64,000 nucleotides of DNA from Candidatus Kerfeldbacteria bacterium (GTDB lineage Bacteria; Patescibacteriota; Patescibacteriia; SBBC01; CAIJZX01), in assembly GCA_963731735.1 (NCBI GenBank), contig CAVSWO010000002.1, positions 270,106 through 334,105 of the forward strand. The letters are read 5' to 3'. The translations under genes were made by a program, and so were the position numbers. Below are positions 1-64,000 of the stretch, one piece after another. Under the pieces are notes generated by a model that saw nothing but the letters and a program-made list of their open reading frames with translations, searched no databases and had not been told where the DNA came from. The first letter of the stretch is position 1. Each line of letters opens with the position of its first letter.

Positions 1-497
1 CCGATTGATTGGGCCACCGACTGAATGCGTTCAGCCGAGACGCACATGTCCGGACTCGGAACAGTCCGGGCGGACGCACCGGGCTGCCAATCAACGATCA
101 CCAGCCGACCGCCGGGTTGGAGCATACGATGGATCTCGGTTAAGACGTCTTTGTATTTCTTGGTTTGACTTAGTAAATTTACAGCTAGCCCAGCGTTCAG
201 GCTATTTTGTCCAACGCCGCGCGCGCCTTCGTACAATTCCAAATTCGTCCAGACCGCTTTATAGTTAGTCAGGCGCTTGGCTTTCAAGGCGCTCATAGCC
301 GCCGAGAGCTGCGCTTTGACGACATCAAACAACAGAACTTGCCCGTCCGGACCAACCGCCTTGGCCATCAGACTCGAAAAAAATGCCGTTCCGTCTGTTC
401 CAAAGTCTCCGACGTGCATGCCGGGACGCAAATTCAGTTGCGCCACAATTTGATCAGCGTCGAGCGGTTGGGATTGGGCGGGTGGCATGGTATCCAT
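1..497 (-). CDS. class I SAM-dependent methyltransferase, 3' truncated by the window edge
   Basis: Reverse-strand ORF from the ATG at 497 translates MDTMPPAQSQPLDADQIVAQLNLRPGMHVGDFGTDGTAF...LLFDVV...PGGRLVIVDW. It has a glycine-rich SAM-binding motif and acidic-loop pattern. It is not in the ORF track because it runs off the edge. Confidence 0.6.
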   Translation of the reverse strand, partial: MDTMPPAQSQPLDADQIVAQLNLRPGMHVGDFGTDGTAFFSSLMAKAVGPDGQVLLFDVVKAQLSAAMSALKAKRLTNYKAVWTNLELYEGARGVGQNSLNAGLAVNLLSQTKKYKDVLTEIHRMLQPGGRLVIVDWQPGASARTVPSPDMCVSAERIQSVAQSI

Positions 498-504
498 AGC
501 AGAT

Positions 505-1143
505 TTATTTCTTACGCCGCGCATTGACTTTTCGCGCGCCGTTCATCGGTTTGAAAGTCACGCGATGAATCGGACTCGGACCATGCTGTGCGAGTAACGC
601 TTCATGACGAGAGGTGCCGTAGCCTTTGTGTAAATGAAATTCATAGAGGGGGTGAACCCGGTGCTCGGTCCGCATCAGGGTATCGCGGACGACTTTAGCC
701 ACAATCGAAGCGGCCGCAATCGATAAAACTTGGGCGTCACCATCAATCACGGCTTTAACGGGTTTTTTGCCGTAGGACAACGGAACCGCATCAACCAGCA
801 CCGCATCGGGACGAATGTGGAGTTTCTTCAAGGCATCCAGCAGGGCTTTTTTGTTGGCCCGCACAATTCCATACTGGTCAATATACTGTGACGGTACGAC
901 GCCAACCGCCCAGGCCACCGCCTGCTTGGTAATCTGGACGAACAACGTTTCCCGCTGCTTGACCGTCAGTTTTTTCGAATCATTGATCAGCCCCGGTGAG
1001 AAATCCGGACCTAAAATTACCGCGCCCGCTACCAAGGGTCCGGCCCAGGCGCCCTTACCGGCTTCATCTAAACCGGCCACGTGCGCATGGCCAGCCGCCC
1101 ACAGCCGTTGTTCTTCTTTACGATGGGGTTTGGTTTTGGGCAT
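505..1143 (-). CDS. rnhB: ribonuclease HII
   Basis: AGLDEAGKGAWAGPLVAGAV catalytic motif (DEAGRG-like) and RNase HII-typical length. The start was taken at MPKTKPH (1143); the ORF extends to 1167. Confidence 0.85.
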   Translation of the reverse strand: MPKTKPHRKEEQRLWAAGHAHVAGLDEAGKGAWAGPLVAGAVILGPDFSPGLINDSKKLTVKQRETLFVQITKQAVAWAVGVVPSQYIDQYGIVRANKKALLDALKKLHIRPDAVLVDAVPLSYGKKPVKAVIDGDAQVLSIAAASIVAKVVRDTLMRTEHRVHPLYEFHLHKGYGTSRHEALLAQHGPSPIHRVTFKPMNGARKVNARRKK

Positions 1144-1564
1144 GTGCGTGTACGTTTCCTCCACCATCAGTATACCCCAACTGCCGCCGGGCGACCATAA
1201 TGCAGGCGCCGTTCGCCATGACTACAAGTCCGAGCTGCTGAGCTTTTTGCCGGATGGCGTCGGATTCCGCCCCGGGTTGAAACCACAGTTTTTTAATGCC
1301 GGCCGCGGCGGCATCCTCGAGAATTTGTAGGCCCACCTCCGGCGGCACGACCACCGACACGACATCCGGTTTCGGTTCAATCGATTGCAAATTCGCCGCG
1401 GCCGGCACGCCATCAAGTTCCTGAAGTTTTGGATTGACCGGCACGACGGTAAATCCCGCTGTCCGTAAATCACGAAACACTTTATGGCCGTACTTATTCG
1501 GATTGGCGGAAGCGCCGACTACCGCAAATCGAAAATTGGGTTGTAGAAAGTCCGTCGGCTCCAT
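1118..1564 (-). CDS. CoA-binding domain protein (YccU/YneT-like)
   Basis: FAVVGASANPNKYGHKVFRDLRTAGFTVVPVNP is a classic CoA_binding fold start. It overlaps the rnhB start. Confidence 0.7.
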   Translation of the reverse strand: MEPTDFLQPNFRFAVVGASANPNKYGHKVFRDLRTAGFTVVPVNPKLQELDGVPAAANLQSIEPKPDVVSVVVPPEVGLQILEDAAAAGIKKLWFQPGAESDAIRQKAQQLGLVVMANGACIMVARRQLGYTDGGGNVHAHAQNQTPS

Positions 1565-1601
1565 AGCAATAGTCTACGCTTATGGACGGCTACAATCAAA
1601 T

Positions 1602-2846
1602 TCAGTTTTTTGCCTGTCCTGAGTCGGTCTGGATCGCCTCGGCTAACCGCTGGAGCGCGACGATGTATGCTCCGGTTCGTAAAGACACTTGGTGCCGCTG
1701 CGCGGCTTGCCAGGTTTCGTCGAAGGCGGTGGTCATGATGGGTTTGAGTTTTTCCCAAACTTGCTGCTCGGTCCAGCGCTGGTTCTTCATATTCTGCTCC
1801 CATTCAAAATAGGATCCCGTCACGCCGCCGGCATTGGCTAAAATATCTGGCACGACATGAATTCCTCGTTCATGCAGAATCGTATCAGCTTCAGGCGTGG
1901 TTGGGCCATTGGCTAATTCAATCACCGCCGCGGCTTTCACGTCCGGGGCGTTGGTTTTGGTCAGCACGTGTTCGAGCGCGGACGGAATCAGCAAATCAAC
2001 CTCCAGCTTTAGGAGTTCATCATTGTGGATACTGGCTGTCCCATCCAATCCGGTTACGCTGCCAGTGGACTGCTTGTGCGCCAGGATCGCGGCGATATCC
2101 AGTCCATCCGGTTGATAAATGCCGCCGCTTGAATCGGACACTGCCACAACCTTGAAGCCATCGGCTTGTAAGATCTTGGCCGCAAAGGCGCCGACATTGC
2201 CAAATCCCTGAATCGCTACGGTTGTTCCACGCGGAACACGATTGAGTTTTGTCAGTAATTCCTGAATTATATAGACGCCGCCCTGGCTGGTTGAGGTTTC
2301 GCGTCCGGCGGAACCACCCTGATCGATCGGTTTGCCGGTAAAGGCCGCCGGCGTCGGTTGGCCCGCCAAACGGGAATATTCGTCAGTCATCCAGGCCATA
2401 ATTTCCGGCGTGGTATAGACATCCGGAGCCGGGACATCAACCGTCGGTCCGAGATTCGGATACATGGCTTGCACCCATCCGCGTGCTAACCGTTCGAGTT
2501 CGGTCTTCGAAAGATCGCGTGGATTCACGGTCACCCCACCCTTACCTCCGCCGTAGGGAATGCCAACCACCGCGGTTTTCATGGTCATCCAAAAAGCCAG
2601 GGCTTTAACCTCATCAATGTTTGTATCCGGATGAAAACGGATCCCGCCTTTATAGGGACCGCGGGCATTATTGTGTTGCACGCGGTAGCCGGTGTACACC
2701 TTGGTTGAACCATCGTCCAACCTGACCGGAATGGAAAGCTCAATCAGTCGCTGGGGCTGCGACAAAATGTCGAGCACACGCGCGTCAAGTTTCATGACCG
2801 CGGCGGCGGCTTGGAATTGGGCTAAAGCGGAAGCAAAGGGTTGCAT
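1602..2846 (-). CDS. gdhA: NAD(P)-specific glutamate dehydrogenase
   Basis: KGGIRFHP and GGGKGG Glu/Leu/Phe/Val dehydrogenase signatures. The start is at MQPFAS (the ATG at 2846), giving about 415 aa. Confidence 0.9.
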   Translation of the reverse strand: MQPFASALAQFQAAAAVMKLDARVLDILSQPQRLIELSIPVRLDDGSTKVYTGYRVQHNNARGPYKGGIRFHPDTNIDEVKALAFWMTMKTAVVGIPYGGGKGGVTVNPRDLSKTELERLARGWVQAMYPNLGPTVDVPAPDVYTTPEIMAWMTDEYSRLAGQPTPAAFTGKPIDQGGSAGRETSTSQGGVYIIQELLTKLNRVPRGTTVAIQGFGNVGAFAAKILQADGFKVVAVSDSSGGIYQPDGLDIAAILAHKQSTGSVTGLDGTASIHNDELLKLEVDLLIPSALEHVLTKTNAPDVKAAAVIELANGPTTPEADTILHERGIHVVPDILANAGGVTGSYFEWEQNMKNQRWTEQQVWEKLKPIMTTAFDETWQAAQRHQVSLRTGAYIVALQRLAEAIQTDSGQAKN

Positions 2847-2850
2847 AGTT

Positions 2851-3834
2851 TTATGAATTTGTAGGTTGTTGATGACGAAAGGGCGTCGTAACGCCCCAGT
2901 CCACCACGCCGCCCCGACCGAGACGGCCCAGTGATTGAAAGTATGTATAGAGTCCAAGTGCGGCCTTGGCGCCTTCGCCGGCCGAGATGACGATTTGCTT
3001 TTGGGCGATTGTGGTCACATCACCAGCCGCGTAAAGGCCGGGAATATTGGTGGCGTTCGTTTGCGGATCGACAATCACCTGACGTCGAGCATCGTGAGCG
3101 GCTAAGTGTTCAGCCAACTTCGAATGCACCACATATCCAATTTCCACGAAAACACCGCTGACATCAATCGAATGCTTGGCGCCTGCTTGTTCATAGGTCA
3201 GGCCCTCGACTGCAGTTTTCCCTTCAACCGATAGCGTCTTGGCTCCCAAAGCGACGGTCACCTTCGCTTCTGCCAATGTCCGTTCAATCAGGACGCGTTC
3301 GCCGCGAAGTTCAGTGTGATGGGTCAGCAACGTAACCTGATTATCAGCGGCTAGTAGGAGGGCCGCGTCCATTGCGCTGTTCCCGCCCCCCACTACAGCC
3401 ACCCGTTGCTGATGAAATTTCGTGGCGTCGCAACTGGCGCAATATGAAACACCCTTGCCAATCAATTGGTCTTCTCCCGGTACATCAAGGTGCCGGTGCG
3501 AAAGTCCATGCGCTAATAAGACGGCTGTGCTTTGATACTCCTGGTTCCGAGCTTGGACCTGAAATCCCTGAGAATTTTTTTCAATGGCGTACACCTCGTC
3601 AATCACGACCCGGGCGCCATCTCGTTCGGCTTGCCGCTGCATATTTTTCATTAACGCCAAGCCGTCGATGTGATCAATCCCTGGATAATTTTCAATTTTT
3701 GCGGTGGTGGCTGCTTGACCGCCGATGTCCTGTGAGATCACTAGCGTCTGTAGGCCGCGCCGGGACGCAAACAACGCCGCCGTTAAACCAGCGGCGCCGC
3801 CGCCGACGATAATCACGTCGGTCGTTTGACTCAT
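2851..3834 (-). CDS. trxB: thioredoxin-disulfide reductase
   Basis: N-terminal FAD motif IIVGGGAAG, redox-active CASC (SYCASCD) and the second dinucleotide motif VVGGGNSA. The start is at MSQTTDV. Confidence 0.9.
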   Translation of the reverse strand: MSQTTDVIIVGGGAAGLTAALFASRRGLQTLVISQDIGGQAATTAKIENYPGIDHIDGLALMKNMQRQAERDGARVVIDEVYAIEKNSQGFQVQARNQEYQSTAVLLAHGLSHRHLDVPGEDQLIGKGVSYCASCDATKFHQQRVAVVGGGNSAMDAALLLAADNQVTLLTHHTELRGERVLIERTLAEAKVTVALGAKTLSVEGKTAVEGLTYEQAGAKHSIDVSGVFVEIGYVVHSKLAEHLAAHDARRQVIVDPQTNATNIPGLYAAGDVTTIAQKQIVISAGEGAKAALGLYTYFQSLGRLGRGGVVDWGVTTPFRHQQPTNS

Positions 3835-4157
3835 CCGGTGTGTTTGGCTAGTTCGGATTGTAGGGCCTGTTTCTGGTGAACACCGATACCCTGCCAAACC
3901 ATTTGTCCGTGCTTAAATATTGCCAGGGTAGGAATTGAAAGAACATTGTACTGCCCGGGGACGGTCGGATTTTCGTCAACTTCCATTTTGACAAATTTAA
4001 CTTTGTCACCCATCTCTTTCGAGAGTTCATCGATTATCGGGCCCTGAATTTTACACGGTGTACACCAGGTAGCCCAAAAATCTACTAACACTGGAACTTG
4101 CTGTTCTTCCAGCACCTCCGACTTGAAATTTTGATCGGTACCGACAATTTCGGCCAT
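3831..4157 (-). CDS. trxA: thioredoxin
   Basis: The WCTPCK active site within a thioredoxin fold, 108 aa. There is a 4-nt overlap with trxB. Confidence 0.9.
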   Translation of the reverse strand: MAEIVGTDQNFKSEVLEEQQVPVLVDFWATWCTPCKIQGPIIDELSKEMGDKVKFVKMEVDENPTVPGQYNVLSIPTLAIFKHGQMVWQGIGVHQKQALQSELAKHTG

Positions 4158-4175
4158 AGACTTTTCTCCTTGTGG

Positions 4176-4427
4176 CTAGGTCGCCTTAGTAAACAAAGAA
4201 GTTAATTTAGCAATGTCATCCGGTGTGACTGTCCGGTTCTTTCGAATGCGTTCAAGCTCACGTTGGAATATTAGCGAAGCAACGTTTTCAATGCCAGCCC
4301 GTATAGCACTGACTTGCGTCAGGACATCGCTGCACGGTCGGCGATCATTCAACATCTGCTCAACGGCTTCAAGTTGTCCAACCAGTCGATGAATTCTTGC
4401 CCCCAGTGTACGGGAAGATTTTCGCAT
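4176..4427 (-). CDS. CsoR/RcnR/FrmR-family (DUF156) transcriptional repressor, single-Cys variant
   Basis: The N-terminal LxxRLxRIxGQLxAVxxML and RRPCSDVLTQVSAIRAG core are typical of CsoR-family four-helix repressors. Only one Cys is present and the C-terminal His/Cys ligands are absent. Confidence 0.75.
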   Translation of the reverse strand: MRKSSRTLGARIHRLVGQLEAVEQMLNDRRPCSDVLTQVSAIRAGIENVASLIFQRELERIRKNRTVTPDDIAKLTSLFTKAT

Positions 4428-4436
4428 ATATGCACA

Positions 4437-4457
4437 ATATACCCCCTGGGGGTTTAT
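4437..4457. promoter_or_regulatory. C5/G5 palindromic operator (ATATACCCCCTGGGGGTTTAT) upstream of the CsoR-like gene
   Basis: A near-perfect inverted repeat with C- and G-tracts lies 10-30 nt upstream of the start codon at 4427. It resembles known CsoR/RcnR-family operators. Confidence 0.55.
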
Positions 4458-4543
4458 GTCAAGTCGATCGTTTTAGTGTCGTTAAATGTTAACTGAAATA
4501 TAACAGCATTGTTCCACGGGGAACAATCAGCCAAAAAAACCCT

Positions 4544-4618
4544 GGTGGACCATAGCGGAGTCGAACCGCTGACCTCTGCAATGCGAATGCAGCGCTCTAC
4601 CAACTGAGCTAATGGCCC
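4544..4618 (-). tRNA. tRNA-Ala (anticodon CGC)
   Basis: Cloverleaf with a G3:U70 Ala identity pair, anticodon loop TTCGCAT and an encoded CCA. Confidence 0.85.
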
Positions 4619-4713
4619 AAGTGTTAGGTTTTCAATGTTCCTCGCGGAACATTTTATATATTATGAATGTTCCACGAGGAACAATCATAAATATCTTTAA
4701 TTTTTCTAAATAT

Positions 4714-4789
4714 TGGTGGACCCTACCGGGATCGAACCGGTCACCTCTTCCATGCCATGGAAGCGCTCTACCAGATGAGCTAAGGGCCC
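4714..4789 (-). tRNA. tRNA-Ala (anticodon GGC)
   Basis: G3:U70, anticodon loop ATGGCAT, TTCGATC T-loop and an encoded CCA. Confidence 0.85.
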
Positions 4790-4801
4790 AAGAATAAAGT
4801 T

Positions 4802-4877
4802 TGGTACCCCCACCAGGATTTGAACCTAGATTTATCCCTTAGGACGGGACCGTTCTAATCCATTGAACTATGGGGGC
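4802..4877 (-). tRNA. tRNA-Arg (anticodon CCT)
   Basis: Acceptor GCCCCCA/TGGGGGT, anticodon loop GTCCTAA, T-loop TTCAAAT and CCA. Confidence 0.7.
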
Positions 4878-4910
4878 AAGTGAGGAACAATGTTCCTTTG
4901 CGTCGTAAAA

Positions 4911-5117
4911 CTATATCAGTTTAAAGAGCCTCGCTCCCAAGTCGCCAAAAAAATTATGATTTAAGTCGTAGAAATACAATCCGACTAATATTCCAGCAAT
5001 TACAAGAGTAAAAGCAAAAACAGTCAGGAGATCCTTTTTGATACCAAAATTTTGTTGTTCCATAAGCTTCATCAGTGTACAGAAAAACCTAAAAAAATCA
5101 ATTATTGTCATTGACAT
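4911..5117 (-). CDS. small hydrophobic hypothetical protein (68 aa)
   Basis: ORF with one predicted TM segment in an AT-rich spacer. There is no homology signal. Confidence 0.3.
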   Translation of the reverse strand: MSMTIIDFFRFFCTLMKLMEQQNFGIKKDLLTVFAFTLVIAGILVGLYFYDLNHNFFGDLGARLFKLI

Positions 5118-5181
5118 TTTCCCTTATTTCTGCTATAATTATTTTAGCGTAAAACAAATAACAACTTTTATATAGGCATGT

Positions 5182-7863
5182 TTGCGTGGCTTACTAACCG
5201 CCGCAAAAAAATTGTTGCATTCAGTCGTTCGCTGGAGCAGCCCTTTCTGGCATCACATCCTACGATGGTCGTCACGATTGGGATTTTTAGTTACCTTAGC
5301 TTTCGCAAAAGCGGGGATTGCAGTTTTGCAATTTGTTCTTGAAACACCCATTTACCTTCGGCATTATCCAACACGCTCTTTTGAAATTCTGGCATTACGT
5401 GATCAGTCGCAAAGTTTTCTTGAATCGTATTCTCTCCATTTACGGAAATACCGTCTTTCAATTTTAGTTACGCTTGGGCTGTTTATTGTATTGATGGGGC
5501 AGCTTTTTGTATTTGGTTACGGTGTCTATCGAGCAGGCAGGCCAACTCAGGTCATTGCCCAAACCAATGTTGTGACACTAACTGATGTCTGGGACAGAAC
5601 TGGAATAAAAAATGAGCCATGGACGTTTGATGGATTTGGATGCGTGTCGGGAACTACGACATTCAGTTGTGAAGCTGATAATACTCGGCTGCTTGCCAGT
5701 TTTTCAAATAACTCAAGTGGTGGAACGGTTTGTCCCGCTACAGATAGTTATCGACGTAGTGGCATGCAATTTTCATTATCTAGCATTCCGAACGCGGCAA
5801 TTATTACAAAGGTTGAATTGCTCGTCACCGTTTTTGATCCCAGTGCAAATTCTATTTCAATTGGACGAAGCACGACTGATAATGGTAGTGGTTTAAGTTG
5901 CGCATCTTTTTATAATGACTTCTTGGCGAACACGTACATAACCACTTCGACTTTTTCAACCGCCGTTGCGAAGACACTAGATTTAGGTGCAACCGCAAAA
6001 ACTGATGTTCAATCTCGTCTCAATACCACAGATGCCATATCAATTTCTTTTGGAAATACGGGGACTGATAGTGTTACGCTTGATTCATTAGAAACCGCAA
6101 ACCCGCCACAGCTTCGCGTCACCTACACATCCGCCCCGTCTGCTCCGTCTGCCCCATCCGTTTCGAGCAGTACCTCACACAGTATTACCTGGAGTTGGAC
6201 AGATAACGCCACCGAAGAAACCCAATATGACCTCCATGACGGCTCGCATCAAGCCGTTTCCGGATGCAGCGCCCTACCGGCGAATTCAATAAGCTGTACA
6301 GAAACCGGACTATCGCCCAATACCAATTATTCTCGTCATGTTCAAGTAACGGATCCGATTGGCACGACCGAAGGGGGCAGCGCGTCCGGATACACGGCCG
6401 CCGCTGATCCGGCGGTAACAAGTGATCGCTCGACCGCGACCTGGTATACGTCGGGGGCTTTCACCTTTTCCAATGCGGCTGCCTGGGGCGCGGGGGGCGT
6501 AGAGTATTATCGCTATGTTTGGAACACATCGTCCACCTTTGCATTTACTGGGAGTGAGTCAACCTGGAGCTCCCTCGATGCAAATTGTCCTGGCGGAACG
6601 TGCGATGTATCCGGCACAAGTTTGCCATTGACCACCAACACGGATAGTCCGAGTTGGTATCTTCACCTCCAGAGTTATAATGGGAATGACCAAGCGGCAA
6701 CTAGCCAATCTTTTGGTCCATATTATTTCGATAGTACCGGTCCAACCGCGCCCAGCAACATCAATGACGGAACGGGCGCTGATATTGACACTACCACAGC
6801 AACGTCACAACTGAGCGCCAACTGGACGGCGGCTAGTGATGTGGGTTCGGGACTTGATCACTATGAATATGCTATCGGCACCAGTGCCGGCGGAACACAG
6901 GTCAGTGCCTTTACCAGTGCCGGAACAAATACCACCGTCACAAAAACCGGATTAACGCTCAACGTCGGAACAACGTATTATTTTTCAGTCCGAACCGTTG
7001 ATACCGCCAGTAATGTCAGTGCCACTCAGAGCAGTGATGGGGTTACCGTTGTGGCTAGTACCGCATCGCCATCCACGCCCGACTCCTCCATAAGTACGCC
7101 GACTATATCCAGTCCGAGTGATGGACAGTCAGTCAATGAACCATACCCAGAGATACGCGGTAGCGGTCCAAGCACCGCTGATATATTTATCGTCGTTGAT
7201 CGAGTGATCAATGTGGTCGTGCGGGCAGATGCGAGTGGAAATTTCAGCGCCCGATTACAATCACCGTTGGTTGAGGGTTCGCACGCCGTGTTTGTTCGAG
7301 CGCGAGTCGGGAGCAACGTCAGTCCCGAGTCGTCACCCATTACCGTCATCCGATCAGGTGGCGGAATTCCGGTCACAATTCGTCATCGATATATTACTGA
7401 CGGTACGAATCCGTCCGTCACCTTTGAGGGTGTGGCTCCCACGAACTCCACGGTCCAGATCCTACTCGATGAAAGTATTTATCAAACATTTTTTGCCGGA
7501 CCTTCGACAACTACTGCCTATGGTTTTTTGAAAACCGTGACCGTGCCCGATAACATTGCCGCCGGACAACACACGCTGAGTTTTATTGCGATTAATGCCA
7601 ACGGAAAAGCCAGTTACGAAACCGGCCAAACGACGTTTACTAAATCCTCGTCGGTGGTGGATGCGCCAGACATCAGCTATAGCAACGCCTCAGAATATGT
7701 TGTGCAATCCGGAGATTCGCTTTGGAGTATTGCTGCAAAATTTTTGGGTGATGGACAAGCTTGGCCGCAAATCCAGCAAGCGAATGAGGCCCAGTATCCC
7801 AGCCTGACAACTCAACCACACCTTATATATCCAGGTTGGGTGCTCCATATACCTTCCGGCTAA
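5182..7863 (+). CDS. large membrane-anchored surface protein with FN3-like repeats and a C-terminal LysM domain
   Basis: N-terminal TM segments, an SAPSAPSAPS linker with S/T-rich FN3-like modules, and a C-terminal LysM (YVVQSGDSLWSIAAKFLGDGQAWPQIQQAN). The true start is uncertain. Confidence 0.7.
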   Translation: MRGLLTAAKKLLHSVVRWSSPFWHHILRWSSRLGFLVTLAFAKAGIAVLQFVLETPIYLRHYPTRSFEILALRDQSQSFLESYSLHLRKYRLSILVTLGLFIVLMGQLFVFGYGVYRAGRPTQVIAQTNVVTLTDVWDRTGIKNEPWTFDGFGCVSGTTTFSCEADNTRLLASFSNNSSGGTVCPATDSYRRSGMQFSLSSIPNAAIITKVELLVTVFDPSANSISIGRSTTDNGSGLSCASFYNDFLANTYITTSTFSTAVAKTLDLGATAKTDVQSRLNTTDAISISFGNTGTDSVTLDSLETANPPQLRVTYTSAPSAPSAPSVSSSTSHSITWSWTDNATEETQYDLHDGSHQAVSGCSALPANSISCTETGLSPNTNYSRHVQVTDPIGTTEGGSASGYTAAADPAVTSDRSTATWYTSGAFTFSNAAAWGAGGVEYYRYVWNTSSTFAFTGSESTWSSLDANCPGGTCDVSGTSLPLTTNTDSPSWYLHLQSYNGNDQAATSQSFGPYYFDSTGPTAPSNINDGTGADIDTTTATSQLSANWTAASDVGSGLDHYEYAIGTSAGGTQVSAFTSAGTNTTVTKTGLTLNVGTTYYFSVRTVDTASNVSATQSSDGVTVVASTASPSTPDSSISTPTISSPSDGQSVNEPYPEIRGSGPSTADIFIVVDRVINVVVRADASGNFSARLQSPLVEGSHAVFVRARVGSNVSPESSPITVIRSGGGIPVTIRHRYITDGTNPSVTFEGVAPTNSTVQILLDESIYQTFFAGPSTTTAYGFLKTVTVPDNIAAGQHTLSFIAINANGKASYETGQTTFTKSSSVVDAPDISYSNASEYVVQSGDSLWSIAAKFLGDGQAWPQIQQANEAQYPSLTTQPHLIYPGWVLHIPSG

Positions 7864-7867
7864 CCGA

Positions 7868-7896
7868 TTGACACCGAGCCACGAGGCGCCTACACT
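7868..7896 (+). promoter_or_regulatory. sigma70-like promoter TTGACA-17-TACACT upstream of the bactofilin gene
   Basis: A consensus -35 and a near-consensus -10 with 17-bp spacing. It is followed by a 7-2-7 palindrome CTGTACTAGAGTACAG (7904-7919), a possible operator. Confidence 0.5.
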
Positions 7897-7943
7897 AGAA
7901 CCGCTGTACTAGAGTACAGTCTTGATTTCTATCATTTTCGTGT

Positions 7944-8336
7944 ATGGCGATTTTTCAGCGCGACGGCGCCGACCAGGGAACAGATAAAGAAACAATTATT
8001 GGACCAACCGTCAAAGTCGACGGGAATTTTGTCGGAGCGGGCAACGTGATGGTTGAGGGTCACGTCTCCGGTAGCCTGAAGACCAGCAAAGATTTACGGA
8101 TCGGCGAGGGCGCCACACTCAAAGCCGATATTGAAGCCGCCAATATTTTTTTGGCGGGTGAAGTCCGCGGTCAAGTCAAGTGCCATGGCCGACTAGAGAT
8201 CGCAGCCACCGGAAAGATTTTTGGCAATGTCGATACCAAGACCATCGCGATCGCGCATGGGGCGGTCATGCATGGGAAAGTTACGATGGCGGCCGAAGGG
8301 CACCCGGCGCCGAAGAAGTCCTCCGAGCCAGAATAA
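7944..8336 (+). CDS. bactofilin (polymer-forming cytoskeletal protein)
   Basis: Beta-helical DUF583 repeat pattern: VDGNFVGAGNVMVEGHVSGSLK...IFLAGEVRGQVKCHGRLEIAATGKIFGNVD. Confidence 0.8.
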   Translation: MAIFQRDGADQGTDKETIIGPTVKVDGNFVGAGNVMVEGHVSGSLKTSKDLRIGEGATLKADIEAANIFLAGEVRGQVKCHGRLEIAATGKIFGNVDTKTIAIAHGAVMHGKVTMAAEGHPAPKKSSEPE

Positions 8337-8341
8337 TTTCG

Positions 8342-9085
8342 ATGTACGCTTACCTGGTTGATAACCTGGGTCAGGATCGGCATCTCCAAGCCGAATTGTT
8401 TAAGGTTGAGGCCCGGTTAGCACAACTCGGTATTCAAGGACGAACGGAAAAGATCACTATCCTGAAAAATTTAGTCGAGTCGGCGCGGGATGCGGTTCGA
8501 CGCGGGGCAACAACCATCGTGGCCATTGGTTCCGATGCCACAGTTATCAAACTCTTACCGGTCGCGATTGAAGAAAATGTCTCGCTCGGGATTATTCCTT
8601 TGACGGCGCCATCATCGCTGGCCGAGTACCTGGGGATTCCGTTCGGCGCCGCTGCTTGCGACGTTTTGGCGCGTCGGATCGTGCGGCGCGTCGACGTTGG
8701 TAAAGCCGATAATCAATATTTTTTACGGGAAGCGCGGGTTGAATCCCGGACCCCGGTTGAATGTGACGGCGCCTACACGATTTCCATTGAAGATCCCCAG
8801 GCGCATATCGTGATTGGCAACCTCGGGCCAAACGATAGTCACGGCCAACCAACGGATGGGCGGCTGGAATTGCTTGTCCAAACCGACGCCGATTCCGGTT
8901 GGCCGTTTCGAAAATCTCAGGGCACCCAAAGCAGCGTCATTCCGATTCGGACGGCTAGCCTCAAAGGCAAGTCGGCTGACACATCCTTACTGCTTGATGG
9001 TGAGGTACTGGTCAAGGGCGCCACCACCATTGAGGTAGCCAAGAAAAAACTCGGTATCATCGTCGGCCGCGATCGGAAATTTTAA
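8342..9085 (+). CDS. DAGK_cat/YegS-like lipid kinase family protein
   Basis: The TTIVAIGSDATV segment takes the place of the GGDGT motif. The fold pattern is that of a diacylglycerol-kinase catalytic domain. The start was taken at MYAYLV after the bactofilin stop. Confidence 0.5.
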   Translation: MYAYLVDNLGQDRHLQAELFKVEARLAQLGIQGRTEKITILKNLVESARDAVRRGATTIVAIGSDATVIKLLPVAIEENVSLGIIPLTAPSSLAEYLGIPFGAAACDVLARRIVRRVDVGKADNQYFLREARVESRTPVECDGAYTISIEDPQAHIVIGNLGPNDSHGQPTDGRLELLVQTDADSGWPFRKSQGTQSSVIPIRTASLKGKSADTSLLLDGEVLVKGATTIEVAKKKLGIIVGRDRKF

Positions 9086-9105
9086 TCTGACAAAATTGGT
9101 CCGGA

Positions 9106-9134
9106 TTGACAATTGGGGTCTGTTTTCGTATACT
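9106..9134 (+). promoter_or_regulatory. sigma70-like promoter TTGACA-17-TATACT for infB
   Basis: A consensus -35 and a -10 with 17-bp spacing. The ATG at 9146 is only 12 nt downstream of the -10, giving a very short leader. Confidence 0.55.
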
Positions 9135-9145
9135 CTCGACGTTCT

Positions 9146-10954
9146 ATGAGTCCCGAAGCTATCAAAATTCCATCCGCACTGAGTGTCCGCGACTTCGCGG
9201 CCAAGCTTGGTATTCCAGTTACGACGGTCACCGCTGAACTGATTCGTAACGGCATCATGAAGTCGTTGAATGAGGAAATTGATTTTGATACGGCACAGAT
9301 TATCGCCGAAGACCTCGGAAAAAATGTGGCGCTGGACGAGCAGGTGGCGGACGAGAGCGGCACGATGTCCGTCAACGATTATTTGAAAGATGACACGGCC
9401 AACGCCACAATTGAACGACCGCCGGTGGTGGTCGTGATGGGTCACGTCGACCACGGGAAAACGTCGCTGCTGGATGCGATTCGCAAGACCAGCGTCACCG
9501 AAGATGAAGCGGGCGGTATTACGCAGCATATCGGCGCCTACCAAGTTACTGAGCAAGATCGACTCATCACCTTCGTTGATACGCCCGGCCATGAAGCCTT
9601 CACGCAAATGCGCGCCCGCGGCGCGAAAATCGCCGACGTGGCGATTTTAGTCGTGGCTGCCGATGACGGCGTCAAGCCTCAAACCAAAGAAGCCTTACAG
9701 ATTATTCACCAGACCGGTATTCCGTACCTGATCGCCATCACCAAGACTGATAAGGATGAGGCCCAACCGGATCGCGTCAAGAAAGAATTGGCGGAAAATC
9801 AGGTTCAGATTGAGGAATTCGGCGGCAAAACGCCGGTGGTTGCCGTTTCCGCGAAAACGCAAGCCGGCATTCATGAATTGCTTGAATCAATTATCCTGTT
9901 GTCTGATATCAACCGGGAAGCCCTGCTGGTGAATCCGGATCGATCCGCCATCGGTACTATTATTGAATCGCACGTCGACCCAAAACAAGGGCCGGTCGCG
10001 TCCGTGCTTGTCCAGTCCGGTACGCTGCATGTCGGTGACGAAGTGATTGTCGGCCAAGTCTACGGAAAAATCCGTTCGCTCAAAACCGATCGCGGGACTT
10101 CGACAAAGTCTGCTCCGCCTTCGATGCCGGTCCAAATTCTTGGGCTCAAGGCCGCGCCGCAAGTTGGTGATGTCCTGCGCGTCTCGGCGGCCGACGTCAA
10201 GGAACTCAAGAAGAAAAGTAAGTCACGCCAAATGAGCCACCACTTACAGTCAGTGGTCGGCCAACGGGCGGTGGCCACGAAGAAAAAAACTACTGATGAC
10301 GGCCAGGAAGAAACGCCGGAAATTAAGAAGCACCTGATAATTCTGAAGACCGATACGGTTGGTTCGGCCGAAGCCATCATTGAATCACTCAAAAAAATTC
10401 AACACCCGGAAGTGTCGGTTGAAATCATGCAGCGCGGTCTTGGGATCGTAACGGAATCCGATGTCCTCCGAGCCGAGGGCGCCAAGGCCACCATTTACGC
10501 CTTCCATGTTCCGATTTCTCCCAAAGCCGATCACTTGGCCCGCAGTAAGAATTTGACCATCAAGCCGTTCACGGTTATCTACGACTTATTGGATGACATT
10601 AAGCAGGCTTTGAACACCTTGTTACCGCCGGTCACAGTCCAAACCGAAATTGGCCGATTGCAGGTCCTGGCCATTTTCCGGAATGAAAATACTTTTCAGG
10701 TGGTGGGCGGTAAGGTTACGAGCGGGGAAATTCGTTTGCAATCCAACGTCCAAATCCTTCGGAAAGGACAACCCGTCAGCACCGGCAGAATTACGCAACT
10801 GCAGCAGAACAAGCAGAACGCGCAAACGGTCAGCCAGGGCAACGAGTGCGGGATGAAAATTGAAGGTGACCCGGTCATCCAGGTTGGCGATGAAGTCGTG
10901 GCCAGCGTCAGTCAAACACACGAACGCACAATAGACGACCCTGTCAGTGAGTGA
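9146..10954 (+). CDS. infB: translation initiation factor IF-2
   Basis: G-domain motifs [17 protein letters not shown] and TKTD, plus IF-2 C-terminal domains. It is compact and lacks a long N-terminal extension. Confidence 0.9.
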
Positions 10955-11297
10955 ACGGCTCGAAAAACTGAACAGTTTGGTCCAACGCGAAGTGGCGGAA
11001 ATTCTCCGACGCGAACTTGAGTTTGATCGCGATACAATGGTAACGGTCGCCCGAGCGGCCGTGGCGACCGACGCCGAAAGCGCCAAGGTCTGGATTTCGG
11101 TCTTGCCCAGCGATGCCGGAGAGGCGGCCCTGGCTAAAATAAACGGACATATCGGCCAGATCCAGAGCCTGCTCAACCGCCGACTGGTAATGAAATTTGT
11201 GCCAAAACTGACTTTTTTCCTCGATCATCAACAAACTAAGGCCGAGCACGTTAGCCAAGTTCTGGATCAACTAACTGACGAAGATCTCGGGAATTAA
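10947..11297 (+). CDS. rbfA: ribosome-binding factor A
   Basis: RbfA KH-like fold sequence (RLEKLNSLVQREVAEIL...MVTVARAAVATDAESAKVWIS). infB-rbfA synteny. Confidence 0.85.
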   Translation: MSERLEKLNSLVQREVAEILRRELEFDRDTMVTVARAAVATDAESAKVWISVLPSDAGEAALAKINGHIGQIQSLLNRRLVMKFVPKLTFFLDHQQTKAEHVSQVLDQLTDEDLGN

Positions 11298-11304
11298 TTG
11301 AGGT

Positions 11305-12126
11305 TTACAGCGGACTCCGAATGCTTTGGAGTTTCGGATTCGTCACTCGTGTGTACCGCTGGGTAGTCCGAATATTGTTATGTCCGAGCAGAACCTGCAC
11401 ATAGCGGATATCCACGCCGTTTTCGAGCAGGTGCGTCGCAAAGCTGTGTCGCAAGCTATGGAACGTGGCCGGTTTTTTGATATCCGCTTTGGCCAAGGCA
11501 TGTTCAAAAACTTTCTGGGCGGTTCGGGTCGTGAGCCTTCCACCCCAATCGCTGTGAAAAATAAAGTCTCCCTTATCTTTGCCGGAGACAAAACGCTTGA
11601 GCGCATCAATAAATTTATCAGGTAAAACACTGATCCGATCTTTTCGCCCTTTCGCCTGTTTCAGATGAATCGTTTTTTCGGCAAAATCCAGGTCTTGGAC
11701 TTTGAGGTTCACGACTTCGCTCACTCGTAATCCCGCGCCGTAGGCCAAGGCCAGGAGTAATTGGTGCTTCTGATTCTTGGTCTCGTCAAGCATTCGTCCA
11801 ATCTCTTCGCGCGATAAAACTATCGGCAGGCGCTGGCCACGCTTGGCGGTCTTTATTTCAAGCCGTGCCTCGTCCCGCACCACCTGGCGATAATAAAACT
11901 TTAGAGCACTTAAGCACAGATTCCGTGTTTGTGCCGACACGCCTTGCTGTTCCAACGACGCTAAAAATCGCCTGATCGTTTCCTCATTGATTGTGTCCGC
12001 ACGATTAGACACAAAAACGAAATACTCTCTTAAGAAGTGTAGGTAGATTTTCACGGTGCGGGGACTGTAGTTGCGTATACGAAGTTCGATCCCAGCCCGC
12101 TCCAATTCTGTTGTAATATTAAACAA
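11305..12126 (-). CDS. integron-integrase-like tyrosine recombinase (short, 273 aa)
   Basis: Catalytic residues are in LRVSE, HSLRHSFATHLL, LLGH and RYTRV. The N-terminal SAM-like domain is IntI-like (YSPRTVKIYLHFLREYFVF...FYYRQVV) and the C-terminal IRSPL is IntI-like. The gene is divergently placed next to the attI and cassette array. It lacks the roughly 35-aa IntI additional domain. Confidence 0.8.
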   Translation of the reverse strand: MFNITTELERAGIELRIRNYSPRTVKIYLHFLREYFVFVSNRADTINEETIRRFLASLEQQGVSAQTRNLCLSALKFYYRQVVRDEARLEIKTAKRGQRLPIVLSREEIGRMLDETKNQKHQLLLALAYGAGLRVSEVVNLKVQDLDFAEKTIHLKQAKGRKDRISVLPDKFIDALKRFVSGKDKGDFIFHSDWGGRLTTRTAQKVFEHALAKADIKKPATFHSLRHSFATHLLENGVDIRYVQVLLGHNNIRTTQRYTRVTNPKLQSIRSPL

Positions 12127-12200
12127 AACGGTGGCCCCTTTCCGCCACCAGCACTGTCTAATCCCAAACTAGCAAAAAGTCTTAAAATGAGCAATACTGG

Positions 12201-12241
12201 GGTTATTATCCGAACCAAGTTCGCATAATAACCAGTTGTAC
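12201..12241 (+). other. attI recombination site: palindrome GGTTATTATCCGAAC-CAA-GTTCGCATAATAACC followed by crossover core GTTGTAC
   Basis: The core GTTGTAC (12235-12241) is the exact complement of the first attC inverse core GTACAAC (12781-12787). It lies 75-115 bp upstream of the intI start. The same 52-bp sequence recurs at 52136-52187. Confidence 0.7.
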
Positions 12242-12334
12242 GAAAATTTGCCTCCCTATGTTGTAAGAAAAGCTAGGTCCGAGAGTATCGCTACTCCCGG
12301 ACCCATGTTATCGGAGATGATTCCTTGGAGCGCC

Positions 12335-12638
12335 CTAGACGAGAAGCTCGCTGGCCTGATCGCGGATCGTGTCCTCGATCTGACCCTTGAACATGCCCGC
12401 CAGCCAGGGGAGCTTGCCCGTGACAGTGACTTCTCGGTCACTCACGGTCAGCTGCCCCGAGACATCGAAGCCCATGGTACTGAAGCTGAACCTGGCACCG
12501 TTGTCATGCCAGCGCCTCCTCGAGGTTGCTGACCTGGTCACCATGGTCACGCTTGACGTTCGTCAGGAGCGTGCGAACTCGCTTGAGCGCTTCGGGCTTG
12601 CCGAGCCGATGAGGAATGGACACGCGAATGTCTGGCAT
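12335..12638 (-). pseudogene. cassette 1: PHA-granule-region/polyhydroxyalkanoic acid system family protein, frameshifted, inverted relative to the array
   Basis: MPDIRVSIPHRLGKPEALKRVRTLLTNVKRDHGDQVSNLEEA then a 1-nt insertion (gcgCtggcat) shifts the frame into WHDNGARFSFSTMGFDVSGQLTV...LPWLAGMFKGQIEDTIRDQASELLV. There is a GGAGG RBS 7 nt upstream. Family recognition is from memory of PF09650-like sequences. Confidence 0.55.
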
Positions 12639-12780
12639 CGCTCTACCTCCGAAAGGAGCAGTCAATTCACCATGAATTGACAAAGCAGGATAGCATAAGG
12701 ATTAGTTCGTGTCAAGAATGTCGGGTAACATGGAGACAACCACGCTTTTCTTTTACATATGCGGCGGTCGGCAAATCATC

Positions 12781-12913
12781 GTACAACAGCGCGTAGGCGG
12801 CTCGGGTTTCTGTGGCCGCCCGAAGGCCATCCCCTAGAAACCGCTCGCCTAAGTTCGCCGGTGATGGTACGATTGTATCACCGACGAACTTCGCCTACGC
12901 GCAATCGTTGTGT
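12781..12913 (+). repeat. attC site a (133 bp; R'' GTACAAC ... R' GTTGTGT)
   Basis: Imperfect palindrome with AAC-AGCGCGTAGGCG ... CGCCTACGCGCAATC-GTT. The central region holds two internal hairpins. Confidence 0.8.
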
Positions 12914-12965
12914 GAAATTTTTCCCGGGGCTACGGTATAGAATGATGCACTAAAGACCACCGTCA

Positions 12966-13922
12966 ATGAATACAATTTTAGACAGCGTTAAAGCGGTTAT
13001 TGTTAAATCAAAACACGTTAGAATAAATAAGGAGAGCCTCAAAGAGTTTTGTTTACAATTCAATGTAAACAAGAGCGTTCACTGGATGAATGGGTCTCCT
13101 TATAATTACTCAAAACTAGATGATCTGAAAAAACTGAATTATCTTTTTGTTTTCAATTCTATCAATTTCTGCTATTGGGGTACTCCAAAATGGACTGTAG
13201 AAAACAAGGGGAACAAATACGATGGTGCCTGGGCAATGATGGCGTCTTTAGGTAAAGCAATAGATGATAACATTCCCATTTTAGATGCGAAGTATCTTTC
13301 TACTTTAAGCGGAGACATTTTATCGAGAATTTTGCAGGGAAATGTTGCAATTCCCTTGTTCAAAGAGCGTCTACAAATACTGCATGAAAATGGAAATATA
13401 CTTGCAGAAAAATATAACGGGCAATTTTCGAAGTTATTACAAAAATCAAATCAAGACGCTTTACATATTTTAGAAATAATTACCACTGAATTCCCATCAT
13501 TTGATGATAGTGCGGAGTATGAAGGCCAAAAAGTGATGTTTCACAAGAGAGCTCAATTATTAATTGCTGATGTCTATAGAGCTTTTAACGGCAATGGATT
13601 CGGTGATATAAAGAACATTAACAATCTTTCTGCATTTGCCGATTACAAAATTCCACAAATCCTTAGAAAGCTAGGAGTTTTAGAATATACACCAGAATTA
13701 TCAGCAAAAATTGATAACAAGGTTCAAATTTCCCAAGGTAGCGATGAAGAGATTGAAATTCGCTCAAACATGATTTGGGCAGTTGAATTGATGAAAGAAG
13801 AATTGAAAACAAAAACTCCAAATATTACATCAATGGAAATTGATTCATATCTTTGGCTGTTAGGGCAAGACAAATCTCCTGATGATAAACCCTATCATTT
13901 AACTGAAACTATCTTTTATTAG
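12966..13922 (+). CDS. cassette 2: DUF2419/queuosine-salvage (Qng1-like) family protein
   Basis: 318 aa and AT-rich. It carries a HKRAQLLIADV motif and overall resembles the Q-salvage family from memory. It is bounded by attC a and attC b. Confidence 0.45.
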   Translation: MNTILDSVKAVIVKSKHVRINKESLKEFCLQFNVNKSVHWMNGSPYNYSKLDDLKKLNYLFVFNSINFCYWGTPKWTVENKGNKYDGAWAMMASLGKAIDDNIPILDAKYLSTLSGDILSRILQGNVAIPLFKERLQILHENGNILAEKYNGQFSKLLQKSNQDALHILEIITTEFPSFDDSAEYEGQKVMFHKRAQLLIADVYRAFNGNGFGDIKNINNLSAFADYKIPQILRKLGVLEYTPELSAKIDNKVQISQGSDEEIEIRSNMIWAVELMKEELKTKTPNITSMEIDSYLWLLGQDKSPDDKPYHLTETIFY

Positions 13923-13941
13923 TGGCCCCGAGAAAAACTAC

Positions 13942-13998
13942 ACACAACAGCGCGTATACGATATGCTTCGCACGATCGTATACGCACAAACGTTAGGC
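13942..13998 (+). repeat. attC site b (minimal, 57 bp; R'' ACACAAC ... R' GTTAGGC)
   Basis: ACACAAC-AGCGCG-TATACGAT-[12-nt loop]-ATCGTATAC-GCACAAAC-GTTAGGC. R'' is the reverse complement of the preceding R' GTTGTGT. Confidence 0.8.
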
Positions 13999-14030
13999 GC
14001 AACTGCCTATTAATTACTAAGGAAAAAACT

Positions 14031-14267
14031 ATGGCTAAACAATACGTTTGTACTAATTGTGGTTATACAGGAGCTCCAAAAAAGATTACCAAGGGAAGCA
14101 TTCTAATCGAGATTATCCTTTGGTTATTTTTGATAGTACCTGGGCTTATCTATTCTATCTGGAGATTAACCACAAAGTACGATGCTTGTCCCAAGTGCAA
14201 GAATCCAACAATGATCCCGGTTGATTCCCCAAAGGGACAAAAGTTAGTCGAGGAACACAAACAATAG
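14031..14267 (+). CDS. cassette 3: small membrane zinc-ribbon protein (CxxC...CxxC, 78 aa)
   Basis: CTNCGY and CPKC pairs flank a TM helix. It lies between attC b and attC c. Confidence 0.5.
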   Translation: MAKQYVCTNCGYTGAPKKITKGSILIEIILWLFLIVPGLIYSIWRLTTKYDACPKCKNPTMIPVDSPKGQKLVEEHKQ

Positions 14268-14276
14268 GCAGCAGCG

Positions 14277-14612
14277 CCTAACAGCGCGTATCTGAAATTA
14301 CCACCATGGAACTAAGTGATTTCATCAAACAGAGTGTTAGGGAAGTTATGAAAGGAATGTCGGAAGCCCAAACTAACACTCATAAGTTTGGGATTAACAA
14401 TGACAACGGAAATGGCATTGAGTTTGATATTGCCGTGACATCCGAGACATCAAAAACTGGTGGCGGCAAGGTATCTATATTAAAAGTAGTCGACATTGAT
14501 GGGAACATTAAGAAATCTGAGTCTCGGATTCATAGAATAAAATTCACACTTATCCCAAGAGGAAAAAGAAACCCAACAAGTTAATAACTTCAGATACGCG
14601 CAAACGTTGTAT
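14277..14612 (+). repeat. attC site c, 336 bp, enclosing a complete ORF (R'' GCCTAAC ... R' GTTGTAT)
   Basis: The L arms GTATCTGAA (14289-14297) and TTCAGATAC (14589-14597) are exact complements. They flank the ORF 14306-14584. R'' GCCTAAC is the reverse complement of attC b R' GTTAGGC. Confidence 0.7.
14306..14584 (+). CDS. hypothetical protein (92 aa) encoded inside the attC c palindrome
   Basis: AT-rich ORF that fills the loop between the paired L arms. The stop TAA abuts the 3' arm. Confidence 0.45.
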   Translation: MELSDFIKQSVREVMKGMSEAQTNTHKFGINNDNGNGIEFDIAVTSETSKTGGGKVSILKVVDIDGNIKKSESRIHRIKFTLIPRGKRNPTS

Positions 14613-14683
14613 GAAATATACTTTTCCTTTCCGCCTGACGGCTATCGCTTTTCCTACATGAGCAAATTTGATTTCGCCTAGAC

Positions 14684-15667
14684 ATGTCCATGCTACCAAA
14701 ATTTATACTATTCGGAACTGGAAATCCTGAAATCGAGGCGTCGATTCAGCCTGTACTTGGCCTTCGAGGATGGTCAAGTCTAAGTTCGAACGAAAAAGAA
14801 ATTGTTCGCCAACAGCTTGAAAATAGTGGTTGGCTTGGTGAATATTCTAGAGAAATTTTTCACACCATAGAACACCTAAATCATAAGTATTTACGGCTAC
14901 TGCCAGGTAAGCATCTTCACGCGATTGCGCCTAAAATTGATTATGGTCGTGGGTTTGGAAGCGGTGATGAATACGAAAGGATAAAAGCTGCTCTGATTGA
15001 TTTCCAACACATATTAGTACAAGAAAGGTCCGAGTCAGTTGTGTACTATATGCTTTCTTATTTTGCGAGTTTACACATTGACAATAATTACTATCAATGG
15101 GCGAAGCAAGCAAAAACCGCGAAAGAAAGGCGAGACAATCTGCAGAAAGCATTTGAAAAATTTGGCAGGCTTGCAAATTGTTTAAATCACATATTTGAAC
15201 AATTCTCAGTGAATGTAACCCTGACGAGAAATGGTCTTGTGCCAAGACAAGACGAAAAGATTACTGAGCTAATTTATGTGCCAACTTTGCAGATTCTTGC
15301 CGATCCCAAATGGGAAAATGTTAGTAAAGATTTAGGGGACATGTTTTCAGCCTATCGGGACGAGAATTACCCTGAAACAATTACTGCTGCCCATAGAGCA
15401 GTGCAACGCTTTTTGCAAATATTAGTTGGTGAAGAGGGTAAAAATGCTAAGGGAGAAGTTGGCAAATTGTTTAGTAAGGCAAAGACGGAAGGACTAATCC
15501 CAGTCAACCGATTTACCGAACCAATTATTTCAACGATCCAGGGGTTCATCGTTTCAGAGCGTTCAACAAAAAGCACAGCGAAACCGACGGTGTCTGATGC
15601 TGGGCCCACGGACGCACTGCTCGTCATGAATGTTGTAATGGTGCTTTTACAACATTGTTTGCAGTAA
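14684..15667 (+). CDS. cassette 5: hypothetical protein (327 aa), possible Abi-like/defence-type protein
   Basis: AT-rich ORF with no firm motif. The C-terminus has a weak resemblance to Abi_C-type abortive infection proteins. Confidence 0.4.
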   Translation: MSMLPKFILFGTGNPEIEASIQPVLGLRGWSSLSSNEKEIVRQQLENSGWLGEYSREIFHTIEHLNHKYLRLLPGKHLHAIAPKIDYGRGFGSGDEYERIKAALIDFQHILVQERSESVVYYMLSYFASLHIDNNYYQWAKQAKTAKERRDNLQKAFEKFGRLANCLNHIFEQFSVNVTLTRNGLVPRQDEKITELIYVPTLQILADPKWENVSKDLGDMFSAYRDENYPETITAAHRAVQRFLQILVGEEGKNAKGEVGKLFSKAKTEGLIPVNRFTEPIISTIQGFIVSERSTKSTAKPTVSDAGPTDALLVMNVVMVLLQHCLQ

Positions 15668-15754
15668 GAATCGCAGTTGATTATCAATATCAAACATCAA
15701 ATTTGCTCATTCAAAAAAGCGTCTGATACAATCAGGAAAGGAAAAGTATAAATC

Positions 15755-16503
15755 ATACAACAGCGGATATGAGACGGAGGAAATCGGGTTTGGTTCTCTC
15801 CAACCAAAACAAAGAACCCCTGTCGCGTTCCGGAGAGGAACTGGGGTTCGTGCGGCGACACGGGGTCGCAATAAGGAGCACGGGTCTCAGTCGCTAGACC
15901 TGCACGGTCTGCAACGTGAGCCGGTGCCGCATGATCACCGCGCGGCGAGAAGGCGGGTCGGTGACACAGAAGATCACCTGGCCGTCTTCCTCGATCACGC
16001 TCTCCAGCTCCATGCCGTTGAGAGGCGCCGGGTAAGACACCCCCGCAGAGATCTGGTAGAGAATGCCAGCCGCCTTCGGCCGCTCGGGGAACGGGAACTT
16101 CCGTTCACCAACTTGCAGGAAGCGGCACTCGAACGTGACCGACCCGGAGTAGTCGGTGACCGACGGGTCATTGATGCCCTTAGGCTTGGTCACGTCGAAG
16201 GTGTGATGCTCTTCCACCACCTTCACGTCGACAGGAAGAGCGGCCCAGTTCTTGAGCGTCTCGATGATCGGGTTCATTTGGTACCTCCCCTGAGTGTGTG
16301 GTCGCGTCAGAAAGCCGTGGTCACACACCAAGAGAAGTACTCCAGTAGAATGAACAACGGAAAAGCATAGCACTGTTACGCCCAAATGTCAATACCAAAA
16401 CCAAACCCGATTTCCTCCGTCCAAATTGCTGCTTCGCCTCGGCGGTGGTAATATTGTACCGCCGGAACGAAGCAGCAACTTCTCATATCCGCAAACGTTG
16501 TCC
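15755..16503 (+). repeat. attC site h, 749 bp, enclosing a reverse-oriented ORF (R'' ATACAAC ... R' GTTGTCC)
   Basis: Arms GGATATGAG/CTCATATCC plus a second perfect 23-bp arm pair ACGGAGGAAATCGGGTTTGGTT / AACCAAACCCGATTTCCTCCGTC flank 15800-16400. R'' is the complement of attC c R' GTTGTAT. Confidence 0.7.
15894..16277 (-). CDS. hypothetical protein (about 127 aa, high GC) inside attC h, opposite orientation
   Basis: ORF starting MNPIIETLKNW with a GGGGAGG RBS 8 nt upstream. There is no recognised domain. Confidence 0.45.
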   Translation of the reverse strand: MNPIIETLKNWAALPVDVKVVEEHHTFDVTKPKGINDPSVTDYSGSVTFECRFLQVGERKFPFPERPKAAGILYQISAGVSYPAPLNGMELESVIEEDGQVIFCVTDPPSRRAVIMRHRLTLQTVQV

Positions 16504-16590
16504 GACATACATTTTTATCCCCTTTCGTTCATTTCCCGCGCGGTTCTTTTGGGAGTATAATTAACTTGTTAACAATAACTAGGATTTTTT

Positions 16591-17352
16591 ATGCATAAAC
16601 GACAAGGTATTATTTGGGCTCCGGTCCTCATCATAATTGCAACGGTTGGGGTTGCTGGAATAGCGACTTACTTTTTAATACGTGCTGGCAATACCAATCC
16701 GTCCGAAAATGGCAACACGAATGTTGCGGTGGTAAATCAGGCGAACAACAACGCTACCGCAAACCTCAACACCAACGACGCTACAAACACGAACCAGGTA
16801 GTGAATAACAATGCCAGCGCGAACACGAATACAACAGTGAATACGAACACGGTGAGCAACACCAATGCCGCAATCGATCCCTATACCGGATGGGAAACAT
16901 TATTGAATGAGCCTTACGACGTGCAGTTCAGGTACCCAAACACCTACTTTGTCTCAAGTAATCATTACGGGGTCACGGACCCAGCCAAAGCCGAAGCGTT
17001 CTTTTTCCGAAAAACATCCACCAACTACAATGGTGTACCGACGCTGGATGTTTCGGCCAACCTTACGTTACCTGCTGGCCAGACCCTCAAACAGCTAGCT
17101 GAATCCATTTATAACAGTAATAAGGATAAAGACTACGTTACAACGGATCTGAGTGAAGTAACGTATGATGGAAATGCTGGTTACGCATTCGGGCTCAAAA
17201 CAGGCTATTCCGATCCGAATGGATATCAAGCACTCGATTCAGTTGGCGGACGAGTCGTAATTCTTCAGCACAACAGCAAAATCTTTCGGTTCTTGCAAAC
17301 AGGCGCTGATGCAACACTTGAAAGCATTCTGAACAGCATAGATTTTCAATAG
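16591..17352 (+). CDS. cassette 7: secreted/membrane-anchored protein with an N/T-rich linker (253 aa)
   Basis: N-terminal TM (IIWAPVLIIIATVGVAGIATYFLI), a low-complexity N/T-rich region, then a globular domain. It is a paralog of 19154-19798. Confidence 0.6.
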   Translation: MHKRQGIIWAPVLIIIATVGVAGIATYFLIRAGNTNPSENGNTNVAVVNQANNNATANLNTNDATNTNQVVNNNASANTNTTVNTNTVSNTNAAIDPYTGWETLLNEPYDVQFRYPNTYFVSSNHYGVTDPAKAEAFFFRKTSTNYNGVPTLDVSANLTLPAGQTLKQLAESIYNSNKDKDYVTTDLSEVTYDGNAGYAFGLKTGYSDPNGYQALDSVGGRVVILQHNSKIFRFLQTGADATLESILNSIDFQ

Positions 17353-17403
17353 CTATTGAGAGCCGCGCGGGAAATTCTCTTTAAGAGATAAAAATGTACG
17401 ATC

Positions 17404-17511
17404 GGACAACAGCGCGCATACGCCATCCTTCTCCCGCTTTGGCGCTACGGCTCCGCCGATATTCTAGCGCCACGCTCATTTCGGACGGCGTATGACGCGC
17501 AAACGTTGTCC
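17404..17511 (+). repeat. attC site d (108 bp; R'' GGACAAC ... R' GTTGTCC)
   Basis: GGACAAC-AGCGCG-CATACGCC ... GGCGTATGACGCGCAAAC-GTTGTCC. R'' complements attC h R'. Confidence 0.8.
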
Positions 17512-17583
17512 GACATATATTTTTTGGAAATTTCCCGCGCGGCTCTTTGGGAGTATAATGGGAGTGTTTAATTATCACGGAAT

Positions 17584-18234
17584 ATGACAACACGCAAACG
17601 ACTGTTTTTGATCACTATCGGTACCATCTTGCTTGTTATTGTCGTTTGGGTAGCGCTTCCGTTCAATTGGGCAATCATGACGACAAGCAAGGTTACCGCA
17701 CCGGCCGGGGGCGATTTTACGCTATCTATGGTGACTCATGCGGATCAGAAAGAGTCGGACTGCATGCGAACAAAAAGCATCCGAATTGCCACTGATTCAG
17801 TGGAGGGTCAAATAATTAAAGTTTACAACACCAATTGGGATGTAATAGTTCAAGACTTGATACTTCCTACATTTGGGTCTCCAATCGAACGAATAACCCA
17901 GGTCAAACAAGAAATGTCGCAGAGAGCCGTCGGGATCATATCATACGACTCTTGGAATTATATTTCATCGATTTGGGACGGAGACACGCCCCAGCGTCTC
18001 GGCGATAGCTGGCTTGAGCCAATTACTGGTTTTACATGTTGGGTTGGCCAAGCGTCAGATCTCGCGTGGCTAAAACTTCCAAGCCGCCTAGACTCGTATT
18101 GGGAAGTATTTCCGTCTACCCCTCCCGGCACATACAAACTAACCGTGACGGATCCTTTTGGAAAACCTCATGCTCTTTCACTCACGGTCACGAAGCCAAT
18201 TTCTGATAATGACTACAAATGGTCAATAAAATAG
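17584..18234 (+). CDS. cassette 8: membrane-anchored hypothetical protein (216 aa)
   Basis: N-terminal TM followed by a globular region. There is no motif. Confidence 0.5.
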   Translation: MTTRKRLFLITIGTILLVIVVWVALPFNWAIMTTSKVTAPAGGDFTLSMVTHADQKESDCMRTKSIRIATDSVEGQIIKVYNTNWDVIVQDLILPTFGSPIERITQVKQEMSQRAVGIISYDSWNYISSIWDGDTPQRLGDSWLEPITGFTCWVGQASDLAWLKLPSRLDSYWEVFPSTPPGTYKLTVTDPFGKPHALSLTVTKPISDNDYKWSIK

Positions 18235-18261
18235 TTGCGCAGGAAGTTTTTTTGAACTACC

Positions 18262-18328
18262 ATATACGGTCGGACAACAGCGCGTATGCGATATACTACG
18301 TACAATCGCATACGCGCAAACGTTGTAC
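18262..18328 (+). repeat. attC site e (minimal, 67 bp; R'' GGACAAC ... R' GTTGTAC)
   Basis: GGACAAC-AGCGCG-TATGCGAT-[12-nt loop]-ATCGCATAC-GCGCAAAC-GTTGTAC. Confidence 0.8.
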
Positions 18329-18345
18329 GAAATGCTTTAACTAAT

Positions 18346-18915
18346 ATGAAAACAACAATTATTGTAATGTACGGTCCGCCTGGTGTTGGCAAGTTTACAA
18401 TTGGCAAACAGCTTTCCAAGAAAACAGGTTTTCGTTTCTTCAATGGACATAGACTTGCCGATGTCGTACATAGTATTTTCGAATTTGGAACGAAAGAATT
18501 TATTGAAACAACAAATTTTCTTTGGCTAAATCTTTTTTCAAAACTAGTAAAAAGCCAACCTCGGGGCCTAATTATTAGTTTTGTCTATGGTGTGCAAACC
18601 CTCGAAGGCAAAAAGGATGATCTGTTTTGCAAAAAATTTATAGCTGTAGCCAAAAGAAACGATGCCAAGATCCACTTCATTAAACTCACCTGTTCTGATG
18701 ACAGGCTCTACAGACGTGTTCAAAATAAGTCAAGAAGAAGATATGGGAAATTGACATCGGCAAGTCTTCTGAAAAAAATCCGAAATAACTACAAGGTTGA
18801 TGAAGAAATTCCTTTTGTTAAAAGTATAGAGATTGATACAACTACTTATACGCCTAAACAAACGGCGGATCGAATTATTGCCAAATTAAACCTTGCCTCT
18901 TTAAAACGTCGTTAA
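18346..18915 (+). CDS. cassette 9: P-loop NTPase / small kinase-like protein
   Basis: Walker A GPPGVGKFT near the N-terminus and an adenylate/zeta-toxin-like kinase size of about 190 aa. The start was taken after the attC e R' site. Confidence 0.55.
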   Translation: MKTTIIVMYGPPGVGKFTIGKQLSKKTGFRFFNGHRLADVVHSIFEFGTKEFIETTNFLWLNLFSKLVKSQPRGLIISFVYGVQTLEGKKDDLFCKKFIAVAKRNDAKIHFIKLTCSDDRLYRRVQNKSRRRYGKLTSASLLKKIRNNYKVDEEIPFVKSIEIDTTTYTPKQTADRIIAKLNLASLKRR

Positions 18916-18922
18916 AGCACTC

Positions 18923-19061
18923 CGTACAACAGCGCGTAACCGACGCGGTTTCTGGCGACCGGCGGAGCCGTTCGCTTCCGAAACCGCTACATTTGCTGGT
19001 GTTGTCCGCTAAAGCGGAGTATTCTAACACCAGCAACGTCGGTTACGCGCAAACGTTGTCC
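18923..19061 (+). repeat. attC site f (139 bp; R'' GTACAAC ... R' GTTGTCC)
   Basis: A conserved frame. The central module CGGTTTCTGG...CGAAACCGCT plus TTGCTGGTGTT...AACACCAGCAA is shared with attC g. Confidence 0.8.
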
Positions 19062-19153
19062 GACATACATATTTATCTTATTGAATTGGTTTCCCGCGCG
19101 GCTCCTTCCAGAGTATAATAAGATTGTTTAAAATACTTAATTAAGTATATTTT

Positions 19154-19798
19154 ATGAAATACCGACAAGGTATCGTTTGGGCACCGGTGCTCATCATTAT
19201 CGGTGCAGTTGTGGTAGCAGGTTTTACAACCTTTTTCTTGATTCAGGCCAACCAATCCGACAATGAAAACGTGAATGTTGCGCTGGCAAATCAGGCGAAT
19301 AGCAATCTCAGCGTTAACACAAATACGAATGTTTCGACTGTCCCAACTGGATGGAAGGTGTTTACAAATGATTATGCAAAGTATTCTTTTCAGTACCCAA
19401 CAACACTTATAATCAGTGATTGCAGTAATAAATTAGGAAGTTACGTATTAGCTCCAGGGGGATCGTGCGAAAATGAAACATTTGGGCCAGGTTTTTCAGT
19501 TTTACTTCATTCAGAGCCAACATACAATGAAGATGAGACATACGAAGAAATTAAAAAGTTAATTACAAATCCGCAAACAAGCTCCGTGCCAATTGATGGT
19601 ATGCTTGGTCGTCGATTGCAAGGTGTTCAAAAAATAGAGGACCCAGTTTTTCCGGACCAAAAAGAGAAATACTCCGACTACGTTTTTGTTCAAGCCAGGG
19701 GCAACTTCTATACCATTGCAAGTGTTTCTTTGACATCGGAACCATTTCGGTATACTGACTTTGAGAATTTCCTTGCGACCTTTAAATTCACGAATTAG
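19154..19798 (+). CDS. cassette 10: secreted protein, paralog of the cassette 7 protein
   Basis: MKYRQGIVWAPVLIIIGAVVVAGFTTFFLIQAN parallels MHKRQGIIWAPVLIIIATVGVAGIATYFLIRAG. It shares the same N-rich linker. Confidence 0.6.
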   Translation: MKYRQGIVWAPVLIIIGAVVVAGFTTFFLIQANQSDNENVNVALANQANSNLSVNTNTNVSTVPTGWKVFTNDYAKYSFQYPTTLIISDCSNKLGSYVLAPGGSCENETFGPGFSVLLHSEPTYNEDETYEEIKKLITNPQTSSVPIDGMLGRRLQGVQKIEDPVFPDQKEKYSDYVFVQARGNFYTIASVSLTSEPFRYTDFENFLATFKFTN

Positions 19799-19905
19799 CT
19801 GTAAAGATAATTATCTAGTTTTTCGAAGATGGATTTACTTCAACTCTCTGTTTAGCTGCGAGTGAAATTCTCTTTTGAAGATAAAATGTACGATCGGACA
19901 ACAGC

Positions 19906-20067
19906 GCGTAGAGGAAATCTTTGGTTTTAGCAAGATTTCTGGTAATATCAATGCATTAGTAGCTCTTTTTGAGCCTATCGGCTTACCGCAAATCGGCTGT
20001 CCGCCCCGTGGTGAGCGAGTGTACCACAGTGCGGCCAGCCGACTTCCTCTACGCGCAAACGTTAGCT
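19906..20067 (+). repeat. attC site i (162 bp; R'' GGACAAC ... R' GTTAGCT)
   Basis: L arms GTAGAGGAA/TTCCTCTAC. The central module is nearly identical to that of attC j. Confidence 0.8.
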
Positions 20068-20183
20068 GACATATTCCTTTTCTTTTCCAGCTAACGCCGG
20101 TGCGGGTAAAAAATCTTTCAAATTTCTCTTTTAAGGTCAACGCTTCTTGCAATAATCTGGTTTATTCAATAACATAATAATAT

Positions 20184-20624
20184 ATGTCAATCGAGCACGG
20201 CGGCCCATCCCCTGAGGAGATGGGGTTAAGTCAAGAGACAACTGAATCAAAACTTCCACCCGAAGCATTGGATGCGATGACAGATTATTGGGAGGAACAA
20301 CAAACAAAGTTTATAGGACAGATGGCCGACGGATCCGGCAGAAATTTTGATGTCGATATATCGCGGACAAATGCCTATTTAGAAAAGATTGACCAGGCAG
20401 ATTATTTTACACCCGCCGAAGTTAAAAAGACCGTCGATGGCAAAGAAGTAACTTCTCCGGAACGTTCAGTATTTGATTTTTTTAAGAAAAAGCTCGCGGG
20501 CTTAGAATACGCCATTGAACAGGGAGATGACCTTAAGACTATTCAGGAATACGAGAAACAGGCAAAGCAGATGAGAATGGCAGTTGAGGCGCTGGAGAAA
20601 ATCCGACCCAAAGACAGTGAGTAG
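20184..20624 (+). CDS. cassette 11a: hypothetical acidic protein (146 aa)
   Basis: ORF with a plausible composition. No motif was recognised. Confidence 0.45.
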   Translation: MSIEHGGPSPEEMGLSQETTESKLPPEALDAMTDYWEEQQTKFIGQMADGSGRNFDVDISRTNAYLEKIDQADYFTPAEVKKTVDGKEVTSPERSVFDFFKKKLAGLEYAIEQGDDLKTIQEYEKQAKQMRMAVEALEKIRPKDSE

Positions 20625-20835
20625 CTTTATAGCAAAATGGCCGCCAGTGATAACTATTGCCTCTTTTGTTGGCTTGCTTATTCTGATGGCTGGCATCTTT
20701 GCTTGGGCAACAGGTACCAATTTGGGGTCGGTCACGAACGCAGTGGTTACATTGCTATCAATTGTTGGTCTCATAGTTCTTTTGGCGCTAACATTTGTTT
20801 CAAAAAACCCTAAAAAGCCAGACCAGAAGCAGTAG
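20617..20835 (+). CDS. cassette 11b: small two-TM membrane protein (start uncertain, GTG/TTG)
   Basis: Two hydrophobic helices (ITIASFVGLLILMAGIFAWA and AVVTLLSIVGLIVLLALTFV) and a lysine-rich tail. It overlaps the stop of 11a. Confidence 0.35.
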   Translation: MSSFIAKWPPVITIASFVGLLILMAGIFAWATGTNLGSVTNAVVTLLSIVGLIVLLALTFVSKNPKKPDQKQ

Positions 20836-20897
20836 AAAAATTCGAAAGTTTTTTACACGCCTTCTCTTAACAGAGAAGAAAAGAAAGGGAATACGAT

Positions 20898-21070
20898 CAG
20901 CTAACAGCGCGTAGAGGAAATATTTAGTTTCAGCAAGATTTCTGATAATATCAATATACTCGAAACTCTTTTGGAGCCTAATGACTTGCCACAAATCGGC
21001 TGTCCGCCCGGTGGTGAGCGAGTGTACCACAGTGCGGTCAGCCGACTTCCTCTACGCGCGAACGTTGTAC
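20898..21070 (+). repeat. attC site j (173 bp; R'' AGCTAAC ... R' GTTGTAC)
   Basis: R'' is the exact complement of attC i R' GTTAGCT. It shares a roughly 120-nt central module with attC i. Confidence 0.8.
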
Positions 21071-21093
21071 GAAATATAGTCATCCCCCCTACT

Positions 21094-21717
21094 TTGACCA
21101 ATTCAACAAAAATAAAGGCAATAGTATTTGATTTTGGCGATGTGATTTGCTTTTGGGATGATCAGATCTGGAGCGATGAGGAGTTGCGATTACGTGGAAT
21201 CAATGGAGAGGAGCTGAGGAACCTGATGTATGAATATATGCGTCATGGTGGCGAGGGAAAATATCATAGCTTCCTTGACTACTATGATACTCATCAGCAC
21301 GGTTCTAACATCGAAAGAAAAGTCATTGCTGGCTTGTACGAGGACCGGGAACAAACAGGTAAACTTGATCCCAAGATGGTCAATCTCATTACAAAACTAA
21401 AGTCTCGATACAAAATTGGGTTGCTTTCAAACTATACCAAAGGACTTGAAGACTTCTTGATAAACCGATTCAAGATTCACCACCTTTTTGACGCTGTAGT
21501 CAGCTCATACACGATTCGGATTAGAAAGCCCGCGATTGATGCGTATCATTATGTCGCAAAAGAATTATCAGAGCAGGTTGAGCATTGTCTTTTCGTCGAT
21601 GATAAGCAAAAAAACGTTGACGTAGCACTTGAGGCAGGCATGGAGGCAATCCTCTTTTCAGGTTTCGATGACCTTGTGAAAGAAATGGAGCAACAATTTG
21701 GTATCAGCATTTCCTAA
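21094..21717 (+). CDS. cassette 12: HAD-superfamily hydrolase
   Basis: Motif I FDFGDV, motif II LSNYTKG, a conserved K in IRKP and motif IV FVDDKQKNVD. There is no ATG after the attC, so a TTG start is assumed. Confidence 0.6.
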   Translation: MTNSTKIKAIVFDFGDVICFWDDQIWSDEELRLRGINGEELRNLMYEYMRHGGEGKYHSFLDYYDTHQHGSNIERKVIAGLYEDREQTGKLDPKMVNLITKLKSRYKIGLLSNYTKGLEDFLINRFKIHHLFDAVVSSYTIRIRKPAIDAYHYVAKELSEQVEHCLFVDDKQKNVDVALEAGMEAILFSGFDDLVKEMEQQFGISIS

Positions 21718-21759
21718 CTACAGCGCTTTCAGGAGGAGTTCGGGGGGATGACTAAACTC

Positions 21760-21902
21760 CGTACAACAGCGCGTAACCGCCGCGGTTTCTGGCGACCTGG
21801 CAAAGCCGCTCGCTTTCGAAACCGCTACATTTGCTGGTGTTTTCCGCTGGCGCGGAGTAGTGATAACACCAGCAACGTCGTATACGCGCAAACGTTAGGT
21901 GA
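21760..21902 (+). repeat. attC site g (143 bp; R'' GTACAAC ... R' GTTAGGT)
   Basis: R'' complements attC j R' GTTGTAC. The central module is homologous to that of attC f. Confidence 0.8.
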
Positions 21903-22017
21903 AATTTTCGAAACGAGATTTTTTTATTCGGAGGTTTTGAATTTGGCACTAAAAAGAGGGGCCCGCGGATACAGTATCCTTGGGCCCCGAATTTCGACTG
22001 ACTCACAGAGATTGCAG

Positions 22018-22329
22018 TTACTTCATGGGGTATTCACGAAGCAGCTGCTGATGAAGGAGATATGCAAGCTGCTGACGCCCCATCGATCCTGATGCTCTGG
22101 GCACTGCGAGGACGGGATGGTTGGAGCCACGTTTCAGCTTTGGATGCTCCAGCCCCCAGTACAACCCCAGAGCCGCGGGCCCCTTGACCTGCTTGATCCA
22201 CTTGTCGAGATGATGCTCGGCAACCCTCCGTGCTACCTCATCCGGTACCACAGGTTCTTCCCAGGTCTCACAGCACCGTTCCACGATGTCGTCGATGAGA
22301 AGCGGTCGAACCTTTTTCTCGTCTATCAT
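22018..22329 (-). CDS. cassette 13: hypothetical protein (103 aa), reverse orientation
   Basis: Only a protein-like ORF between attC g and the terminal attC remnant. Confidence 0.3.
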   Translation of the reverse strand: MIDEKKVRPLLIDDIVERCCETWEEPVVPDEVARRVAEHHLDKWIKQVKGPAALGLYWGLEHPKLKRGSNHPVLAVPRASGSMGRQQLAYLLHQQLLREYPMK

Positions 22330-22480
22330 GGCGACACCTCCCAGAAGTCCGTAGCGAAAAGAATGAACTGGTACAGATCTGTCAGAACAAAGAATAATTA
22401 GTCTATTTTCACAAATCTGTCAAGGGGAGCATGAACAAATTCAAAACCCTTTTACTTATAGGGCTCGTTTCGAAAAAATC

Positions 22481-22500
22481 ACCTAACAGCGCGTATCTGG
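22481..22500 (+). repeat. terminal attC remnant (5' half only: ACCTAAC-AGCGCG-TATCTGG)
   Basis: R'' ACCTAAC is the exact complement of attC g R' GTTAGGT. No matching 3' arm was found before nrnA. Confidence 0.6.
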
Positions 22501-22608
22501 CTCCGGCTTGACGAGTCGGCTAACTTTCGCTAAGCTGAGCGGCTTTATGTCCCGTTAGAGGTACCCGATAAAGACGGCCTCGATTCCTGGCGACATATTC
22601 TGCACTCT

Positions 22609-23640
22609 ATGTTCACCTCTAATGGGATTATGCATCCGTATCATCATCACGCCCTCCAATTCCAGCGTCTGCTCCAGGGTCGTCAGCGCATTCTCGTCAC
22701 GATTACCAAGGATCCCGATGGAGACAGCATCGGTTCGATGTTGGCCATGTGCCATGCCTTGCAGCAACTCGGTAAAACCTGCACTTGTTTTTCACCGGAC
22801 CGGATCCCGGCCATGTTTAGTTACTTGCTGGGTCCCCATCCGGTCATGCGCGAACTGCCGGATCACGTCCACGACTATGATGCCGTTATCATTTTTGATA
22901 CCGGAGATATAAAACGGACGCCGCTGGTGGCGTCGCTGGTCAAGCGTCAGCCGGAAAAAACCCTGGTGATGAATATTGATCACCACCCGACGGTAACCGA
23001 TTGGCAGGGTCAGCCGGCGGTTGATCAGAACATTATCGACACCCAAGCCGGTGCCACGACCGAAATGCTGTTTCATATGTTTGACGCGTTGCGGATCCCG
23101 ATCAATCGCCATGCCGCCACCTGTCTCCTAACCGGTATCCTGACCGACACCGGGCACTTCACCAACCAAGGTACGAGTATACATTCCTTGGAAGTTGCGG
23201 CTCGGTTGATGGCCAAGGGTGCGCAGCACCACGTCATCACTCAAGCCACCATGCGCAACAAAAATCTCGGCACGTTAAAACTTTGGGGCCGCGCCTTGTC
23301 GCGGTTATGGCTAAACCCGCGGACCGGCATTGTGACTACCGCCCTGACCTTAAAAGATTTTTCGGAATGCGGCGTTGACTACAAAGCCGGTACCGGCATC
23401 TCGAATTTTTTGAACGGCCTAGATGAAGGAAAAATGGCGCTGGTCCTGCACGAAGAACCGGGCGGAAAAATTAAGGGCAGTCTGCGGACTACGCATCCCG
23501 ACATGAACGCGGCCGTGTTTGCCGAGCAATTCGGCGGCGGGGGACATCCAAAGGCGGCCGGTTTTGTAGTCCGCGGATCACTGGTTGAAACAAGCCATGG
23601 GTGGATGATTCAGCCTCTAGCCAAATCAGGAAACTCGTGA
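22609..23640 (+). CDS. nrnA: DHH-DHHA1 family nanoRNase/pAp phosphatase (NrnA-like)
   Basis: N-terminal DHH region (ITKDPDGDSIGS, IIFDTGD, NIDHHP), a C-terminal DHHA1 region and the GGGGH motif. Synteny is with rbfA once the integron is subtracted. Confidence 0.75.
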   Translation: MFTSNGIMHPYHHHALQFQRLLQGRQRILVTITKDPDGDSIGSMLAMCHALQQLGKTCTCFSPDRIPAMFSYLLGPHPVMRELPDHVHDYDAVIIFDTGDIKRTPLVASLVKRQPEKTLVMNIDHHPTVTDWQGQPAVDQNIIDTQAGATTEMLFHMFDALRIPINRHAATCLLTGILTDTGHFTNQGTSIHSLEVAARLMAKGAQHHVITQATMRNKNLGTLKLWGRALSRLWLNPRTGIVTTALTLKDFSECGVDYKAGTGISNFLNGLDEGKMALVLHEEPGGKIKGSLRTTHPDMNAAVFAEQFGGGGHPKAAGFVVRGSLVETSHGWMIQPLAKSGNS

Positions 23641-23652
23641 TAGACTCGGCCC

Positions 23653-24255
23653 ATGTCTGACCCACTCAAGAACCAAATGTTGATTCCGACCGTGCTGGAA
23701 AAAACTTCCTACGGCGAACGGGCGTTTGATATTTATTCACGCCTGTTAAAAGAACGGATTATTTTCGTTGGCACGCCGATTGACGACCATGTGGCGAATT
23801 TAATTATTGCCCAGTTGCTCTACCTAGACAGCGAAGATCATCAGAAAGATATCAAACTCTACATTAATACGCCGGGCGGATCGGTGACTGCCGGATTGGC
23901 GATTTACGATACCATGCAATATATCCAGCCCGACATCCAAACAACCTGCGTCGGGATGGCCGCCTCGATGGGCGCTTTACTGCTGGCTGCCGGCGCCAAA
24001 GGTAAACGCTTCGCTTTACCGAACGCTGAAATCATGATTCACCAAGTCATGGGTGGCGCGGAAGGTCAGGCCTCGGATATCAAAATACGAGCCGAACATA
24101 TTTTGAAAATCCGCGACCGGATGAATAAAATTATGGCCAAGCATACCGGCCAGACCCTCAAGACGATTGAGCAGGACACCGAACGCGATTATTTCTTGGA
24201 ACCGGAGGCGGCTAAGAAATACGGATTGATCGACAAGATTATCGAGCGAAAATAA
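23653..24255 (+). CDS. clpP: ATP-dependent Clp protease proteolytic subunit
   Basis: The ClpP catalytic-triad context is [11 protein letters not shown] (Ser) and MIHQVMGG (His). Length is about 200 aa. Confidence 0.9.
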
Positions 24256-24309
24256 GCGCCCGGCGTAGGGGTTGACAGATTTTCTGACAGGAGTACAGTC
24301 GGGAATACA

Positions 24310-24490
24310 TTGTTGTTGCTCATTTTAGTGTTGCGATATTCGGGGGCGGCCTAGCCGTGCCGTATAAGTAAGGCAGGGGATCCGTCTATTTGAGGGTCCC
24401 ACGTGGTTCAGGATAGAACGCAGTCTCGACCGCAACTATCCTGGCTTTCCACACACAAAACGGCATGCATGGAACAGCCGCCCCCGTTAT
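24310..24490 (+). ncRNA. candidate structured small RNA (6S-like): long interrupted closing stem GGGGGCGGC...GCCGCCCCC with internal hairpins
   Basis: TTGACA-16-TACAGT promoter at 24273-24302. The long-range complementarity 24342-24362 with 24462-24485 and the internal hairpin CAGGATAG...CTATCCTG point to a structured RNA. No credible ORF is present. Confidence 0.3.
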
Positions 24491-24657
24491 TCTTTGGTTG
24501 GCAGTCTTCCTGCCCATCGTCTCCCCTTTGATTTCTCCAACCGGGATGGAGGTGTTGCGAACGATTCGTGCCGCAGCTTGAGCTGCATTTTGCGTGTCCA
24601 CCGTTGTATCACAAGCCTCCAACGTCGCCACTGCCTGGCGGCAGGAGAAAAACAATC

Positions 24658-25059
24658 ATGGAAGGTCTTCCCACGGTGCTGTCAGCACCCACAACGGAAC
24701 GGACCGCTCCTCAGCGGTCGAAGTGCGTCTACGATCCGATCAAGATCGACCGGCTCCTGAATCAGCTGGATACCACCACGGGATTCGTCAAGAATCCCAA
24801 CGCCCTGTTTCGTGACGGCCTGACGGCGATGAGTATCGCCTGTCGGAACGATCGACGGCAGATCGTTCGTCCGCGCTTCATGCGTGAGGTCATCTTCCAG
24901 CTGGAATCCATGCTAAACCAATTTCCGGTCAACCGTCGTCGCGAGGAGGGCCGGATCATGCAGGGCTCGCTGGATGGCTACTCCACCGATCCGTGTCTGC
25001 GTGATGACCCGGAACTCCTGGAGTCGTGCCACAAGATGATCGCTTCGTTCCGCAGCTAG
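24658..25059 (+). CDS. hypothetical protein (133 aa)
   Basis: AGGAG RBS 8 nt upstream of the ATG. A terminator follows. Confidence 0.45.
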   Translation: MEGLPTVLSAPTTERTAPQRSKCVYDPIKIDRLLNQLDTTTGFVKNPNALFRDGLTAMSIACRNDRRQIVRPRFMREVIFQLESMLNQFPVNRRREEGRIMQGSLDGYSTDPCLRDDPELLESCHKMIASFRS

Positions 25060-25085
25060 ACCGCTGCCACAACACAAACCCTGAC

Positions 25086-25125
25086 CGGCGCCAAGTGCAA
25101 CATTGCTTGGCGCCTTTTTTCTTAT
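25086..25125 (+). terminator. rho-independent terminator (GGCGCCAAG...CTTGGCGCC followed by TTTTTTCTT)
   Basis: 9-bp GC-rich stem followed by a T-run. Confidence 0.6.
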
Positions 25126-25307
25126 AAAAGCCTCGGGAACTTGCTTGGGAGCATAAAGCGTGCTAGAGTGGGTCCGAATCTATCTCATGATGATGATTAC
25201 CCCGAAACCACAATCTCACGCAAACCTTGTCCGCATGTTTATGACGGATGGATTGGTGGCTGCAGCTTGGTCGGCCGGGGATTTTACCCATTTACCATTA
25301 CTTTCCC

Positions 25308-26837
25308 ATGTCACTGACAGCAATTTGGGCGCTGATCGCCCTGGTCGGTATTCCCGGCGGCATGATCGCCGGTTACTTCCTGCGTCGCGCCTGGGCCGTT
25401 CGTGAGGCTCAATCGTCGGAAGCGCGCGCCCAAGCGATAATCGACGAAGCAAAAAACAAAGAACGTGATGTCCTGCTGAAAGCCAAGGAGCAGGCTTTGC
25501 ATATTGTCGAAGAAGCCAAGCAAGAGGAAAACAAGCGACGATCTGAGCTGACCCATTTGCAGGAGCGTTTGGAAAAACGCGAATCAATGTTTGACCAGAA
25601 GCTGCTGGATCTCGAGCAGAAGCAAAAGGAGGCGGCCGATACATCAAAGGCTTTTGAACAGAAAATGACGGAGGTTCAGAAAATTCGCGATGAACAGGTT
25701 CAAAAACTTGAAAAGGTCGCTCAGCTCTCAATGGATGAAGCTCGCGGAGTGTTGATGGAAAACGCTGAAATTCGCGCCAAGGATGAACTCCTGAACCGAA
25801 TCCGCAAATTGCAAAATACCTCCGAAGAGGAAATCGATAAAGAGGCCAAAAAATTGATTGCCACGGCTATGCAGCGGCTGGCCTCGCCCATGTCATCCGA
25901 ATCCAATACCACGGTGGTTGATCTGCCAAACGAAGAAATGAAGGGGCGGATTATTGGAAAAGAAGGCCGCAATATCAAGGCCCTGGAGAACCTGACCGGC
26001 GTTGAAATCATTATTGACGAAACTCCGGACTCGATCGTCATTTCCGGATTCAATTTGGTTCGACGCCATTTGGCCAAGCGGGTGCTGGAAAAATTAATGT
26101 CCGACGGCCGCATTCACCCGGGTCGAATTGAAGATGTGGTTGAACAGGTTCGGAAAGAAATGGCCTCCGAAATGCGTAAGGCGGGTGAACAGGCCGCCTA
26201 TGAAGCCGGCGTAACCGGACTCGACCCGCGGCTCTTGCAACTGCTCGGCCGCCTGAAGTACCGCACCAGTTACGGTCAAAACCAGTTACATCACTCGGTT
26301 GAAGTCGCCTTACTTTCCGGCCTGCTGGCCGAAGAGCTCGGCGCGAATGTGGCCGTGGCAAAAAAAGGCGCTTTACTGCACGACATCGGTAAGGCGGTTG
26401 ACCATGAAGTCCAGGGCGCGCACACCCAGCTCGGGTATGAGATTATGAAAAAGTACGGCTTACCGGAAGAAGTCGCCTATATCGCGATTGCTCACCACGA
26501 AGATACCGTCAGCACGCTTGAACAAGCCGTGGTTAAAACCGCCGACGCTTTATCTGGCGCTCGTCCGGGCGCCCGGAAAGGCACCTTCGAAAATTACGTC
26601 CAGCGTTTAACTGAACTGGAAGGCATCGCCAAAGCTGAACCGGGTGTTGAGCGCGCCTTCGCGATCCAAGCTGGTCGTGAAGTCCGGGTGATCGTCAAAC
26701 CTGATCAAATTGATGACTATCAGGCCACCAAGCTTGCCCAGAGTATCGCCGAACGGATCGAAAAAGAAATGCAGTATCCGGGTGAGATTAAGGTGATGGT
26801 CATCCGAGAGAAGCGGGTAATTCAATACGCCCGATAA
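25308..26837 (+). CDS. rny: ribonuclease Y
   Basis: N-terminal TM, a coiled-coil region, a KH domain (IIGKEGRNIKALENLTGV) and an HD domain (HSVEVA...LHDIGKA). The start is at MSLTAIW. Confidence 0.9.
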   Translation: MSLTAIWALIALVGIPGGMIAGYFLRRAWAVREAQSSEARAQAIIDEAKNKERDVLLKAKEQALHIVEEAKQEENKRRSELTHLQERLEKRESMFDQKLLDLEQKQKEAADTSKAFEQKMTEVQKIRDEQVQKLEKVAQLSMDEARGVLMENAEIRAKDELLNRIRKLQNTSEEEIDKEAKKLIATAMQRLASPMSSESNTTVVDLPNEEMKGRIIGKEGRNIKALENLTGVEIIIDETPDSIVISGFNLVRRHLAKRVLEKLMSDGRIHPGRIEDVVEQVRKEMASEMRKAGEQAAYEAGVTGLDPRLLQLLGRLKYRTSYGQNQLHHSVEVALLSGLLAEELGANVAVAKKGALLHDIGKAVDHEVQGAHTQLGYEIMKKYGLPEEVAYIAIAHHEDTVSTLEQAVVKTADALSGARPGARKGTFENYVQRLTELEGIAKAEPGVERAFAIQAGREVRVIVKPDQIDDYQATKLAQSIAERIEKEMQYPGEIKVMVIREKRVIQYAR

Positions 26838-26891
26838 GTTGTCGCCCCGCCGGGTTGCGTCTGCAACCCGGCGGGGCCGCTGCTCGCCGTT

Positions 26892-27680
26892 ATGCGAATA
26901 TTATTTCTCGGAGATATTGTCGGGAAGCCCGGCCGACGAGCGATCCAAACCTTGTTGCCGGAGTTACGAACGGCGCTCCGAGTAGACACCGTGATTGCGA
27001 ACGTTGAGAATCTGGCGCACGGCAAAGGCATAACCCGTGTCACCTGGGGCGAGGTCCAGGCGGCCGGCGTTGACATTGGCACTGGCGGCAACCATATTTT
27101 TTCTAAACCCGAAGCGACCGAATTGCTTGATCGGGATCAGGCGCCAATTGTTCGACCGCTGAATTTTCCGAACCCACCAGCCGGACAGGGGCAAAAAACC
27201 TTTCAGGTTGGCCAAAAAAAGCTGTGCGTGATAAACTTGCTGGGCGAACACGGAATGCCCTTTGCACCTGTGGAAGGACCCTTCGCCGTGATGGCGGGTA
27301 AACGGGCGGATTTGGCGCAGCAGGCGGATGCGGTGATTGTCGATCTGCACGCTGAAGTGACCAGTGAAAAAGTCGCGATGGGATGGTATCTCGACGGGCA
27401 CGCCAGCTTGGTAGTCGGCACCCATACGCATGTGGCAACCGCTGACGCTCGAATTCTCCCGAAAGGTACCGGGTATGTGACTGATCTTGGTATGGTCGGT
27501 TTGCGCGATTCTTCGCTCGGCGTTGATAAAGATTTATCAATTCAACGCTTCGTGACCGGGCGTTCGGTACCATTTGAAATTCCGGAGCATGGAATCGTGG
27601 CGCTGAACGGCATACTGGCAGATATTCAACAGGGTCGGACTAGTACCATCGAACGTATTTATCGAGAAACAACTATTTAA
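26892..27680 (+). CDS. ymdB: YmdB-like metallophosphoesterase (2',3'-cyclic nucleotide phosphodiesterase)
   Basis: MRILFLGDIVGKPGR start and TIGR00282-like conservation. The rny-ymdB pairing is conserved. Confidence 0.8.
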   Translation: MRILFLGDIVGKPGRRAIQTLLPELRTALRVDTVIANVENLAHGKGITRVTWGEVQAAGVDIGTGGNHIFSKPEATELLDRDQAPIVRPLNFPNPPAGQGQKTFQVGQKKLCVINLLGEHGMPFAPVEGPFAVMAGKRADLAQQADAVIVDLHAEVTSEKVAMGWYLDGHASLVVGTHTHVATADARILPKGTGYVTDLGMVGLRDSSLGVDKDLSIQRFVTGRSVPFEIPEHGIVALNGILADIQQGRTSTIERIYRETTI

Positions 27681-27685
27681 CGCAT

Positions 27686-28009
27686 ATGAATAAGATTGAA
27701 CTGGCGGAAAAAATGGCGGAGAAACTCGGCGTCACGAAAAAGCAAGCTGAGGATATGCTGAATGTGTTTGAAGAAGTCGTGACTGAAACTTTACAGGCTG
27801 GCGCGGAAGTTACGCTGACCGGTTTCGGCACCTTTATGAGCAAGAAGCGTGAAGCCCGGATGGGCGTCAACCCGCAACGACCAGGTGAAAAAATCCAGAT
27901 CCCGGCCGTCACCATTCCAAAATTTAAAGCCGGTAAATCGCTCAAGGATGCATTAAAAGCCGGGGGGACAACTCCAGCTGCGCCTACGACGCCGCCGACA
28001 AATCTCTAA
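27686..28009 (+). CDS. hup: DNA-binding protein HU with a short A/P/T-rich C-terminal tail
   Basis: HU fold sequence (MNKIELAEKMAEKLGVTKKQAEDMLNVFEEVVTETL...GFGTF...RNPQT-like arm). Confidence 0.85.
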   Translation: MNKIELAEKMAEKLGVTKKQAEDMLNVFEEVVTETLQAGAEVTLTGFGTFMSKKREARMGVNPQRPGEKIQIPAVTIPKFKAGKSLKDALKAGGTTPAAPTTPPTNL

Positions 28010-28219
28010 AGATTGCCTCTCAACGCCGCGCCCTCTGGCAGGGCGCGGCTTGAATATCCAAAACACCTCGTGGTGACCCGCGAAGCTTGTCCGCCATATT
28101 TTGCGTTCGACGCAAAGGGGGGCGGGGACTCGTCAGGCGGCCTGATCCCCGCCTGCCTTAGCGGTGCGGCGGACAGGCGGCTTCGCCGGAAACCTTTCTA
28201 CGTAAGAGGCAGTTGCTCT

Positions 28220-28589
28220 GCCTGGGCAGCGCCGACCTGCCACTGGCAGCTCGGCGAACATTCGGACGGCGTTCCACTTGTCCTCACTTCTGCCCGTCTC
28301 GCTTCGCTCGACCCATTTCGCTAGCGGCCGCTAGCTCAAAACACCTCGTGGTGACCCGCGAAGGACTCGAACCTTCAACCCACTGCTTAAGAGGCAGTTG
28401 CTCTGCCTGGGCAGCGCCGACCTGCCACTGGCAGCTCGGCGAACATTCGGACGGCGTTCCACTTGTCCTCACTTCTGCCCGTCTCGCTTCGCTCGACCCA
28501 TTTCGCTAGCGGCCGCTAGCTCAAAACACCTCGTGGTGACCCGCGAAGGACTCGAACCTTCAACCCACTGCTTAAGAGGCAGTTGCTCT
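28220..28589. repeat. two tandem 185-bp repeat units (plus a degraded third copy at 28060-28219), each containing the 3' two-thirds of tRNA-Lys and a 16-bp perfect palindrome GCTAGCGGCCGCTAGC
   Basis: The sequence 28220-28404 is repeated at 28405-28589. Each unit carries tggtgacccgcgaaggactcgaaccttcaacccactgcttaagaggcagttgctct, which is tRNA-Lys from the CCA end through the D-stem. Confidence 0.75.
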
Positions 28590-28608
28590 ACCATTGAGCT
28601 AGCGGGCC
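28534..28608 (-). tRNA. tRNA-Lys (anticodon CTT)
   Basis: Cloverleaf with anticodon loop CTCTTAA, T-loop TTCGAGT and an encoded CCA. It lies at the end of the tandem repeat. Confidence 0.8.
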
Positions 28609-28631
28609 GCCAGCAAGTGTTTTGAATGATT

Positions 28632-28706
28632 TGGTGCCGCGGGTCAGAATCGAACTGACGACGCCAGCCTCTTCAGGGCTGCGCTCTACCATTGAGCTAC
28701 CGCGGC
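28632..28706 (-). tRNA. tRNA-Phe (anticodon GAA)
   Basis: Acceptor GCCGCGG/CCGCGGC, anticodon loop CTGAAGA, T-loop TTCGATT and CCA. Confidence 0.85.
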
Positions 28707-28756
28707 CTAAGCTTTGGGCTCCGCCAGCGTAGCGGAGTTTGATATTTTTTTCAAGT

Positions 28757-28845
28757 TGGTGGACCCTACCGGGCTCGAACGTCCGGTAGTACGGAAGCCA
28801 TACTATTGCTTCCGTTCTTCGGACCCTCCGCGTTGCCATAAACGA
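28757..28845 (-). other. aberrant tRNA-like element / tRNA pseudogene
   Basis: The 3' end CCCGGTAGGGTCCACCA is identical to that of tRNA-Ala(GGC). The T-arm carries a 3-nt insertion, the putative anticodon loop is 9 nt, and there is no complementary 5' acceptor strand. Confidence 0.4.
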
Positions 28846-28880
28846 AATGCTTGGAAAGAATGGGCGGGATCCCGCTCCGG

Positions 28881-28956
28881 TGGTGGACCGTGCCGGACTC
28901 GAACCGGCCACCTCCGCGTTGCAAACGCGGCGCTCTACCAGATGAGCTAACGGCCC
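28881..28956 (-). tRNA. tRNA-Ala (anticodon TGC)
   Basis: G3:U70, anticodon loop TTTGCAA, T-loop TTCGAGT and CCA. Confidence 0.85.
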
Positions 28957-29029
28957 CCCACCGGGGCATGAAATTACGGCGCTCGGACCTTACCCCGCCG
29001 CGCGGAAATGTGTTACGAGCCGTAACACG

Positions 29030-29275
29030 CTACTGATTTTTGATGAACGATCCGAAAATTGCTCGCAAGATGGCCTGGAGTCCGCCCGTTACCCAGAGCA
29101 ACGCACCAATGATAATCAGCAGGCCAATCAATTTAACAAACAACCGGGTTCCTCCCTCGGTCCCAAGATGCGCTTCCGCCCATTCAATCGGACCAATGAA
29201 ACGATAGATGGCTTCACTTTTAATGACCAGGACGGCTCCCACGGCTATAATGGCGATGATAATGAGGAAATACAT
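29030..29275 (-). CDS. small membrane protein (81 aa, 2 TM)
   Basis: Two strongly hydrophobic helices. There is no RBS, so this may be a leaderless transcript. Confidence 0.35.
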   Translation of the reverse strand: MYFLIIIAIIAVGAVLVIKSEAIYRFIGPIEWAEAHLGTEGGTRLFVKLIGLLIIIGALLWVTGGLQAILRAIFGSFIKNQ

Positions 29276-29365
29276 AGAAATTGTTTGGGCCTTGGTGGGG
29301 ACGAGAGGAGTCGAACCCCTGGCCTTCTCGGTGTAAACGAGACGCTCTCCGTTTGCTTCACTGCT

Positions 29366-29442
29366 TCTTGGTGGGGACGAGAGGAGTCGAACCCCTGGCC
29401 TTCTCGGTGTAAACGAGACGCTCTAACCAACTGAGCTACATC
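29366..29442 (-). tRNA. tRNA-Val (anticodon TAC)
   Basis: Anticodon loop TTTACAC, T-loop TTCGACT and CCA. It is flanked by the inverted repeat TTGCTTCACTGCTTCT / AGAAGCAGTGAAACAA and by partial tRNA copies (a 3' part at 29293-29346 and a 5' part at 29519-29544). Confidence 0.8.
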
Positions 29443-29635
29443 CCCAGAAGCAGTGAAACAATCGGCCGGGGCGCATGAATGCTTATGAAAGCGCCCGTCT
29501 CGTCGCGTCTGACGCGACTCGACCCAACTGAGCTACATCCCCGATAACTGGCCTACTCTACCAAAAATGCGGCCGAAAGACAATGGATGCATTCGTCCGT
29601 GAATGATGGTGCGGACGAGGGGACTGTCGACTGCG

Positions 29636-29917
29636 TCACCTGGTGACTTCGTCGACTAGACCTACCAGACGTTTTTTCGTGAAGGCTCGTCCAGAGCCTG
29701 ACTTGAGATAGTGTTCAAAATTCGCGGCTGATTGCCTGTCAATAAACCCGCCATACCAAACCAAGGTAAGGGGCCGATAGAATTTTGTGACGGGAGAGTG
29801 GCCATCGTTGTGTTCAGAAATTCTTCGGCGAAGATTGCTGGTCAGACCAACATACTGAAAACTTTTCTTTTTCGATTGGAGGATGTAAACAAAAAACATG
29901 GCCATACTGATCGCCAC
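29636..29917 (-). CDS. GIY-YIG nuclease family protein (small, UPF0213-like)
   Basis: FFVYILQSKKKSFQYVGLTSNLRRRISEHN contains the GIY-(10)-YVG motif. Confidence 0.7.
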   Translation of the reverse strand: MAISMAMFFVYILQSKKKSFQYVGLTSNLRRRISEHNDGHSPVTKFYRPLTLVWYGGFIDRQSAANFEHYLKSGSGRAFTKKRLVGLVDEVTR

Positions 29918-29972
29918 CTAGAGATAGCCTAGCAGTTTACATGCCGGAGTCAAGCTTTGCTTGACAAAGGCA

Positions 29973-30060
29973 TGGTGCGGACGAGAGGACTCGAACCTCC
30001 AACCCCTTGCGGGGACTAGCCCCTCAAGCTAGCGCGTATACCAGATTCCGCCACGTCCGC
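29973..30060 (-). tRNA. tRNA-Leu (anticodon GAG), long variable arm
   Basis: 88 nt. Anticodon arm CTAGC-TTGAGGG-GCTAG, variable arm TCCCCGCAAGGGGT and CCA. Confidence 0.8.
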
Positions 30061-30193
30061 AAATATTGCAGCGGCAAGCGTAGCACACTCAATGGAATTT
30101 GCAAGCGCGTGGGCTTGTCTTTTCCTGACAAATACCCTAAAGTCTCGGAGGAGAAATTCGCTCTTCACAAGCTCGTCCTGTCCAGGAGGATGC

Positions 30194-31021
30194 ATGACCA
30201 CGACACAATCTTCGAGGCTCTCTCTGGAGCAGTTGGCTAACCAAGCCGCGACCCAGATCAAGCAGCGAACACGGGTTGATCACCGGGTGGCATTGGTAGC
30301 CGGTTCCGGATGGGGCGCGGCCACCAGCCAACTCGGCGTCACTCACGACGAATGCCCAATGACCGATTTGCCGGGTTTTTCTGCGCCCACGGTTGATGGT
30401 CACGCCGGACTGATCAGTAGCGTCCAGGTTGGCCCCAACCGCGTCCTGGTATTTCGCGGACGACGGCACCGATATGAATTCCCGGTTGATGACTACGTCT
30501 GTATGGATGCGATTGTGCATAGTGTTGTCACCGCGTATAGCGCCGGGTGCCGGGACATCATATTGACCAACGCGGTTGGCGGACTGAACCCAAACTATAC
30601 AATTGGACAGGCCGTCCTGATCGCCGATCAGAATGGGGCAATTACTGCCGCACCATCGCCCTTACGCGGCGGACCGACCGAGAATTTCCTGAACTGTAAC
30701 CAGGTGTACGATCCGGCCTTACTCCAACTCGCTCAGCAAGTCGAACGCTTGGATCGGGGAGTCTACGCGCAAATCCGCGGACCGCAATTCGAAACGCCGC
30801 ATGAAATTCGTTTCTTGCGGCTCAACGGAATCGATTTGATAGGCATGTCAATAATCCAGGAGGCGCTGATGGCCCACCGGCTTGGCATGCGGGTGCTGGG
30901 CATTTCCTTGGTAACCGACCGGCCGGGCGACGATGTTTCCCACCATGAAGTCCAGCGTGTCGTACATCAACGCGCTCCCTATCTGGGAAAACTTCTCCAA
31001 CAAATCGTTGAGCGCATCTAA
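30194..31021 (+). CDS. purine nucleoside phosphorylase / MTA phosphorylase family (PNP_UDP_1)
   Basis: VALVAGSGWG phosphate-binding start and DLIGMSIIQEA...LGISLVTD. AGGAGG RBS before the ATG at 30194. Confidence 0.75.
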   Translation: MTTTQSSRLSLEQLANQAATQIKQRTRVDHRVALVAGSGWGAATSQLGVTHDECPMTDLPGFSAPTVDGHAGLISSVQVGPNRVLVFRGRRHRYEFPVDDYVCMDAIVHSVVTAYSAGCRDIILTNAVGGLNPNYTIGQAVLIADQNGAITAAPSPLRGGPTENFLNCNQVYDPALLQLAQQVERLDRGVYAQIRGPQFETPHEIRFLRLNGIDLIGMSIIQEALMAHRLGMRVLGISLVTDRPGDDVSHHEVQRVVHQRAPYLGKLLQQIVERI

Positions 31022-31073
31022 CTGCCTCAACTAAAACGATTTTCGAGCGTCACGGATACCGTGACGCTTTTTC

Positions 31074-31385
31074 TTACTTCTTTTCCTTCAGCTGCCGGGC
31101 GCGCGGACGGCGGACGTGGTACAGTTTGGCCCGTCGGGTCTTGGCCGTCTTGACCAATTCCAGCTTGGCGATGATTGGTGAATGGATTGGAAAAATACGC
31201 TCAACCGCGATGCCGTCACTGATTTTGCGAACCGTAAAAGTGGCGGTTGGACCGGTGCCGTGTTTGCGCGCCAGCACCAGGCCTTCAAACACCTGGATCC
31301 GTTCTTTTTCACCTTCTTTGACCTTTTGGTGCACCCGGACGGTCTGGCCCGGTTTAATATCTGTGCGTTCGAGAGAGGTTGCCAT
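31074..31385 (-). CDS. rplS: 50S ribosomal protein L19
   Basis: [45 protein letters not shown]19 signature. Confidence 0.9.
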
Positions 31386-31448
31386 AAACAGAAAAATTTG
31401 AGAACCACCAGACTGTACCGGAAAGTCGGTATTTCGTCAAGCCAAGGC

Positions 31449-32378
31449 TTAGGTCACCCGGGTCAGGTATTGTTGGAGATCGTCCGGAAGCGGCGCTTCG
31501 AACCGTAGGCTGCTGCCGTCTAAATCGACAAATCCCAGGAGGGTCGCGTGTAAAAACAATCGCGGAGGCTCAAGTCTGAGTTTTTTTTGCCCGCGGCGGC
31601 GATAGAGTTTATCCCCGAGTAACGGGTGGCTAATAGCTTTGAAGTGGACCCGGATTTGGTGACTCCGGCCGGTCAGAGTTCGAACCCGAACCAAGGTGAA
31701 GTTTTTAATATAACGCTCGACCGTAAATCGGGTGTCGGCTTCTTTGCCTTCTTTACTGTTCGGACGGGCGACCATTAATCCAGATTTATCTTTTTTTCGT
31801 GCGATGGCGAACGCAATCCGACCGCTGGTGTGCGTTATCCGGCCGAGCACCAAGGCGATATATTCTTTGATGATTGTGTGGTCTTGAAATTGTCGTTTGA
31901 GATGATCGAAGGCAGCCTGGGTTTTGGCGATTACCATCACGCCGGAAACGTCGCGATCAAGACGATGAACAATGCCGGGTCGCTGTTCCGGACGGTCACC
32001 AACCGTGGCAATGTTCGAATCATGATCGACCGCCCAGTCGGCCACGGTCCGTTCATGAATTGACGGGCCACCGTGGACTACCCAGCCCGACGGTTTATTG
32101 ATGACGAGTACATTGGTGTTTTCGAAGAGAATGTTCGGCTCGGTCAATGGCGCGTCGCGGACTGTTTCATGATAGGCAACCGTTAGATCACCGAAGCTGA
32201 TCGTGTCACCCGGTTTAACTTTGTGATGCGAGTTGACGGCCTGGCCGTTGACTTGGACCGTCCCGCCTTTGATGTGTTTCTGTAATTGTGAACGGGAAAT
32301 ATCGGTATGCTGAGCCAGAAATACATCAAGTCGCATTGGAGTTTCTTCAGCTGGCACAACAATTGATTGGGGAGACAT
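31449..32378 (-). CDS. RluA-family 23S rRNA pseudouridine synthase (RluD-like) with an S4 domain
   Basis: S4 domain (RLDVFLAQHTDISRSQLQKHIKGGTVQVNGQ) and the catalytic HRLDRDVSGVMVIAKT. The start was taken at MSPQS. Confidence 0.8.
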   Translation of the reverse strand: MSPQSIVVPAEETPMRLDVFLAQHTDISRSQLQKHIKGGTVQVNGQAVNSHHKVKPGDTISFGDLTVAYHETVRDAPLTEPNILFENTNVLVINKPSGWVVHGGPSIHERTVADWAVDHDSNIATVGDRPEQRPGIVHRLDRDVSGVMVIAKTQAAFDHLKRQFQDHTIIKEYIALVLGRITHTSGRIAFAIARKKDKSGLMVARPNSKEGKEADTRFTVERYIKNFTLVRVRTLTGRSHQIRVHFKAISHPLLGDKLYRRRGQKKLRLEPPRLFLHATLLGFVDLDGSSLRFEAPLPDDLQQYLTRVT

Positions 32379-32550
32379 GTGGCCATTGTACCACGGCTTG
32401 GTATGCTTTTGGGCGGGCTGCATTGACTTCGAACCCGGAACATGGTACAGCACACCGTAGAGAGCTTGGCCAGATGCAACCTGTGGTATACTGCAGGTGC
32501 TCAAATAAACCCTCCGAGCGATTTTTCATCATATATTTAGCAAAAGGGAT

Positions 32551-35520
32551 ATGCCTATGTTTATCAAAGCACGAACGGCCTGGCGCCGAAAATCTCTCCG
32601 TCAGCGCACCTGGCGAGCGTTGAATATTCTGGCCATGGCCGCCCTGGTCTTACACTACGGCGCCTTTGTTGCTTTGGCTCCGCAATCTGCGCAAGCCGCG
32701 AGCGGCAGTATCTGGACTACTACAAGTTCCTGCGGGTCGCCGCAAAACGTCAACCAATACAACGTCGGTGAGACGGTTTACATTCATGGAGATGGCTTTC
32801 CTCTGGGAGATTATGATTGGGCCATCACCGGTTTGCCAGGCCAGGCCTCAACTGATCCGAATATTGACGTTGCCTCATCCATCTTGGCGGGTTCAAAATT
32901 TCATGTTGATGCTTCCGGACAGTTTTGTTTTGATGCTTACGAAATTCAAGTTGGCGATTCCGGCGAGTATCAAGTAAAATTCGAAAATGTTAAAGGTGAC
33001 AATCTTCATATAAAGGGTGATTCAAATGACCCCCAGGGCGGCGAAGACCCTCTCTACAATCTGCATGGATACAAGTGGAATGACCTGAACGGGAATGGCC
33101 AGCGAGATTGCCAAATCTTCGACCAGGCCGCGTCAGTAGTGAATGATTCCTGTGAACCGTTGCTCGGCGGCTGGACGATCCAACTCTGGCAGAATGAACA
33201 AAAGGTCGATGAAATGCAAACCTGCTCACTGGCTGATACCCAGGATGAGAAAAACGCTTGCTTTGGTCATGAAGTCGGCTGGTACTGGTTCATGAATTTA
33301 CCGGCCGGCGACTATACGATTTGTGAAGTCCCGCAGGCCGGTTGGACGCAGACCTTCCCGGTCGATCCGAACTGTCATCAGGTATCGCTCCCGAATGATT
33401 TACCGCAAACGGAAAATGCGGTCTTGGCGCCGGAATACAACTTCGGCAACCACCAAGACCAGTGCCGCCCCGGCGCCTCCTGGGCTGAAACCGTCGTGGA
33501 TGCAAGCCAGGGTACGCTGAAGAACGGTAATCCAATCACCGACAGTGCCCGGACTGACCCGAACGCGGCGCTCGGGGCCGCCGATTTTCCGGCAGCGGGC
33601 AGCTTCTTCAGTCTCGGTCAGAATGGCTGGATCACACTGGGCTTCAATCACCCCGTGCTTGATGCGCAAGGCGATGATTTGTCTTTCCACGAAGCGACGA
33701 ACGGGCGCAATGCGTACCCGAATGCGTACCCGCTTGAATCAGCGCTCGTGCAGGTAAGTCAGGACCTGTCAGAATGGAAAGATGTCGGCACGGTAACCAG
33801 CGAACCCGGCGGTGACGGCGTCATGACGCTCGACTTCAGCGGCACCGGGTACCAGTGGATCAAATATGTGCGCCTGTCTGATACCACCAATTACGCCCTC
33901 CATCAGTCGACGGCGGACGGCTACGATCTCGACGCAGTCGATGCCACCTATGAAATGTGCGCCAGTGGTTCAGTTGAGGGCTACAAGTGGCATGATCGGA
34001 ACGGCAACGGGGTTTTGGATAACGGCGAGGAACCGATGGCTGACGTCCGCATTCAAACCCTCCATGGGTTATTCGATGTGACTGATGCCAATGGCTACTA
34101 TCGGATTGACGCGATCCCAGTCGGCACTGAATCCATCATCGAATTTACCCCGGATGGCTGGTTCAACACTAATCATAATAACGTGGCTTTCGACGTCCCG
34201 ATTACGGCCAATCAAACGACTCGCGTCGACTTCGGCAACTACCAAAAATCCTCAATCAGCGGCATGAAGTTCAACGACCTGAATGGAAACAGTCAGAATG
34301 ACGAAGAACCGGGACTGGAAAACTGGACGATCACGCTCTGGAAGTGGAATGACTATCTCGGCCAGTACGCCGAAGAAGCCCAAACCACCACTGATCAAAA
34401 CGGGCAATACACGTTTAGTGATTTAGTGCCGGGTAAGTACCAGGTTTCCGAGGAACAACAAGCTGGCTGGACACAAACCTTTCCGGTTGGCAGCGGTCTG
34501 TACGATGATATTCAGCCGCTGTCTGGCGAGCAGCTGACCGGCTATGACTTTGGCAACTATCAACGGCCACAGATTGTGACCGAAGGTGCGCCGGATCTGA
34601 ACATCACCAAAACCAATGATGCCGAGACCTTCGTGAATCCCGGCGATACCGTTGGCTACACCGTGGCTGTAACAAATACCGGCCTGGCGACCGCCTACGC
34701 GGTCAGTTTAACGGACACCCTGCCGGATGGTTTCAGTTTCGTGAGCGGGTCAGCAAACATCACACCGGATTCAACCGTCGGGCAAACCACTAGCTGGAGC
34801 CTGGGCGACATCGATCCCAACCAAACCGTCACCGTCACTTATAACGCGACCGTGGACGATAACGCAGCCGCCGGAACCTATACCAATACGGCTACGGCCA
34901 GCACCAGTGTTGAACCCCAGGTGCTTGAGGAGTCTGCCCGAGGGTTTGGTGAATTACGCGCCGCCACCGTCGGACCGGTGGCTACGCCCGGCACCCAAAC
35001 CGTCAGCGTTACGGCCAGCTCGGACGTGTCGGTCCATGTCCCGCGAGTCTTGGGAGAACAGGCCAACCCGGAACTCACGCTCACCAAAGTTGTTGACCCA
35101 AGCGTCACCAACCCGGGTAAAACCGTGACCTATAGCGTGGTCGTTGAAAACATCGGACAAGCCGATGCGGTCAATGTCGTTATCATTGACACCCTACCGG
35201 GTGGGCTGACCTATGCCGATACCGGCGACCAGAGTCGGACCTGGACCTACGATGTGCTCGGCGCCGGTGAGTCAAAAATTTTGACCTTCCCCGTTAAAGT
35301 CAGTTCCTCGATCGCGGCCGGCGATTACGTCAACACGGCCAAGCTCACCGCCGACAACAACGATCCGCTAACTGCCAGCGCCAAATTGACCGTCAAAGTT
35401 CCGCAGGTACTCGGCCTGGCTGACACGGGCGTCGGACCACGCGACTACCTAATTTTCAGCTTCGGTCTGCTGAGCCTCATGTCGTGCTTCGTCCTGCTGC
35501 GACGGCAGACTCGCGCGTAA
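32551..35520 (+). CDS. cell-wall-anchored surface protein with SdrD-B/CnaB-like and DUF11 repeats and an LAXTG (sortase E type) sorting signal
   Basis: Signal peptide ending AQAAS. Repeats GYKWNDLNGNGQRD, GYKWHDRNGNGVLDNGEEP and GMKFNDLNGNSQNDEEP. DUF11-like LTDTLPDGFSFVSGS and VIIDTLPGGLTY. C-terminal LADTG followed by a hydrophobic stretch and an RRQTRA tail. Confidence 0.75.
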   Translation: MPMFIKARTAWRRKSLRQRTWRALNILAMAALVLHYGAFVALAPQSAQAASGSIWTTTSSCGSPQNVNQYNVGETVYIHGDGFPLGDYDWAITGLPGQASTDPNIDVASSILAGSKFHVDASGQFCFDAYEIQVGDSGEYQVKFENVKGDNLHIKGDSNDPQGGEDPLYNLHGYKWNDLNGNGQRDCQIFDQAASVVNDSCEPLLGGWTIQLWQNEQKVDEMQTCSLADTQDEKNACFGHEVGWYWFMNLPAGDYTICEVPQAGWTQTFPVDPNCHQVSLPNDLPQTENAVLAPEYNFGNHQDQCRPGASWAETVVDASQGTLKNGNPITDSARTDPNAALGAADFPAAGSFFSLGQNGWITLGFNHPVLDAQGDDLSFHEATNGRNAYPNAYPLESALVQVSQDLSEWKDVGTVTSEPGGDGVMTLDFSGTGYQWIKYVRLSDTTNYALHQSTADGYDLDAVDATYEMCASGSVEGYKWHDRNGNGVLDNGEEPMADVRIQTLHGLFDVTDANGYYRIDAIPVGTESIIEFTPDGWFNTNHNNVAFDVPITANQTTRVDFGNYQKSSISGMKFNDLNGNSQNDEEPGLENWTITLWKWNDYLGQYAEEAQTTTDQNGQYTFSDLVPGKYQVSEEQQAGWTQTFPVGSGLYDDIQPLSGEQLTGYDFGNYQRPQIVTEGAPDLNITKTNDAETFVNPGDTVGYTVAVTNTGLATAYAVSLTDTLPDGFSFVSGSANITPDSTVGQTTSWSLGDIDPNQTVTVTYNATVDDNAAAGTYTNTATASTSVEPQVLEESARGFGELRAATVGPVATPGTQTVSVTASSDVSVHVPRVLGEQANPELTLTKVVDPSVTNPGKTVTYSVVVENIGQADAVNVVIIDTLPGGLTYADTGDQSRTWTYDVLGAGESKILTFPVKVSSSIAAGDYVNTAKLTADNNDPLTASAKLTVKVPQVLGLADTGVGPRDYLIFSFGLLSLMSCFVLLRRQTRA

Positions 35521-35596
35521 GCGCTGCCTCCGAAAGGCTTCGGCAAATAACACCACGCCCCCAGTCGGGGGCGTGGTGTTTGTAAAAAGTCTTGGC

Positions 35597-35672
35597 TGGT
35601 GGGCGACAGAGGAGTCGAACCTCTGACCTTCACAATGTCAATGTGACGCTCTAACCAACTGAGCTAGCCGCC
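35597..35672 (-). tRNA. tRNA-Val (anticodon GAC)
   Basis: Anticodon loop TTGACAT, T-loop TTCGACT and CCA. Confidence 0.85.
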
Positions 35673-35743
35673 CACGCCGGCCCACGATACCACAGCTTTG
35701 TCCGCAGCTCAAGTAGGGGCGCGGCATTGCCGGTACCGGGTTA

Positions 35744-35820
35744 TGGTGGGCGGACATGGATTCGAACCATGGACCGGTCGGATATAAGCCGACTGCTCTA
35801 ACCAACTGAGCTATCCGCCC
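35744..35820 (-). tRNA. tRNA-Ile with unusual anticodon TAT (UAU)
   Basis: Canonical cloverleaf GGGCGGA...TCCGCCCACCA. Anticodon arm GTCGG-CTTATAT-CCGAC gives UAU at positions 34-36. T-loop TTCGAAT. Confidence 0.7.
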
Positions 35821-35877
35821 TAACATGAACAATAAAAACCAAGCGGAGTGTACACCCCCGACTCATCCTTTTCAAGT

Positions 35878-36843
35878 CTAGGCTTCGATCGTCTTGCGAT
35901 CTTCCATGAAGTTGGTCAGGCGCGATGTCCAGGCGCCGATCCGACTGCCCGGCTTGCCCTCCAACAAGCGACGGTAGATGATTGTCCAACAAGCGAAACT
36001 AAAGGCACTCTCAATTGCGTAGACCAGGGCCAGCGAACCAAGGATGATGAAGAGTTCGGTAAACGATCCTGGCGTTGGGATCAATAGGGTCACAATCCCG
36101 GCCACCACGATGGTGGCAGCCAAATTGATGAAGTAGATGATGATCGCCAGTTCAATACTAACCAGCCAGTTTTGGGTAAACATCCGCCAGGCTTTGCGAA
36201 GACTCTCGATAATGTTCTGGCCACCCAGCACGATAAATGCGGTGGCGTATTTTGTTAAGAAGGAAACGATGATCGTGACCGGTAGGCTGACCAGCAGCGC
36301 TCCGATGGTGAAGGTTGTTAGCCACTGCGGTTGCTTATACAAAAAGTAAGCAATGGCCGGTAAGCCCGCCAAGATAACCCACATCCCCCAAATGAAAAGT
36401 TTCGTAATAATGTTCAGTCCAACAATCCGCCAGAAGGTGTCGCCGCCCACGGACAGCCCATCAAATAATCCGGTCGGTTTGCGTTCATCCGACTTGCCAA
36501 CGATCCGAACCAACGCCCCTTGGGAAATAAAGACCAGCCAAAAAACCGCTACCATCGTCAGCAGAATAGCCGCCAGGAAGCCGAGGGCGTAGAGGAAATT
36601 GCCGGTGAAAAAATTCTTGAGTGCCTCAAGGAATTTATCGGCGCCGCCGGCCTGGACCACCTCTCGAAAAGCCGCTAAGTTGTCTTGGAGCCAGCTTGGA
36701 GAGCTGGTATTCCGAAACAAAATATCGGTTTCCCCGCCATAGGCGAATAAACCGGCAAAAAATCCGAGAAACCAAAGGTATTTTTTCCGCCAAACGATGC
36801 TGAGCGCTTGTTGGAGGACTTGGCGGCGATAGAATGAGGCCAT
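35878..36843 (-). CDS. polytopic membrane protein, hypothetical (321 aa)
   Basis: Roughly six hydrophobic segments. No motif. Confidence 0.5.
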   Translation of the reverse strand: MASFYRRQVLQQALSIVWRKKYLWFLGFFAGLFAYGGETDILFRNTSSPSWLQDNLAAFREVVQAGGADKFLEALKNFFTGNFLYALGFLAAILLTMVAVFWLVFISQGALVRIVGKSDERKPTGLFDGLSVGGDTFWRIVGLNIITKLFIWGMWVILAGLPAIAYFLYKQPQWLTTFTIGALLVSLPVTIIVSFLTKYATAFIVLGGQNIIESLRKAWRMFTQNWLVSIELAIIIYFINLAATIVVAGIVTLLIPTPGSFTELFIILGSLALVYAIESAFSFACWTIIYRRLLEGKPGSRIGAWTSRLTNFMEDRKTIEA

Positions 36844-36919
36844 AAATTTGTGTTTTGCTGCTGACAGTATACAAAAAGAACCCGAGAATGTCTATCTCGG
36901 GCGGCGATCCCAGGTACGG

Positions 36920-38770
36920 CTAAGCCTTGGCTGTCGGTTTCGGGCCCAGCAGCTCTTCGAACGCATCACGTTCGATGGTTTCCTTGCTCAGTAGCTCTTC
37001 AGACAGTTTTTCGAGCTCCGCTTTGTGCTCGTGCAGAGTCTTTTCGGCGATTTGGCGGGCGTGGGTCAATAAACGATCCATTTCCTGATCAATTGACTGA
37101 GCAATTTTTTCCGAGTAATCGCGCTGTTCATGAATCTCCCGGCCCAAGAATACCATTTCCTCTCGTTCACCAAACGTCCGCGGTCCAAGTTTACTCATGC
37201 CATAGCGGGTTACGATTTGGCGGGCCAAACGCGTGGCGTTTTGCAGGTCGCTGGAGGCGCCGGTTGAAACTTCATGGAAAATCATGTCTTCAGCTACTTG
37301 TCCGGCCAGCATAACCGCCATGTCGCTCATGAATTCACTCAGCCGCCGGTAGCTGCGATCCTGGGTTGGGGTTTTCAGGGTAAATCCTCCGGCCCGACCG
37401 CGGGCGATAATCGAAACTTTTTGGACCGGATCTGTATCGGGGAGGAAATGCGCCACGATCGCATGGCCGCCTTCGTGGTAAGCGGTAATCCGTTTTTCCT
37501 CATCCGACATCACCTTGCTCTTGCGTTCCGGTCCCAGCAGAACTTTTTCCATGGCATTCACGCAATCTACGAACGTGACCGCGGTCCGACGATCGCGAGC
37601 GGTAATGATCGCCGCCTCATTCAACATATTTTCCAGGTCCGCCCCGGAGAACCCGGCTGTCCGTTCGGCCAGCTGCCGAATATTGACGCTCTGCTCGAGG
37701 GGTTTCTTAACGGCGTGCACTTTCAGGATTGCCTCACGTTCATTGATGTCCGGCAGGTCGATCGTGACGCGGCGGTCAAACCGTCCCGGCCGCAACAGCG
37801 CTGGATCAAGCGTATCGGGGCGGTTGGTGGCGGCAATCACAATCACATGCGTGTCCGTGTCAAAGCCGTCCATTTCAACCAATATCTGGTTAAGGGTCTG
37901 TTCGCGTTCATCGTGGCCCCCGCCAAGTCCGGCACCGCGTTGACGACCGACCGCGTCGATTTCATCGATAAAGACAATGCTGGGCGCGGTTTTCTTGGCA
38001 CGACGGAAGAGGTCGCGCACGCGCGAAGCTCCGACGCCGACGAACATTTCCACGAATTCCGAACCAGAAATATTATAAAAAGGTACATCCGCTTCTCCGG
38101 CCACCGCTTTAGCCAGTAATGTTTTTCCGGTTCCAGGCGGCCCAACCAGTAAAGCGCCCTTGGGAATTCGCGCGCCTAAATCAGTGAAACGTTTCGGGGC
38201 CTTCAAAAATTCCACAATTTCTTGCAGCTCTTCTTTCGCCTCATGCGCGCCAGCCACGTTTTTAAAGGTAACGCGTTTTTTCTTGCTCGGCGTATCCGCT
38301 TCGCGTTGTGAGACTTGTCCAAAACTCATAGCCCGGCTGTTCTGTCCCTGAACTTGGCGGAAGGTCAGCCAAATAAATCCGCCGATAATTAAAATCGGCA
38401 GTAAAATCGGCAGCACCGTATTGAACAGAAACACCGAGCCTGAATTGTCTTTGACCGATCCAGTGACCGCGATCAGCGCTTCCGGCGAAACACCGAGATT
38501 GGTGGCGGCGGTTGTCCAATCAACCGTCGGTTCTTTGCGAGACTCTTGCTTGGTTCCATCTTTGAGCGTCACATTCAATTGGTCGCCGTTAATATCAACG
38601 ACTTTGACTTTCTCGTCCTGAATTTCCTGAACGACTTGTCCGAGCGTCACCACGTCCGGTTTTGATCCGGACAAACTGACCGTGCTCAAAACAAAGCTTA
38701 AGACCACCAGGGAGACCAGGAAGATAATAATATTCTTAAACAGGGGGTTCGTGCGCGGTGATCGAGGCAT
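36920..38770 (-). CDS. ftsH: ATP-dependent zinc metalloprotease FtsH
   Basis: Walker [12 protein letters not shown] and the Zn-binding HEGGHA. The start is at MPRSPRT, directly downstream of the promoter. Confidence 0.9.
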
Positions 38771-38783
38771 AGAGAACAGGCGG

Positions 38784-38812
38784 AGTATAGCGATGAATGG
38801 CCCTTTTGACAA
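38784..38812 (-). promoter_or_regulatory. sigma70-like promoter TTGTCA-17-TATACT for ftsH
   Basis: On the minus strand. The -10 lies 13 nt upstream of the ATG at 38770. Confidence 0.5.
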
Positions 38813-38866
38813 GCCCCGGCGGACCAGTCTACACTATCGGCAACCCATTTCGAAAGGAGGATCGAA

Positions 38867-39553
38867 TTGGACTTTACGCACCTCCCAATTCTGAACTCAG
38901 CCGAGGAAATATCTTCGGTCCTGGGGCTGTGCCTGGACGCGGTGCTCCGAGCCAGAGTTGATCTCCAATTTGAGGATCGGCAGGATACCGCCGAAAATTT
39001 CGCCAATCTGGTTTTGGCGGATGCCCTGGCCACCGGTTTCCATTCGGCCGGTTCGCACCAGAGTGTGGCGCTCGATCCGTCGCGTGAGCGGGATGCTTTG
39101 CTGCATTTCGAACCTCCGCTTGCCCGTTTTCGAACGGGTATCCGGATTGGCACGCGCTGTCTCTTCGTACTGAGTCAGCAGGATCGGCCACCGGCTGGAA
39201 CCTCGGGCCAGTTGTTGGCGCTGGGTAGCAGCGCCTTTCGAGCCGCGGCGGCGAATGTGCCAACCGCGGAAGAAACCTTGGTGCAAACCTACAACCGGCT
39301 CTGCCGATTGTTTCCTGCGTACGTCAGGGTGACAGCGCACGCTGGAATGAATCTCGGATTTCACGACCTGCCGAAACGACTCCTCCAGCCCACTGAACCG
39401 GTGGGCACTATCGACGACTTTCTGGAGGCACTGGCAGCCTATACGCGATCGCTGGACCATCCAGACTGGACCAGACTGCAACAGATAGTTGTCCAGCGCC
39501 GATCCATCGATCCGCACTTCCATTTCGAACTCCCGCCGGAACCTACCCACTAG
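38867..39553 (+). CDS. hypothetical protein (228 aa, TTG start)
   Basis: AAGGAGG RBS 7 nt upstream of the TTG. It was preferred over the antisense ORF 38897-39550. Confidence 0.4.
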   Translation: MDFTHLPILNSAEEISSVLGLCLDAVLRARVDLQFEDRQDTAENFANLVLADALATGFHSAGSHQSVALDPSRERDALLHFEPPLARFRTGIRIGTRCLFVLSQQDRPPAGTSGQLLALGSSAFRAAAANVPTAEETLVQTYNRLCRLFPAYVRVTAHAGMNLGFHDLPKRLLQPTEPVGTIDDFLEALAAYTRSLDHPDWTRLQQIVVQRRSIDPHFHFELPPEPTH

Positions 39554-39615
39554 GCCGGCGGTTTTTCTTGCGTCAACCGTTTTCGAGGGGGGATTTGTGC
39601 GTAAAGGTGTGGATT

Positions 39616-39637
39616 GGTATAATCCCCCCTGGGGGGA
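39616..39637 (+). promoter_or_regulatory. extended -10 (TGGTATAAT) overlapping the perfect C6/G6 palindrome TCCCCCCTGGGGGGA; further C-tract repeats downstream to 39680
   Basis: The perfect 15-bp inverted repeat lies immediately after the -10. It is consistent with a CsoR-family operator. More C4-5 tracts sit in the 80-nt leader. Confidence 0.55.
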
Positions 39638-39702
39638 GTAGGATATCCCCAGGAGTTATCCCCGAATACCCCGACCCCCATTTGTGCATAGCTCAAAAAC
39701 GT

Positions 39703-39978
39703 ATGAAAAACCTCCAAGATTCAAGGAAATCGGCCGGTCATCGGTTGGCCATCGTTGAGGGGCATCTGAAGAAAGTCCGGCGGATGGTGGATGAAGGCGG
39801 ATACTGTATCGAAATTATTCACCAATCCCGAGCCATCCAGCAAGCGCTCAAGAAATTTGACGAACATATTCTTCATCAGCATTTGCGAACCTGCGTCCGC
39901 CGTGATATGCAGGATAGCCGAGGCACAAGCTCAGAAAAAACAATTCAAGAATTAATGGAAATATTTGAACGCCTATGA
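39703..39978 (+). CDS. csoR: CsoR-type Cu(I)-sensing transcriptional repressor (C-H-C ligand set)
   Basis: YCIEIIHQ (Cys) plus HQHLRTCV (His and Cys) gives the CsoR x-C-H-C fingerprint. The start is at MKNLQD. Confidence 0.75.
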   Translation: MKNLQDSRKSAGHRLAIVEGHLKKVRRMVDEGGYCIEIIHQSRAIQQALKKFDEHILHQHLRTCVRRDMQDSRGTSSEKTIQELMEIFERL

Positions 39979-40970
39979 CGATGCGCATTGCCGGAGTCGA
40001 ACTCGAGGCCTGGGAGCAGGAAAAATTGAAGGACGTGTTTAGCGGTGGCATCTACTCCGATCGCCACTTGGCGGAAGCCGGGGACCTGGGTGATCCGGAA
40101 ATTCTGCTGACTTTCATTAATAGTCCGATTGATGCCAAGGCGTTACAGCATTTTCCTTCACTCAAACATATCGCCACCCTATCGACCGGTTATGATCATA
40201 TTGATTTGGCAGCCTGTCGAGAGCGCGGCATCGTCGTCAGCAACGTCCCGAGCTATGGTGAGAACACGGTGGCCGAGCAGGCTTTCGCCTTACTCTTGGC
40301 GCTCACTCGGAAAATTGTTCCGAGTGTCGAGCGGACGCGAGCCGGCAGCTTTCATTTGGATGAATTGCGCGGCACGGATTTGGCCGGCAAAACATTTGGC
40401 GTCATCGGTAGCGGTCGGATCGGGCAGCATGTTATGAAAATTGCCAAGGGGTTCGGGATGCGGGTCTTGGCCTTTGACATTCATCCCCGACCGGAGTTGG
40501 CTGCGCAACTCGATTTCACCTATCTAGAACTTGATGAACTTTTGCGGCAAAGTCAGGTGGTTAGTCTGCACGCACCGGCCACACCGGAAACCCACCACCT
40601 GATCGACGAGCGCCGCCTACGCTTGATGCCGCCGGAGGCCTACCTGATCAACACCGCCCGCGGAACATTAATCGACACCCAGGCCTTGTTACAAGTTTTG
40701 AATGACGGGCACCTGGCCGGAGTCGGCTTGGATGTCTTGGAAGAAGAGTGCTCGATTCGAGAGGAACGGGAATTATTGTCACCGGTCTTTCAAGCCAAGT
40801 GTGATCTCAAAACACTCCTGGCTGATCATGTCTTGCTGGGTCATCCGCGGGTACTGATCACGCCGCACAATGCCTTTAACACGGTTGAGGCGCTCCAGCG
40901 AATTCTCGAGACAACCATCAAAAATGTCCAAGCCTTCCAAGCCGGCCAACCGCAGAACGTGGTAACCTAG
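39975..40970 (+). CDS. D-isomer-specific 2-hydroxyacid dehydrogenase family protein
   Basis: NAD-binding GVIGSGRIGQHV, a catalytic Arg-Glu-His pattern and about 330 aa. Confidence 0.8.
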   Translation: MTMRIAGVELEAWEQEKLKDVFSGGIYSDRHLAEAGDLGDPEILLTFINSPIDAKALQHFPSLKHIATLSTGYDHIDLAACRERGIVVSNVPSYGENTVAEQAFALLLALTRKIVPSVERTRAGSFHLDELRGTDLAGKTFGVIGSGRIGQHVMKIAKGFGMRVLAFDIHPRPELAAQLDFTYLELDELLRQSQVVSLHAPATPETHHLIDERRLRLMPPEAYLINTARGTLIDTQALLQVLNDGHLAGVGLDVLEEECSIREERELLSPVFQAKCDLKTLLADHVLLGHPRVLITPHNAFNTVEALQRILETTIKNVQAFQAGQPQNVVT

Positions 40971-41013
40971 GCATGGAGGTGGATACGCAAACTATGCTAG
41001 GCTACACTCCAGT

Positions 41014-41223
41014 ATGACAACGCCCGCGCCCCAAAACGAAGCTCCGCTGGAATCCGTGACCGATCCGGTCTGCGGACGAGTACTCGAAGCCGCTCACGCC
41101 GCCCAGGTTTATGAGTTGCGCGATCAGCGATATTATTTTGACTCGGCTGAGTGCCTGCAAAAATTCATTGAAGATCCCGAAAAATATATCGAGGTTCCCG
41201 ATCAGGAACCCGATGAAGATTAA
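41014..41223 (+). CDS. YHS-domain (TRASH-like metal-binding) protein
   Basis: DPVCGRVLE...YYFDSAECLQKF matches the YHS domain pattern. Confidence 0.65.
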   Translation: MTTPAPQNEAPLESVTDPVCGRVLEAAHAAQVYELRDQRYYFDSAECLQKFIEDPEKYIEVPDQEPDED

Positions 41224-41237
41224 TTGATACTCGCCCT

Positions 41238-41987
41238 ATGGAAGAACAACCAAACCTGACCAAGCGTGAGCGCAAAGAATTGCGTCGCCAAGAAAAACTG
41301 GCCCAACGCCAGACCGGTGCCCGACAGCAGACGATGAAGCGCGTCTGGACGTGGGGCGGTACGATTCTCGGGCTCGGCTTGCTAATTTGGGGCATGGTCT
41401 ATCTGGCCCAAAGCAATTCGTCAGGTTCAACCACCGCCACCGGAAAACTCGACCCCGTCACCGCCAGTGATCACCTGCGTGATAACGCCGATGCGCCGGT
41501 CGTGATGGTTGAATATGGAGATTATCAGTGTCCGGCTTGCGGGACCTATGAAAAGGTTGTTGAGCAGCTGTCGAGTGATTTTGGCGATCAGTTAGCGGTC
41601 GTTTTCCGTAACTATCCGCTCAAAACAATTCACGCGAATGCCGAGGCGGCCGCTCGAGCGGCCGAGGCGGCTGATAAACAGGGTGCCTTCTGGGCTTACC
41701 ATGACCTGCTCTATGACCGACAAAATGATTGGTCGCAACTCCCGAACACCAAAAGCACGTTCGAGGGCTATGCCCAGGAACTCGGCCTCGATGTTGAACA
41801 GTTCAAATCGGATCTCGATAGCCAGGCGGTCAAGGATAAAATCGCGTCAGATGTTGCCAGCGGCGATCGGGTCAGTCTCTCGGGGACGCCGACATTCTTC
41901 CTGAATGGCGAGGCGATCAAGAACCCGGGTAGCCTCGAGGAATTCAGCGCCTTGATCAAGGCGAAGCTCCCGGCCACGAATTCATGA
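41238..41987 (+). CDS. DsbA-like thiol:disulfide oxidoreductase, membrane-anchored
   Basis: N-terminal TM and a thioredoxin fold with the CPAC active site (YGDYQCPACG). Confidence 0.8.
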   Translation: MEEQPNLTKRERKELRRQEKLAQRQTGARQQTMKRVWTWGGTILGLGLLIWGMVYLAQSNSSGSTTATGKLDPVTASDHLRDNADAPVVMVEYGDYQCPACGTYEKVVEQLSSDFGDQLAVVFRNYPLKTIHANAEAAARAAEAADKQGAFWAYHDLLYDRQNDWSQLPNTKSTFEGYAQELGLDVEQFKSDLDSQAVKDKIASDVASGDRVSLSGTPTFFLNGEAIKNPGSLEEFSALIKAKLPATNS

Positions 41988-42421
41988 GCCGGCTCACCCG
42001 TCTGGCATTACCGTTGCTAGTGCTGGGGGTGATTGGTTTGGCTGACGCAACTTACCTGACGGTCCAACATTACCGGCAGGCGATGGTGCCGTGCTTTGTC
42101 GGCACGGCTTGCGAAACGGTTACCACCAGTTCATATGCCACGCTTGGACCGGTGCCGCTGGCGTTGCTGGGTGCCATCTATTACCTGGTCATTACCCTCG
42201 GCACCGTCGCGACGCTCGAGGCGCGACGCTGGGATTGGTTGCACATGCTTTGGGGACTGACGATCGGGGGTTTTCTGTTTAGCCTCTACTTGCTCTACCT
42301 CCAATCCTTTGTGCTGCACGCCTATTGCATTTACTGCCTCCTTTCGGCCGGCACTTCAATTGGGTTGTTTGGGTACAGCCTTTGGGCGTATACTCACTAT
42401 CGTAAAACATTAGAAATATAA
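41984..42421 (+). CDS. vitamin K epoxide reductase (VKOR) family protein
   Basis: Four-TM protein with loop Cys pairs (C...C) and the active-site CIYC. It is translationally coupled to the DsbA-like gene. Confidence 0.75.
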   Translation: MSRLTRLALPLLVLGVIGLADATYLTVQHYRQAMVPCFVGTACETVTTSSYATLGPVPLALLGAIYYLVITLGTVATLEARRWDWLHMLWGLTIGGFLFSLYLLYLQSFVLHAYCIYCLLSAGTSIGLFGYSLWAYTHYRKTLEI

Positions 42422-42425
42422 ACCT

Positions 42426-42947
42426 ATGGACATCACTTCCAGTACACCCAACGAATCAATGCGCGCCCCGCACCATTGGCCGATTTTTGGCCTGGTTCGG
42501 CTCGGACTCGGCTGGACATTCTTATGGGCCTTCCTCGATAAAACTTGGGGGTTGGGCTTCGCGACTGAAGCCGGAAAGGCTTGGCTGGACGGCGCTTCAC
42601 CCACCACCGGATTTTTGAAGTTCGCAACCAGCGGGCCGTTGTCCGGATTTTACCAGGCGTTGGCCGGTCAGACGTGGGTGGATTGGCTGTATATGCTGGG
42701 CCTCCTGTTGATTGGCTTGGCCTTACTGTTCGGCATGGGACTACGAATCGCCGGATGGTCGGCCGCCCTGATGATGCTGCTATTTTGGAGCGCCGCCTTA
42801 CCGCCGGAAAATAATCCATTCCTGGACGAACATATCATCTACATATTCCTGCTGATCGGCATTGCCGTCCGACCTGCCACTTTTGCCTGGGCCAGTTGGC
42901 ATCCGGGTTGGATGAAAGTCGTCGGCCGACATCGCTGGCTCGAATAG
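42426..42947 (+). CDS. DoxX-family membrane protein
   Basis: DoxX-like four-TM pattern (RLGLGWTFLWAFLDK...). Confidence 0.6.
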   Translation: MDITSSTPNESMRAPHHWPIFGLVRLGLGWTFLWAFLDKTWGLGFATEAGKAWLDGASPTTGFLKFATSGPLSGFYQALAGQTWVDWLYMLGLLLIGLALLFGMGLRIAGWSAALMMLLFWSAALPPENNPFLDEHIIYIFLLIGIAVRPATFAWASWHPGWMKVVGRHRWLE

Positions 42948-42954
42948 TCGAGTC

Positions 42955-43572
42955 ATGTCCGAGACGGTCACGGTCGACCACCATGCATCCCGTCGGCTGC
43001 TGTTGAGTTTTGGGGCGGCACTCGCGGGAGTTGGTATCCACTACGGTGCGTTGATCATGGCCGACCGGTTCGTTGACCATTATCCCCGAGTGCCGGATGT
43101 GCTGATGGACCGGTTACCACGCGTTGATTTCGGCTGGTGGGGTGAAGCCTATTTCTTTCTGCTGATCATCGCGCTGGCAGCCATCTACTTTGGTAAGCAG
43201 CGGCGCGGGCTGAATCGCGCTTTTCTGACCCTGGCAATTTTTTACACGCTCCGGGCTGGATTCTTACTACTGCTCCCGATTGGTGCCCCGGCGGGTGCCG
43301 CCGCGCTGACTGATCGGCTCAATCTTTGGGGATTCGCCGAGCACGCCTACTTTCCCGGCGGCCATGTCGGTATTCTTTTTTTGCTGGCCTTGCAAATTAC
43401 CGATCGAACCTGGAGAAGAGTGCTATTGATCGGCGCGCTGGTGTTTGGGCTTGGGACTATTCTGGCCAAAACGCATTACACCGGGGACTTGCTCGGCGGA
43501 TGGTTATTGGCTTATGCGATCGTGGCTTGGTCGCGGCTCCATCCAGCACAGCTCGAATCTGACGTCGCTTGA
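42955..43572 (+). CDS. PAP2-superfamily membrane phosphatase-like protein
   Basis: PAP2 motifs FPGGHVG (PSGH-like) and KTHYTGD (H...D) within a six-TM frame. Confidence 0.55.
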   Translation: MSETVTVDHHASRRLLLSFGAALAGVGIHYGALIMADRFVDHYPRVPDVLMDRLPRVDFGWWGEAYFFLLIIALAAIYFGKQRRGLNRAFLTLAIFYTLRAGFLLLLPIGAPAGAAALTDRLNLWGFAEHAYFPGGHVGILFLLALQITDRTWRRVLLIGALVFGLGTILAKTHYTGDLLGGWLLAYAIVAWSRLHPAQLESDVA

Positions 43573-43639
43573 GAACGGCCTGCCGGGTTCTCTCGGTGGG
43601 GCTTTTTTAAAAAGCCCCAGCAGAAATGGCTGGGGCGCG

Positions 43640-44239
43640 TTAGGAGAGTTGTTGGAGCAGTCGGTAAACCTGATGTTCATATCGAGCACCGGCCAGCGCT
43701 CGATGTGGCCGCGGTTCCGGCTCCAATCCCAGATACTGGCCGATTTTGGAGAGCGACAAGGTCTGGATTTGACCGCCGAGAAAATTCGCTTTCAGGCGAT
43801 CGCTGGCTACCGACATCAGGCAGTGCCAGTGATAGTCTCCCCGCCAGTCCAGTTCGAACCGGTCGTAGTAGTGATTCAGCCAGTAGAATTCGAACGATAC
43901 GTTGTAGGCCCAGGGTGTACACCCGGTCGTAAAGGCGTTGAATGCCTGCAGCGCGGGGGCGACCTCCATGGCATCGCGCCAAACCGGCCAGGCAAAACCG
44001 TTGTACCGATTGAATGAAAGTTCTTGCTCGGATTTGCCGGCCGGGTTTTCGAGCTTGAGTTTCAATTCGAGCTCGTCCAAGCGGGTGAGCGATCGAGGGT
44101 CTACCTTGATCGCTCCAATCTCACAAATTTCTCCGCCGGTTGTCCAGCTGACACCGGTCGTTTCGACGTCGATGAAGACCATCGGCAATTCCCAAAAACT
44201 GCTGGTACCGATCGATCGTCGGCTACTCATCAGGCCCAT
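43640..44239 (-). CDS. DnaQ-like 3'-5' exonuclease domain protein
   Basis: Exo I motif FIDVETTG and a C-terminal HRALAGARYE (Exo III-like). Confidence 0.65.
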   Translation of the reverse strand: MGLMSSRRSIGTSSFWELPMVFIDVETTGVSWTTGGEICEIGAIKVDPRSLTRLDELELKLKLENPAGKSEQELSFNRYNGFAWPVWRDAMEVAPALQAFNAFTTGCTPWAYNVSFEFYWLNHYYDRFELDWRGDYHWHCLMSVASDRLKANFLGGQIQTLSLSKIGQYLGLEPEPRPHRALAGARYEHQVYRLLQQLS

Positions 44240-44319
44240 GGGAACGCTCCCGGGTTGGTGGAAGGTGCAAACAAAAGTGCCCGCACCTTACGGCCAGGCT
44301 CAACGGATGTCAAGCAGTA

Positions 44320-45543
44320 TTATTCGTACCGCAGCGCCTCGATCGGATCTTTGCGGGCCGCCCGAAAAGCCGGTAGTAGACCGAACAAGAGACCGACCCC
44401 GAGTGAAAAGCTGGTGGCGGTGAGAATTGAATTCCAATTGACAATAATTTCCAGGTCGGCTTTTTGTTTGACGATAATGCTGGCGATCAGCACAATCCCC
44501 ACCCCGATCGCGCCGCCAAGCAGGGAGATGATGGCCGACTCGGTCAGAAATTGGAACAAGATGCTGGCCCGGGTGGCACCCAGGGCTTTGCGTAAACCAA
44601 TTTCTTTGGTGCGTTCAGACACCGCCACCAACATGATATTCATGATCCCGATCCCGCCAACGATCAAAGAGATCGAGGCCAGCCCGACGATGGCGGTTGT
44701 GATCAAGCCTAAAATATTGTCGACGACTTTGAGTAAGTCTTCCTGCGTAAAGACCGTGAAATCTTCGACGCCGTGTTGCTGCTTCAGCAAGCCGGTTACC
44801 CTGTTTACAAAATCCTTGGTATTCACGTCCGGGTCGATTTTCATCACGATCCGGAAAATTTGGGCGTTGTCGTTGCTGGCTTTACCGGTCAGGTAGGGCA
44901 GCAGCGCCATCGAATTAAATTGGTCGCTACCGAAGGGACTGTTCGATTGTGCGTCTTCGACCACGCCAATCACCGAAAATTCATTTTTTCCGATGGTCAT
45001 GGTTTTACCGATGACCGCCGCGGCCGCCTGCCCGGGGAATAATTGGGCAGCTACTTTTTTGCCGAGTACAATGACGTTGTCATGGTTCGTGTTTTCCTCA
45101 GCCGTAAACACACGGCCGGCCGCGATTTTGACGGTCGTCAGGATAGAAAAATAATCAGGTTCCACTCCGACCAGCAACGCGCCATTGGCAATATTGTTGC
45201 CGGCGGCCGCTAACCCCGCTAAGAGCGAAACTGGCGTAATGGTTTGCACTTCCGGTTGTTGCTTGAGTAAACTGAGGTCGTCTTCCGTCAGCGTCGAGGC
45301 TCCGACCGAGGCGCTTGGGTTAAACCCGCCATTGCCGTCTTGAAGCTGCCCCGGCAACACGAAAAGCACATTAGTTCCAAGTTGTGTGACTTGATCAGAG
45401 ACGGACTTTTTAACGCCCTGGCCGAGGCCGATCAGGGCGATGATTTGCGCCACGCCAATAATCACCCCTAGCATGGTCAAAATCGATCGTGTTTTTTTCG
45501 ACCAAATCGATCGCAGGGCGTTGGTAAAGGCGTGACCAATCAT
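44320..45543 (-). CDS. ABC transporter permease (FtsX/MacB-like)
   Basis: N-terminal TM, a large periplasmic domain and a C-terminal FtsX-like four-TM region. Confidence 0.8.
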   Translation of the reverse strand: MIGHAFTNALRSIWSKKTRSILTMLGVIIGVAQIIALIGLGQGVKKSVSDQVTQLGTNVLFVLPGQLQDGNGGFNPSASVGASTLTEDDLSLLKQQPEVQTITPVSLLAGLAAAGNNIANGALLVGVEPDYFSILTTVKIAAGRVFTAEENTNHDNVIVLGKKVAAQLFPGQAAAAVIGKTMTIGKNEFSVIGVVEDAQSNSPFGSDQFNSMALLPYLTGKASNDNAQIFRIVMKIDPDVNTKDFVNRVTGLLKQQHGVEDFTVFTQEDLLKVVDNILGLITTAIVGLASISLIVGGIGIMNIMLVAVSERTKEIGLRKALGATRASILFQFLTESAIISLLGGAIGVGIVLIASIIVKQKADLEIIVNWNSILTATSFSLGVGLLFGLLPAFRAARKDPIEALRYE

Positions 45544-46223
45544 AGCAGTTTTCCGTCTTTCACATGGATGGTCCGGTGCGCCAAGCGCGCCAGCTCTTGA
45601 TTGTGGGTGACCATGACTAACGTTTTTCCCTGCTTGTTCAAATCAGTCAAAATTTGCAAAACCTCATCGCCAGACTTTGAATCAAGATTTCCGGTCGGTT
45701 CGTCAGCCAGGATGACTTTCGGGTCATTCATCAGGGCCCGAGCGATCGCCACCCGTTGACGTTCGCCGCCGGAAAGTTTCGGGACTTGGTGGTGCAGCCG
45801 GTGTTCAAGATGGACTAACTTCAGAAGTTCTTCGGCCCGCTGCTTGGCTTTGGTTTGGTGACGGAGATACGAGGCTGGGAGTGCCACGTTAGCCATCACG
45901 TCCAGATTCGGCAGCAAATTAAAATTCTGAAAAATAAATCCGATAAACTCGCTGCGTAAACGTGCCTGGGTTCGATCGGACATGTTCAACGAGACGGCTT
46001 GCCCATCGAGGGTATAAGTTCCGGTCGTCGGGCGATCAAGCAAACCAACAATATTCATCAGGGTTGATTTACCGCTTCCCGACGGACCCATAACGGCTAC
46101 AAATTCACCCGGCGCTACCGACAAACTGACATCGTCCAAGGCTCGGACGGTGGTTTCACCGAGCTGGAAAGTTTTGCTGACGTGCTGGAGATCAAGCAGA
46201 GACACAGGTTGCGAGTATAGCAA
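45540..46223 (-). CDS. ABC transporter ATP-binding protein (MacB/LolD-like)
   Basis: Walker A GPSGSGKST, signature LSGGERQRVAIARAL and Walker B ILADEPT. Confidence 0.9.
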   Translation of the reverse strand: MLYSQPVSLLDLQHVSKTFQLGETTVRALDDVSLSVAPGEFVAVMGPSGSGKSTLMNIVGLLDRPTTGTYTLDGQAVSLNMSDRTQARLRSEFIGFIFQNFNLLPNLDVMANVALPASYLRHQTKAKQRAEELLKLVHLEHRLHHQVPKLSGGERQRVAIARALMNDPKVILADEPTGNLDSKSGDEVLQILTDLNKQGKTLVMVTHNQELARLAHRTIHVKDGKLL

Positions 46224-46280
46224 AGACGGCCGCGCCCCGCCAGAGGCGGGGCGCGGCTGACCAGCAGATTCGTAAGGTCT

Positions 46281-47504
46281 TTAGGTGCTGGCTTCTTCGG
46301 TTGGCGCTTCAGCTGCAGCGGCTTCGGCTTGCGGTGCTTCATCTAAGCTGACGCCGGCTAAGGCTGGGTCGCTGACGCGTTCACCTTCGGCCGTCGATAA
46401 CCCGCGATCATCTTCCAGGGCTTTGACCGATAAGCCAAGACGGTGTTGGTCCGGTTCAATGGAGATAATTTTGAAATCGCGAACCTCATCAACCTTCAAG
46501 ACTTCGGCTGGATTCTGAATTTGTTTCTTGGACAATTCAGAAATATGGGCCAGTCCGTGAATTTCCTCATCGAGTTCCACGAAGGCGCCGAACGGATTGA
46601 GTTTCAGGACTTTGCCTTTGACGGTTTGGCCGATTTGGTATTTCTCAACCGCCGTTTTCCAGGGATCATCTTTGAGCTGTTTGAGCGACAGGGAGATCTT
46701 GGTGCCTTCGATACCGATAATTTTGGCTTTAACCGTATCGCCAACTTTGACGATATCGCGCGGATTCTCAACCCGCTGCCAGGCTAACTCAGAAATGTGA
46801 ATTAAGCCTTCCAGGTGCTCGCCAAATTCCACGAACGCGCCGAAATCAACCACCCCGGTGACTTGGCCTTCAATCGTGTCGCCAACATTGTAGCCGGCTA
46901 CGATTTGGGCGTGTTCCTTGGCCCAGGCGGCCTTTTCCGAAACAATCAGTTTGCCTTCGGCCTCGTTGACGTCAAGCACTTTGACGCGCAGCGTCTGGTT
47001 GATGAATTTTTGTAGCAGTTCTAAGATCCGTCCCTTATCACCACCCTCAACCCGAGGATAGTGTTCGGGCGTTAATTGCGAGACCGGCAAGAAGCCTTCA
47101 ATCCGGCCAACCATGACCATAATGCCGCCGCGGTTTGCGTCGGTCACCGTGACATCAATCACTTCACCCGAGTTCATTAGGCGAGTCAGCTCATCCCAGG
47201 CCTTCTGGTGTCCGGCCGAACGGAAGGAAAGTTCCATTTGACCTTGCTCATTTTCAAGTTCCAGGACGGTAGCCTGGACCCGATCACCAACTTTTAATTC
47301 AGAATATTCGCCGGATTCGTCGTAGAGTTCACGACCTCGGACAATGCCGGTAGTTAGGCCGTCAATATCAACGTGCGCTTCATTTTTTGAAACGCTTAAA
47401 ATCGTGCCTTGCACAATCTCACCGACCGCCGGTAGCTTCGGTAAAGAGGCGTCGGCTAATAGACGCTCCATTTCATTTATCGGGGTCTGCGTAGCAGTAG
47501 CCAT
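46281..47504 (-). CDS. rpsA: 30S ribosomal protein S1 (four S1 domains)
   Basis: Repeated S1 RNA-binding domains (G.V.G.V..I...G.FV.L). Confidence 0.85.
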   Translation of the reverse strand: MATATQTPINEMERLLADASLPKLPAVGEIVQGTILSVSKNEAHVDIDGLTTGIVRGRELYDESGEYSELKVGDRVQATVLELENEQGQMELSFRSAGHQKAWDELTRLMNSGEVIDVTVTDANRGGIMVMVGRIEGFLPVSQLTPEHYPRVEGGDKGRILELLQKFINQTLRVKVLDVNEAEGKLIVSEKAAWAKEHAQIVAGYNVGDTIEGQVTGVVDFGAFVEFGEHLEGLIHISELAWQRVENPRDIVKVGDTVKAKIIGIEGTKISLSLKQLKDDPWKTAVEKYQIGQTVKGKVLKLNPFGAFVELDEEIHGLAHISELSKKQIQNPAEVLKVDEVRDFKIISIEPDQHRLGLSVKALEDDRGLSTAEGERVSDPALAGVSLDEAPQAEAAAAEAPTEEAST

Positions 47505-47567
47505 ATAATCATTGTTTACCCTTCAAACCATCGAGTTCGAAAGTCCGGGCGACGCCGGGGCGCTCGG

Positions 47568-48470
47568 GTGAAAAACGGCGTTTTCTTCGTCAATCAATAC
47601 GCCGGTCACTCTAGCGGAAAACCGAGATATTTGCAAGTCCCGGCAATTGACGGTATCGGATTGCCCTGCTGTAATAGGGTTATGGGGGCATCGCGATCAA
47701 TTCCCAGTCGACGCATGAGCGTCCGGTCACCGGGCGGCAGCTTGGGGCATTCAAGCTCGCCGGAGCATCGAAGTTTTCATCTGAGCCGGCCTGAGAAGAA
47801 GGCTTTTACGCAATCGGCTTTTGAAAAATATCAGCCGCAAGAATATCAGCAGCATGCCAAGCAACATTCTCCGGCCGACGTCCAAGACGCCGATCGGGAG
47901 TTTTATTTACGGCAAGTGCAGGGCGGTCGAACGCTTGAAACCCGCGAGGACGTAGAAAAATTTGCCCGCGGTTTTCTGAAGGACGCGCACGCCGAAGGTG
48001 CGCGCTTACGCGGTGGTCTGAATACAGAACGTCGGGAGTATGAGCAGGCTAAACAACTGGCCAAAGAATACTTGAAAAAACATACCGACCAGCCCGATCC
48101 CCATAAAGTTCATCACTCAATAATGACCGCCATGCGCGACCGCCTCGGTATTCAACATGGTCCCGCCCCGGCCGCTGAATTCAAACCCGCCTGGCAAGCG
48201 CCCGAACCGCTTGGCCTTGATACATCGCCGGCGACACCCGAACCGACCGGAGGGAGTCCGGCCACCCCAGTATTTAATCCAGCCTCGCAAGCCTTTATCG
48301 GCGGACGCTTAGGTCAGGTCAGCAAACCGGCGGCCCCGGCTTCCACCGCAGTCCCGGCCAATCAACCCCCGCCGGAGCCGCCGTCACCGACCCCGGCCGC
48401 CCCCGCTCCGACGCCAAACAACGACCCGGCCATCCCCGATCCGGATGACGCGCAAGCGCTCCCAATTTAG
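47568..48470 (+). CDS. hypothetical protein with a proline-rich C-terminus (start uncertain)
   Basis: Long ORF. The C-terminus is PEPPSPTPAAPAPTP low-complexity sequence. Confidence 0.35.
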   Translation: MKNGVFFVNQYAGHSSGKPRYLQVPAIDGIGLPCCNRVMGASRSIPSRRMSVRSPGGSLGHSSSPEHRSFHLSRPEKKAFTQSAFEKYQPQEYQQHAKQHSPADVQDADREFYLRQVQGGRTLETREDVEKFARGFLKDAHAEGARLRGGLNTERREYEQAKQLAKEYLKKHTDQPDPHKVHHSIMTAMRDRLGIQHGPAPAAEFKPAWQAPEPLGLDTSPATPEPTGGSPATPVFNPASQAFIGGRLGQVSKPAAPASTAVPANQPPPEPPSPTPAAPAPTPNNDPAIPDPDDAQALPI

Positions 48471-48560
48471 GCCGTTTTTTGCCCGCCGCAGCCATTGCCA
48501 GATAGGCGGTTTTCTGCTAAACTCAGGGCATTCTCGATTGATATCGAACGCAGTCTTCGT

Positions 48561-49169
48561 ATGATTATTTCTTCACTTGGCGATGCCGGAATTCGCCTCC
48601 AAACCAAAGAAGCCGTGGTCGTGATTGACCCCCCGGCCGCCAGCACCGGTCTCAAGGTTAGTCGTTCCAGTGCCGATATCGTCGCCCAAACGCAAGTTGA
48701 GCGACGTGATCTCAGCAACGTCACTTCTCCGGGACTGGTTATCACCACGCCGGGCGAGTACGAATTGAAACAAGTGTTTATTTACGGTTTGGCGCTGGCG
48801 TCTGATCCCGGAAAAATTCATTTCCGGATTGAGGCTGAAGGGTTAAGCCTTGGACACTTGGGCGATCTAACCGGCAACTTGCAAAATGGCGAACTTGAGG
48901 CGCTTGAGGGGGTTGATATATTGTTTGTACCAATCGGCGGAAAAGATACGCTCAGCGCTGAAGCCGCGGCTAAGCTTATTAGCCAAATCGAACCGCGCGT
49001 GGTTGTTCCAATACAATATAAAATAACCGGCCTGAAGATTGCTTATGATGATGTGGCTGGATTTTTGAAGGAAATGGGTTCGAAGGATGTGCAACCGGAA
49101 GCCAAGTGGAAAATCGCGAAAAAAGATTTACCGGCCGAAGAAACCCAAGTAGTTTTATTGTCCGCATGA
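48561..49169 (+). CDS. MBL-fold metallo-hydrolase
   Basis: Beta-lactamase-fold pattern resembling UlaG/Zn-dependent hydrolases. The start was taken at MIISSLGD. Confidence 0.55.
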   Translation: MIISSLGDAGIRLQTKEAVVVIDPPAASTGLKVSRSSADIVAQTQVERRDLSNVTSPGLVITTPGEYELKQVFIYGLALASDPGKIHFRIEAEGLSLGHLGDLTGNLQNGELEALEGVDILFVPIGGKDTLSAEAAAKLISQIEPRVVVPIQYKITGLKIAYDDVAGFLKEMGSKDVQPEAKWKIAKKDLPAEETQVVLLSA

Positions 49170-49588
49170 GTCCGTCCACAGCCAATCGAAAAAGAACTCC
49201 GGGCACACGCGTGCCCGTTCGGGTCGTATCCGGAAAACAGGCCGCCCCGGCCCCATCCGCTCCGCCCGCTCCGGAGGCCACCAAACCGGCAAACACAAAA
49301 CCCGCCCCAACGCCGTCCGGCTCACCACGCAAACCGGTCCAGCAGCTTCCGGTCGAGCACCGCAAGCGGCTGATGTGGGGGATTGTCGCCGGGCTGATGC
49401 TATTCGTGGTCTTTGGTTGGGCCATGAGTCTCGGGCACGTGCTGCGACAGGACGGGAAACAACCCTCCTTGGTGACACAACTGACCGACCTCTTTAAAAC
49501 CTTTCAATTGCCTTCAGCCAAGGCTGAGCCGCGTTCTCCAGAAATCAAACAGCTTGATCAGCAAGTTTTTCCGCAATTTCAACAGTAA
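49166..49588 (+). CDS. hypothetical membrane protein (1 TM, Pro/Ala-rich N-terminus)
   Basis: ATGA overlap with the upstream gene. It has one TM helix and sits immediately upstream of gyrA. Confidence 0.45.
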   Translation: MSPSTANRKRTPGTRVPVRVVSGKQAAPAPSAPPAPEATKPANTKPAPTPSGSPRKPVQQLPVEHRKRLMWGIVAGLMLFVVFGWAMSLGHVLRQDGKQPSLVTQLTDLFKTFQLPSAKAEPRSPEIKQLDQQVFPQFQQ

Positions 49589-49591
49589 CCT

Positions 49592-52060
49592 ATGGCCGAT
49601 AAACAACCCGCTCCGACGAATCCGATTGGAAAAATAGAGGTCCGCCCGATTGTCACCGAGATGCAGGAGTCGTACCTCGATTACGCCATGAGCGTGATCG
49701 TGGCCCGCGCCCTGCCGGATGTTCGCGACGGATTAAAACCGGTCCACCGCCGCATCTTGTACGCCATGTGGGATATTGGTCTGCGGCCGGGATCGAAATA
49801 TCGAAAATCTGCCACCGTGGTCGGTGAAGTGCTCGGGAAATACCATCCGCACGGGGACGTCGCCGTCTATGATTCGATGGTGCGCATGGCCCAAGAGTTC
49901 GCCATGCGGTATCCGCTGGTTGACGGCCAAGGGAACTTTGGTTCGATGGACGGCGACAGTCCGGCGGCCATGCGGTATACCGAGGCGCGACTCGGACGCA
50001 TCGCGGCGGAAATGCTGACGGATATTGAAAAAGACACGGTTGATTTCGTCCCCAACTACGACGGTTCGCACAAAGAACCGCGCGTTTTGCCGGCCAAGTT
50101 GCCGAACTTACTCCTGAACGGGACCGTCGGCATCGCCGTCGGCATGGCCACCAATATCCCTCCGCACAACCTGACCGAGTTGGTTGATGCCGCGACGCAC
50201 TTAATCGATCACCCGAATGCATCGATCGATGATTTAGCGGCGATTGTGACCGGTCCGGATTTTCCGACCGGCGGCGTAATCTATAACCTGCAGGATATCA
50301 AGACCGCCTACGCCACCGGGAAAGGCGCCATCGTGATGCGCGCCAAGACTGAAATCGTTGAGGCTAAGGGCAGCGCCTTCAATATCATTGTGACCGAAAT
50401 TCCGTATCAGGTGAATAAGGCCACCTTACTTGAGCAAATCGCCAATGCGGTCCGCGATAAAAAAATTGACGGCATCAAAGATCTCCGCGATGAGTCGAAT
50501 AAAGAAGGTGTTCGCATCGTAATTGAGCTCAAGAAGGACGCGTATCCGAAGAAAGTTTTGAATCGCCTATTTACGCTGACCCAGCTGCAAGAAACCTTCC
50601 ATGTCAACATGTTGGCGCTGGTGGACGGCATTCAGCCGCGCGTGCTGACGCTGAAAATGGTGCTTGAAGAATATATCAAACACCGTCAGTCAGTGGTTCG
50701 CCGCCGAGCGGAATACGAACTCCGGGGCGCTAAAGACCGCGACCATATTTTGAAGGGCTTGCTGATTGCCTTGGCGCATATTCAGGAAGTTATCCGCACC
50801 ATTCAGAAGTCGAAGGACAAAGATGAGGCCAAGGCCAATTTGATCAAGAAGTTTAAATTAACCGACCCGCAAGCCACGGCGATTCTGGAAATGCGTCTGC
50901 AACAGTTGGCCAACCTGGAGCGTCTCAAAATTGAACAAGAACACAAGGAAAAATTGGCGCTGATCAAGGAGCTTGAAGCTCTGTTGGCTTCACCCAAGAA
51001 AATTTTAGGGGTCATTAAAGACGAACTGGCCGAAATCAAAGCCAAGCACGGCGATGCACGCAAGACCGAAATCGTACCGGGCGCGGTTGGCTCCTTTACG
51101 CAAGAAGATTTAATTCCCAATGAGTCGACGATCGTGGTCATCACCCGCGATGGCTATATTAAACGCGTCGCACCGGATCAATTCAAGAGCCAGGGTCGGG
51201 GCGGCAAAGGCGTGATTGGCTTGACCACGAAAGAAGAAGATATGGTGGCACATTTCTTGGCGACCACCACCCATGCCGACATGTTGTTCTTCACCAACCG
51301 AGGCCGAGTTTTCCAATTGAAGGCGTACGACGTGCCGGTTGCCTCTCGCACCTCCAAGGGTCAGGCGATTGTGAACTTTCTGCAACTGCCGGGGGAAGAG
51401 AAGGTCAACGTGGTACTCTCCAACGCCGACTTAAAATCCTATAAATTCTTGGTGATGGTCACCAAAGCCGGGGTGATTAAAAAAGTCACGACTGATGCAT
51501 TCAAAAATGTTCGTCGAAACGGATTGCTGGCGATCAAGCTCAAGGCCGGTGATTCATTGCGCTGGGTAAAACCTTCCAGTGGCAAAGATGACATTGAACT
51601 GATTAGCTCAAACGGACAGTCGATCCGCTTCAAAGAGTCCGGCATTCGCCCGATGGGTCGCGGCGCCAGCGGCGTCCGCGGAATGCGGCTTAAATCCGGC
51701 GATGAGATTGCCGGCATGGACCTGGTAACTGATGGGAAAGCGGAGGCCAACGAGCAGTTATTGGTCGTGATGGCAAACGGGTTCGGCAAGCGCACCCCGC
51801 TGAAAGAATACAAGGTTCAGGGCCGCGGCGGATCCGGAATTCGGACCGCGAAAATCACTGACAAGACCGGCAAAGCGGTGGCGGGCTTCATCGTCAACGC
51901 CAAGCTTGAACAAAACGATATTATTATCATCTCGAACAAGGGTCAGGTTATTCGGACGCCACTAAAATCCGTTTCGGTGCTTGGTCGCGACACGCAAGGC
52001 GTAAGAATTATGCGGTTTAATAACGTCAATGATAAAGTTGCCTCGGTAGCGTTCGTGTAA
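49592..52060 (+). CDS. gyrA: DNA gyrase subunit A
   Basis: Active-site region [14 protein letters not shown]-like [11 protein letters not shown] and C-terminal beta-pinwheel repeats. 822 aa. Confidence 0.95.
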
Positions 52061-52135
52061 ACGTAACGCGACGAAGCGCCGCTATGGCGTATCCCGGCGG
52101 CAGAAATTCCAGGGCTGGTAAACCCGAGAAATATA

Positions 52136-52187
52136 CGCAATACTGGGGTTATTATCCGAACCAAGTTCGCATAATAACCAGTTGTAC
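52136..52187 (+). other. second copy of the attI sequence (identical about 52 bp, including the palindrome and the GTTGTAC core)
   Basis: Exact repeat of 12191-12242. It is followed by a cassette cluster whose first attC inverse core is GTACAAC. Confidence 0.7.
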
Positions 52188-52244
52188 GAAATTGACTTTT
52201 TCCTTTAAACTGGAAATTAACTACTTAGTATATTCAACAAATCT

Positions 52245-52622
52245 GTGGATCAACTTCCTGTAGTTCAGGCTCAAAATAATAGCTCCAATTGGTTTAAACG
52301 CTGGTGGTGGATTTTCCCTGTATTTTCGGGGCTCGTTTATGGCCTGTGGCTGGTCCTCGCTAAGATGCTCTATTGGAACATTGCCAGAAAGTGGAATTTT
52401 CTCGCAGCTGGTTTGGCAATTTTCGTTGGGCTACTTTCTGTGCTCTTTTGGCGACGCGGCATTACGGGAAAAATTATAACCCTACTGACCATCACAACAA
52501 TTGGTTTTTTCTCGTACATAGTTATTGGAGCCGCCCGACCAGCTATCTATGAAAAAGCTTACACTTTCCATCTCCAGAAGTATTGTCGATTCAAACTTGT
52601 GCCCAAGATAATGATTGTATAG
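52245..52622 (+). CDS. cassette ORF: small membrane protein (125 aa)
   Basis: AT-rich with three hydrophobic helices. Confidence 0.45.
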   Translation: MDQLPVVQAQNNSSNWFKRWWWIFPVFSGLVYGLWLVLAKMLYWNIARKWNFLAAGLAIFVGLLSVLFWRRGITGKIITLLTITTIGFFSYIVIGAARPAIYEKAYTFHLQKYCRFKLVPKIMIV

Positions 52623-53130
52623 AAATATTTCAAGTCCTTCCGCGATAATTGAAAGTATGAAACCGTATGGTGATCCTCGACTTCAAGCTATAACATACAA
52701 TGTGCCGACGTCATCAACGTTTAATGTCAATTACTCCTGGGGCAGCCGGGAGGTAACGCGTTCAGGGTCGGTTCGACGAGTTTGTGTATCAAAAGAGTAC
52801 TACCAAACCAATAAACAAGAATACTACCTCTGGACAGGCATACAAGAGTATGAATCTGCGGCATCGTGTAGTTGCGTCGCTCAGCGATGTGCGAATACCA
52901 AGTATGTGATTGGTGAATACCCAGAAACCCCAACAGAAAATCCTACAGGAACAATTACGAAAACACCGCAGCCCGCCAAAGTAATAGACTCAAAACCCCC
53001 TTCGACACCAATTGGTGACCAAGGCCCAACGATCAACGATGTCCAAGTTAGCTACAATGCTACCCAGGCCACTATTTTATCGGTAACTGTAAGAAGCAGA
53101 CGGCATCGTAAACTACGGATCGAGTACTAA
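52615..53130 (+). CDS. cassette ORF: hypothetical protein (171 aa)
   Basis: AT-rich. It overlaps the upstream ORF by 8 nt, so this is a two-gene cassette. Confidence 0.45.
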   Translation: MYRNISSPSAIIESMKPYGDPRLQAITYNVPTSSTFNVNYSWGSREVTRSGSVRRVCVSKEYYQTNKQEYYLWTGIQEYESAASCSCVAQRCANTKYVIGEYPETPTENPTGTITKTPQPAKVIDSKPPSTPIGDQGPTINDVQVSYNATQATILSVTVRSRRHRKLRIEY

Positions 53131-53305
53131 CTATGGCTCATTTATTAGTAAAAGGAATACACTACTAACCATTCCATTAGCTTTGACGCATATCAAGGAC
53201 AAACGTATCACTACGCGATCCGCAGTTGCCTTCCTCTGACCTCCACAACATGCACCAGCACCGGCGATGGTGTTTTCAGTATCCAATAAAGGAAAAGCGA
53301 GCACC

Positions 53306-53405
53306 GTACAACAGCGCGTATACGCCATCCTTCTCTCGCTTAGGCGGTAATGATATTATACCGCCACGCTCGTTCCGGACGGCGTATGACGCGCGAACGT
53401 TAAGT
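53306..53405 (+). repeat. attC site k (100 bp; R'' GTACAAC ... R' GTTAAGT)
   Basis: GTACAAC-AGCGCG-TATACGCC ... GGCGTATGACGCGCGAAC-GTT. The central module is about 85% identical to attC d in array 1. Confidence 0.75.
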
Positions 53406-53467
53406 GAAATTGAGGATTTGTCCAAAAAATATATAAGGGCAAAAAATTATTTAATAACTAGATAAAC

Positions 53468-54234
53468 ATGAAAGACCATTACGATAGTTTTTATAAGAAA
53501 AGTTCAGAAAAATTTAAAAAATACGAGTTTCATGGACATGGCAAATTGGTTACTGGGGAAAAACCAAATTTTTTTGAGTATCTTAAAAAGTTTGGAAATA
53601 AAAATTTTAAAGTATTAGATTTAGGATGTGGCTCTGGCGAACTAACACTCAAACTTTCTCCGTTTTTTAAGGAAATTGTTGGCATAGACCCTTTTGATGA
53701 TTATATAAAATCGGCAGAAAATTTGAAAAGGACAATCAAAGTTGGAAATGTCATTTTTAAGGTAGCAGATGGAAAAAATTTACCTTTTGAAATACCGGCC
53801 GCCATTTTGATATTGTTTCAGCTCTAGAGGACCGCTTTCTGCCAACATTGATTTTATTAGAGAAAGTTTTCGTGTTTTAAAAAAGGGGGTGATAATTTAT
53901 CCAAGAAACTATTGGCGAAAAGGATAAAATTGAACTCAAAAAAATTTTTGGAAGAGGGCAAAATTATCCCAATAGTGAAAAAAACAAAAATTCGTAATCA
54001 GTAAAAGAATTATTAGCACAATCCGGAATGAAACTCGTTGAATCAAAATATTTTAAATTTTATCAAGCTTATTCATCAATCAACGATGTTGTAGTAATTC
54101 TTGAAAGAGCCCCCATAATTCCAGATTTTGATAAAACAAAAGACAAAGCACATCTTGAAGAAATTGATAGGAAACTTAATGGTAGTGGTATAAAATTAAG
54201 TAGTCACAGATTATTTTGGGTAGCTGAAAAATAA
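53468..54234 (+). pseudogene. class I SAM-dependent methyltransferase cassette gene disrupted by frameshifts
   Basis: The first frame gives VLDLGCGSGELT (motif I). The protein continues in other frames (…FRVLKKGG…, then MKLVESKYF…) across 53828-54234. Confidence 0.5.
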
Positions 54235-54317
54235 TTTTTTGCCCGATTTTAATAATGAAGAACAAATCCTCAAACTCAAGCCACGCTGCGCTCTCACTCC
54301 CTTCGTTCGTTCGGGGC

Positions 54318-54417
54318 GTATAACAAGGGATATACGGTTCAGCCCTCGGCTCGGGCTTCACCCAAATTTTTCTTCCACTTCGTTCCAGAAAAACTTCGTA
54401 TATCCCTAACGTTATCG
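54318..54417 (+). repeat. attC-like site l (100 bp; variant with AAGGGA in place of AGCGCG; R'' GTATAAC ... R' GTTATCG)
   Basis: Arms GGGATATACG/CGTATATCCC in an AAC...GTT frame. Its R'' does not complement the preceding R' GTTAAGT. Confidence 0.55.
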
Positions 54418-54480
54418 AAATGTTGCTATTGACGAATTAGTACCTTCGGTTCTAAGATCGCGTATTCGATCTTTCACAAC

Positions 54481-54809
54481 GAAATATTCTTAGGGGGCGT
54501 ACTAAAAAGGAGGTCATCGATGTTTCGTAGCTTTAAGGCCCTCATGGTAGGTACGTGGACTTGTGCACTTTCTTCTTGAATTTGGGGGTCTGCTGGAGTC
54601 CTGGGCTTAAGTTCCAAGCCAGTCAACACCTCGGCGATTCTCACTGGTACTTGTCTTGTGATCCTCGTCATTGTGGTTGTCATCATTGACTATTTGTAAC
54701 CGCCAGACGACATGGTGTGCAAAATGCAACCCATCAAGACCCCTGACCCCCTTCGTCCTTTTTCCGAGGAGATGGTAACGACATCATTCTCGCCCCCTAA
54801 GAATATTTT
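54481..54809 (+). repeat. cassette content flanked by 19-bp inverted repeats GAAATATTCTTAGGGGGCG / CGCCCCCTAAGAATATTT(T)C, with a strong-RBS 19-aa ORF (MFRSFKALMVGTWTCALSS) inside
   Basis: Near-perfect terminal IRs. AAAGGAGG lies 7 nt before the ATG at 54520. An antisense ORF 54474-54686 overlaps it. Confidence 0.4.
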
Positions 54810-54838
54810 CTCTATAAGAAACGCTGCGCAACACATCT

Positions 54839-54955
54839 GACAACAGCGCGTATACGAAATTGCGCGGGTGTCCGCTTCCCGCCTCCGTTTTACTTCGGCG
54901 GGCAAGCGCGGTAGTATACACCCGCGCAATGCGTATGACGCGCAAACGTTAGACG
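54839..54955 (+). repeat. attC site m (117 bp; R'' TGACAAC ... R' GTTAGAC)
   Basis: ACAAC-AGCGCG-TATACG ... CGTATGACGCGCAAAC-GTTAGAC. Confidence 0.75.
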
Positions 54956-54962
54956 CCATAAT

Positions 54963-55313
54963 ATGAAAAGAACAACTCTAACTTCTGTCATAGTTCTTAC
55001 ACTGATAATTTTGTTTTTGGCCGTTCCAAAACCGTACTCACTCTCAACAAACGTAAAGTCGTGCGATAAGAAAAATTCAGCTGAACAAAATGTAAATTCT
55101 GCACCAACGGATACCAATACATTTTTTAGGGATTATATACCTACACCATCTCTCATTTATGTGGATGAAAGCTCGGGGTGGTGTGCCGGGATAATTTATC
55201 CGACAAATAAGGAAAGAGAGTTAGATGCTTTTAATAACAGTTGCAACATGGTAACAAAAGGTTGGGATTGTTTAGGAATTAAATTTTCTAAAAAAGAATC
55301 AATTGCTTTATAG
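54963..55313 (+). CDS. cassette ORF: secreted hypothetical protein (116 aa)
   Basis: Signal-peptide-like N-terminus and AT-rich composition. It lies between attC m and attC o. Confidence 0.5.
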   Translation: MKRTTLTSVIVLTLIILFLAVPKPYSLSTNVKSCDKKNSAEQNVNSAPTDTNTFFRDYIPTPSLIYVDESSGWCAGIIYPTNKERELDAFNNSCNMVTKGWDCLGIKFSKKESIAL

Positions 55314-55328
55314 CTTACATATTACGAC

Positions 55329-55401
55329 GCCTAACAGCGCGTATACGCCCCGACCTTCGCCAAGGCTACGGCGGGCAGCATATGACGCGCAAACGTTAGA
55401 C
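55329..55401 (+). repeat. attC site o (73 bp; R'' GCCTAAC ... R' GTTAGAC)
   Basis: GCCTAAC-AGCGCG-TATACGCC ... GCATATGACGCGCAAAC-GTTAGAC. Its R'' differs by 1 nt from the complement of attC m R'. Confidence 0.75.
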
Positions 55402-55438
55402 AAAAAACTCCCCCGAGCGCCTAAGCGTTCGGGGGATT
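55402..55438 (-). terminator. rho-independent terminator for the minus-strand gene 55421-55909
   Basis: On the minus strand: CCCCCGAACGCTTAGGCGCTCGGGGGAG followed by TTTTTT. Confidence 0.6.
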
Positions 55439-55909
55439 GGTATCTTCACACTCGGATTCCTTCCAAACCTCTTGGGTTTGGCCGTAGATACCGGGAATCA
55501 CCCAGAGTTGTCCGTCAAAAGCCGTAACAACGCGGGCAATATCGCCAGTCTCCTTGTGGCGAACCCAGCGTTGCCCGGTTGATCCCGAGCGCTTCTTTCG
55601 ACGCGGCATAGCGGTACCTCCGTCCGTGGTCTCAAGACTGAACGGCGACCAAATTGCAATCGCCCGTTTGGTGCGACTTCGGCAAACACGCGTCAATTGA
55701 CGAAACCGACTTCGAAAGCCCAGCGAATCGAGCTCGAGCAAAGCCGAATGCAACATTTCCCAACGAATCGTGATCGGTAACGGTCGATCCTCCCTGATAC
55801 AGGCCTGTTCGTACTGGCTGCGTTGCCAGTAGAGTTCGATCACCAGCAGTAGCCGTTGCGTTTTGGCCACCAAATCTTCAAAGTCGTTGGGAGGTTGCGC
55901 CTGGGTCAT
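55421..55909 (-). CDS. hypothetical protein (162 aa)
   Basis: Only a high-GC ORF with a downstream terminator. Confidence 0.4.
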   Translation of the reverse strand: MTQAQPPNDFEDLVAKTQRLLLVIELYWQRSQYEQACIREDRPLPITIRWEMLHSALLELDSLGFRSRFRQLTRVCRSRTKRAIAIWSPFSLETTDGGTAMPRRKKRSGSTGQRWVRHKETGDIARVVTAFDGQLWVIPGIYGQTQEVWKESECEDTNPPNA

Positions 55910-56012
55910 GGCATACCTCCGAGGGTGGAAAGGGCTTGCCAGAGGGCAGATTCTCGGCTAGACTACGGCCAGATTCGCCCCTTGGCGTTCATTATCCATC
56001 AACCTAGCACTC

Positions 56013-56210
56013 ATGGGACTTCCTGCCAAACGACGTACCAAACAGAGTAAGCGCGAACGAGCCGCCCACTTCGCCTTGAAACCGCAAGGTTTAACCACCT
56101 GCTCACACTGCAAGCGACGTATTCGACCGCACCGGGTCTGCCCGCATTGCGGGTATTATCAGGGCCGGGCCGTCGTCGCCAAGAAAACCAAGACTAAGTC
56201 GGCCGCGTAA
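56013..56210 (+). CDS. rpmF: 50S ribosomal protein L32
   Basis: The N-terminal LPAKRRTKQSKRERAAH and Cys cluster CSHCKRRIRPHRVCPHCGYY. Confidence 0.85.
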   Translation: MGLPAKRRTKQSKRERAAHFALKPQGLTTCSHCKRRIRPHRVCPHCGYYQGRAVVAKKTKTKSAA

Positions 56211-56219
56211 CGCACGACT

Positions 56220-56669
56220 ATGTCCAACCGTCACCTGGCGCGCACCATTGCCATGCAAACACTCTACGAGTGGGATTTTAATGGTCGCAAACCGGTTGAC
56301 GCCGTTGCCCTGCTCAAAGGCAATCAACACGAATTCGCCCCCGATTTTTCCGACGACGGTTTTTCTGAATCGTTGATTCGGGGTGTTTTTGATCACCTCG
56401 ATGAAATCGACGCGATCATTACCAAGTACGCACCGGAATGGCCGCTCGAACAAATTACGATTGTTGATCGCAATATTTTACGGATCGGCGTTTTTGAACT
56501 GAAATTCTCACCGGATGTGCCCCCCAAAGTGGCTATCAACGAAGCGATTGAAGTGGCCAAAGGTTTTGGCGGCGAATCATCCGGAAAATTTGTGAACGGC
56601 GTCTTGGGAGCGATTTATCGAGATCAGCAGGCTCAGGCGCCAACTCCACCGACCACTCCGTCCGCATGA
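56220..56669 (+). CDS. nusB: transcription antitermination factor NusB
   Basis: [17 protein letters not shown] and [12 protein letters not shown] NusB motifs. Confidence 0.85.
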
Positions 56670-57358
56670 GCGCCCTGGAAGAACTTCAATCCGTCCTCGA
56701 ACACACGTTCGCCAATCCCGATTTATTGCGGCAGGCGCTGGTCCATCGTTCCTACATAAATGAGCATCCGGATTTTGCGCTGGGACACAATGAGCGTCTG
56801 GAATATCTCGGCGACGCCGTGCTCGAACTGGTGGTCAGCGACTACCTCTATCATCATTTTCCAAATCCTGAGGGTGATTTAACCAATTGGCGGGCGAGTT
56901 TGGTCAATGCGAAAAGTTTATCCGGGGTGGCCAAAGCCATCGATATGGACCAATGGTTGATGTTGAGTCGGGGTGAGGCCAAAGAAAAAAATTCCAAAGC
57001 CCGACAGAATATTCACGCTAATGCGGTTGAGGCCATCATCGGCGCGCTCTATCTTGATGGCGGCATCAAGCCGGCCGAAACATTCATCGCCAAACATATC
57101 TTGAGCAAGTTGGAGGAAATTTTGGACAAGCAGCTGTATGTTGATCCGAAAAGCAAATTCCAGGAGATGAGTCAGGCCGCCCTGGGCATTACGCCGAGTT
57201 ATAAAGTCTTACGCGAATGGGGGCCTGATCATGATAAGCATTTTTTGATGGGCGTCTACGTGGGTGAGGATGAAGTTGCAACCGGTGAAGGCGCCTCCAA
57301 ACAAGAAGCACAAGTCAGTGCTGCCCTGAATGGGCTGAAGGCCCGGGGCTGGGTTTAA
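56666..57358 (+). CDS. rnc: ribonuclease III
   Basis: RNase III signature [20 protein letters not shown] and a C-terminal dsRBD. Confidence 0.9.
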
Positions 57359-57362
57359 GCAC

Positions 57363-57857
57363 ATGGGCATTGAGCAGCTTTCTACCATCGTCAGCGGTAT
57401 ATTAATCATTGGCGGGTTAATCGCCATTGCCTTGCCGTTTGCGCCTTCGATTCCCAGCATTTGGTTCGGGATTTTTTTGTATGGTATCAGCCGCGGCTTC
57501 ACCGAGGTCGACTCGCAATTCATGGTTATGATTACCGGCATCGCGATTGCCACCTTGGTACTTGATTACACGCTGAGTCGCAGCGGCGTCCAACGGCTGA
57601 CGGCTGGGCCCTGGGGGGTGTTCGGAGCGGTGGTCGGAGGATTGGTCGGCGCGTTGTTTAATCCCATTATGACCTATGTGGTCGGGCCAATTTTGGGCGG
57701 TATCGTTTTTGAAATGCTGCGCGGCCGTGATCGAGTATTCAGTTATCAGTCCGGAAAATACACGATTGTAGCCTTCATGGGCGGAACTATAGTAAAATTA
57801 GTGGCGTCTATTATCATGATTGGCTTGTTCGTCCTTCGACTTCAGGGACGGGTGTAA
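57363..57857 (+). CDS. DUF456-family membrane protein
   Basis: Four-TM glycine-rich pattern. Confidence 0.55.
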   Translation: MGIEQLSTIVSGILIIGGLIAIALPFAPSIPSIWFGIFLYGISRGFTEVDSQFMVMITGIAIATLVLDYTLSRSGVQRLTAGPWGVFGAVVGGLVGALFNPIMTYVVGPILGGIVFEMLRGRDRVFSYQSGKYTIVAFMGGTIVKLVASIIMIGLFVLRLQGRV

Positions 57858-57866
57858 TTCTTCTCT

Positions 57867-60506
57867 ATGTATCTCGCGCGCCTCGCAATTCAAGGGTTTA
57901 AATCGTTCGCCCATAACGCGCAACTTGATTTCCAAGCTGGCATTACGGCCATTGTCGGGCCAAACGGTTCCGGCAAATCAAATGTGGCGGAAGCCATTCG
58001 CTGGGCCCTGGGCGAACAAAGCGCCAAAGCCGTCCGCGCCAAGCGGAGTGATGATGTGATTTTCGCCGGTTCGGATAAAAAATCCCGGCTGGGGGTAGCC
58101 GAAGTCGCCCTGCATTTGAATAATGAGGATCAGCGCGCGCCAGTACCGTACAGCGAATTGGTGCTCACCCGCCGCGTCTATCGAGACGGAGAGGGTGAAT
58201 ACCTGATCAATCATCAACCGTCTCGACTCCAGGATATTCAGCTCCTGCTGGCCCAGGCCAACTTTGGCCAACGCACGTATTCGGTCATCGGCCAGGGCAT
58301 GATCGATTCTTTTTTGCTTTCGAGTCCGCAAGAACGGAAGCATCTATTTGATGAGGCGGCCGGGGTCCGTCAATTCCAGCTCAAGAAGGAGCAGGCGATC
58401 TCAAAGCTCTCACACGCCAAGGAAAACCTGGCACAAGGTGAAGCAGTGATGGCCGAGATTGAACCGCGCCTTCGAAGTTTGACGCGACAAGTCAAACGTC
58501 TCGAACGGCGTGAAGAGGTTGAAAAAGAGCTTCAGGAAAAGCAACGCCTAGCGTTTGGATTACAATGGCAAACGCTTGACCATGAATTGCAAACGCTCCG
58601 TGATCAATTTACCGCCAGCGAAAAGCGTCGCCAAGAAATTGAGCATGAAACCCAAGCCATTCAAACCGAGTTAGAGACGATCGAACGTGAGCGTACGGGC
58701 TCCGAGGTTTTCGCGGAATTGCAGCAACGGTACAATAAAATTTTGGATCAAAAAAATGCCCAGGTGCAGGAACAGTCCGTCATCAAGGGAAAGCTGGAGT
58801 TAGCTATGAATGCGGCCGGTCAAGGCCAGACCGCCTTTCACCACCAACGCCTGCAGGAAATTAAACGCGGCTTGGGTCAGGTGATCGATGAGCTTGAACA
58901 GGTTACCCAAACCGAACACCGGGCCAGTGCCCAACTCCAACGCGAGCAAGAAGCAAAGCACCAATTGGACGAAGCTTTTCAGGGGCTGGAGGCCAAGCTG
59001 GCCGACATCAAGACGCCCCAGCCGGAAGTACTCAAGCGCCTCGGCCAGCGTTTTTCCGAATGGCACGAACGCCTGCAAGAATTACGCGAAGCCTTGGCGA
59101 TTGATCAGCCCGACTTGGAAGACGTCCGGCGGTCGGCCGCGCGCCTGGAAGATGAGGTCGAGGAGCTAGCCGGAGATATTGAACAGTTGCAGCCGGAAGG
59201 TTTGGATGTAGTTGGTTTTCAAAAATCATTGATACAACTCAGCCAGCAACAGCAACAGGCGGTTGAACGCGTGGCGGCCAGTCAGGCCGAACTCCAGCGC
59301 GCCCTTGATCAACGGCAGCGTCTTGAAGCCGACCAACACCGGCAACAAGCCGAGCTGGAAAAACTCGAACAGGAAGCTTCGCTGGATGAATTGGCAAAAA
59401 CAAATCCGGATGAAGCCTATGCGGCCTTAGCCAATCAAGCCAAGGTCATTGAAAAAAATATTTCTGACTTGGACCAGGCACTGGCCGAGGCCCGGAATCA
59501 GATAAATAATTTCAATTCCCAGGAAACGACCAAGAAGGATCGATTGTTTACTCTCCAAAAGTCGTTTCGGGATGCGCAACGCCAGCTCAATCTGGCCACC
59601 AGCAGCGCCAATGATTTACGGGTCGAGTTGGCCAAGGTTGAACAACGGGGCGAGGATTTAAAACGGGAGATTACTCAGGCTATGGGTGCCGAGGGGGTGG
59701 CAATGGTGACCATGGCGGCCAAAGAACAGCTGGCTGGCGATCCGGTCATGCTGGCTGAAGACATCGGGCACCTGCGGCGGCAGTTACAACTGATCGGCGG
59801 CATCGATGATCAAACCACTCACGAATATAAAGAGACGCAGGAGCGCTGGGATTTCTTGAGTAACCAGGCCGATGATTTGCGTCGGGCGATTCAATCGCTT
59901 GAGTCCGCCATCCACGATCTCGAGTCAACGATCAAACAGCGTTTTGATAAAGCCTTCAAAAAAATCAATCAAGAGTTTCACCAGTACTTCCGAACGCTGT
60001 TCAGCGGCGGTAAGGCGGAACTGGTGCTGCTGCAAGAAGTTGTGCAGCCTGAATCGGCTGATCAAGATGATCAGGACGAGGATGATGAAGAAGAACCGGT
60101 GTCCGCCCGCTCAGCTCACGCCGGCGAAAAGGTGATTACCGGAATTGAAATTCGGGCTACCCCGCCCGGGAAAAAGCTCCAAAGCATTGCGATGCTGTCC
60201 GGCGGTGAAAAGGCCTTAACCTCGATTGCGCTCCTGTGCGCAATAATATCCAACAATCCGTCGCCGTTTGTGGTGCTGGATGAGGTCGACGCGGCGTTAG
60301 ACGAGGCCAACAGCCAGCGCTTTGCGGCCATTCTCGAGCACTTGGCCAAGAAAACCCAGTTTATCGTCATCACCCACAACCGAGCCACCATGGAAAAGGC
60401 AAAAATCCTCTACGGCGTAACCATGGGTGATGATGGCGCATCGCAGGTCCTGTCGGTCAAAATGGAAGACGCGGAAGCCATTATCCAGCAGCACGGGAAT
60501 CGGTAG
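57867..60506 (+). CDS. smc: SMC-family chromosome segregation ATPase, short form (879 aa)
   Basis: N-terminal Walker A GPNGSGKSN with the SMC N-terminal head, a long coiled coil, a C-terminal signature LSGGEKALTSIALL and Walker B VLDEVDAALD. No canonical hinge motif was seen. Confidence 0.7.
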   Translation: MYLARLAIQGFKSFAHNAQLDFQAGITAIVGPNGSGKSNVAEAIRWALGEQSAKAVRAKRSDDVIFAGSDKKSRLGVAEVALHLNNEDQRAPVPYSELVLTRRVYRDGEGEYLINHQPSRLQDIQLLLAQANFGQRTYSVIGQGMIDSFLLSSPQERKHLFDEAAGVRQFQLKKEQAISKLSHAKENLAQGEAVMAEIEPRLRSLTRQVKRLERREEVEKELQEKQRLAFGLQWQTLDHELQTLRDQFTASEKRRQEIEHETQAIQTELETIERERTGSEVFAELQQRYNKILDQKNAQVQEQSVIKGKLELAMNAAGQGQTAFHHQRLQEIKRGLGQVIDELEQVTQTEHRASAQLQREQEAKHQLDEAFQGLEAKLADIKTPQPEVLKRLGQRFSEWHERLQELREALAIDQPDLEDVRRSAARLEDEVEELAGDIEQLQPEGLDVVGFQKSLIQLSQQQQQAVERVAASQAELQRALDQRQRLEADQHRQQAELEKLEQEASLDELAKTNPDEAYAALANQAKVIEKNISDLDQALAEARNQINNFNSQETTKKDRLFTLQKSFRDAQRQLNLATSSANDLRVELAKVEQRGEDLKREITQAMGAEGVAMVTMAAKEQLAGDPVMLAEDIGHLRRQLQLIGGIDDQTTHEYKETQERWDFLSNQADDLRRAIQSLESAIHDLESTIKQRFDKAFKKINQEFHQYFRTLFSGGKAELVLLQEVVQPESADQDDQDEDDEEEPVSARSAHAGEKVITGIEIRATPPGKKLQSIAMLSGGEKALTSIALLCAIISNNPSPFVVLDEVDAALDEANSQRFAAILEHLAKKTQFIVITHNRATMEKAKILYGVTMGDDGASQVLSVKMEDAEAIIQQHGNR

Positions 60507-60546
60507 ATCCCTCAGGGTGCCACAACTCTCAGTATTGCGGTTGCGC

Positions 60547-61821
60547 CTATTTTTGATTGCCTGCGACTGGAGCAACCGGCGCAGCCGCATCATTGCCGGT
60601 TTTTCCCGGTATCGGATCGTCGTCTTCCGTCTCACCGGCAGTAACGCGCAAGACTTCTTCAACGCTGGTCACCCCTTTGCGGGCCTTGAGTATGCCATCT
60701 TCGCGCAAGGTGCGCATTTTCAACGTTTGGGTAGCGTAGGTATGAATATCCAGATAGCTGGCTCCGTCGGTAATCATTTCGCGGATTTTTTTATCGGGTA
60801 CGAGGAGCTCAAAAATTCCGGTTCGGCCAAGGTATCCGGTATAGCCGCAAACTTCACAGCCGACTCCTTTCTTGAGACGGACCGTTTCGCTGACCGGAAT
60901 GCCGAGTTGTTGCTTGAGCGGAATTGAGGCTTCATATTCTTCGGCGCAAGTCGTGCACAGAACCCGAATCAAGCGCTGCGCCATGACACCAATCGTAGCC
61001 GAGCCAATCAGCACTCGCTCAACGCCCATATCAACCAGTCGGGTAATGGCGCCAACCGAGTCGTTGGTGTGGAGTGTCGTTAAAACCAAATGCCCGGTTA
61101 AGGCCGCTCGTACGGAGATGCTGGCGGTTTCGGTATCACGGACTTCGCCGAGTAGGATAATGTCCGGGTCTTGGCGCAGTAGTGATCGGAGGCCGGCCGC
61201 AAAGTCTAGTCCTGCGTCTGGATCGACCTGCGTTTGGCGAATGAGGGGAAGTTGGTATTCAATCGGATCTTCCAGGGTCACGATATCCTTATCGGCGGTG
61301 TTGATCGTATTCAGCGTCGCGTACAGGGTGGTCGTTTTTCCGGAACCATTCGGGCCGGTCACAAACATGATGCCGTAGGGTTGATGGATAAGCTGATTAT
61401 ACTGCTCTAAAATATCCGGCTCGAATCCGAGCGAAGGGAGACCAAGCAAAATGTTGGTTTTGTTCAAAATTCGCAAGGTCACGTTCTCGCCGTAGATGGT
61501 CGGGAAAATTGATACTCGAATGTCGAGCTGTTTATTGTCGGTTTCGATTTGGAAACGCCCGTCCTGGGGTTTGCGACGTTCGGCAATGTTGAGATTCGAC
61601 AGGACTTTAATTCGGGCTACCAACGGTTCGTGCAAACTAATCGGGTGAGTTTCCACTTCACGCAATACCCCGTCAATCCGGAATCGAATGCGGATTAAAT
61701 CATTCTCCGGCTCGATATGGATGTCCGAAGCATTATTCAAAACCGCCAAACGAATCAGGTTGGTAACCAGCTTGACGATGATGCCTTCGGAGGACTCTGT
61801 CTGTTCGTTTTTCTTGGCCAT
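60547..61821 (-). CDS. GspE/PilB-family type II secretion / type IV pilus assembly ATPase
   Basis: Walker A GPNGSGKTTTLYA, Asp box, Walker B ILLGEVRD, His box and the tetracysteine motif CTTC...CEVCGYTG. Confidence 0.85.
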   Translation of the reverse strand: MAKKNEQTESSEGIIVKLVTNLIRLAVLNNASDIHIEPENDLIRIRFRIDGVLREVETHPISLHEPLVARIKVLSNLNIAERRKPQDGRFQIETDNKQLDIRVSIFPTIYGENVTLRILNKTNILLGLPSLGFEPDILEQYNQLIHQPYGIMFVTGPNGSGKTTTLYATLNTINTADKDIVTLEDPIEYQLPLIRQTQVDPDAGLDFAAGLRSLLRQDPDIILLGEVRDTETASISVRAALTGHLVLTTLHTNDSVGAITRLVDMGVERVLIGSATIGVMAQRLIRVLCTTCAEEYEASIPLKQQLGIPVSETVRLKKGVGCEVCGYTGYLGRTGIFELLVPDKKIREMITDGASYLDIHTYATQTLKMRTLREDGILKARKGVTSVEEVLRVTAGETEDDDPIPGKTGNDAAAPVAPVAGNQK

Positions 61822-61962
61822 GTTTGCCGCTTCAGTATACCAGGTTTGCTGGCGGCTCACCACTCTATTTTTCACCTCAGGGTAGCAGTCAGGCCGAGGT
61901 CCGGATATTTGACACGGTCACCTGTCCGTGGTACCGTGGCCGAGCTAATATATTTCACGCTT

Positions 61963-62364
61963 ATGGTTGTTATTCGTCTCGCTCGCTTCGGCAAGAAAAG
62001 CCATCCGACCTTCCGGGTCATTGTTTCCGATAAACAGAAAGACACGAAAGGAACCTATCTGGAACAGCTCGGAACCTATAATCCACACACCCAGCCAGCC
62101 GCTTTGGATCTGAAGGAAGATCGCGTCAAGTACTGGTTGTCCGTTGGTGCTCAGCCATCCGATACCGTTCATAACTTGCTGGTAGAAAAAGGCTTGATCC
62201 AGGCTGACAAGCGCGTGATTGTTAAAGCGAAACCGGCGGCACCTGCCGAAGGTGAGGCCGCGCCAGCGTCAGAAACCCCGACGCCGGCCGAGCCAAAAGC
62301 TGAAACTTCCGCGCCGGAAGCGTCGCCGGAAAAGGCGGCCGTTGAATCCGAGAAATCGGCTTAA
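61963..62364 (+). CDS. rpsP: 30S ribosomal protein S16 with an A/P/E-rich C-terminal extension
   Basis: MVVIRLARFGKKSHPTFRVIVSDKQKDTKGTYLEQLGTYNP is the S16 signature. Confidence 0.9.
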   Translation: MVVIRLARFGKKSHPTFRVIVSDKQKDTKGTYLEQLGTYNPHTQPAALDLKEDRVKYWLSVGAQPSDTVHNLLVEKGLIQADKRVIVKAKPAAPAEGEAAPASETPTPAEPKAETSAPEASPEKAAVESEKSA

Positions 62365-62532
62365 CCTCAATTCCACTCCAACCCGCCGAGCCTGGCTTCG
62401 GCGGGTTGCTTGTTGGGCGGAAAACTAGAGTTGACACCGCTAATAGCAATGCTATGCTAGCGGCGTACCGCAATTGATCGACTTCCCTTGTCGAGTTGTC
62501 CGATCGAGCGGGATCATTCACAAAGAAACGTT

Positions 62533-62871
62533 ATGGAGAACGATCAAGCATTTGTTGAATACGTTGTGAAAGCCATGGTCGATCGGCCGGAAGACGTCTC
62601 AACGGACCGAACGGTTGACGAAATGGGCGTGCTGATCACCCTCAAGGTGAATCCGCAAGACCTCGGCCAAATCATCGGCCGCCAAGGCCAAACGGCCAAA
62701 GCGCTCCGGACCTTGCTCCGCGTTGTCGGTGCCAAGCACCACGCGCGAGTCAACCTCAAGATTTACGAACCGGAAGGGTATCGTAAGCACGGTGGAGATC
62801 GACCGATGGAACAGCCCCAGGCAGAAGCCCCGGCTGAAAACATTCCGGACGCCGACGAGCTGAAGATCTAA
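62533..62871 (+). CDS. KH-domain RNA-binding protein (KhpA-like, UPF0109)
   Basis: GQIIGRQGQTAKALRTLL is the KH GXXG core. It sits between rpsP and trmD. Confidence 0.75.
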   Translation: MENDQAFVEYVVKAMVDRPEDVSTDRTVDEMGVLITLKVNPQDLGQIIGRQGQTAKALRTLLRVVGAKHHARVNLKIYEPEGYRKHGGDRPMEQPQAEAPAENIPDADELKI

Positions 62872-62996
62872 ACTCGAATTCAAATCCATTAACCATGTCA
62901 TTCGCGAATGACATGGTTTTTGGTATACTGCTGGCATGCGTTTCGACTTCTCCGGCGAAGCCGGATCCGGCTTCGCCGGGCTTACACTGATATACA

Positions 62997-63644
62997 ATGG
63001 TGCGTTTTGATTTCTTAACAATATTTCCAGAAATATTTACCTCGTATCTCAACGAGAGTATTTTGCGGCGAGCGCAAAAAAAGAAAAAAGTGTCTTTTTA
63101 TTTCCATGACCTCCGAGATTTTACCACTGACAAACATCGCACCGTTGATGACCGAACATATGGCGGCGGGGTGGGTATGCTTATGAAGGTAGAACCAATC
63201 TTTACAGCGCTAAAAGCGCTTCCAAAAAATAAACGGCGCCGGGTGCTGTTAATGTCGGCCAAGGGGAAGACCTTTACGCAGGCAGATGCCAAACGACTCT
63301 CGAAATATACACAGATGGTAATTGTTTGTCCGCGCTACGAAGGGGTTGACGAACGGGTATTGAACTATGTCGATGAAGAGGTTTCGATTGGGAACTACGT
63401 GCTGACCGGCGGGGAATTGCCAGCCATGGTGGTGGCCGATGCGATTACCCGATTACTCCCGGGCGTCCTGGGAAAAGACGAATCGTCGGTGGATGAATCG
63501 CATACACAAGCTGGGGTAGTTGAGTATCCGCAATATACGCGGCCGGAAGTCTTCAAGCACAAGCGTGTCCCGAAAGATTTGCTTAGTGGTAACCATAAAA
63601 ACATCGCCACCTGGCGAAAAAGAATGAAACGTTATCGATCATGA
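62997..63644 (+). CDS. trmD: tRNA (guanine37-N1)-methyltransferase
   Basis: MVRFDFLTIFPEIF start, the SPOUT knot region VLTGGELPAMVVADAITRLLPGVLG and about 215 aa. Confidence 0.9.
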   Translation: MVRFDFLTIFPEIFTSYLNESILRRAQKKKKVSFYFHDLRDFTTDKHRTVDDRTYGGGVGMLMKVEPIFTALKALPKNKRRRVLLMSAKGKTFTQADAKRLSKYTQMVIVCPRYEGVDERVLNYVDEEVSIGNYVLTGGELPAMVVADAITRLLPGVLGKDESSVDESHTQAGVVEYPQYTRPEVFKHKRVPKDLLSGNHKNIATWRKRMKRYRS

Positions 63645-64000
63645 ATACAGAAATTGAAGCTAAATGGCTCGACATTGATTCAAAAAAATTTCGTGAAAAA
63701 TTAAACGAAGTTGGCGCCACTCTTGTCCATGCAGAAGTTTTAATGCGAAGAAAGAACTTTGATTATCCGGATAAGAGGCTAATGAAAGTTGGTGGGTGGA
63801 TACGTGTTCGAGATGAAGGTGATAAAATAACACTAAGCTATAAACAGCTTAATGACCGTTCTTTGCATGGCACTCAAGAGGTTGAAGTGACCGTTGATAA
63901 TTTCAATCGTACTTGCGAGCTACTCACTGATATAGGACTTGAGGCCTATACCTATCAGGAAACGAAGCGAGAGTCTTGGGAGTTGAGCGGCGCGGATATT
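63641..64000 (+). CDS. CYTH-domain (triphosphate tunnel metalloenzyme) protein, 3' truncated by the window edge
   Basis: EIEAKWL N-terminal motif (EXEXK) with an ATGA overlap with trmD. It runs off the window. Confidence 0.5.
   Translation, partial: MNTEIEAKWLDIDSKKFREKLNEVGATLVHAEVLMRRKNFDYPDKRLMKVGGWIRVRDEGDKITLSYKQLNDRSLHGTQEVEVTVDNFNRTCELLTDIGLEAYTYQETKRESWELSGADI

Follow-up and report, generated by a model that had tools for sequence, protein, structure and literature searches.

In the chromosome of a Patescibacteria (Kerfeldbacteria-like) bacterium, an attI-type insertion site next to a tyrosine recombinase gene is repeated letter for letter behind gyrA, and a second run of cassettes follows it there. 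This raises the question of whether the second copy is an insertion site in its own right, a relic, a product of assembly or a site of another kind. The locus was analysed within a window of 64,000 nucleotides, i.e., the whole stretch of DNA under study.

Two exact copies of the insertion site

An exact repeat of 52 bp at a distance of 40 kb had been described in an earlier note on this DNA. The repeat was confirmed to be real, exact and on the same strand, while its length was found to be 55 bp (GCAATACTGGGGTTATTATCCGAACCAAGTTCGCATAATAACCAGTTGTACGAAA; 12191-12245 and 52137-52191, both on the forward strand, 39,946 bp apart). The two copies and the features around them are as follows.

11305..12126, reverse strand: tyrosine recombinase of 273 aa, Xer/IntI-like, transcribed away from site copy 1
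12191..12245, forward strand: attI-type insertion site (copy 1), lying 64 bp upstream of where the recombinase gene starts
12236..22554, forward strand: main array with 11 cassettes, A1-A11, bordered by rbfA and by a DHH/NrnA-like gene
49592..52060, forward strand: gyrA, left flank of copy 2, with its stop codon 76 bp before the copy
52137..52191, forward strand: insertion site copy 2 (attI'), exact 55-bp duplicate of copy 1
55421-55909, reverse strand: ORF of unknown function (162 aa), right flank, after cluster B
56013-56210, forward strand: rpmF, right flank, beyond the 162-aa ORF

In shuffled sequences, 0 chance matches were obtained already for the first 12 nt of the repeat, and the 27-nt core had no further occurrence in the 64-kb window at up to three mismatches. 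The crossover presumably lies at G12235|T12236 in copy 1 and at G52181|T52182 in copy 2, where the 45 bp to its left constitute the site proper and the last 10 bp constitute the conserved 5' end of cassette B1 (TTGTACGAAA), which also opens the cassettes at 18323 and 21065. The identity covered species-variable positions as well, e.g., in the palindrome arm and loop, and this exact 55-bp identity of both sites is the peculiarity of the present genome. A tRNA/Rfam search revealed no RNA gene overlapping either copy.

The 55-mer was predicted to fold at -12.5 kcal/mol (z -4.9). The possibility that the site acts as a folded attC-like hairpin was rejected on the ground that the left palindrome arm is missing in L004, L009 and L023, and a duplex site is the more likely form of the 55-bp repeat. 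Upstream of GCAATACT, no homology to recombinase-adjacent platforms remained in copy 2. The proposal that copy 2 is a diverged copy of the whole platform, prompted by a hand alignment with 15/30 upstream matches, was likewise rejected: a profile of the 72 upstream nt, built from eight platforms, found copy 1 at E = 4e-9 and missed copy 2 even at E ≤ 100. Copy 2 also lacked the -35 of the sole promoter-like match reading into the main array.

The repeat being exactly 55 bp, a common de Bruijn k-mer size, an assembly artefact or strain chimera was considered, in which two population variants were routed through a shared 55-mer and each cell carries one site. In line with this explanation, no second assembly of the organism was found: look-ups by exact protein (recombinase, gyrA with its 100% match P0121, and the B4 ORF) gave no independent assembly on record, and a species-specific 34-mer had 0 matches in metagenome contigs. 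However, the 55 bp are split naturally into the 45-bp site and the 10-bp cassette end, and because a graph join needs reads with each flank plus the shared k-mer, a real gyrA-to-site junction must exist in the data. Furthermore, the sole alternative graph path would be a circle of 40 kb with RNase Y, FtsH, S1, gyrA and eight tRNAs on it, whereas synteny to rpmF is kept in relatives; the source contig is one single sequence of 822,872 bp; and distal arrays are present in other assemblies. The artefact is thus very improbable.

Properties of the recombinase

The recombinase belongs to a highly conserved family found across Patescibacteria, and its best 120 homologues were all 266-304 aa in length. 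It matched Pfam Phage_integrase (1.1e-46), and the catalytic residues R, K, H-x-x-R, H and Y were readable in its translation, together with the motifs GLRVSE, KGRKDR, HSLRHSFATH, LLGH and QRYT. Its assignment as an integron integrase, implied in the earlier note, was not borne out by the family models. The protein passed the NCBIfam model XerA_Arch (NF040815 recomb_XerA_Arch) with 226.4 bits against a cut-off of 220, and failed the integron integrase model TIGR02249 with 219 bits against 265, the match being split into two stretches. PRK15417 gave 150 bits against a cut-off of 435, and the XerC and XerD models gave 189 and 188 bits, respectively, far under their cut-offs. The best PDB match was XerA of P. 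abyssi (4a8e). Because the alignment to VchIntIA (2a3v) covered only residues 14-193 and 246-317, with query residues 191-202 spanning the gap, about 50 aa of IntI are missing, and the IntI-specific insertion (the additional domain around patch III with the I2 helix region) is absent. The recombinase is therefore not a bona fide IntI, and the label "integron" needs correction: the system is integron-like and stands outside the integron family as defined.

IntI depends on its additional domain with the I2 helix to be active (Messier & Roy 2001, as cited in PMC9668308; PMC7790495), and the I2 insertion is held to be what made hairpin (attC) recombination possible (PMC7790495). It counts against an integron-like function that the present recombinase lacks an insertion which classical integron integrases need for recombining hairpins (PMC9668308, PMC7790495).

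A tblastn search of the 64-kb window for a second tyrosine recombinase returned 11305..12126 as the sole match. As had been claimed, cluster B was thus found to have no integrase of its own within the window; the nearest recombinase gene is 40 kb off, and none lies onward to the window end at 64000.

Cassettes of the main array

At copy 1, the site adjoins the recombinase gene at 64 bp and the end of the first cassette matches, as for insertion at G|TT next to an integrase gene. Core complementarity was 7/7 in 11/11 cassettes of the main array, and the extended complementarity amounted to 14-26 of 32 nt in each of them, which indicates precise site-specific exchange by the system. The array, which closes with a degenerate site, had a GC content of 35-46%, against ~53-55% in the flanks. 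The cassette hairpins of the system have R''/R' AAC-GTT cores and L''/L' stems and fold stably; they show a TTT bulge of 3 nt, lack a symmetric spacer and carry no more than one extrahelical base. In the palindrome scan of the window, this exact geometry was confined to the two arrays; a generic scan for more attC sites was noisy (117 matches versus ~48 in shuffles).

Cassettes behind the second copy

Cluster B, the run behind copy 2, comprises the following units.

52182..53399, forward strand: cassette B1, with ORFs 52245-52622 and 52615-53130 and hairpin site k; ends match
53400..54411, forward strand: cassette-like unit B2, with a pseudogenised methyltransferase (53468-54234) and hairpin site l, which is divergent; ends mismatch
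54412..54948, forward strand: cassette-like unit B3, with a small ORF containing an in-frame TGA and hairpin site m; ends mismatch
54949..55395, forward strand: cassette B4, with hairpin site o and an ORF of 116 aa that looks secreted (54963-55313); intact

The attC-like sites k (53306-53405), l (54318-54417), m (54838-54954) and o (55329-55401), previously assigned to the family of the main array, were all recovered. Site k (fold -25.7 kcal/mol, z -3.1) was 89-90% identical to the main-array site 17403-17507, and site m folded at -40 kcal/mol (z -5.6). CALINs are clusters of attC sites without an integron integrase and are defined by attC alone (Cury et al. 2016, PMC4889954); with four sites within 2.1 kb (53306-55401), where at least two are called for, and no integrase nearby, cluster B conforms to this definition.

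The observation in the earlier note that junction complementarity is partly kept held true, with 7/7 at attI'/k, 4/7 at k/l, 5/7 at l/m and 6/7 at m/o. In B1, the R'' sequence CGTACAAC was complementary to the 5' end GTTGTACG at 8/8 positions, with a partial extension; the first cassette behind copy 2 thus has a perfectly matching end of its own, as expected from insertion there. In B2, core 4/7 and extended 10/32 correspond to the chance level; B3 gave 5/7 and 11/32, and B4 gave 6/7, with one R'' mismatch, and 21/32. No partner ends for B2 and B3 were present anywhere in the window, nor did the stretch following site o have an R'' partner that would indicate a fifth cassette.

As to gene content, Pfam and NCBIfam searches of the cluster B ORFs gave no match apart from B2, a class I SAM methyltransferase whose Pfam methyltransferase domains were found in the N-terminal fragment alone. 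That this gene is frameshifted was verified, at least three frameshifts and a stop being present in 53468-54234. The B1 ORFs gave no family or homologue matches, including its 171-aa ORF. For the B4 protein, a homologue was found elsewhere at 63% identity; the homologous cassette in the related genome L034 has an identical 5' junction, its homology stops at the next G|TT, and it sits in a different, recombinase-distal array among other neighbours. Since B4 recurs with boundaries exactly at G|TT, cluster B contains genuine mobile cassettes, and this recurrence together with the 89-90% identity of site k to a main-array site indicates that both arrays draw on one cassette pool. The view of cluster B as an older, decaying array accordingly suits the mismatched ends and broken genes of B2 and B3, but not the intact B1 and B4 or the exact G|TT boundaries of the B4 homologue.

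Chromosomal setting of the two copies

The 40 kb between the copies are core chromosome, including genes for NrnA-like DHH, RNase Y, eight tRNAs, RluD-like, FtsH, S1, MacB and gyrA. Because these are core genes with synteny kept in relatives, the interpretation of the segment as a prophage, an island or an Xer-exploiting element was rejected. The order rpmF-nusB-rnc-DUF456-smc is kept in the relatives L030, L032 and L033, which also have gyrA-rpmF synteny in common and all lack the insertion site. An ancestral site after gyrA was rejected, neither the core nor attC-like motifs being found there in these three genomes, and the site is hence a lineage-specific gain. The flanking genes are co-directional at both copies. 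Two identical direct repeats flanking essential genes would be hazardous if they recombined together, and this counts against two functional sites.

The setting also bears on the alternative that the sites are dif-type Xer sites, with the recombinase as the housekeeping dimer resolvase and the copies as attL/attR-like ends of an Xer-exploiting element or of a resolvable 40-kb segment. The recombinase exceeds the XerA equivalog cut-off, its family is regarded as standing in for Xer in candidate phyla (PMC8138268), the arm GGTTCGCATAA(T) agrees with GGTGCGCATAA(T) of E. coli dif, the sequence of which was verified, at 10/11 positions, and the core is invariant among distant genomes, as in dif sites. 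Nevertheless, core-chromosome synteny is kept across both junctions of the 40 kb, and the co-directional genes on either side of each copy are unlike a terminus. One dif per chromosome is normal, whereas two identical copies lie 40 kb apart here, and with perfect copies in direct orientation essential genes would be lost. Moreover, when GGTTCGCATAA is taken as the 11-nt arm matching the XerC arm of dif, the best register of the right arm appears to be TTGTACGAAAT (7/11), which would imply a 7-nt spacer and a spacing of 11-7-11, not the 11-6-11 of the 28-bp dif layout with its two 11-bp arms and 6-bp spacer; the hairpin-bounded single-gene cassettes would also be left unaccounted for. This alternative is therefore very improbable.

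The core site in other genomes

The core GTTCGCATAATAACNAGTTGT, which resembles dif, was invariant across distant relatives. In at least eight other genomes, it was located upstream of a homologous recombinase at a distance of 65-100 bp (such neighbours being seen in L001, L004, L006, L009, L011, L023, L027 and L029), whereas ~11 of the 21 distinct loci with the same core were not beside a recombinase and were mostly followed by cassettes or ORF-less mini-cassettes. L014 and L026 have only a site module of ~180 bp in common and diverge exactly at G|TT. A related contig of 979,532 bp apparently carries a recombinase-adjacent platform and, in addition, a distal array headed by a diverged core copy. 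L017 and L019, from the same metagenome, have a 52-bp identical site in unrelated contexts, and may represent another instance of site duplication. Two attI sites in one chromosome, which the earlier note had called unusual, are so for classical integrons, but sites away from a recombinase are recurrent in this Patescibacteria system. No description of integron-like arrays in Patescibacteria/CPR was found in the literature searched, which is absence of evidence only.

These comparisons can be set against the interpretation of copy 2 as a non-functional relic, namely a duplicated or rearranged platform minus its recombinase gene, or a fragment brought in by illegitimate recombination, with the B cassettes as frozen passengers. 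Such an origin would agree with the pseudogenised B2 and B3 and the loss of their matching ends, the lack of a promoter-like element in common with copy 1 upstream of copy 2, the missing site in three relatives and the illegitimate event required anyway to bring in the left half of the site. On the other hand, the 55 bp are 100% identical, species-variable positions included, while neighbouring cassettes decayed; the site-proximal B1 is intact with matching ends; and array-heading sites distal to the recombinase recur in other genomes. We thus consider the relic unlikely.

Proposed role of the second copy

Taken together, copy 2 is probably a true insertion site, the second one of a gene-capture system that is integron-like. 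In the mechanism that we propose, the single recombinase would bind the double-stranded site with the conserved left arm GTTCGCATAA(TAAC) and swap a single strand at G|TT with a cassette hairpin that is folded from single-stranded DNA and composed of R-box stem, 3-nt bulge and L-box stem. Replication would then resolve the product, as it does in integrons and when CTX phage integrates at dif. Since the enzyme presumably diffuses, any copy of the site could collect cassettes, and service of copy 2 in trans by the sole recombinase is the simplest reading. The copy after gyrA would have gathered at least four cassettes, with B1 and B4 remaining as intact units and B2 and B3 having since lost their matching ends and reading frames. 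The exchange in this system is presumably single-stranded, and the B array may still be active. Because site-specific exchange alone cannot move the left half of copy 2, an extra step would be needed to place it. The decay of B2 and B3 and the upstream region of copy 2, with neither the -35 nor homology beyond GCAATACT, count against a functional second site.

More tentatively, Patescibacteria could possess a widespread gene-capture system between Xer/dif and integrons, with a conserved Xer-like recombinase devoid of I2, a dif-like duplex dock for hairpin-bounded gene cassettes and several platforms served in trans, in which copy 2 would be a recently multiplied platform; the family might then be a living pre-IntI model or have lost I2 secondarily while its hairpin design changed. 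In such an intermediate system, several platforms per chromosome would be possible because the site, and not the gene, defines the platform.

In classical theory, the integron platform is tied to its integrase gene. The present system appears to contradict both this tie and the I2 requirement for hairpin recombination: judging from the sequences, precise cassette exchange at G|TT goes along with a recombinase without the insertion, and the deeply conserved, dif-like docking site can be far from the recombinase gene and even occur twice in one small genome. If confirmed, the system would offer a tractable case in which to test how enzymes of the Xer type turned into cassette integrases, integron-finding software demanding the IntI domain would be overlooking an entire class of candidate-phylum arrays, and very small genomes of symbionts would be able to take up accessory genes at several loci. 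The duplicated site taken alone is a moderate curiosity.

Comparison with known systems

The system resembles sedentary chromosomal integrons in its recombinase gene divergent from the adjoining insertion site; in its co-oriented, mostly single-gene, low-GC cassettes ending in imperfect palindromes with ...AAC / GTT... cores; in the complementarity of each cassette's 5' end to its own R'', which follows from crossover at G|TT; in its many orphan cassette ORFs and some cassettes with reverse-oriented genes; and in the C-terminal ...SPL tail of the recombinase, which aligns with the C-terminus of VchIntIA. Unlike in those integrons, the recombinase has no I2 helix region and falls under the IntI model cut-off. 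Classical attI sites are poorly conserved, whereas the core here is dif-like and invariant although the recombinases are only 55-73% identical. Furthermore, a 3-nt bulge separates the R box from the L box in the hairpins, in place of an unpaired central spacer and two extrahelical bases, the end complementarity reaches 15-25 nt past the 7-bp core, and extra copies of the site lie away from the recombinase. Cluster B is similar to CALINs as a partly degraded attC-type run with no recombinase gene nearby, but differs from them in that a full-length, identical copy of the insertion site stands at its head.

Among the Xer/dif systems (XerA/dif of archaea, XerS/difSL and XerH/difH), the likeness lies in the score and length of the XerA-like recombinase and in a site arm that is almost the same as the XerC arm in dif; in single-recombinase Xer systems, the recombinase gene adjoins its site, as it does here. 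CTX phage, which integrates at dif as a folded single strand, provides a precedent for single-strand exchange between a hairpin and a duplex. In contrast to these systems, at least two sites occur per chromosome, none of them at an evident terminus in the 64-kb window, and in contrast to Xer/dif-exploiting elements the units are small hairpin-bounded cassettes in stacked arrays rather than phages or islands. In pdif modules of Acinetobacter plasmids, several Xer-type sites likewise bracket small accessory-gene modules and the recombinase is supplied in trans; those modules, however, are plasmid-borne, lie between inversely oriented XerC/D sites and involve no folded hairpin, whereas the sites described here lie on the chromosome in direct orientation and fall into two types, one a duplex and the other the hairpins of the cassettes.

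Two identical copies of the insertion site

The sequence GCAATACTGGGGTTATTATCCGAACCAAGTTCGCATAATAACCAGTTGTACGAAA occurred at 12191-12245 (copy 1) and, 39,946 bp further along the same strand, at 52137-52191 (copy 2) with no mismatch, so that the exact repeat reported in the earlier note was reproduced, although its size proved to be 55 bp and not 52. Its first 12 nt alone were beyond chance (0 matches in 100 shuffles), no third copy of the 27-nt core was found in the window with up to 3 mismatches allowed, and no tRNA or Rfam family was detected over either copy.

The two copies of the insertion site and the adjacent genes
11305-12126, minus strand: tyrosine recombinase gene
12191-12245, plus strand: copy 1, 64 bp upstream of the tyrosine recombinase gene
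49592-52060: gyrA
52137-52191, plus strand: copy 2, 76 bp past the gyrA stop codon

The 40 kb between the copies, which encode an NrnA-like DHH protein, RNase Y, eight tRNAs, a pseudouridine synthase, FtsH, ribosomal protein S1, a MacB transporter and gyrA, are core chromosome, and gyrA gave a 100% match on one single 822,872-bp contig. An assembly artefact is a very unlikely source of the duplicate: although 55 bp matches a common k-mer size, this length splits into a 45-bp site and a conserved 10-bp cassette start, TTGTACGAAA, with which two other cassettes also open, and the sole other path through the assembly graph would close 40 kb of essential genes into a circle. That direct, identical copies are tolerated around essential genes suggests that recombination between copy 1 and copy 2 would be inefficient; in integrons, attI x attI recombination is reportedly inefficient. 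Within the same region, a 185-bp tandem duplication (28198-28567, 99% identity) doubles tRNA-Lys(ctt), with copies at 28349-28422 and 28534-28608, and a partial tRNA-Val-like copy (29293-29362) adjoins tRNA-Val (29369-29445).

The boxes CTAGCAAWA and GCAATAMT (window 12160-12200), spaced 22 nt apart, were conserved in every platform that adjoins a recombinase. They could serve the recombinase as accessory binding repeats or, alternatively, could represent the minus-strand -35 (TTGCnn) and -10 (TAGnnT) elements of the recombinase promoter. Copy 2 retains only the GCAATACT box of this region, and a profile of the platform sequence upstream of GCAATACT did not detect the upstream flank of copy 2.

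The recombinase and its dif-like core site

The recombinase scored 226 bits against the XerA equivalog (cut-off 220) and 219 bits, in two pieces, against the integron-integrase model (cut-off 265). Its alignment with VchIntIA spanned residues 14-193 and 246-317 only; as the VchIntIA residues between 193 and 246 were unaligned, the recombinase lacks the IntI-specific insertion (I2) of approximately 50 aa, which defines IntI and is functionally necessary (PMC8138268; PMC7790495), a necessity for which a passage of PMC9668308 cites Messier & Roy 2001. Judged from these scores and this alignment, the recombinase is not a classical IntI. There were more than 7,900 homologues, the best 120 of which were 60-73% identical and all 266-304 aa long, and the named ones among these 120 were labelled as Patescibacteria groups. 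The recombinase appears to fit the description by Smyshlyaev et al. of a 'Cand' subgroup, made up of Xer-related recombinases from candidate phyla (PMC8138268). Immediately upstream of its start lies the hairpin GGTGGCGGAAAGGGGCCACC (12129-12150, minus strand), which is kept in relatives, has a loop resembling a Shine-Dalgarno sequence and may regulate expression of the recombinase.

The core GTTCGCATAATAAC[C/G]AGTTGT was found beside homologous recombinases in eight of the loci compared from other genomes and metagenomes (L001, L004, L006, L009, L011, L023, L027 and L029), where it leads into cassettes and lies 65-100 bp upstream of the recombinase gene. Since the left palindrome arm is kept in some relatives and not in all, the site probably works as a duplex. 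The arm GGTTCGCATAA and the XerC arm of E. coli dif, the sequence of which was checked, differ at 1 of 11 positions, and we infer that crossover takes place at the border of the spacer and the right arm. That both copies are pure dif/Xer sites is the least probable of the readings considered, as such sites are ill-suited to two direct copies around essential genes and to co-directional flanking genes.

Cassettes of the main array

On the plus strand, the hairpin sites carried the motif pair ...AAC-A-GCGCGTA... (left) and ...TACGCGC-AAAC-GTT... (right), which occurred eleven times at 12.8-22.5 kb and four times at 53.3-55.4 kb. With cassette limits set by taking G|TT as the crossover, the 5' end was complementary to the cassette's own end box (R'') at 7/7 positions in all 11 main-array cassettes (A1-A11, after copy 1), and the complementarity extended over 14-26 of the next 32 nt. 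Such own-end complementarity would mark units that were formerly circles closed at G|TT. The bottom strand folds into an R-box stem and an L-box stem with a conserved 3-nt TTT bulge between them, so these sites are similar but not identical to classical attC. The GC content of both arrays was 35-46%, against a background of 53-55%.

Two hairpin sites hold entire ORFs in their loops, namely 14276-14608 (330 bp), with a 92-aa ORF (14306-14584, plus strand), and 15755-16499 (745 bp), with a GC-rich 163-aa ORF (15894-16385, minus strand). The leader TTGTCCGACATA...TTTCCCGCGCGG...GAGTATAAT opens paralogous cassettes at 16498-16580, 17506-17580 and 19056-19140, and was also found in L015 and in L034 (4393-4460, 5378-5440 and 5943-6000); it is a conserved promoter-like element that cassettes carry in more than one genome. 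The cassettes with this leader encode small secreted proteins starting with M(H/K)xRQGIxWAPVLI. A1 (12236-12907) is GC-rich, contains only reverse-strand ORF fragments and has the same 5' end as the cassette that directly follows the site in the soil-metagenome relative L023 (226-270), and may belong permanently to the platform instead of being a mobile cassette.

The cassette cluster downstream of gyrA

Units of cluster B after copy 2, with the match of each end (R'') to the unit's own 5' end
52182-53399: B1, ending in site k; 8/8 plus partial extension
53400-54411: B2, ending in site l; 4/7 and 10/32, chance level
54412-54948: B3, ending in site m; 5/7 and 11/32, chance level
54949-55395: B4, ending in site o; 6/7 and 21/32

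Partner ends for B2 and B3 were found nowhere in the window. The SAM-methyltransferase gene of B2 requires at least three frameshifts and also has a stop, and the small ORF of B3 is broken by an in-frame TGA. No cassette end was found beyond site o, which is followed directly by the terminator of an ORF on the minus strand and then by rpmF. These end matches, the broken genes and the absence of a cassette past site o show that the earlier note had accurately described the cluster, with its four sites, mismatched k to l and l to m junctions, an m to o junction off by 1 nt and a frameshifted methyltransferase. Its view of the cluster as integrase-less likewise held, no second recombinase being present in the window.

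Copies 1 and 2 agree even at positions where species differ, though B2 and B3 have decayed. We lean towards copy 2 being a second docking site that works, or did so until recently, with the single recombinase acting on it in trans; the main rival reading, a frozen relic, is unlikely. Since exchange at G|TT leaves the left half of the site in place, an illegitimate step must have brought the 45 bp of the site to this location.

The comparison with related genomes proposed earlier was made with three relatives (L030, L032 and L033; gyrA 79-83% identical), which share the order MacB-ABC-S1-...-gyrA-[variable spacer]-rpmF-nusB-rnc-DUF456-smc. Neither the core site nor attC-type motifs were found after gyrA in any of the three, and the second site is thus a lineage-specific gain in the variable spacer. 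In the Kerfeldbacteria relative L030, a palindromic repeat of approximately 130 bp occurs twice in this spacer (12826-12975 and 13820-13965) around an acetyltransferase gene, marking the same spacer as a hotspot for a different type of insertion.

Recombinase-distal sites in other genomes

A scan of the strict 21-nt core in one genome per species and in JGI metagenomes gave 5 and 19 loci, respectively. After deduplication, approximately 9 were recombinase-adjacent, approximately 11 had no recombinase within the available 1.2-6 kb upstream, and 1 was unplaced. Several distal sites lead into cassettes or ORF-less mini-cassettes with matching ends, and L014 and L026 have only a site module of approximately 180 bp in common, split exactly at G|TT, their other DNA being unrelated. 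In metagenome Ga0214472, the contigs L017 (6155-6236) and L019 (714-795) have in common a site identical over 52 bp and the hairpin after it, between unrelated flanks; they may represent a further genome in which the site is duplicated, or one module present in two organisms.

A relative of the B4 protein, with 63% identity, is encoded in L034, where the array starts 25 bp past a flavodoxin gene at the diverged core GTTCGTAAAGTAACGAG|TTAGGCGAAAT; the junction ACGCGCAAACG|TTAGACGCCATAATATGAAAA is identical in B4 and the L034 cassette, and homology ends at the next G|TT. The record for this protein places it on a contig of 979,532 bp, the same length as the contig with recombinase P0046 and its adjacent platform, and this relative thus very probably holds one adjacent and one distal array. 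Its array beside the recombinase (L004 1-9900) spans 10 kb and consists of defence genes that all point away from the recombinase, including GmrSD-like, EcoRI-type and D12 methylases, an AlwI-type endonuclease, SduA_C and T5orf172.

Comparison with known systems

The wider system couples a Xer-like recombinase that has no I2 with a docking site resembling dif, with hairpin cassettes on long stems and with more than one platform, and no published account of this four-part system was found in the searchable literature. Among classical integrons, an array that has its own exact attI but no integrase would be unusual, and within that frame the earlier remark that two attI sites are unusual is sound; it does not carry over to the Patescibacteria system, where distal sites are common, and the special feature of the window is the exact identity of its two sites.
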